A stretch of 25,327 nucleotides of DNA from an uncultured virus (IMG/VR IMGVR_UViG_2711768086_000002) (IMGVR_UViG_2711768086_000002), one strand, 5' to 3'. Numbered from the stretch's first letter, positions 1-25,327 are shown. Notes: generated from the letters alone by a model not told the origin. Numbers and translations are program-made.

Positions 1-87
1 GCGGGAGACGGCCTGGCGGACAGGCGGAATCTCGGACTCGCGCAGTCGCGTGCCGTCGTTGTCGTCGAAGCCGTACTGCCTCGGCAT
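1..87 (-). CDS. Partial (5' end) recombinase-domain protein, runs off the left edge
   Basis: Not in ORF track; ATG at 87 after purine-rich AGGTAGGTAGGGCGGC; reads MPRQYGFDDNDGTRLRESEIPPVRQAVSR, resembling the YGF/Y...L...E..VR start of the large serine recombinase DNA-binding domain. Confidence 0.55.
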   Translation of the reverse strand, partial: MPRQYGFDDNDGTRLRESEIPPVRQAVSR

Positions 88-182
88 GCCGCCCTACCTA
101 CCTGTTGGATCTGTGCCCCGATCCCCCTGTGGCGACAACTTCGCGTTAAGTTGCCGCCACTTCAGGATCAGTCCGGTCTTGC

Positions 183-428
183 CTACCGGAGCACCGTTGG
201 CAGCCCCAGAGCTTCCCGGAGGGACGCGGTGGGGACCTTCACTGTCGCGCCCAGCCTCAGCGTCTTCGCCGGAAACTGGCCCGCGCGGATCAGATCCATC
301 GCCTTGTTGCGACCGATGCCGAACGCCCGAGCAGCCGTCTCCACGTTGACGATGGCTGGCAGTTCAAGCAGCTCACGAAGAGTCATCGCCTTCGACTCGA
401 CCGAGCTTGCCGGTGTTGCAGTTGTCAT
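183..428 (-). CDS. Excisionase-like HTH DNA-binding protein (81 aa)
   Basis: LPAIVNVETAARAFGIGRNKAMDLIRAGQFPAKTLRLGATVKVPTASL is a MerR/Xis-type HTH-wing; divergent from the integrase; start chosen at ATG 428 rather than track start 527. Confidence 0.8.
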   Translation of the reverse strand: MTTATPASSVESKAMTLRELLELPAIVNVETAARAFGIGRNKAMDLIRAGQFPAKTLRLGATVKVPTASLREALGLPTVLR

Positions 429-581
429 CAGCTGCCGCGTTTCTCCCCCGCGCACAACTGCTCCGCAGCATACGGCACCACCACCCAAGTAAGGCAAGAT
501 AAGACGATCTAGAGCCAGCAAGTGCACATGATCCGTTCACAAATACTGACTCTCAGCAACCGAATGACGCCAGGGGGGCGC

Positions 582-2135
582 ATGAGCGTTGAGCAGATGT
601 TCAAGGACATGACCTACAAGCGGTGCGCGTGCACCACGGCAGTCCTCGACGAGGAGGGGAACCCGGTAGTCGACGACGAGACCGGCGAGCCCAAGCTGCG
701 CTACCTGGAGAAGACCTGCCCGCAGCTGACCCGCCCGAACCACGGGTCCTGGTACTACAGCTTCGAGGTCGAGCCCGGGGCGGACGGCAAACGCCGGCCG
801 CGCGCCAAGAAGGGCCGATACCGCACCCAGGAGAAGGCCGCGACGGACGCCAAAGAGGCATGGAACCTCGCCCAACGTGGCGTGAACGTGGTCTCCACCG
901 AGACGGTTGAGACGTTTCTTCGCCGCTGGATCAAGGCGAAGAAGCTGGAGCTGGCGAAGACCACCGCTCACGAGTACGAGCGAGACATCGACCTCTACCT
1001 CGCCCCTCACTTGGGGGCGGTGCGCCTGAACAAGCTCCGCACTGATCACGTCCAGGAGATGATCAACTGGTTCGAGGAGGAGAACGAGCGGCGCACAAAG
1101 CACCGCGAGAAGGTCGAGCGGCTGAAGAGCGCGTGTGCCACGGCGAACGGCGCCTGGCGGGCTGCGCCGAAGGCGGAGAAGGCCGAGAAGCGGGCGCTCT
1201 GGACGGCCGCCCGCGTCGAGTACGAGGCTGAGCGCAAGCAGGTCCGCCGCGTCACGGGCCCGAACACGCTGCAGAGCCTCAAGGCGACGCTGCGCTCAGC
1301 GTTGTCAGACGCGCTGAAGCAGGAGCTGGTGGCGAAGAACTACGCCGCGCTCGCGACGTGGCCCAAGCCCGTACCGGTCAAGCCGAAGCTTTGGACGCCG
1401 CAGAACGTCGCCCGGTGGCGGCGGACAGGCCAGAAGCCGTACCCGGTCATGGTCTGGACGGTGGATCAGACTGCCGAGTTCCTGGACTCGATTCGTGACG
1501 ACCGACTGTTCTCCCTCTGGCATCTCATCATCTTCCGGGGCCTTCGCCGCGGGGAGGCCACTGCGCTCACCTGGGACGACATCGACCTCAAGCGCGGCAT
1601 CGTCCACGTCAGTCACCAGTTGGTGTCGATCAACTACGAGGTGCACGAAGACACCCCAAAGGCCGACTCCGAGGGCGACGTCAGGCTCGACCAGGAGACG
1701 GTGCGCCTCCTCAAGCTGTGGCGCAAGACACAGCGAGCTGAGCGAAAGGAGTGGGAGCAGCAAGGTGCTTGGGTCGACGCTGGCGGCCGCATCTTTACGC
1801 AGGAGAACGGCGAGGGCTACCACCCGCAGCAGCTCTCCGACCGGTGGGAACGGCTGGTTGATCTGTCCGGGCTTCCTCCCGTAAGGCTGCACGACGGCCG
1901 GCATGCAGCCGCCTCGATCGCCTTCGCGTCCGGCCAGGACCCGAAGGTCGTGCAGGCCATGCTTCGCCACGCCTCGCGGCGAACCACCATGGACATCTAT
2001 ACAAACGTGATGCCCGAGATGGAACAGGCATCCGCCGAGGCGTCAGTCGCGCTTGTGGCCCTGGCGCTCGAACGGGTCCGCAGGGCCAAGGCCAAGAAGG
2101 CGAAGAAGAAGGGGAAGAAGCCGGTCGCAGCGTAG
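582..2135 (+). CDS. int: Tyrosine recombinase/integrase
   Basis: Catalytic signature R (GLRRGE), K (TPKADS), HxxR (LHDGRH), H (LRHAS), Y (DIYTN); N-terminal YKRCAC...HGSWYY arm-binding region; ends next to tRNA att core; exact start uncertain (565/582/597). Confidence 0.95.
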   Translation: MSVEQMFKDMTYKRCACTTAVLDEEGNPVVDDETGEPKLRYLEKTCPQLTRPNHGSWYYSFEVEPGADGKRRPRAKKGRYRTQEKAATDAKEAWNLAQRGVNVVSTETVETFLRRWIKAKKLELAKTTAHEYERDIDLYLAPHLGAVRLNKLRTDHVQEMINWFEEENERRTKHREKVERLKSACATANGAWRAAPKAEKAEKRALWTAARVEYEAERKQVRRVTGPNTLQSLKATLRSALSDALKQELVAKNYAALATWPKPVPVKPKLWTPQNVARWRRTGQKPYPVMVWTVDQTAEFLDSIRDDRLFSLWHLIIFRGLRRGEATALTWDDIDLKRGIVHVSHQLVSINYEVHEDTPKADSEGDVRLDQETVRLLKLWRKTQRAERKEWEQQGAWVDAGGRIFTQENGEGYHPQQLSDRWERLVDLSGLPPVRLHDGRHAAASIAFASGQDPKVVQAMLRHASRRTTMDIYTNVMPEMEQASAEASVALVALALERVRRAKAKKAKKKGKKPVAA

Positions 2136-2202
2136 CCGCGAGGTTCGGGGAGTAGCGGGGCGCACGGCCCGGAGAGACGTCGGGAAGATGGGGTTCCCGG
2201 CC

Positions 2203-2223
2203 CTCGTTCCCAACTCGTTCCCA
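2203..2223 (+). repeat. Direct repeat CTCGTTCCCA x2, candidate integrase arm-type site
   Basis: Copies at 2203-2212 and 2214-2223 between int stop and att core; function inferred from position. Confidence 0.5.
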
Positions 2224-2286
2224 TCGGCTCACGCCAGAGATCAAATCAGGGTCAGGTCTACACCTGTCACCTGTCTGTGTGCATGC

Positions 2287-2323
2287 AAAAGGCCAGGTCA
2301 CGGGCTATGTGACCTGGCCTTTT
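2287..2323. terminator. Bidirectional intrinsic terminator
   Basis: Perfect 15-bp stem AAAAGGCCAGGTCAC / GTGACCTGGCCTTTT with 7-nt loop; immediately 3' of the tRNA fragment and downstream of int. Confidence 0.85.
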
Positions 2324-2326
2324 TGC

Positions 2327-2369
2327 GAGCCGCCTATGGGATTCGAACCCATGACCTACGCATTACGAG
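2327..2369 (-). mobile_element. att core: 3' half of tRNA-Thr(CGT), truncated
   Basis: Reverse complement CTCGTAA-TGCGT-AGGTC-ATGGG-TTCGAAT-CCCAT-AGGCGGC-TC gives anticodon loop (CGT), T-arm and 3' acceptor strand; the 5' anticodon strand, D-arm and 5' acceptor strand are absent upstream. Confidence 0.9.
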
Positions 2370-2382
2370 ACCAACAGGGATC

Positions 2383-2474
2383 GTGTTGCGTGGTGCCGCC
2401 CCGTGTCGTCTCGTGACATCTTGCCTGATCAGAGTATGTGCGGCAGGTTGGCCTGTGCTACCCCATGTTGCACC
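2383..2474 (+). repeat. 10-bp-phased GTG(Y)(Y)G iterons next to att
   Basis: GTG at 2383, 2393, 2403, 2413 (gtgttgcgtg, gtgccgcccc, gtgtcgtctc, gtgacatctt), then gtgctacccc 2455 and atgttgcacc 2465. Confidence 0.55.
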
Positions 2475-2547
2475 GTCCACCGGCGTCCGTCCACCGGCTG
2501 TCCACCGGGACAGCTCCCGGCGGCACCGGTGGACAGCCGGTGGACAG
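2475..2547. repeat. GTCCACCGG direct and inverted repeats, candidate arm-type sites
   Basis: GTCCACCGG at 2475, 2489, 2500; inverted CCGGTGGAC at 2526 and 2537. Confidence 0.7.
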
Positions 2548-2749
2548 TCAGCGGGCGCTTGTCGGCACGCTACAAACCGGCCGAGGACGGTGCTGCTGTC
2601 GCCAGTATCTCGTCCAGCCAGTCAACCGCCCCCACTGCCACCCACCGAAGTACGCACTGTCGGCTCCCGAGTCAACGGATCGGGAGGGGAGGAATACGTC
2701 GTTCCTCTTGTTGATTGGTCTCTCCGTACGGTCGTGCGAAGGGGGCTGG

Positions 2750-3685
2750 GTGAGCGATCTCAAGGTGTTCCGGCTCGGGGCGGATGGCCAGGACGTGGAG
2801 CTGCGCAGCTCGACGGTGGCGCTGGAGGTGCAGTTGCAGCGCCGGGTGGAGGCGAGCATGGAGGCGATGCTCGGCATCCGGTTCCTGGCGTCGGAGTACC
2901 CGACCGGTCCGTGGCACCGTGGCCGGGTGGACTCGCTGGGCCTGGACGAGAACGGCGTGCCCGTCGTGATCGAGTTCAAGAAGGGCAACGACAGCGGAGT
3001 CGTCTCGCAGGCCGTCTCCTACCTCACCTGGGTGAAGAGCAGCCACCACGAGTTCGAGGCTCTCGTCAGGGAGAAGCTGGGGTCCGAGGCGGCCGAGTCC
3101 GTCGACTGGCGTGCGCCCCGGGCGCTGTGCATCGCGGCCGGGTTCTCACACCACGACCGGGTTGCCGTTGGTGACCTGGGTCGGCAGTGGCCGATCGAGC
3201 TGGTCCGCTACCGGATCTTCGACGGCGGGCTGCTGAGCCTGCAGCGGGTCGAGCCGGTCTCCGCCGCCGTCAGCCCGGGGGCCGGGCGCAGATCGACCAC
3301 GCCTTCGGTGTCGGCGGCTGCCGCCGAGGTGGCCGAGCCGCCGGTCGTCGGTGACGTACCGGAGTGTCTCCGGGATCTGTACGGGGAGCTGGACGAGGTG
3401 CTCACCGCGTCGGGCGAGGTGGAGACCGTCGTTCTCAAGCACTACATCGCTTACCGGCGGCTGCAGAACGTGGCGAGCGTGATCTTCCGGCCTTCGGTTT
3501 CGCACCGGGTGATCCTGGTGTACCTGCGGCTGGACCCGGACACGGTGGAGCTGGAGGAGGGCTTCACGCGCGACATGCGCGGGATCGGGCACCTGGGCAC
3601 CGGGGACCTGGAGGTGCGGATCGCCTCGGCGGCCGACCTCAAGAAGGCGGGACCGCTGATCGAGCGGGCGGTTCAGGCGGCCTGA
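2750..3685 (+). CDS. NucS-like (DUF91-type) PD-(D/E)XK nuclease with C-terminal DUF5655-like domain
   Basis: E...GRVDSLGLDENGVPVVIEFKK...VVSQAVSY nuclease core; C-terminal LKHYIAY...RDMRGIGHLGTGDLEV; GTG 2750 after GAAGGGGG. Confidence 0.8.
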   Translation: MSDLKVFRLGADGQDVELRSSTVALEVQLQRRVEASMEAMLGIRFLASEYPTGPWHRGRVDSLGLDENGVPVVIEFKKGNDSGVVSQAVSYLTWVKSSHHEFEALVREKLGSEAAESVDWRAPRALCIAAGFSHHDRVAVGDLGRQWPIELVRYRIFDGGLLSLQRVEPVSAAVSPGAGRRSTTPSVSAAAAEVAEPPVVGDVPECLRDLYGELDEVLTASGEVETVVLKHYIAYRRLQNVASVIFRPSVSHRVILVYLRLDPDTVELEEGFTRDMRGIGHLGTGDLEVRIASAADLKKAGPLIERAVQAA

Positions 3686-3695
3686 CGGAACGGCG

Positions 3696-3728
3696 AGGGC
3701 GGCTGGAGCTTCATGCTCCGGCCGCCCT
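3696..3728. terminator. Hairpin between convergent nuclease and methyltransferase genes
   Basis: AGGGCGGCTGGAGC-ttcat-GCTCCGGCCGCCCT, 14-bp stem with one G-U pair. Confidence 0.7.
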
Positions 3729-3775
3729 TCTGTGTCTGCAGGTCGGTCGGTGCCGGCCGTTCGGCGGTCTCACGA

Positions 3776-4522
3776 TCACGCCTCCGGTCCGGCGAGGACG
3801 AAGTCGTCCTGCGTCAGTTCGGCGCGCAGGCGCTGTTCGGCGACGTCGGCGTAGTGCGGCGAGAGTTCGGTACCGACGAATCGCCGGCCTTCGCGTAGGG
3901 CGGCGACGCCGGTCGAGCCGCTGCCGGTGAACGGGTCGAGGACCACGCCGTTCTCGGGGCAGATCTGGACGAGCTGCTGCATGATCTCCAGCGGCTTCTG
4001 GGTGATGTGGACCCGGTCCTTGCGGGGCTGGCTCGCGATGAAGTGGCCGGGCAGGTAGAGGTCCCGGCTGTTGTCGAGGGTGCCCTTGACGCCCCAGATG
4101 ATGAACTCCGCGCTCTGCTTGAAGCCGCCCTTACGCGGACGGCTGGCGGGCTTGATCCAGGGGATGGTGCCCTGCCACGTCCACCCGGCCATCTGCAGCG
4201 CGTCGCTGGTGGTGGGCTCCTGTCGCCAGTCGGAGAAGACCATCGCCACCGAGTGCTCGGTGCTCGCCCGGTACGCCTCGGTCAGCAGCTCGGTGAGCCA
4301 GGACCGGTAGGAGCGCTGGTCGCGGTTCTCGCCGGGGAACGTCTTCAGGTCGTGGGCGCTGTTGCTGGTCACGTACTTGGCGCGGGCGTCACGGCTGGTT
4401 CGCTCGGAACTGGTCCGGCCGCCCGAGTTGTACGGCGGGTCGGTGATCACCGCGTTGACGCTCTCGTCGGGCAGGGACTTCAGGACGGTGAGAGCGTCGC
4501 CTCGGTGCAGCTTGTAGCTCAT
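3776..4522 (-). CDS. N6-adenine/N4-cytosine DNA methyltransferase, beta class
   Basis: Catalytic DPPY precedes HITQKP and SAM-binding DPFTGSGST; GAAGGAAGAA RBS upstream. Confidence 0.93.
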   Translation of the reverse strand: MSYKLHRGDALTVLKSLPDESVNAVITDPPYNSGGRTSSERTSRDARAKYVTSNSAHDLKTFPGENRDQRSYRSWLTELLTEAYRASTEHSVAMVFSDWRQEPTTSDALQMAGWTWQGTIPWIKPASRPRKGGFKQSAEFIIWGVKGTLDNSRDLYLPGHFIASQPRKDRVHITQKPLEIMQQLVQICPENGVVLDPFTGSGSTGVAALREGRRFVGTELSPHYADVAEQRLRAELTQDDFVLAGPEA

Positions 4523-4745
4523 GGGTTCTTCCTTCAGGGCGTGGTTGGGCCCGCTCCGGGCGGCGCCCGGCGGCAGCCGCCGGGAGCGGGGATGTCGAGG
4601 AAGGTAGCGGCGATCGGCGGCCGGACCTAACGAGCGGCGACGCAGGTGGGGGCCTGGTCGGGGGTCGTTTGGTGCGGCCGACTTTCGCGTCTACTGTCTC
4701 GCCATGCCAACCGGGCAGCAGGCCGAACGGGCCTGGTCCCGGGGC

Positions 4746-4782
4746 GTGTTGCCCTGTGCTGCCCTGTGTTGCTCTGTCTCGC
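4746..4782 (+). promoter_or_regulatory. 10-bp tandem iterons upstream of transfer operon
   Basis: gtgttgccct gtgctgccct gtgttgctct gtctcgc in the divergent intergenic region. Confidence 0.6.
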
Positions 4783-5027
4783 GGAGTAACGCCGGGGCGG
4801 CACCTTCCTTCCCCCGATTCCGAGGAGCGCCTTCGTGTTCCGGCTGAGATTACGAGCGCGGCTGGCTGCCGCGCGTGACCCGAGACCGGCGTCCGGGAGC
4901 TACCAACTCCCCTGACCCGGGCCCGCCCTGAGCGAGGGCGGTTTCACAACCGGCGCGGTGCCGGTGACTTCTTCGCACGAGAGTCCGGCACCGCGCCCTC
5001 CTACGAATCCCGCAAGGAGCCGCTGCG

Positions 5028-5111
5028 ATGCAGCATGCCCTGGCACACCCGTGCCCTCATCGTCCCCCGCCAACTGCCCTGTACCGCTTCGGCGATCGGC
5101 GGCGGCCGTGA
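5028..5111 (+). CDS. Putative 27-aa upstream ORF coupled to the NlpC/P60 gene
   Basis: AAGGAG RBS then ATG 5028; MQHALAHPCPHRPPPTALYRFGDRRRP*; stop overlaps next GTG (GTGA). Confidence 0.35.
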   Translation: MQHALAHPCPHRPPPTALYRFGDRRRP

Positions 5112-6292
5112 AGAAGACCGCTGGCACACTCCTCGGCGTCCTCGCCTGCGGCCCGCTGATGCTGGCCCTGCCGGTGGTGATCGTCGGCGCGGGCAACGCG
5201 TCGGCGTCCGCCTGTCCGACCGGCGGCGGTGCACAGGCTGTGGACAGTTCCGCCGTCGCGGCTCAGGTGGAGTCGATACTCAAGGGCTCGAGCCCGCTGT
5301 CGGCGCCGAACGTGGCCGGCCTGGACAAGCCGGACGAGCAGATCCCGAACGCCAAGACGATCCAGGCCACCGGTGTGGCGATGCACATCCCCGTCCGCGG
5401 GCAGATCGTCGCCCTGGCAACAGCCCTCCAGGAGAGCGGACTTCGGAACATCAACTACGGGGACCGCGATTCGCTGGGCCTGTTCCAGCAGCGGCCCTCG
5501 CAGGGCTGGGGCANNNNNNNNNNACCGGCGCAGATCATGCAGCCGGTGTACGCCTCGACGAAGTTCTACGAGGCGCTCAACCAGGTCAGCGGTTGGCAGT
5601 CGATGACCGTCACCCAGGCCGCCCAGGCGGTGCAGCGCTCGGGCTATCCGGACGCCTACGCCAAGTGGGAGCCCCTGGCGACCGCCCTGCAGAAGGCGAT
5701 CGAGCCGCTGCTCTCCCCCACCGGCACCGCCCCGCCGCCCGGGGGGAGCCCGACACCGGCGCCGACTCCTTCGGGCACGGCCACCGCGAGCCCCTCGCCG
5801 AGCACCGGCGGCTGCGGAACCTCGACGGGCGGCGACGGCACCAACTTCGGGACCATCCCGGCGGGCTCGCTCCCGGCCGGGTACACGATTCCGACCGACG
5901 CCCCCCAGCAGGTCCAGACGGCAATCAGGTGGGCGCTCGGCCAACTGGGCACCCCGTACCAGTGGGGCGGGACGTGCGAGAACTCGCACGGGCCGGACCC
6001 CATGGGCCGATGCGACTGCTCCTCGCTGATGCAGATGGCCTACAAGGCCGCCGGCGTCTCCCTGGAGCGGACCACCTACGACCAGGTCAAGCAGGGCACG
6101 GCCGTCTCGGCGGACGCCCTCAAGCCCGGTGACCTGCTCTTCACCCGGGGCACCGCCGCCGTGCCGGAACACGTCGGGATGTTCATCGGCTCGGGGCTCG
6201 TCGCGCAGGCCCCGCACACGGGTGACGTGGTCAAGATCTCGACGCTCGCCGAATGGCGACCGGAGATCCTCGCGGCCCGCCGCGTCGTCTGA
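5108..6292 (+). CDS. Conjugation cell-wall hydrolase: lysozyme-like N domain plus NlpC/P60 (C40) peptidase
   Basis: N-terminal signal/TM segment; ATALQESGL...DSLGLFQQR; LGTPYQWGG, DCSSL (Cys), HVGM (His); contains 10 N at 5514-5523. Confidence 0.9.
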   Translation: MKKTAGTLLGVLACGPLMLALPVVIVGAGNASASACPTGGGAQAVDSSAVAAQVESILKGSSPLSAPNVAGLDKPDEQIPNAKTIQATGVAMHIPVRGQIVALATALQESGLRNINYGDRDSLGLFQQRPSQGWGXXXXPAQIMQPVYASTKFYEALNQVSGWQSMTVTQAAQAVQRSGYPDAYAKWEPLATALQKAIEPLLSPTGTAPPPGGSPTPAPTPSGTATASPSPSTGGCGTSTGGDGTNFGTIPAGSLPAGYTIPTDAPQQVQTAIRWALGQLGTPYQWGGTCENSHGPDPMGRCDCSSLMQMAYKAAGVSLERTTYDQVKQGTAVSADALKPGDLLFTRGTAAVPEHVGMFIGSGLVAQAPHTGDVVKISTLAEWRPEILAARRVV

Positions 6293-6366
6293 CCGGCACT
6301 TCTCCCCCCTCCCTCTCCTCCCCTCCCGGGCTGCCTTCGCATGCCCATATTCGAACTGGAGTTCCC

Positions 6367-6675
6367 ATGTTTCTCGCGGACGCAGCCACGCAGCTCGCCT
6401 TCGACCCCGGCATCACCCCGAACGAGGGCGGCCTGCCCGGCCTTTCGGTGCTCAAGCAGGTGATGGGCTCGCTCAACCTCTTCGGCATCATCGCGATCGT
6501 CGGGGCGCTCGCTGTCAGCGCCGGCGTCTGGGCCTGGGGTCACCACTCCGGCGGCCACCAGGCCGAGGCCAACGGCAAGAAGGGCGTACTGGTCAGCGCG
6601 GGCGCCGCTCTGTTGATCGGTGCGGCGAACGGAATCGTGGCCTTCTTCTCGGGCCTTGGCGGCCAGGTCCACTGA
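6367..6675 (+). CDS. Pilin/VirB2-like small membrane protein (DUF6112-like)
   Basis: 102 aa, two hydrophobic helices separated by WAWGHHSGG...GKKG; GGAG RBS; position in tra operon. Confidence 0.78.
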   Translation: MFLADAATQLAFDPGITPNEGGLPGLSVLKQVMGSLNLFGIIAIVGALAVSAGVWAWGHHSGGHQAEANGKKGVLVSAGAALLIGAANGIVAFFSGLGGQVH

Positions 6676-7364
6676 TGCAGAATCGTTCCTTCACTCGTGA
6701 AGGCGTGTCCGGCGGCGCATCGCGCGTGCGCCGCCGGGCGCTGCTCGGCCTCGTGGTCCTGGTGGCCCTCGTCGTCCTGGCCGGCGCGCTCGCCTTCTTC
6801 ACCCGCGGCACCCGCCCCGCAGCCAACCCTGTCTCCCCGGTGGCCAGTTCGCCCTCATCCGCCAGCGCTTCACCGTCGGCATCGCCTACGGGTGGTGCCG
6901 GGTCGGTTCCGGCGCCGCCATCGACGCACAATCCGATCGCCTACGCGAAGGCTGCGGCGGTGGCGCTGTGGTCGTACGACACCCGCTCGTACTCGCAGCC
7001 GGAGCTGGTGGCCGGCCTCCACCGGTGGCTGACGGCCGAGGGGAATTACGCGGACGCCAGCTCGGTGGACCGCCTGGTGCCCTCGCCGCTGCTGTGGGGA
7101 CGGATGGCCGACTCCGGCCAGCTCGCCACCGCGACCGCGGACGAGGCGCACTTCCCGGACACGTTCACCAGGGCGCTGCAGGCCGATCCGGGGGCGATCA
7201 AGCAGGCGTACATCTACGCCGTCACCGTCACCGGCAAGCAGTCGATCTCCTGGAACGGTGCCCCGCAGGGCGGGGCCGAGGACCGCTCGTCCACCCTCGC
7301 CGTCCAGTGCCGCCCCGACCGTCCCTGCTCTCTGGTCGGCGTGCTGCCGACCGTCTCGCCCTAA
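6675..7364 (+). CDS. Bitopic membrane conjugation protein (possibly VirB8-like)
   Basis: TGATG coupling; RRR then TM helix, Ser/Pro linker, AAAVALWSYD extracellular domain; VirB8 analogy is positional inference. Confidence 0.65.
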   Translation: MQNRSFTREGVSGGASRVRRRALLGLVVLVALVVLAGALAFFTRGTRPAANPVSPVASSPSSASASPSASPTGGAGSVPAPPSTHNPIAYAKAAAVALWSYDTRSYSQPELVAGLHRWLTAEGNYADASSVDRLVPSPLLWGRMADSGQLATATADEAHFPDTFTRALQADPGAIKQAYIYAVTVTGKQSISWNGAPQGGAEDRSSTLAVQCRPDRPCSLVGVLPTVSP

Positions 7365-7385
7365 CCCCAGGAAGGAGGTTCCCCC

Positions 7386-8813
7386 ATGGGTGTCTGCGAC
7401 GTCCCCATGATCAGCCAGGTCTGCGACGCGGTCGACGCGATCAACTTCGTCTCCGATCCGGGCAAGAGCATCACTGACGGCATCGGTGCGTGGATCACCA
7501 AGTCGATGACGGAGCTGGCGACCAGCGCCGTCAACCTCGCCTCGAAGGCGGTCAACCAGACCACCGGCATCGACCTCAACGCCGGTTGGTTCCGGCAGAA
7601 CTACGAGCTGATCCTGCCGATCGGCCTGATCCTCACGGTCGGCACGTTCTGCGCGCAGCTGATCCTCGCCGCCTGGCGCCGCGACGACCGGGCGCTGGCC
7701 CGCGCGGCCTGGGGCACCATGACCGGCGTCCTGTTCTCCTTCTGCGCGATCTCCTTCACCTCGGTTGCGGTGACGGTCGTCGACGCGCTGTCCGACAGCC
7801 TGTTCAAGGCCGCCGGAACCACGTTGGAGGACGCGATCCGGCGGATCATCAAGGTCTCCGAACTCGGCGCCATGTACGGGCTCGGCTGGACGATCCCATC
7901 CCTGGTGGCCATCGGGTGCGCGATCGGCGCGTTCCTCTACTGGGGCACGATGGTCGCCCGCAAGGTCGGCATCCTGGTCCTGGTCGTCCTCGCGAGCTTC
8001 GCCGGTGCCGGCGGAGGCTGGGAGGTCGCGCAGCGCTGGCGGCGCGGCTGGATCGAGGCCACCGCCACCCTGGTGGCGTCGAAGCTCCTGATGACCATCG
8101 TGTTCATCACCGGCATCTCCGCGATCGGCAACTCGAACGCCAAGGACGGGATGAGCGCCCTCTCCGACGCCATGGCCGGTGTCGTGATCATGGTGCTCGT
8201 GCTGCTGTGCCCGTACGCCTGCTACAAGTTCATCCACTGGGCGACCGATGGCTCGGGCCACGACGACATGCACCGCACCGGCGTCGCCGGTGTCGCGGTG
8301 GCGGCCGGGGCGGCGAAGACCGCCGCCGGCCTCGCGATGCAGATGGGCACCGGTGTCCCGGCCCCGCAGGGCCCCGGCAAGGTCCCCGGGATGGACGGCG
8401 GCGGTGCCTCCTCCGGCATCGACCCGACCGGGCGTATCAGCAAGGAAGGCATCGACGCCGGCCCCGCGCAGCAGCCGACGAAGTTTCGCTTCGGCGAGGA
8501 CCCGGCCGCACCCGGCGACCGCGGGCGCGCCCTGGTCACCCGGCCCGGCATCCCGGCCCTGATCAGCCGGGCCGCACCCGGCTCAGGTGGTGGGCAGCCG
8601 TCGTCCGGCGGCGGCCAGGACGGAGCCGCAGCCCAGCCTGCCACTCCGGCCGCTCCGGAGCTGTCGACGACCCCGGCCGCACCCTCGCCCTCGGCGCCGA
8701 GTCCGGCCCCCTCGGTCCCGGCACCGCCCGCACCGGCAGCCTCCGGACCGCCCCCGGCCGGAGCACCGGCCCGGTTCGTCTTCCCGAACCGGCCCACCCC
8801 GCCCGGTTCCTGA
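7386..8813 (+). CDS. VirB6/TrbL-like polytopic membrane protein (SCO6881-like)
   Basis: GGAAGGAGG RBS; multiple TM helices, W...RGWIE motif, Pro/Gly-rich tail. Confidence 0.82.
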   Translation: MGVCDVPMISQVCDAVDAINFVSDPGKSITDGIGAWITKSMTELATSAVNLASKAVNQTTGIDLNAGWFRQNYELILPIGLILTVGTFCAQLILAAWRRDDRALARAAWGTMTGVLFSFCAISFTSVAVTVVDALSDSLFKAAGTTLEDAIRRIIKVSELGAMYGLGWTIPSLVAIGCAIGAFLYWGTMVARKVGILVLVVLASFAGAGGGWEVAQRWRRGWIEATATLVASKLLMTIVFITGISAIGNSNAKDGMSALSDAMAGVVIMVLVLLCPYACYKFIHWATDGSGHDDMHRTGVAGVAVAAGAAKTAAGLAMQMGTGVPAPQGPGKVPGMDGGGASSGIDPTGRISKEGIDAGPAQQPTKFRFGEDPAAPGDRGRALVTRPGIPALISRAAPGSGGGQPSSGGGQDGAAAQPATPAAPELSTTPAAPSPSAPSPAPSVPAPPAPAASGPPPAGAPARFVFPNRPTPPGS

Positions 8814-8826
8814 CCGGCACCCCACA

Positions 8827-8861
8827 CCCGGGGTGGGCGGCAGCCCGCCGCCCACCCCGGG
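8827..8861. terminator. Strong intra-operon hairpin
   Basis: Perfect 15-bp stem CCCGGGGTGGGCGGC / GCCGCCCACCCCGGG, 5-nt loop. Confidence 0.7.
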
Positions 8862-8959
8862 CCCCGCCTCCGAGCCCCCGGAAGGAGCCCTGCGATGACG
8901 TCCAGAAGAGCACCGCGTCCCCGCCCGCCGCCCGCATGCTCACTCCCTCTGGAATCCCG

Positions 8960-10429
8960 ATGTCCTCTTCGACGCCCGACGCCACCCCTGCGTCCGTCAA
9001 GTTCCCCCACCGCTCCAAGCGCGGCATCCTGCTCGGCCTGAGCGCGCCGCAGCTGATCGCCTGCGCCACCACCGGCCTGCTGCTGCTTGCCGTGCTCACC
9101 ACCCGGGGCGTCACCGGCGCCCTGCAGCTCATACCCCTGTGGGCCGCTGTCGCCGCCCTGGTGTTCATCCGCTACCGGGGCCGCACCCTCGCCGACTGGG
9201 CACCGATCGCCGCCCGCTACGGCCTGCGGCGGCTGCGCGGACAGCTGGTCTGGCTCGTCCGCCCCTCCTCTCGCCCGGTGCGCGAGGGTCTGCTCCACCT
9301 GCCCGGAAGCGCGGCCAGCCTGCGCGTGGTCACCGCCCCGGACCGCCGCTACGGCGCCGTCCACGACCCGCACGCCGGCACCCTCACCGCGATCGTCAAG
9401 GTCAGCAGCCGCGCCTACGCTCTCCTCGACCCCGGCACCCAGAGCGCCAACGTCAACGGCTGGGGGCGTGCTCTCGCGGCGCTCGCCCGCACCGGCCAGG
9501 TCGCCCGTATCCAGGTGGTGGAGCGGACCGTCCCGGACACCGGCGACGCGCTTCGCCGTTACTGGGAGGAGCACGGCCACCCCGACGCGCCGCTCGCGGG
9601 CGAGCTGTACGGGGAGCTGATCCGGGGCGCCGGTCCGGCGGCCGTCCCTCACGAGGCGTACGTCGCCGTGGCCATGGACTTCAAGGCGGCGCGACGGCTG
9701 ATCAACCAGGCCGGTGGCGGCCTGACCGGCGGCTTCGCGGTCCTGGCCCAGCTCACCTCCGCGTTCGAGCAGTCCGCCCGCACCGCCGGCCTCAACCCGA
9801 CCGGCTGGCTCAACGCCGAAGAGATCGCCGCCGTCGCCCGTACCGCCTACGACCCGAAGTCCCGTGCCGCGCTGGACCGCTGGTCCGAGGACGGGCGCCC
9901 GGCCGCCGACCCCGCCGCCGCCGGCCCGGTGGTCGTGGTGGAGAAGGCCGACCACATCTCGACCGACTCCGCCCACCACACCACCTACTGGGTTGAGAAC
10001 TGGCCCAGGACGCAGGTCAACCCCGGCTTCCTGCACCAGCTCATGTTCGCCTCCGGTGTTCGCCGCACCGTCTCCTTGGCCTACGAGCCGAAGGACCTGG
10101 ACTCGGCAATGCGCGATGTCCGCCGCAAGAAGGCGTCGGTGATCGCGGACTCGGCCGAGCGTGCCCGCAAGGGCCAGGTGGCCAGCGAGGCCGACTCGGT
10201 GGAGTACCAGGACATCCAGGATCGCGAGCGGCAGCTGATCGCCGGCCATGCCGACGTGGCCCTCACCGGGCTGCTGACCGTCTCCGCCGATACGGAGGAC
10301 GAACTGCGCTCCGCCTGCGCCGTGGTGGAGACCGCGGCCGTGGGCGCCCAGCTCGATCTTCGCCCGCTCACCTGGCAGCAGGCCGAGGCGTTCACCGCCT
10401 CCGCACTGCCGTTCGCCCTCGCCGCTTGA
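8960..10429 (+). CDS. PrgI/VirB3-like conjugation protein (SCO6880-like)
   Basis: RGILLGLSAPQL plus two TM helices, RIQVVERTVPD, WVENWPR, QQAEAFTASALP; lies before virB4. Confidence 0.82.
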   Translation: MSSSTPDATPASVKFPHRSKRGILLGLSAPQLIACATTGLLLLAVLTTRGVTGALQLIPLWAAVAALVFIRYRGRTLADWAPIAARYGLRRLRGQLVWLVRPSSRPVREGLLHLPGSAASLRVVTAPDRRYGAVHDPHAGTLTAIVKVSSRAYALLDPGTQSANVNGWGRALAALARTGQVARIQVVERTVPDTGDALRRYWEEHGHPDAPLAGELYGELIRGAGPAAVPHEAYVAVAMDFKAARRLINQAGGGLTGGFAVLAQLTSAFEQSARTAGLNPTGWLNAEEIAAVARTAYDPKSRAALDRWSEDGRPAADPAAAGPVVVVEKADHISTDSAHHTTYWVENWPRTQVNPGFLHQLMFASGVRRTVSLAYEPKDLDSAMRDVRRKKASVIADSAERARKGQVASEADSVEYQDIQDRERQLIAGHADVALTGLLTVSADTEDELRSACAVVETAAVGAQLDLRPLTWQQAEAFTASALPFALAA

Positions 10430-10463
10430 TGCCGGCCCGCCCTCCCTCTGAAAGAGCACCCTG

Positions 10464-10913
10464 ATGCCGGCCACCACCCCCGTCGCGCAGGACTTCGTCC
10501 CGTACGCGACCGCCGCGATCGACTTCCACCGCGCGCTCAACGTCCCGACCGGCCCGCTGGTCGCCTCCCGCGCCGAACTCGACTGCCTGCACGAGCACTT
10601 GGTCTCGCTCCACGGCCTCCTTGACGCCCACGCCCAGCGCACCTCCCCGCTGCTGCCAGCCGAGGGCGACCACCTCAAGGCCGCCCGCACCCGCCTGTGG
10701 CAGGCCGCCGACCACCTCCACGCCGCCTACCACGCCTCACCCCGGCCCGGCAGCGGAGAGGTCCCCGGCCCCGACGCGTGCCGCGCCCGCCTTCCCGAGG
10801 GCGCGCCGGAGCTGAGCATCTGCCGCCGCCACCAGGAGACCGCGCAGCTGGTGCGCCGCCGCACCACCCCTGCCGACCTGCACGCCCCGTTCACCGGCCT
10901 CGTCCGCCGCTGA
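10464..10913 (+). CDS. Conserved ICE hypothetical protein (DUF6238-like)
   Basis: 149 aa, His-rich helical, co-oriented between PrgI-like and VirB4 genes; family name from recall only. Confidence 0.65.
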   Translation: MPATTPVAQDFVPYATAAIDFHRALNVPTGPLVASRAELDCLHEHLVSLHGLLDAHAQRTSPLLPAEGDHLKAARTRLWQAADHLHAAYHASPRPGSGEVPGPDACRARLPEGAPELSICRRHQETAQLVRRRTTPADLHAPFTGLVRR

Positions 10914-10936
10914 CCTGCACCCCGGAATCCGTGATC

Positions 10937-12442
10937 ATGCCCAGGAACCGCGCCACCGCCTCCCACCTGTTCGTCCCGCGCAAGACCAGCCGAGCCGACC
11001 GGCGCTCCGCCCGTGCCGGGTTCGCCGAAGCCCGCACCAAGGCCCGCCTCGCCACCCTCCCCACCGTGCGGCGCGAGCGCGAGAGCACCGACCCCGAACT
11101 GCGGCCCGTCTACCCGGTCTCCGGCCGCCCCGGTCCCGCTTCCGCCCGTGGCGGCAAGCTCCGCCTTCCCAAGCACCGCATGACCACCGCCGTCGCCGGC
11201 GGGGCCTACCCCTTCCTCGCGGAGGCCGGCCTCGGCGCCGAAGGGATCTTCATCGGCCGAGACCTGCACGCCGAAGGCTCGTTCTGCTACGACCCCTTCG
11301 CCCTCTACAACTCCGGCCGAATAGAGGGGTTCACGAACCCGAACGGGATCCTGTGCGGCATCATCGGCATGGGCAAGAGCGCGCTCGCCAAGTCCATCGC
11401 GACCCGTGCCATCGCTCACGGATACAAGATCTACATCCCGTCCGACCCGAAGGGTGAGTGGTCGGGCCTGGCCGAGGCCCTCGGCGGCCAGACGATCGCG
11501 CTCGGCCCTGGCCTGCCTGGGAAGTTGAACCCGCTGGACGCGCCGCAGCGTCCGGACGGGGTGAGCGAGGAGGACTGGACCAGCGAGGTCCGCAAGCGCA
11601 GGCTCCTGCTGCTGGCCAGCCTCGCGGCCACCGTGCTCAAGCGCGATCTGCTGCCGATGGAGCACACGGGCCTGGACGTCGCGCTCGATCTGGCCGTCGC
11701 CGACGCCGAGGCGACGGGCACGGTGCCGCTGCTCGGCGATATCGCCCAGGCTCTCGGCCGACCTGAGCGCCTGGATGCCGCCCTCGGCGACCAGGCCGGC
11801 AGCCTCGGCCACGCCATCGACGACCTCGCCCACGCTCTGCGCCGCCTGGTCCACGGCGACTTGTCCGGCATGTTCGACGCGCCGTCCACCGTGACGTTCG
11901 ACCCGGACGCACCGATGCTCTCGATCGACCTCTCCCGGCTCGGCAGCAGCGGCGACGACACGGCCCTGGTGCTGGCCATGACGTGTGCGAGCGCGTGGAT
12001 GGAGTCCGCCCTCGCGGACCCCGCCGGCGGTCGCCGGTGGGTGATCTACGACGAGGCGTGGCGGATCATGCGGCACGTCGGCCTGCTGGAACGGATGCAG
12101 CAGCAGTGGAAGCTGTCCCGAGGCTTGGGCATCGCCAACCTGCTGATCCTGCACCGCCTTTCGGATCTGCTGTCCGCAGGCGACGCCGGATCGCGCGGGC
12201 GAGTCCTCGCGGAGGGACTCCTGGCTGACTGCAGCACCCGGATCATCTACCGCCAGGAACCGGACCAGATCCCCGCCGCCATGGCCCTGCTCGGCCTCAC
12301 CGGCGTCGAGGCCCAGGCCATTGCCGCCCTCACTCGCGGCCGGGGCCTGTGGAAGGTCGCCAGCCTGAGCTTCATCGTGCAGCACCTCCTCCACTCCAGG
12401 GAGAAGCAGCTGTACGACACCGACTTCCGCATGGCCGCTTGA
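10937..12442 (+). CDS. virB4: VirB4-like conjugative ATPase
   Basis: Walker A GIIGMGKS, DPKGEW, LNPLD, Walker B VIYDEAW, KLSRGLG..HRLSD. Confidence 0.92.
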   Translation: MPRNRATASHLFVPRKTSRADRRSARAGFAEARTKARLATLPTVRRERESTDPELRPVYPVSGRPGPASARGGKLRLPKHRMTTAVAGGAYPFLAEAGLGAEGIFIGRDLHAEGSFCYDPFALYNSGRIEGFTNPNGILCGIIGMGKSALAKSIATRAIAHGYKIYIPSDPKGEWSGLAEALGGQTIALGPGLPGKLNPLDAPQRPDGVSEEDWTSEVRKRRLLLLASLAATVLKRDLLPMEHTGLDVALDLAVADAEATGTVPLLGDIAQALGRPERLDAALGDQAGSLGHAIDDLAHALRRLVHGDLSGMFDAPSTVTFDPDAPMLSIDLSRLGSSGDDTALVLAMTCASAWMESALADPAGGRRWVIYDEAWRIMRHVGLLERMQQQWKLSRGLGIANLLILHRLSDLLSAGDAGSRGRVLAEGLLADCSTRIIYRQEPDQIPAAMALLGLTGVEAQAIAALTRGRGLWKVASLSFIVQHLLHSREKQLYDTDFRMAA

Positions 12443-12472
12443 CCGGCCCGACTTCAGGAATCCTGAACCCGA

Positions 12473-13750
12473 GTGTCTACCAACGACGTTGTGTCCTACC
12501 TCGACCACGCCCATCTTATGGCGGCCGACTTCACGGAGTTCGAGCAGCTGGTCGCCGCCCGCCCCGACCAGCGCCCCGCCCTTCACGCCAACTGGCACCC
12601 CGTCCTGACCTCCACCCAGCGCGACGGCGCACAGTGGATGTCCTCCTCCGCCGTGTTCAAGCCCTGCGACGCCCGCGTCGACACCGAACTCAGCGAGGAG
12701 ACGTACGTACGGGTGTACTTCGACGAGGACGGCCGGGCACTGCCCGACCGGCCCCGCCGCCCCGTGCCCGTTCCGCCGCTGGCCGCCGAGCTGGCCGAGC
12801 ACCTGCCCGGGTGGTCCGTCCAGCCCTGTCCCCTCAACCCCGGCCGGGATCTCGTCGAACTGCGCGAGCGGCTCTGGGGTGGAGGTCCAGCGCCCTGGGA
12901 CAGCGTCTCGCCTCCGCACACCGCCCTGCTCCTCGCCGGCCCCGGCGGTGAGCGGTTCCTCGCCGTGAGGCCACGCCCCGGCCACGAGCTGGTGGTCCGC
13001 GCTGCCCGGCCCGACGACGATTCCGACAGCCTCCTCGGCGGCATGAAGCCCCCGGCCCGCATCGTGTTCCCCACCGACGCGACGCCGGCCACGGTGGCGG
13101 CCGATGTCCGGGACCGCCTCGCGCCCGGCTACCGGCAGGCCGCCTGGCAGGCGCGGACGAACGCCTTCACCTTCGCCGCCGAGGGCCTGCAGCGACTGAG
13201 CACCGCCTACATCCCCGGAACCGACATGCCTTGGAGCCGCCGTGGGGAGGCCGGCTCCTTCGAATCCGAGGCCGGCCGCAACCGGGCCGCCTGGCGCTAC
13301 ATCACCACGCTCACCGGCCAGGGCCCGCACCTCGTGGCCGGCATACGGGCAACTGCCCGCGTCGAGGACCACCTCGACCCCGCCACCGGCCCCGCCCTGC
13401 GACGGCTCGGCGAATCCGAGAGGGCACTCGGGCGGCTCCGGGAGATCCGGGAGGGCTGGCAGGACGCCATGGACTGCATCCTCCCCGGGCACCCCAAGGC
13501 CCAGCAGGTCCTCGACCGCGGCGAAGACCTGCGCAACCAGGAGGCGTGGCAGGCCGCCGCACCGCTCAGGGACGGCCCGCTTCCCGCGCTCGCCGCGCAC
13601 GTCGCTCCCAGGGCCGCCCTGCCCGTGCCGGACCGCGAGCAGCAGGTCAAGGCCGCGCTCGCCCGCACCGGCCATCCCCGAGGCGACTTCGCGGTGGCGC
13701 CTGCTCCGCCCCTCCCGCCGGTTCTCGGCACACCCCGCCGCACGCGGTGA
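12473..13750 (+). CDS. Hypothetical protein with shared C-terminal tail
   Basis: 425 aa, co-oriented; ends QVKAALART...PRRTR. Confidence 0.75.
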   Translation: MSTNDVVSYLDHAHLMAADFTEFEQLVAARPDQRPALHANWHPVLTSTQRDGAQWMSSSAVFKPCDARVDTELSEETYVRVYFDEDGRALPDRPRRPVPVPPLAAELAEHLPGWSVQPCPLNPGRDLVELRERLWGGGPAPWDSVSPPHTALLLAGPGGERFLAVRPRPGHELVVRAARPDDDSDSLLGGMKPPARIVFPTDATPATVAADVRDRLAPGYRQAAWQARTNAFTFAAEGLQRLSTAYIPGTDMPWSRRGEAGSFESEAGRNRAAWRYITTLTGQGPHLVAGIRATARVEDHLDPATGPALRRLGESERALGRLREIREGWQDAMDCILPGHPKAQQVLDRGEDLRNQEAWQAAAPLRDGPLPALAAHVAPRAALPVPDREQQVKAALARTGHPRGDFAVAPAPPLPPVLGTPRRTR

Positions 13751-13850
13751 CCGCCTACCACCGCTTCGCAGCCGGACCAAGTCCCCGGTCCCCGGCATCA
13801 TCAGCGCCCCACCTCCAGCGCCCCGGGGCGCGCACCCCCAGGAGCACGCC

Positions 13851-14957
13851 ATGCAACCCTCTGATCTGACCGTCCTGTTCACCGAGAACGCCTTCGGTGT
13901 CACCGCTCACATCTACGGCCCGGACACCCTGACCGACCGTAACGCCACCGGTCCGGCCCGGCGCTATCTCCCTGTCACCCGTCCCCTCGCGCAGCGGGGC
14001 CTTGAGACCGGAGTCGACTTCGGGGCGGACGACTACATCGTTGACGCGGGTCTGCCTGACGGCAGCCGCCTCGTGATCTCGCCGGAGCAGTCCGGCCATG
14101 CGGACGATGCCCTGCCGGACTGGCTGGCGACTCATCACTCCAGCCCCGACGACCCGGATCTGTTCGAAGTCGTCTACGACAGCAGGCTGGACGGGCCCGA
14201 CGCCCGCAACGGGGGAAGCGTGCCCAAGCTGCTCGCCGCCGTCGACGAGCATCTCGACGGCCTCGGCGTGCCGTCCCGCCAGCAGGTCCAGGCCGTACGC
14301 GAAGGCGCCGAGTCCGCACTCCACCGCGCCGGGTTCATCCCCGTCGTCCGCATCCACGAGACCCACCACCGGCTTCCCGCCGCCATGGTCGGCCCCGGCG
14401 AGCGCCGGGTCACCGTCACACGGGCCGTCGACTACCTGCGCTCCGCCGGCTACGGCTTCACCTGCCCGGCGGACCTGATCGACCACAGCCTTCCGCCGGC
14501 GCTGCCCCCGGCCCGGTCGCTGGCTCAGGTCAGCAAGACCATCGCCGAGGCCGGCCACACCCGGGATGCGGTCGAGGCGCTGAGCGAGCTGACCGCACCC
14601 GGTGACGGCGTCCTCGACCAGGTCGTCGGCGCACTCCACCAGACCGCCTCCTGGTGGGAGGGGCTGGGCGGCGCCTCCGATCCGCACTACGCGGCCCGCC
14701 TGCGCTACATCGCGGACCAGGCGGACGGCTACGTGCGGGAGATCCGGGCGATGCGAGGCGACCTCGCCGACCGGCACACCGCCCACCCCGGGCGACCCCG
14801 GTCCGCAGCCCAGGTCACGGCCGCTGGCCTCGACGCCCGGGTGCTCGCCGCGCTCGCCACCTCCCCCGCCTCCACGCGAACCCTCACCGGCCACCCGGCC
14901 GAAGCGGTCCTCGCCTCCCCCGTCTCCGCCGTCCGCGCCGCCGGGCCGCGCCGCTGA
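13851..14957 (+). CDS. Hypothetical modular protein (domains A+B) with shared tail
   Basis: AGGAG RBS, ATG 13851; ends RVLAALATSP...GPRR. Confidence 0.8.
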   Translation: MQPSDLTVLFTENAFGVTAHIYGPDTLTDRNATGPARRYLPVTRPLAQRGLETGVDFGADDYIVDAGLPDGSRLVISPEQSGHADDALPDWLATHHSSPDDPDLFEVVYDSRLDGPDARNGGSVPKLLAAVDEHLDGLGVPSRQQVQAVREGAESALHRAGFIPVVRIHETHHRLPAAMVGPGERRVTVTRAVDYLRSAGYGFTCPADLIDHSLPPALPPARSLAQVSKTIAEAGHTRDAVEALSELTAPGDGVLDQVVGALHQTASWWEGLGGASDPHYAARLRYIADQADGYVREIRAMRGDLADRHTAHPGRPRSAAQVTAAGLDARVLAALATSPASTRTLTGHPAEAVLASPVSAVRAAGPRR

Positions 14958-15054
14958 ACCCCTGTCCCGGAAGGAAGACCGCCATGCCCCGCCGCTGCAG
15001 ACCCGCGCCCCAACCGCCGGTCCACCGTCCGAACCAGCACCGCGGAGCCCCACC

Positions 15055-15801
15055 GTGCCTACCGCCGCACCCACCCAGCTGCCCGACGTCGCCATCGGGC
15101 ACCACCCGACACACGGCATCGTCGCCTCCCTGCCCACCCAGAACGCCGCCGCCCACTGGTTCCTGGAGCGCCTCGACTTCCAGCAACTACCCGGCAACCC
15201 GAAGCTCTTCACGCTCACCGACCAGCACCGCGAACCCCGCGAGCGCGCCGCCTGGGCCGCCAAGCTCCTCACCGGCGCCGGCTACCAGATCGACACCGAC
15301 ATGGCACTCGCCCCCAACGAGAAGACCGGCACGCGGGAACAGGCCCACGCCCGGCTGCCCGCGACCGAACCGGTGCCGGACACCGGTCCGGACGTCGCCT
15401 TCGCCGAGCATCCGCAGCTCGGTGTCGTCGCTGCCACTGACGACACCGTCAACGCGGTCGAGCGCGGTGGTCAGATCCTCGAAGCCCACGGCTGGCGGTT
15501 CAACCACGTGCTCGACGTCTACACACTGCCGGTCACCGTCGACCGGGGCGAGTCGCTGGAGCGCATGGCCTCCGCCACCGCCGCCATGCACCGCGCAGGC
15601 GACCTGCAGGTTGCGGTCCAGCCGCGTCTGGCCGAGGACCTCGCCGCCTGCCGTGCACCGGCCCAGCAGGCTTTCACCACGCACAAGTTCCGCGCCAACG
15701 AGGCTTCGCTCAAGGCAACCACCGCCGTGTCGACCGCTGTCGCCGTGATCCCGCCGCCGGCGGCGGTCGACCCGCGCATCGCCTTCGCCCGTTCCCGCTG
15801 A
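15055..15801 (+). CDS. Hypothetical protein, tandem duplicated domain A
   Basis: GGAG RBS, GTG 15055; internal repeat PDVAIGHHPTHGIVA / PDVAFAEHPQLGVVA; ends FARSR. Confidence 0.78.
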   Translation: MPTAAPTQLPDVAIGHHPTHGIVASLPTQNAAAHWFLERLDFQQLPGNPKLFTLTDQHREPRERAAWAAKLLTGAGYQIDTDMALAPNEKTGTREQAHARLPATEPVPDTGPDVAFAEHPQLGVVAATDDTVNAVERGGQILEAHGWRFNHVLDVYTLPVTVDRGESLERMASATAAMHRAGDLQVAVQPRLAEDLAACRAPAQQAFTTHKFRANEASLKATTAVSTAVAVIPPPAAVDPRIAFARSR

Positions 15802-15838
15802 CCACCCCAACCCCCACCCCTACCAAGGAGAAGAGCAC

Positions 15839-16336
15839 ATGGCTGTGAAGAAGGTCTGGCAGATCACCCACTCGTGCGGGCACCAGGCGGCCAGGGATCT
15901 TGGTGACCGTCCGGCCGACCGCCGGGCCGGCTTCGCCGACTGGCTCGCCAAGCAGGAGTGCACCGACTGCTGGCGCGCCGCGAAGGACGGCGACGAGGCC
16001 GAGAAGGCTGCGTGGCTGCAGGCCAAGCGGTCCGCCGAGCAGGCGGAGTCGGAAGCCTGGTCCGAGCAGTTCCGGATGCCGCCGCTGGAGGGCACCGAGA
16101 AGGGGATCGCCTGGGGCGTGCGCTGCCGCCACCAGGTCCTCGCCGCCGCGTACGCCGCGCTCGTCGTCGACTCCGGCATGCCGGAGCCCGAGTGGGAGCG
16201 GATCGAGGACCGGGCACGCACGATCACCCGCGCCGGCTGGTGGATCGACCAGCGCACCTCCGGACCGGGCGACCTGGAGGAGCTGCTGGAGGCCGCCGTG
16301 GACGCCGACCGGCCGACCGAGAACCCCTTCATGTGA
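15839..16336 (+). CDS. Hypothetical protein, probable Zn-binding N-terminus
   Basis: AAGGAG RBS; HSCGH...CTDC ligands, coiled segment, PPLEGTEKGIAWG. Confidence 0.8.
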   Translation: MAVKKVWQITHSCGHQAARDLGDRPADRRAGFADWLAKQECTDCWRAAKDGDEAEKAAWLQAKRSAEQAESEAWSEQFRMPPLEGTEKGIAWGVRCRHQVLAAAYAALVVDSGMPEPEWERIEDRARTITRAGWWIDQRTSGPGDLEELLEAAVDADRPTENPFM

Positions 16337-16411
16337 CCTGCCGGCGCGCTGCCCGGAGCAGGGCACCGGCCCCAACTCCCACCGCCGTAGAACGATTCGG
16401 AACACACCTCC

Positions 16412-16936
16412 ATGGCTACCTACCCGCTGCAGTGCACCGTCCGGCGCACCGAGAGCACCCTCGACCTGCTGAACGCGTTGGACGCGCTCAACGACGACCC
16501 CGACTTCGAGCCGAGCCTGTTCGCTACGTGGTCGCCCGGTCCGCCCGATCAGCAGGTCTACGACCTGCGGGACCTGGCGGCGCTGCTGGACGAACCGCGG
16601 GCGCTTCGCAAGCCCCGCACCGGCCACACCCCCTCCCCGCGCCTGACCTGGCACTGCTCGATACGCAGCACCACCCAGTCCGGCCTCAGCGAGGATCACT
16701 GGTGGGACCTGCTGCTGCAGGTGCTCAATGCCACCGGCATCCAGCCGCAGAACGATCCCAACTCCTGCCGCTGGCTGGCTGTGCGCTCCACCGCCGACAG
16801 GCTCGACATCGTCGCCACCGTCATCCGCCAGGACGGCAGCTGGGCCCGGCTGCACAACGACGAGCGATTCGCCCAGTACGCCTGCGAGCGCTTCGCTGCT
16901 GACCACAAGATCAACTCGCCGAAGCCGCTCGGCTAG
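16412..16936 (+). CDS. Degenerate relaxase (MOB-P/VirD2-like) domain protein
   Basis: TWHCSIR...LSEDHW...TGI...CRWLAVR...DIVAT follows the actinobacterial relaxase pattern but the HxH metal motif reads RLD. Confidence 0.72.
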   Translation: MATYPLQCTVRRTESTLDLLNALDALNDDPDFEPSLFATWSPGPPDQQVYDLRDLAALLDEPRALRKPRTGHTPSPRLTWHCSIRSTTQSGLSEDHWWDLLLQVLNATGIQPQNDPNSCRWLAVRSTADRLDIVATVIRQDGSWARLHNDERFAQYACERFAADHKINSPKPLG

Positions 16937-16947
16937 GACTGTTGGAC

Positions 16948-16992
16948 GGCCCGGCCGGAGCGCGGCTTCTACCACCGATCTCCGGCCGGGCC
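16948..16992. repeat. 13-bp perfect inverted repeat with 19-nt spacer
   Basis: GGCCCGGCCGGAG (16948-16960) / CTCCGGCCGGGCC (16980-16992) between the two relaxase-like genes. Confidence 0.7.
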
Positions 16993-17068
16993 AAACCTCC
17001 GATCCTGCGGACTCTGTCCTCGTCAGCCCGCTCGCCGGGCCCCGCCGCCCGTCCGAGAAGGGGACGCC

Positions 17069-18277
17069 GTGATCGCCCACCTGCAGCGCGCAACCACCAC
17101 GGCCGCGCTGATTCCCGCCCTGTACGGCCTGGACGAGCCTGGCGACCGGCTGCGTCCCCGGCTGATCGGCGCCGACTACCGGGGCGCCGACAAGCAACTG
17201 CCTCTGTTCGGTGACCCGCAGGAGGTCCTCGGCGGCGGTGTGCTGGACGCCCCCGCTCTGCGGATCGGCTCCCGGGCGCCTGCGCGCCCCGTGTGGATGT
17301 GCTCGGTGCGCTCCGACCCGCGTCACCCGGACCTGAGCGACGCCCAGTGGACCGATGTCACCCGGCGCCTGGTCACCGCGACCGGGCTCGCCCCGGACGG
17401 CGACCCGGACGGCTGCCGGTGGGCGGCGATCCGCAACGGCAACCGGTCGGTGCACGTCGTCGCCACCGTCGTGCGCGAGGACGGATACATCCACAACACC
17501 TACCGCGACCCCTTCCACGTGCAGGCCGAGTGCACCCGCATCGCCGCCGAACTCGGCCACCTCACCCGTACCGTCACCACCGCCAAGGACCACCGGATGC
17601 CCTCCATCACCATCAGCGCCGAGCTCAGCGGTAGCGTCGTCGCCACCGGCGCCAGCGACGACCTGTCGGCCACCCTGCTCCGCCACGCCGGGTTCAAGCA
17701 GATCGACGACTGGCACGGCCGCCGCCACCGGCTGCCCACCACCACCGCCCCCGCCGACCGGGCCTCCATCGCCACCCACGCCACCGAGATGCTGCGCGCC
17801 GCCCGCTACACCGTCGACCTCGACCCCAAGCTCGACGCCGAGCAGCTCAGCACCGCAGGTCGGCAGATCCTGAATCTCACCGATGAGCTGCGCGGCGCCA
17901 AGGACTTCGCGGAACTCGCGGGGGTGCTCGACGAGCTGCTCGACCCGGACGAGGGGATGCTGGTGCGTCTCCAGGAGGCCCTGGAGATCGCCTCCGAGCA
18001 GATCACCGAACTCGATCCCGACCAGTTCGCGCTCTCCGACCGGTTCGGCTTCGCGTCCGACCAGTTGGTCACCGCCCAGGCCGAACTGGCCGGGGCCGTC
18101 GACGAGGTGCAGCGCGCCGTGTCCGACACGGCGGGCCGTGCCGACGACCTGCGTACCCGCGCCGCTCTTGCCCGCAGCACCACCGCCCCGGTCGCCGCCA
18201 ACGCCTCGGACCTGCCCGCCGCTTGGCGGACACCCGTACCGGCCGCAGCGGCAGTTCCCGCCGGCCGCACCCGCTGA
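17069..18277 (+). CDS. Degenerate relaxase-like domain fused to domains A+B and shared tail
   Basis: PVWMCSVR...LSDAQW...TGLAPDGDPDGCRWAAIRNGNRSVHVVAT; internal AAGGA+ATG at 17597; ends RTRAALARS...GRTR. Confidence 0.78.
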   Translation: MIAHLQRATTTAALIPALYGLDEPGDRLRPRLIGADYRGADKQLPLFGDPQEVLGGGVLDAPALRIGSRAPARPVWMCSVRSDPRHPDLSDAQWTDVTRRLVTATGLAPDGDPDGCRWAAIRNGNRSVHVVATVVREDGYIHNTYRDPFHVQAECTRIAAELGHLTRTVTTAKDHRMPSITISAELSGSVVATGASDDLSATLLRHAGFKQIDDWHGRRHRLPTTTAPADRASIATHATEMLRAARYTVDLDPKLDAEQLSTAGRQILNLTDELRGAKDFAELAGVLDELLDPDEGMLVRLQEALEIASEQITELDPDQFALSDRFGFASDQLVTAQAELAGAVDEVQRAVSDTAGRADDLRTRAALARSTTAPVAANASDLPAAWRTPVPAAAAVPAGRTR

Positions 18278-18313
18278 AACGTTCCTGCACGTCACTACTT
18301 CCTGGGAGCCCTG

Positions 18314-18964
18314 GTGCCCGAGCACTACTCGTCGATCGGAGAAGCGGTCGGCGCCGCCATGCAGCACAACATCCGCCTGGCCCACCGCGACCAGCAGACC
18401 CTCACAGCCGACCAGCCGCTCCAGGTCCGCTACATCCCGCCGCCCACCGCCGACCCCCGCTCCCTGCCGGGCATGGTCGTCCGGCTCGAGGAGGACGCGA
18501 GCCCCGGTGACGTGGCGGCGATCTTCGAGGAGACAACCAGCGCCCTGGTCGGCCCGCTGACGCAGCTGACCGAGCTGGTCGCGGCCGGGGCCGACTGGGC
18601 CCGCGCCAGGGTGGACTTCGCCTCCCCCGGCTACAACCTGTCCTACGACACGTGGGCGCGGCTGGCCACCGCGCACCAGGCGCTCCTCACCGTCCGGGAG
18701 GACCTGGAGACCACCACCGCGAGGATCCCCGACTGCCCCGCCGAGCCGAGCCGCTCAGGCCACTCGGAGACCATGCCGGTGCTGCGGACCCGCGAACTAC
18801 TGCACGACGTCATGGGCAGCGTGCCGCCGCCCACGTCGGAGGCCCAGCGCCGTCAGGCAGCCGTCGCCGGCTCTCCCCGGCGCGTGCCCCAGCCGTCTAC
18901 CACCCCCGAGCCCACCGCCACGCCGACCACGGCCCCGGCCGCGCAACCGCGCCGTACCCGCTGA
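18314..18964 (+). CDS. Hypothetical protein (domain B) with shared tail
   Basis: GGGAG RBS, GTG; ends QRRQAAVAGSP...PRRTR. Confidence 0.78.
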   Translation: MPEHYSSIGEAVGAAMQHNIRLAHRDQQTLTADQPLQVRYIPPPTADPRSLPGMVVRLEEDASPGDVAAIFEETTSALVGPLTQLTELVAAGADWARARVDFASPGYNLSYDTWARLATAHQALLTVREDLETTTARIPDCPAEPSRSGHSETMPVLRTRELLHDVMGSVPPPTSEAQRRQAAVAGSPRRVPQPSTTPEPTATPTTAPAAQPRRTR

Positions 18965-18990
18965 CAGCAGCACCGAGAGGACCGACCACC

Positions 18991-19416
18991 ATGGGAAACC
19001 TCGCCGACACCTACGGCACCGACGTCGAGATCTACCGCGGCGGAGACGACCGGATCTGGGCTGACTGCCGCACCGACGCCCCTGGCCTCATCGACCGCAC
19101 CCTGCGCCAGTTCGGCTTCACCGCCCCACCCGACCCTGGCAACCCCGCCTCCTACAGCCTCCCGCCGGAGCGGCCCCGCGCCGACCAGCTGACCGCCGCG
19201 TCCGGCGCGGCCTACCTGCTTGGCGTCCAGCAGCACCGGGTCGCCATCGAGCCGGAGTTGGTCGTCACCATCGACGGCCGGGACAACCCCGCCGCCGAGC
19301 TGCGGCGCGCAGCAGCCCTCGCCACCTCCCCCGCAACGCGCGTGACCGCCACCGTGCAGCAGCCACCGGCCCCGCCGACGCCGGCGTCCGAGCGACCGAG
19401 CAGCCGCACCCGCTGA
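18991..19416 (+). CDS. Hypothetical protein (domain A) with shared tail
   Basis: GAGAGG RBS, ATG 18991; ends LRRAAALATSP...SRTR. Confidence 0.78.
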   Translation: MGNLADTYGTDVEIYRGGDDRIWADCRTDAPGLIDRTLRQFGFTAPPDPGNPASYSLPPERPRADQLTAASGAAYLLGVQQHRVAIEPELVVTIDGRDNPAAELRRAAALATSPATRVTATVQQPPAPPTPASERPSSRTR

Positions 19417-19520
19417 AACGTTCCCTCGCCCCTCGCCCGAAGAAAGGCACCCCGTGACGATCCGTTCGAGAGCCGAGCGCGCCCCGCCCACCGCCCGCTC
19501 GCACCCACCTGGACTCTCCC

Positions 19521-21312
19521 TTGCCCGCCCCGCGCACCGGCGCACCGTCGACCTCCACCGGCACGGACGCGCTCCTCTACCTCCTGTTCGCCGTCGTCGG
19601 CGCCGCCATCGCCTTCGGCTCCCTCGCCTGGCTGACCGGCAACCTCACCAACTACATCGTGGGGTCCGGCCCTTGGGCGCCGTTCCACGTCGCCGACGCC
19701 CTCCTTCACCCCGACCGGCTGTGGCCCCACCTCGACCCGACCTCCGTCCTGGTCGGCGCCCGCATAGTCCCCGGCGCCCTCACCATCGCCATCACCGTCA
19801 CCGTCCTGGTGCTGTGGCAGCGCCGCCGCGCTGGCGCGAAGAGCGGCATGGCCCGCAAGGCGGACATAGCGCCGCTCCTGGACAAGGAGATCACCGCCAA
19901 GGCCCGCAGCCTGCGCCCGAGCCTGAACGACCGGGAGTGTAAAAGAGGTCGAGCCGAACGACCGCGGCATCCTGATCGGCACGCTCTCCCCCGGCCGGGC
20001 CGAGGTCCGCGCCTCGTGGGAGGACGTGATGGTCGCCATCATGGCGCCCCGCTCCGGCAAGACGAGCGGCATCGCGATCCCGGCGATCCTCGCCGCCCCC
20101 GGACCGGTGCTGCTGACCTCGAACAAGGCCGCCAGCGACGCGTACACCACCTGCGTTGACGCCCGTGCGAAGGTCGGCAAGGTCTGGACCATGGACCCGC
20201 AGCAGATCGCGCACCACCCGCGCGAGATGTGGTGGGACATCCTCGCGGACGCCCGCGACCTCGCCGGCGCCAAGCGTCTGGCCGGGCACTTCGTGACCGC
20301 GAGCGTGGACGAGTCCAGCGGCTCCGACTTCTGGTCGACCGCGGCGAGCAACACCCTCGGGTCGCTGTTCCTGGCCGCCGCGAGCCACCGGCGCCCGATC
20401 ACGGACGTGCTGGCCTGGCTCGCCTCGCCCTCCGACCGCACCCCCGTCGACCTGCTCACCGATGCCGGCCACCACGCGGTCGCCGCCCAGCTCCAGGGCA
20501 CCGTCACGGGTGCCACGGAGACGAGGGACGGTATTTACGAGACGGCGCGCCAGTACGCGAGCTGCCTGCTGGACCCGGAGATCGCCGCCTGGGTCACCCC
20601 CACCGAGGGTCTGCCGGAGTTCAAGCCGTTCGCCTTCGCTTCCTCTCGCGACACACTGTTCCTGCTGAGCAAGGACGGCGGCGGCTCCGCCAGCGCGATC
20701 ATCGCGGCTGCGGCCGACGCGGTGATGCGCGCGGCCGTCATCGTCGCCGAACGCTCCGGAGGCCGGCTCGACCCGCCCGCGCTGTGCGTCCTCGACGAGG
20801 CCGCCAACGTCTGCAAAATCTCGGACCTCCCGGACCTGTACTCCCACTTGGGCAGCCGGGGCGTCATCCCGATCACCATCCTGCAGTCCTACCGCCAGGG
20901 CCAGCGCTGCTGGGGTGAGGCTGGCATGGACGCCCTCTGGTCGGCGGCCACCGTCAAGGTCATCGGCAGCGGGATCGATGACGCCGACTTCGCGGACCGG
21001 CTTTCCCGGCAGATCGGCGAGCACGAGGTGCAGACCGTCTCCGTGTCCGACTCCGGCAGCGGCAAGTCGACTTCGGTGTCGATGCGCACCGAGCGCATCC
21101 TGCCGCCCGACGAGATCCGCGCCCTGCCCAAGGGCAAGATCCTGCTCTTCGCGACCGGCATGCGGGTGGCGATGCTCGACCTCAAGCCCTGGTACAAGGA
21201 GCGCTCCGCCAAGGAGATCGGCCCGGCCTCCGCCCGCGCCACCAAGGCCATCACCGAACGCGCCATCGCGAAGGCTGCCGCCAGCCGCGACGACTTCACC
21301 CTCTCGGCCTGA
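19521..21312 (+). pseudogene. virD4: VirD4/TraG-like type IV coupling protein with +1 frameshift near 19941-19944 (or sequencing error)
   Basis: TM N-terminus in ORF 19521; Walker A APRSGKT, Walker B VLDEAAN, SHLGSRG..ILQS in ORF 20026; removing one A from TGTAAAAGAG joins the frames. Confidence 0.88.
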
Positions 21313-21414
21313 CCCACCCCACCGGCGGCGCCGACCGGGAAGCCGCCTCTTCTCCGGCCGGCGCCAACCCCGGCCGCTTACCCCGCCTCCGCCTCGACTC
21401 CGGAAGGTCTCTTC

Positions 21415-21660
21415 ATGTCCGACACCAACTCGCCTGCCGCCCTCCGCCGTTCGGCTCCCCTCGCCGGGGCGCCGGTCGTCCGCCGGGGCGGCCAGTGGTG
21501 GCTGATCACCGGCACCGGCTCGATCCTGACCACCGACCCCGTCTTCACCGGTGAGCTGGACCGCTTCGCCACCGCGATGGCCGCCGCCGACCGCGAGGTC
21601 GACCGGCTGCGGGACAAGCAGGCCGGCACCCGGAAGAAGCGGAAGGGGAAGCGGCGGTGA
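21415..21660 (+). CDS. Small hypothetical protein
   Basis: GGAAGG RBS; 81 aa with VRRGGQWWL and basic end; overlaps next start. Confidence 0.7.
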   Translation: MSDTNSPAALRRSAPLAGAPVVRRGGQWWLITGTGSILTTDPVFTGELDRFATAMAAADREVDRLRDKQAGTRKKRKGKRR

Positions 21661-22853
21661 TGGACGCACTGCTCAAGGGCGAGCAAGCCCTTCTCGGCGC
21701 GGTCCTCCTCGACCCTGCCCAGCTCGACACGCTGGCCTGGCTGACACCCGCCGACTTCTACCGTCCGGCTCACCGAGCCCTGTTCGCCGCGATGCGGACC
21801 CTGAGCAACGATCAGCGTCCGGTGCGGGAGGCTGACGGGACAGTACCGCTCTCGTGGGTGACCGACACGGTCGCCGAGGCGAGCCGCCAGGTGCGCGGGT
21901 TGAACGCCTCGTACCCGTTCACCCTGATCGCCGCATGCCCGCGCCCGCAGAACGCCCCGGTGTACGGCCGCATGGTGCTCGAAGGGTCCATCCACCGCAC
22001 GGTGCTTGAGCACGCCGTCCGTCTGGAACACGTCGCCCACATCGATGCCGAGCAGCACCAGGTCGAGGGCGTCCTGCACCACGCCGATGCCCTCACCGGC
22101 GTGCTCGGCGACCTCGCCCGCCGCTGGGGCACCGAGCCTCGTCCCGTCCCGCCGCCCGGTCCTGGCGCGAGCACGGCGGCGTCACCGGTCGGGCCCAAGG
22201 AGACCGAGGACGAGCAGTTCCTCCTGGCCGTCCTCGTCCACCAGCCCGCAGCGATGGCCGAGGTGTACGACTGGCTACGGCCCGGCGACTTCGCCGACGC
22301 CGGCAACGGCCAGGTCTACCGCTGCCTCGGCGCTCTCCACCACCGAGGCGAGCCGATCGACGAGGTGACCGCCCTGTGGGAGGTCCAGCGGCGCGGCCTG
22401 CTGGTCGATGGCACGCTCTCGCGCGAACAGGTCGACAGTCTCTTCGGTGGCCCGGGGGCGGGTTCGGCCGAGTGGCTGGGCGACCAGGTCATCCGTGCCT
22501 CCGTCGTGCGCACTGCTGCCGGAGCCGCCACCACCATCAAGGCGTTGGCCGAAGCCGAGGCGATGGCGCCGGGCCGTCTCATCGGACAGGCCCTGCATGC
22601 CCTCGGCCCGCTCGACGAGGTGCGTGCCCGCTGGCGTACGGCCAACGGGCAACCTTCCCCGACAGCCGAGAGCGCTGGCCCAGCACAACGCCCCGATCCT
22701 GCGGCCCGGGTGCGCGCGGCGCTGTCCCGAAGTCCCCAGCAGCGCCTCGCTCCGAGGACCACCCCGCCCGCCGCCGCCATGTCCGGGACTGGCGCCACGA
22801 CCACGTCACCTGTCCGCACCTCGCCCTCCCACCACCTCCGGAGCACCTCGTGA
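21657..22853 (+). CDS. Protein with two DnaB-helicase N-terminal-like domains, no ATPase, shared tail
   Basis: EQALLGAVLLDP...LTPADFYRPAHRALF and EQFLLAVLVHQP...LRPGDFADAGNGQVY; no Walker A; RVRAALSRSP near end. Confidence 0.85.
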   Translation: MMDALLKGEQALLGAVLLDPAQLDTLAWLTPADFYRPAHRALFAAMRTLSNDQRPVREADGTVPLSWVTDTVAEASRQVRGLNASYPFTLIAACPRPQNAPVYGRMVLEGSIHRTVLEHAVRLEHVAHIDAEQHQVEGVLHHADALTGVLGDLARRWGTEPRPVPPPGPGASTAASPVGPKETEDEQFLLAVLVHQPAAMAEVYDWLRPGDFADAGNGQVYRCLGALHHRGEPIDEVTALWEVQRRGLLVDGTLSREQVDSLFGGPGAGSAEWLGDQVIRASVVRTAAGAATTIKALAEAEAMAPGRLIGQALHALGPLDEVRARWRTANGQPSPTAESAGPAQRPDPAARVRAALSRSPQQRLAPRTTPPAAAMSGTGATTTSPVRTSPSHHLRSTS

Positions 22854-23431
22854 ACAGCCCGATATCGGAGGCACTGCTGCTGCACGCCACCGCGACCGTG
22901 ATCGACGCCCAACGCGAAAAACTGCCCCAGGTCAGCGCCCCGTTCCGCCTGCCCGACCCCATCGGCGTGGCCCGGCAGACCACCGAACTCGGCGGCCTCA
23001 TCGCCGAGCTGGGCGACGAGTACCTGTTCCGTGCGGACGCTTCCGCGCCGCAGGAGCACACCACGCACGCGGCCGAGGCGTTCGCCAACACCATCGGCAG
23101 CGTCGCCCAGGCCGCCTCCGCCCTCGGCACCGTGGCCCAGCAGCTCGCCTTCGTCGCCCGAACGGCCGGCAAGCGCGGTGAGCCGGGCTACGAGGACGCT
23201 CACACCGATGCCGGGCAGCTGATCGAGCTCGCCGTCGAGACGGCACGCGACGACCTCGCCGAAGCCGCCCAAACCCTGCGGACCGCCGCCTCGGCCGTCT
23301 CCCCGCCGCCCGCAGTCAAGGTCCAGCGAGCCGCCCTCGCCCGCTCCCCCGGCGCTTCGACAGCATCTCCGGCGCCGATCGCGACCGCTGTTGCGGTGGC
23401 GGCCCAGCGCGCTCCGGCCCGCGCCCGGTGA
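22850..23431 (+). CDS. Helical hypothetical protein with shared tail
   Basis: GGAG RBS, GTGA coupling; ends VQRAALARSP...ARAR. Confidence 0.78.
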   Translation: MNSPISEALLLHATATVIDAQREKLPQVSAPFRLPDPIGVARQTTELGGLIAELGDEYLFRADASAPQEHTTHAAEAFANTIGSVAQAASALGTVAQQLAFVARTAGKRGEPGYEDAHTDAGQLIELAVETARDDLAEAAQTLRTAASAVSPPPAVKVQRAALARSPGASTASPAPIATAVAVAAQRAPARAR

Positions 23432-23473
23432 ACCGTTCCGCCGCCCCTTCGACCTTCACCCCAGGATCTGACC

Positions 23474-24139
23474 ATGCTTGACGAGGACGCCCACGACTAC
23501 GCTGTCCGGCTGGAGTCGGCCGCGACCGAGCTCGTCCGTGCCAGCGCACGGCATCCGTACTCCTTCTCCAATGCCTACGGCAACGGCCGCGAGGTCACCG
23601 TCTGCGATCTCGCCGAGGCCGTGGAGCGCGTGGAGTACCACCATCACGCGGCCATCAGTGAGGCGAGCTTCCACTCGCAGGATCCCCGTTCCAGTCCCCG
23701 CTCTGCCGTCCTGGCTCGGGAGTGGAGTTCCGTAGGGACAGTCCTGGCCCAGGTCAGCCTGGATCTCACGCGGGCAGTGGAGGTGGCGAGCCGTCTCGCC
23801 GACGCCCGTGTACGGGCTCCGGAGACCGCCAGCGCCTTCGAGCGGCAGGCCGCCACCGAGGTCTCCCGCCTCCTCGCCAACGCGCGGGCGGGAATCGACC
23901 GTGCCGTCGACATGATGTTCGACAGCGCCCACCACCTGACTGGCAGGCGCCCGATGCCGGCACCGGACTTGGCCGCGCTCTTCGCCGAGACCGCCACGGG
24001 GGAGCTGGGTCCGACGTCCCAGCGGGAAAGGGCCGCGCTGGCCCGGTCCGGCAGCACCTTCCCCGTCCTGTCGCCCGCCCCGACCACGCCCACGCCCACG
24101 CCCACCGCGACTCCTCCCTCTCCCCGAGGCCGGCGGTGA
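23474..24139 (+). CDS. Helical hypothetical protein with shared tail
   Basis: AGGA RBS; ends RERAALARS...PRGRR. Confidence 0.78.
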   Translation: MLDEDAHDYAVRLESAATELVRASARHPYSFSNAYGNGREVTVCDLAEAVERVEYHHHAAISEASFHSQDPRSSPRSAVLAREWSSVGTVLAQVSLDLTRAVEVASRLADARVRAPETASAFERQAATEVSRLLANARAGIDRAVDMMFDSAHHLTGRRPMPAPDLAALFAETATGELGPTSQRERAALARSGSTFPVLSPAPTTPTPTPTATPPSPRGRR

Positions 24140-25327
24140 CGGCCATGGTCCCGGACACCGCAGGCGGCCCGTTGATCGGGTCGTTGTGCAGCGGGTATGG
24201 CGGGCTCGACCTCGGCGTCCAAGCCGCGCTCGGCGGCCGTCTGGCCTGGCACGCTGAGACCGAGCCCGGCCCGTCCGCGATCCTCGCCCGCCACTGGCCC
24301 GGCGTGCCGAACCTGGGCGACATCACCAGCATCGACTGGTCGACCGTCCCGGGGGTGTGCGTCCTCACGGCGGGTTTCCCCTGTCAAAGACGTCTCGGTC
24401 GCCGGCCGCCGCGCCGGGCTCAACTCCGAAACCCGATCCGGTCTTTGGCTGCACGTGGCTCGCGCTGTCGAGGCCCTGCGCCCGCACCTCCTGGTGGTCG
24501 AGAATGTACGAGGACTGCTCACCTCCCCCGCTGTCGCCAGCTCCGGTGGCGACGTGGAACGCTGCCCGTGGTGTCTGGGAGACGACCCAACCCAGCCTGA
24601 TCTGCGGGCACTTGGCGCCGTACTGGGCACCCTGGCCGAGCTTCGGTACGACGCGAAGTGGCTCGTGCTTCGCGCCTCCGACGTCGGTGCACCCCACCAC
24701 CGAGCCAGGGTCTTCCTCACCGCCTGGCCCGCCGACCACGGCGTTGCTCAAGACCCCGACAAGCAACATCGGCTCCAACGGCGGCAGCCAGCACCCGGAG
24801 AAGAGGAAGCGCGGCGGCCACGGCCCGAACCTGGCGGACGAGGTGGAGTGGCTGCTGCCCACTCCGAAGGCGTCGGACGGGATCAAGGGCTCGCCGAACC
24901 AGCGGCACGGCGGCGGGGACCTGACCCTGCCCTCGGCAGCAGCCTCGCTGCGGCCCTCCTCGCCCCGGAACCCGGCCTCACGCTCCCGGCGCCGGGCCTC
25001 GCCGGTCTCGACGGCGGTAGTGCTGCCGCTGTGGCCGCAGGGCGACTCGACCCCGGACGGTGGGGACCGTACGCCGGAGCCGTCGCCCGATGGGAGACGC
25101 TCACCCGCCCGGCGCCGGCGGCCACCGACGAGGGCGGCAAGCTCCGCGCGGAGTTCGTCGAGTGGATGCAAGGGCTTGAGGCGGGCTGGGTGACAGCCAC
25201 CCCCGGGCTCGGCCGCCCGGCCCAGCTCACCGCGCTCGGCAACGGCGTCGTTCCCCAACAGGCTAAGCGGGCATTGGAGTTGCTGGCTCCTCATTTCCGG
25301 CGCTGTGCCCGCTGCCGTGCCGAGTGA
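24136..25327 (+). pseudogene. C5-cytosine DNA methyltransferase with +1 frameshift at 24386-24388 (or sequencing error)
   Basis: Motif I SLCSGYGG, GDI, motif IV GFPCQ then shifted DVSVAG, VI ENV, VIII GAPHHRARVF, IX-like FVEWMQGL, X LGNGVVP. Confidence 0.9.
24504..25193 (+). CDS. Overprinted alternative-frame ORF inside the C5 methyltransferase (candidate second subunit)
   Basis: ATG within GAG AAT GTA (ENV); 229 aa with repeated LLKTPTSN...GG...NLADEV and LLPTPKASD...GG.DLTLPSAA units. Confidence 0.6.
   Translation: MYEDCSPPPLSPAPVATWNAARGVWETTQPSLICGHLAPYWAPWPSFGTTRSGSCFAPPTSVHPTTEPGSSSPPGPPTTALLKTPTSNIGSNGGSQHPEKRKRGGHGPNLADEVEWLLPTPKASDGIKGSPNQRHGGGDLTLPSAAASLRPSSPRNPASRSRRRASPVSTAVVLPLWPQGDSTPDGGDRTPEPSPDGRRSPARRRRPPTRAASSARSSSSGCKGLRRAG

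Follow-up and report, generated by a model that had tools for sequence, protein, structure and literature searches.

An arginine-tipped C-terminal tail, the probable address label of a DNA-transfer machine, shared by proteins of a widespread conjugative element of the Streptomyces family

Why should neighbouring genes of a conjugative element encode proteins that differ in their bodies and end in the same way? The question is raised by a stretch of 25,327 nucleotides of uncultured-virus DNA (henceforth the window), whose ICE is a widespread Streptomyces-family conjugative element. An earlier note on this DNA had listed nine open reading frames with a common C-terminal tail; all nine are present at the starts given there, on the plus strand and in the frame of high third-position G+C, and eight of them carry the strict motif AA[LV][AS][RTG][ST]. 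These are 8 of the 13 proteins encoded within 12473–24139, and the motif stands 32–45 residues ahead of the stop. The tail has three parts. A short helix motif (R-x-x-A-A-L-A-R-S-P) comes first, then a disordered linker of Pro, Ala and Thr that varies little in length, and P-[GR]-R-x-R closes the protein.

The first carrier, g12473 (12473–13750, plus strand, 425 aa, no known family), has QQVKAALARTG, linker and PRRTR in its tail (13640–13750), with the motif 32 residues from the stop, and its orthologues keep both the motif and the R-x-R end. It is followed on the same strand by g13851 (13851–14957, 368 aa; tail 14835–14957, ARVLAALATSP, linker, AGPRR; distance 36 residues) and by g15055 (15055–15801, 248 aa), whose tail (about 15691–15801) ends in VDPRIAFARSR with a degenerate helix motif. 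The latter had been taken for a weak variant, which is correct for the window copy, where the strict motif is absent, but the protein is a true member of the set, since its orthologues read AAALAASPA and then DPRIAF[AS]R.R. Further along come g17069 (17069–18277, 402 aa; tail 18149–18277, LRTRAALARST, linker, AGRTR; 38 residues), g18314 (18314–18964, 216 aa; tail 18845–18964, QRRQAAVAGSP, linker, PRRTR; 35 residues), for which 11 of the 13 copies listed, the window copy counted, end in R-x-R, and g18991 (18991–19416, 141 aa; tail 19300–19416, LRRAAALATSP, linker, SSRTR; 34 residues). A protein with two DnaB_N domains (21657–22853, 398 aa; tail 22704–22853, ARVRAALSRSP) has a longer linker than the others (45 residues from motif to stop) and a weak basic end, HHLRSTS, its orthologues ending in R[SG][HT][SGPR]. 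The last two, also on the plus strand, are g22850 (22850–23431, 193 aa; tail 23318–23431, KVQRAALARSP, linker, APARAR; 33 residues) and g23474 (23474–24139, 221 aa; tail 24020–24139, QRERAALARSG, linker, SPRGRR; 35 residues).

In the AF2 model of g13851 the motif forms an isolated short helix (residues 329–337) within a region of pLDDT below 50 (residues 315–368), and in that of g17069 the tail is likewise modelled as disordered behind a 9-residue helix (pLDDT below 50 at residues 372–402). The linker is rich in Ala (25%), Pro (16%) and Thr (10%), and basic residues are confined to the last 3–5 positions, where the tails end in R-x-R or RR; net charge, counted over the final 45 residues, ranges from +3 to +6. 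No transmembrane segment or signal peptide was found in the tail proteins (19-residue hydropathy peaks at no more than 1.10 within the tails and no more than 1.26 across the first 60 residues).

In g17069 a relaxase-like N-terminal domain (residues 1–165) is followed by a small alpha/beta domain, a helical hairpin and the tail. The fold of the N-terminal domain is relaxase-like, as in HUH conjugative relaxases; alignment A1 includes the stretch ..AAIRNGNRSVHVV.., in which a single His (H129) hardly varies, and where a histidine triad for the metal (HxDx..HxH) would lie is a reading of this alignment rather than of a structural superposition. Among the best 120 homologues of g17069, 84 end in R.R, and in 110 full-length homologues the terminal Arg is kept in 102, with motif columns 57–97% conserved and most linker columns at about 30–50%. 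The distance from motif to end is 35–41 residues in 100 of 106 members of this orthologous family. A paralogue of the relaxase-like domain (E 1e-18), g16412 (16412–16936, plus strand, 174 aa), ends in NSPKPLG and has no tail. The bodies of the carriers had been described as otherwise different, which holds for the DnaB_N protein and for the HxlR, LuxR/GerE and SPDY proteins mentioned below, but not for g13851 and g17069, which have some 100 residues in common (E 4e-5).

The shared tail is real and far above chance. No minus-strand ORF tail of the window contains the strict motif, against 8 on the plus strand, and when each tail's own residues were shuffled (2000 shuffles) it appeared on average 0.046 times and at most twice. 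Nor is it equally frequent in non-ICE high-GC proteins, the outcome that the earlier note had set against its own reading, for only 1 of 311 background genes of related genomes with the same composition has it in the last 60 residues. Codon use within the motif is varied (Ser as TCC, AGC, AGT or TCT; Ala as GCC, GCG, GCA or GCT; Leu/Val as CTC, CTT, CTG or GTC), and this synonymous variation shows that selection acts on the protein and not on the DNA.

In the window and 39 ICE loci taken together, 96 of 542 called plus-strand genes end in R-x-R, compared to 2 of the 311 background genes, the gene caller being a crude filter of G+C by codon position on stop-to-stop frames. An Arg end together with last 35 residues rich in PATSG was found in 47/263 versus 2/311; the ICE loci compared are kin, and Fisher p-values on such counts overstate. 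Around five chromosomal cmd-like clusters none of 64 genes ends in R-x-R. In G001, a 9.1-Mb relative, all seven matches to the tail profile (A3, E ≤0.003) fall within the ICE (C2:97.7–115 kb). This ICE, 93% identical, has at least six further tail genes beyond the stretch matching the window, and its carriers further along include HxlR, LuxR/GerE and SPDY proteins.

A search of 401 genomes with the same profile, which is partly built from ICEs that it then recovers, gave 38 matches with E ≤0.001, and at least 31 lie within 12 kb of a match to the VirD4-type coupling protein (T4CP), bearing out the enrichment near this gene expected from the earlier note. Thirty-one is a floor because the T4CP position of one further genome is not listed; of these, 13 come from genomes without any sequence in the profile. 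As for the remainder, one match belongs to the same ICE on a split contig and two are genuine tails, carried by a DnaB_N orthologue and by a relaxase-like protein adjoining an integrase. Three were false, two lying away from any C-terminus and one in a junk frame. The ICE coupling protein itself has a match in 196 of the 401 sampled genomes. The tail is, in these searches, restricted to ICE genes and linked to the coupling protein.

Not all of the tail is equally widespread. The strict pattern detected the AALARSP helix only where the T4CP of the locus reaches about 75% identity or more, and in the 62% clade a variant, IAAAGRLRS, stands 38 residues from the end. Across families, a core-motif profile placed the motif 31–45 residues from the end in 18 of 19 ICE domain matches. 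The widely conserved part is the Arg-x-Arg end with its Pro/Ala/Thr linker rather than the helix. In the MobA/VirD2-type relaxases of these ICEs the final 40 or so residues form a tail in which Pro, Ala, Thr and Arg abound, with at least two Arg among the last five residues in 28 of 30 and a final Arg in 26 of 30. The idea that the true relaxases would share the signal stands for the Arg-tipped Pro/Ala/Thr-rich tail but not for the helix, which they lack, or for the end, which is PRR and not R-x-R; given these two differences, relaxases and accessory proteins may be read differently. Among more distant systems, the relaxase of the Streptomyces T4SS plasmid pNO33 ends in RHRGPRR, and on a plasmid of Streptomyces sp. 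NBC_00212 the relaxase ends in GPRRAR and the adjoining gene has AAARSTSP...GGKTR. In distant actinobacterial T4SS plasmids no tail was seen in Arthrobacter and just a weakly basic relaxase end in Rhodococcus.

A candidate reader of the tail is encoded among its carriers. The T4CP (19521–21312, plus strand) matches TraG-D_C (7e-35) and T4SS-DNA_transf (2e-22); its soluble part (20026–21312) and its transmembrane N-terminal part (19521 onward) are in different frames and are fused in G001 (open frame 461 versus 615 aa), the only TM segment lying in the N-terminal part. An equal co-localisation with the tail would be expected of every other protein of the ICE whose gene accompanies that of the T4CP. 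Upstream, on the same strand, a T4SS module without the tail (4958–12442) encodes an NlpC/P60 hydrolase, DUF6112/TrbC-like, SCO6881-family, SCO6880/PrgI-family and DUF6238 proteins and a VirB4-like ATPase. VirB4, the membrane T4SS genes and the methyltransferases do lack the tail, as had been noticed, and several of this set, together with the T4CP, share instead a second C-terminal motif, D-F-x-L-A-A. The presence of the latter on the T4CP and the VirB4-like ATPase shows that, in this element, a common C-terminus is not in itself a sign of export. Also tail-less is g15839 (165 aa, pI 5.0), with a block WWIDQR...DRPTENPF kept in most listed ICE loci.

Taken together, the tail most probably addresses its carriers to the DNA-transfer machine of the element itself, and the T4SS-signal interpretation of the earlier note appears partly supported, its testable circumstantial predictions having held. 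Specifically, we favour, at about an even chance, a portable bipartite C-terminal signal that would recruit soluble ICE proteins to their own conjugation machine, most probably to the VirD4-type T4CP. The basic/alanine helix would dock on the receptor, the disordered linker of about 25–30 residues would act as a spacer, and the free P-[GR]-R-x-R carboxy-terminus would make a second contact, with an acidic site or with the ATPase channel, after which the tagged proteins would be passed to the T4SS and would enter the recipient together with the DNA. Putative cargo would include the relaxase-like protein and the DnaB_N protein and, in the G001 ICE, also the HTH regulators and the proteins with SPDY. 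The analysis shows how the tail is built, that selection on it is at the protein level, that it is restricted to ICE genes and linked to the T4CP, and that the relaxases end in the same kind of tail; which protein receives it, that it binds at two sites and that its carriers are transferred are what we infer.

The same co-occurrence would be expected if the tail docked proteins without exporting them, tethering accessory proteins in the donor to a cytoplasmic conjugation hub where they are concentrated or ordered. Such a hub could be the relaxosome/T4CP platform or a conserved ICE protein such as g15839, for which its acidity and its conserved block would suit. This alternative predicts identical ICE restriction and T4CP linkage, and the tailed HTH regulators and the helicase-loader-like DnaB_N protein could well act on ICE DNA in the donor. 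It is nevertheless unlikely in our judgement, since translocation signals are known to have this form, with a basic C-terminus left free at the end of a long disordered linker (part of PMC3937733), and since the relaxases, the canonical transferred proteins, end in a similar kind of tail.

Rather unlikely, too, is a degron or remodelling tag for a host AAA+ unfoldase or protease (ClpX, ClpC1 or Lon-type) that would keep conjugation proteins short-lived, with an adaptor possibly reading the helix motif. ClpX accepts C-termini of the LAA type as well as basic ones of the MuA type, and the ssrA tag consists of two parts, an adaptor site and LAA. The disorder of the ICE tail and its free end also speak for a degron. 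The second C-terminal class of these ICEs does end like the ssrA tag (...FALAA, ...DFRMAA, ...DFTLSA), in 41 ORFs from 40 ICE sources versus one in the background. The tails themselves do not have the L-A-A terminus of the ssrA/ClpX type, ending instead in R-x-R or RR. A host protease should have host substrates too, so the near absence of the tail from host genes (R.R on only 2/311, and no G001 profile match with E ≤0.003 outside the ICE) argues against this reading. Moreover, the conserved spacing of about 32–40 residues and the lineage-specific helix motif exceed what a simple degron needs, and the relaxases carry the arginine end yet must survive until transfer.

That the basic tip, on its flexible arm, instead binds a nucleic acid, be it DNA or RNA, or else anionic polymers of the membrane or wall, being common to many proteins because they act on the transferred DNA, is very unlikely: the DNA-related bodies (DnaB_N, relaxase-like, HxlR, LuxR, relaxase) and the positive charge of the tail agree with it, but only the last 3–5 residues are basic, the Ala/Pro/Thr linker is unlike Lys/Arg-rich DNA-binding tails, and a strictly terminal R-x-R with a helix motif at a fixed distance points to a protein receptor. 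A tail without function of its own, as a by-product of high G+C, overlapping frames or repeated DNA at gene ends, is already contradicted and has a negligible probability: Pro/Ala-rich tails do blur the codon-position G+C signal close to gene ends and a short DNA motif, TGAA[AC]CGTTCC, lies downstream of three stops, but the latter accompanies only 3 of 9 tails and follows tail-less genes too, the minus-strand frames are empty and the equally composed background nearly so, both Ser codon families occur within the motif, and orthologue conservation reaches down to about 50% identity.

Returning to the recruitment signal, a bolder version, to which we give somewhat less than an even chance, is that a large family of Streptomycetaceae T4SS-type ICEs tags its co-transferred proteins with one sequence-defined 'zip code' read at two T4CP sites. 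Docking helix, length-constrained disordered ruler and free Arg-x-Arg terminus would together address 10–16 soluble proteins per element for injection with the DNA into the recipient mycelium, among them the degenerate relaxase-like protein, the DnaB_N protein, HTH regulators and SPDY proteins, while the second tag, D-F-x-L-A-A, would assign the machine ATPases and the DNA methyltransferases another fate. If true, it would give Gram-positive conjugation systems their first defined translocation signal and could also provide a bioinformatic key to the cargo of any such element. We found no printed description of this tail in the literature.

Known systems offer partial parallels. The Agrobacterium consensus, R-x7-R-x-R-x-R, can be set beside the ICE tail by description only. 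The VirB/D4 translocation signal of that bacterium is an arginine-rich C-terminal peptide (part of PMC3937733, citing Vergunst 2005), and as described there for VirF, VirE2, VirE3, VirD2 and VirD5 it resembles the ICE tail in its position at the extreme C-terminus, its arginines, its unrelated carriers plus a relaxase and its VirD4-type T4CP. Correspondingly, the ICE tail is C-terminal on soluble proteins, net positive and encoded with a VirD4-type T4CP, and the relaxases are Arg-tipped. Unlike the Agrobacterium signal, it combines a sharp P-[GR]-R-x-R-COOH with a Pro/Ala/Thr spacer and, at a nearly constant distance, another conserved element, the helix motif, and its host is a Gram-positive actinomycete, so that the target would be another bacterium. 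The Bep effectors of Bartonella and related relaxases carry a BID domain and a positively charged tail. This arrangement of an upstream element and a basic C-terminal tail on effectors and relaxases is like that of the ICE (the Bartonella work is cited in the reference list of PMC11288057). The upstream element differs, a motif of about 9 residues in the ICE and a folded BID domain of about 100–140 residues in Bartonella, and Pfam (E ≤5) gave no family, BID included, on the eight tail proteins of the window without known domain.

The XVIPCD of antibacterial toxins folds into a domain of about 120 residues. In Xanthomonas X-T4SS effectors it is read by the all-alpha domain of VirD4 and, like the ICE tail, is a sequence-conserved C-terminal module on otherwise different T4SS-encoded proteins (both from part of PMC8740702). 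The ICE tail is distinct by description and by AF2, with about 45 mostly disordered residues on non-toxin proteins, pLDDT below 50 and only a 9-residue helix in place of a folded C-terminal domain. In the 'conjutome' of the F-like plasmid pED208 no fewer than 16 proteins encoded by the plasmid, including ParA/ParB, SSB and PsiB, accompany the DNA (parts of PMC11288057 and PMC8406263). Their signals, in the portion of PMC11288057 that treats them, differ from one another, lie at the C-terminus or internally and have no sequence motif in common. The proposed reading of the ICE is similar in its many element-encoded soluble proteins and differs in the one recognisable tag on the whole set. Finally, sortase and exosortase signals (LPXTG or LAXTG, TM helix, basic end) also combine a motif, a spacer and an Arg-rich C-terminus, but the ICE proteins differ from their carriers in having neither a signal peptide nor a hydrophobic segment (hydropathy over 19 residues never exceeds 1.26). 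One ICE tail reads LARTG.

The window, with a G+C content of 72% and nearly all of its genes on the + strand according to the codon-position G+C profile, is a T4SS-type integrative and conjugative element (ICE) by its Pfam and NCBIfam domain matches. These include a tyrosine integrase (522–2135), an N6/N4 methyltransferase (3776–4522, - strand), an NlpC/P60 hydrolase, a DUF6112/TrbC-like protein, SCO6881-family and SCO6880/PrgI-family proteins, a DUF6238 protein, a VirB4-like ATPase (10697–12442), a VirD4-type coupling protein (T4CP; 20026–21312, TraG-D_C 7e-35), a protein with two DnaB_N domains (21657–22853) and a C5 methyltransferase truncated by the window end. In print, the S. coelicolor SCO6878/6880/6881 cluster appears, in the passages of PMC2782261 that treat it, solely as a cmdABCDEF paralogue.

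An earlier note had claimed that nine proteins of this element end in the same tail, made up of a motif (R-x-x-A-A-L-A-[RT]-[ST], below the helix motif), a Pro/Ala/Thr-rich linker and an Arg-rich end. All nine named ORFs (9/9) are present where they were placed, and AA[LV][AS][RTG][ST] was found in eight ORFs, 32–38 residues from the stop codon (45 in the DnaB_N protein). The ORF starting at 15055, described as a weak variant, lacks the strict motif in its window copy; its orthologues have AAALAASPA followed by DPRIAF[AS] and a terminal R-x-R. Strict matches occur in eight + strand ORF tails and nowhere on the - strand of the window, i.e. in 8 of the 13 proteins of 12473–24139; when the residues of each tail were shuffled 2000 times, matches averaged 0.046 and never exceeded 2. 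The motif is also not equally frequent in non-ICE genes, since it was seen in the last 60 residues of only 1 of 311 background genes, obtained by applying the same gene calling to 20 chromosomal stretches of related genomes. Codons vary synonymously throughout the motif and both Ser codon families are used, indicating that the protein and not the DNA is the conserved level; a DNA-repeat origin was rejected on this ground.

A DNA pattern for R-T-R-stop has five matches in the window, where shuffles lead one to expect 0.49, yet it was rejected as a marker because in the nearest relative, the 9.1-Mb genome G001, its 352 matches are mainly out of frame. In three tail genes (18272–18285, 19411–19424 and 23426–23439; 3 matches in the window vs 0.22 expected) the DNA motif TGAA[AC]CGTTCC begins at the stop codon, and it accompanies only three of the nine tails. 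Six or more other ICE loci have it directly 5' of the T4CP gene, and it also lies behind tail-less genes. With 12 matches in ICE loci and none in background loci, it may be a regulatory site.

AlphaFold2 models of two tail proteins, g17069 (17069–18277; 12 sequences, mean pLDDT 70) and g13851 (ORF start 13851; 10 sequences, mean pLDDT 72), place the motif at the end of a long helix (residues 320–371) and in an isolated 9-residue helix (329–337), respectively, and in both all residues after it have pLDDT below 50. Among ICE genes ending in R-x-R the linker contains 25% Ala, 16% Pro and 10% Thr, and the terminal consensus is P-[GR]-R-[TASR]-R. The net charge over the last 45 residues of the tail proteins is +3 to +6. 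No transmembrane segment or signal peptide was detected in them, and a sortase-like or tail-anchor signal was ruled out given this lack of a hydrophobic segment. Across 110 full-length homologues of g17069, the body columns show a mean conservation of 79%, the stretch preceding the motif 18–66% (one column 88%), the motif columns A-A-L-A-T-S-P-A 57–97% and the linker columns mostly 30–50%, while the terminal residue is R in 102. The best 120 homologues end in R-x-R in 84 cases and in PRR in 14. The distance from motif to end is 35–41 residues in 100 of 106 members of the g17069 orthologous family and 31–45 between families (18 of 19 ICE domain matches of the core-motif profile); in a distant ICE clade the variant motif IAAAGRLRS lies 38 residues from the end. 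From this conservation and spacing, the tail looks like two short conserved elements kept apart by a fast-evolving spacer of set length.

To see how far the tail is specific to these elements, 20-kb stretches around the T4CP in 39 genomes or copies were compared with the 20 background stretches; T4CP matches (E up to 1e-20) are present in 196 of the 401 genomes of the family. A terminal R with at least two R in the last five residues is found in 82 of 263 ICE genes (+ strand, 20 loci) vs 16 of 311 background genes, and when the last 35 residues must also be rich in P, A, T, S and G the counts become 47/263 vs 2/311. R-x-R at the very end occurs in 96 of 542 genes (window plus 39 loci) vs 2 of 311, an approximately thirtyfold enrichment whose Fisher p of 4.5e-18 is overstated because the loci are related to one another and gene calling was crude. 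With a 15-residue profile of the helix motif, 18 ICE + strand tails rank above the first background match. The strict helix motif was seen only in ICEs with a T4CP at least about 75% identical, and the arginine end extends further. As a control for T4SS-like machinery itself we used five chromosomal cmd-like clusters (VirB4-like, 31–35% identity), where the R-x-R end was found in 0 of 64 genes. Proteins of these clusters, from five genomes (L105–L109), have near-identical ends across genera (e.g. ...EHHRAFVNTLPFATGIRR); some end in DKDLAA or ADDAVA, and none has the arginine tail.

The genome-wide distribution follows the same lines. A profile built from 21 whole tails gave seven matches with E up to 0.003 in G001, all within its ICE (C2:97.7–115 kb), which is 93% identical; the next match (E 0.029) contains an internal stop. 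Across the 401 genomes there were at least 38 matches (E up to 0.001; 18 candidates scored per genome) in 23 genomes, 21 of them T4CP-positive as compared to 196 of 401 overall. The earlier note had proposed a test of enrichment in virB4/virD4 ICEs, and at least 31 of the 38 lie within 12 kb of a T4CP match on the same contig, 13 of these in genomes that contributed no sequence to the profile. The figure of 31 is a floor, as the T4CP position of one genome with a relaxase-like tail protein (G114) is absent from the T4CP matches listed. Among the remaining seven, six were inspected: one belongs to the same ICE, whose contig is split here, two are genuine tails (a DnaB_N orthologue and a 661-aa relaxase-like protein adjoining an integrase) and three are false, two lying off the C-terminus and one in a junk frame. 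Searching 1.84 billion representatives with the tail profile gave no match with E up to 0.001, a result uninformative on range because a 41-position profile is too weak for a library of that size.

The bodies bearing the tail are varied. Apart from those named here, most match no known family (Pfam E up to 5, NCBIfam, ESM Atlas), g13851 gave only generic helical-hairpin rows by VIA-align, and for one tail protein the closest homologues with a named source are those of Kitasatospora and Streptomyces. About 100 residues are common to g13851 and g17069 (E 4e-5). The N-terminal part of g17069 (17069–17570) has a relaxase-like fold with an apparent degenerate histidine triad, and g16412 (16412–16936) is a free-standing, tail-less paralogue of this domain (E 1e-18). 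Also tail-less is g15839 (15839–16336), an acidic protein of 165 aa (pI 5.0) without known family, whose blocks TRAGWWIDQR and DRPTENPF are kept in most ICE loci listed, including where the T4CP is ~71% identical; it may act as an adaptor or mimic DNA. Beyond the part matching the window, the ICE of G001 has at least six further tail genes, among them those for an HxlR/MarR protein, two SPDY (DUF317) proteins and a LuxR/GerE protein, followed by a pPIWI_RE defence module and then a MobA/VirD2 relaxase with MobC/NikA. The module (REase, pPIWI_RE_X/MID/RNaseH and a 1212-aa protein; locus L100, G001:C2:82400–102325) lies on the - strand relative to the ICE genes, as cargo between tail genes and relaxase.

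This conventional relaxase is situated ~25 kb past the T4CP in G001, and its homologues are found in 100 of 151 genomes, often 5–45 kb from the T4CP. In the best 30 loci the folded part ends ...VWRLRRLADLPAHP and is followed by ~40 residues rich in Pro, Ala, Thr and Arg that close with DPRNRPPRR or RRPGPRR. The earlier note had raised whether true relaxases carry the signal, and in these 30 loci they do so in part: the arginine-tipped tail is there (terminal R in 26, at least two Arg among the last five in 28), but the AALARSP helix is absent and only two end in R-x-R. In more distant elements, the relaxase of pNO33 (S. noursei, T4CP 59% identical) ends RHRGPRR, and that of a Streptomyces sp. 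NBC_00212 plasmid (T4CP 49%) ends GPRRAR, its next gene having AAARSTSP...GGKTR. Beyond Streptomyces, one Rhodococcus and one Arthrobacter plasmid were examined; the Rhodococcus relaxase (T4CP 40%) has a weakly basic end, and no tail was seen in the Arthrobacter plasmid (T4CP 42%). Judging from these ends, the arginine-tipped spacer looks like a feature of the relaxase itself, which this ICE family would have passed on to many accessory proteins while adding a helix motif.

The Agrobacterium VirB/D4 translocation signal is, in the passages of PMC3937733 describing it, an arginine-rich C-terminal peptide. The likeness of the tail to it lies in being ICE-restricted, T4CP-linked, present on relaxases and disordered, with a free basic end, and we put the chances about even that the tail is a T4SS recruitment or translocation signal. 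Docking in the donor with no export, which the link to the T4CP could equally accommodate, is a minor possibility. A role as a degron or remodelling tag appears rather improbable but is to be taken seriously, and what speaks for it is a second C-terminus shared in the same ICE, [DE]-[FY]-x-[LM]-[AST]-[AS] or, more strictly, D-F-x-L-[AS]-[AS], which looks like an ssrA end. In the window it ends the VirB4-like ATPase (DTDFRMAA, 12415–12442), the T4CP (DDFTLSA, 21285–21312) and the SCO6880 protein (PFALAA, 10400–10429), and lies near the end of the N6 methylase (DDFVLAGPEA, 3776–3808, - strand); C5 methylases, DUF4913 and a Cys-rich protein of relatives have this end as well. Its loose pattern is found in 41 ORFs of 40 ICE sources, all on the + strand, vs one in the 20 background loci, and it may serve for docking or be a degron of the ssrA kind. 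A C-terminus shared between proteins of this element is therefore not always a sign of export. Contact with nucleic acid or the envelope seems very unlikely, and an artefact is hardly credible given the shuffle and background counts. The remaining weight goes to explanations outside these.

Of the steps of Gram-positive conjugation, substrate recognition is one of the least well understood, and we know of no sequence-defined translocation signal described for actinobacterial T4SS elements. The earlier note knew of no description of the tail, and our search agreed: none was found in the main texts of the literature on Streptomyces T4SS ICEs, actinobacterial C-terminal signals, SCO688x and Gram-positive conjugation translocation. 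PMC9513070, on Streptomyces ICEs, nowhere uses the term 'C-terminal', and its passages describe no such signal. If recruitment or translocation is indeed its function, the tail would be a candidate sequence-defined, bipartite, positively charged T4SS signal of a Gram-positive conjugative element. With a short tag on some twelve or more proteins of each element, it would become possible to test which proteins accompany the DNA, what the T4CP reads and what roles cargo plays in the recipient, e.g. in establishment, anti-defence or regulation. Cargo in the many ICE-bearing Streptomyces and Kitasatospora genomes could then be predicted by a simple rule, and the tag could serve as a protein-delivery tool between actinomycetes. 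Were it a docking or turnover signal instead, it would still be a new element-specific short linear motif system.

Two further observations concern the surroundings of the T4CP. The gene is split in the window into a transmembrane N-terminal ORF (19521–20159) and a soluble ORF in another frame (19927–21312), whereas in G001 it is a single 615-aa frame. The two differ at the junction (~19930–19960) by a short stretch of low G+C (GAGTGTAAAAGAGG), the net insertion being 7 bases. The 460/461-aa split form was found repeatedly in many relatives, in several of which the N-terminal ORF ends ECKRGRAR, and could reflect a programmed frameshift, a two-part T4CP or decay. Directly 5' of the DnaB_N gene, an 81-aa protein (21415–21660) ends in a Lys/Arg run, RKKRKGKRR; the ends of its relatives differ (e.g. 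ARKEGP, KAARKARR), and this basic end, being of a different kind, was left out of the tail counts.
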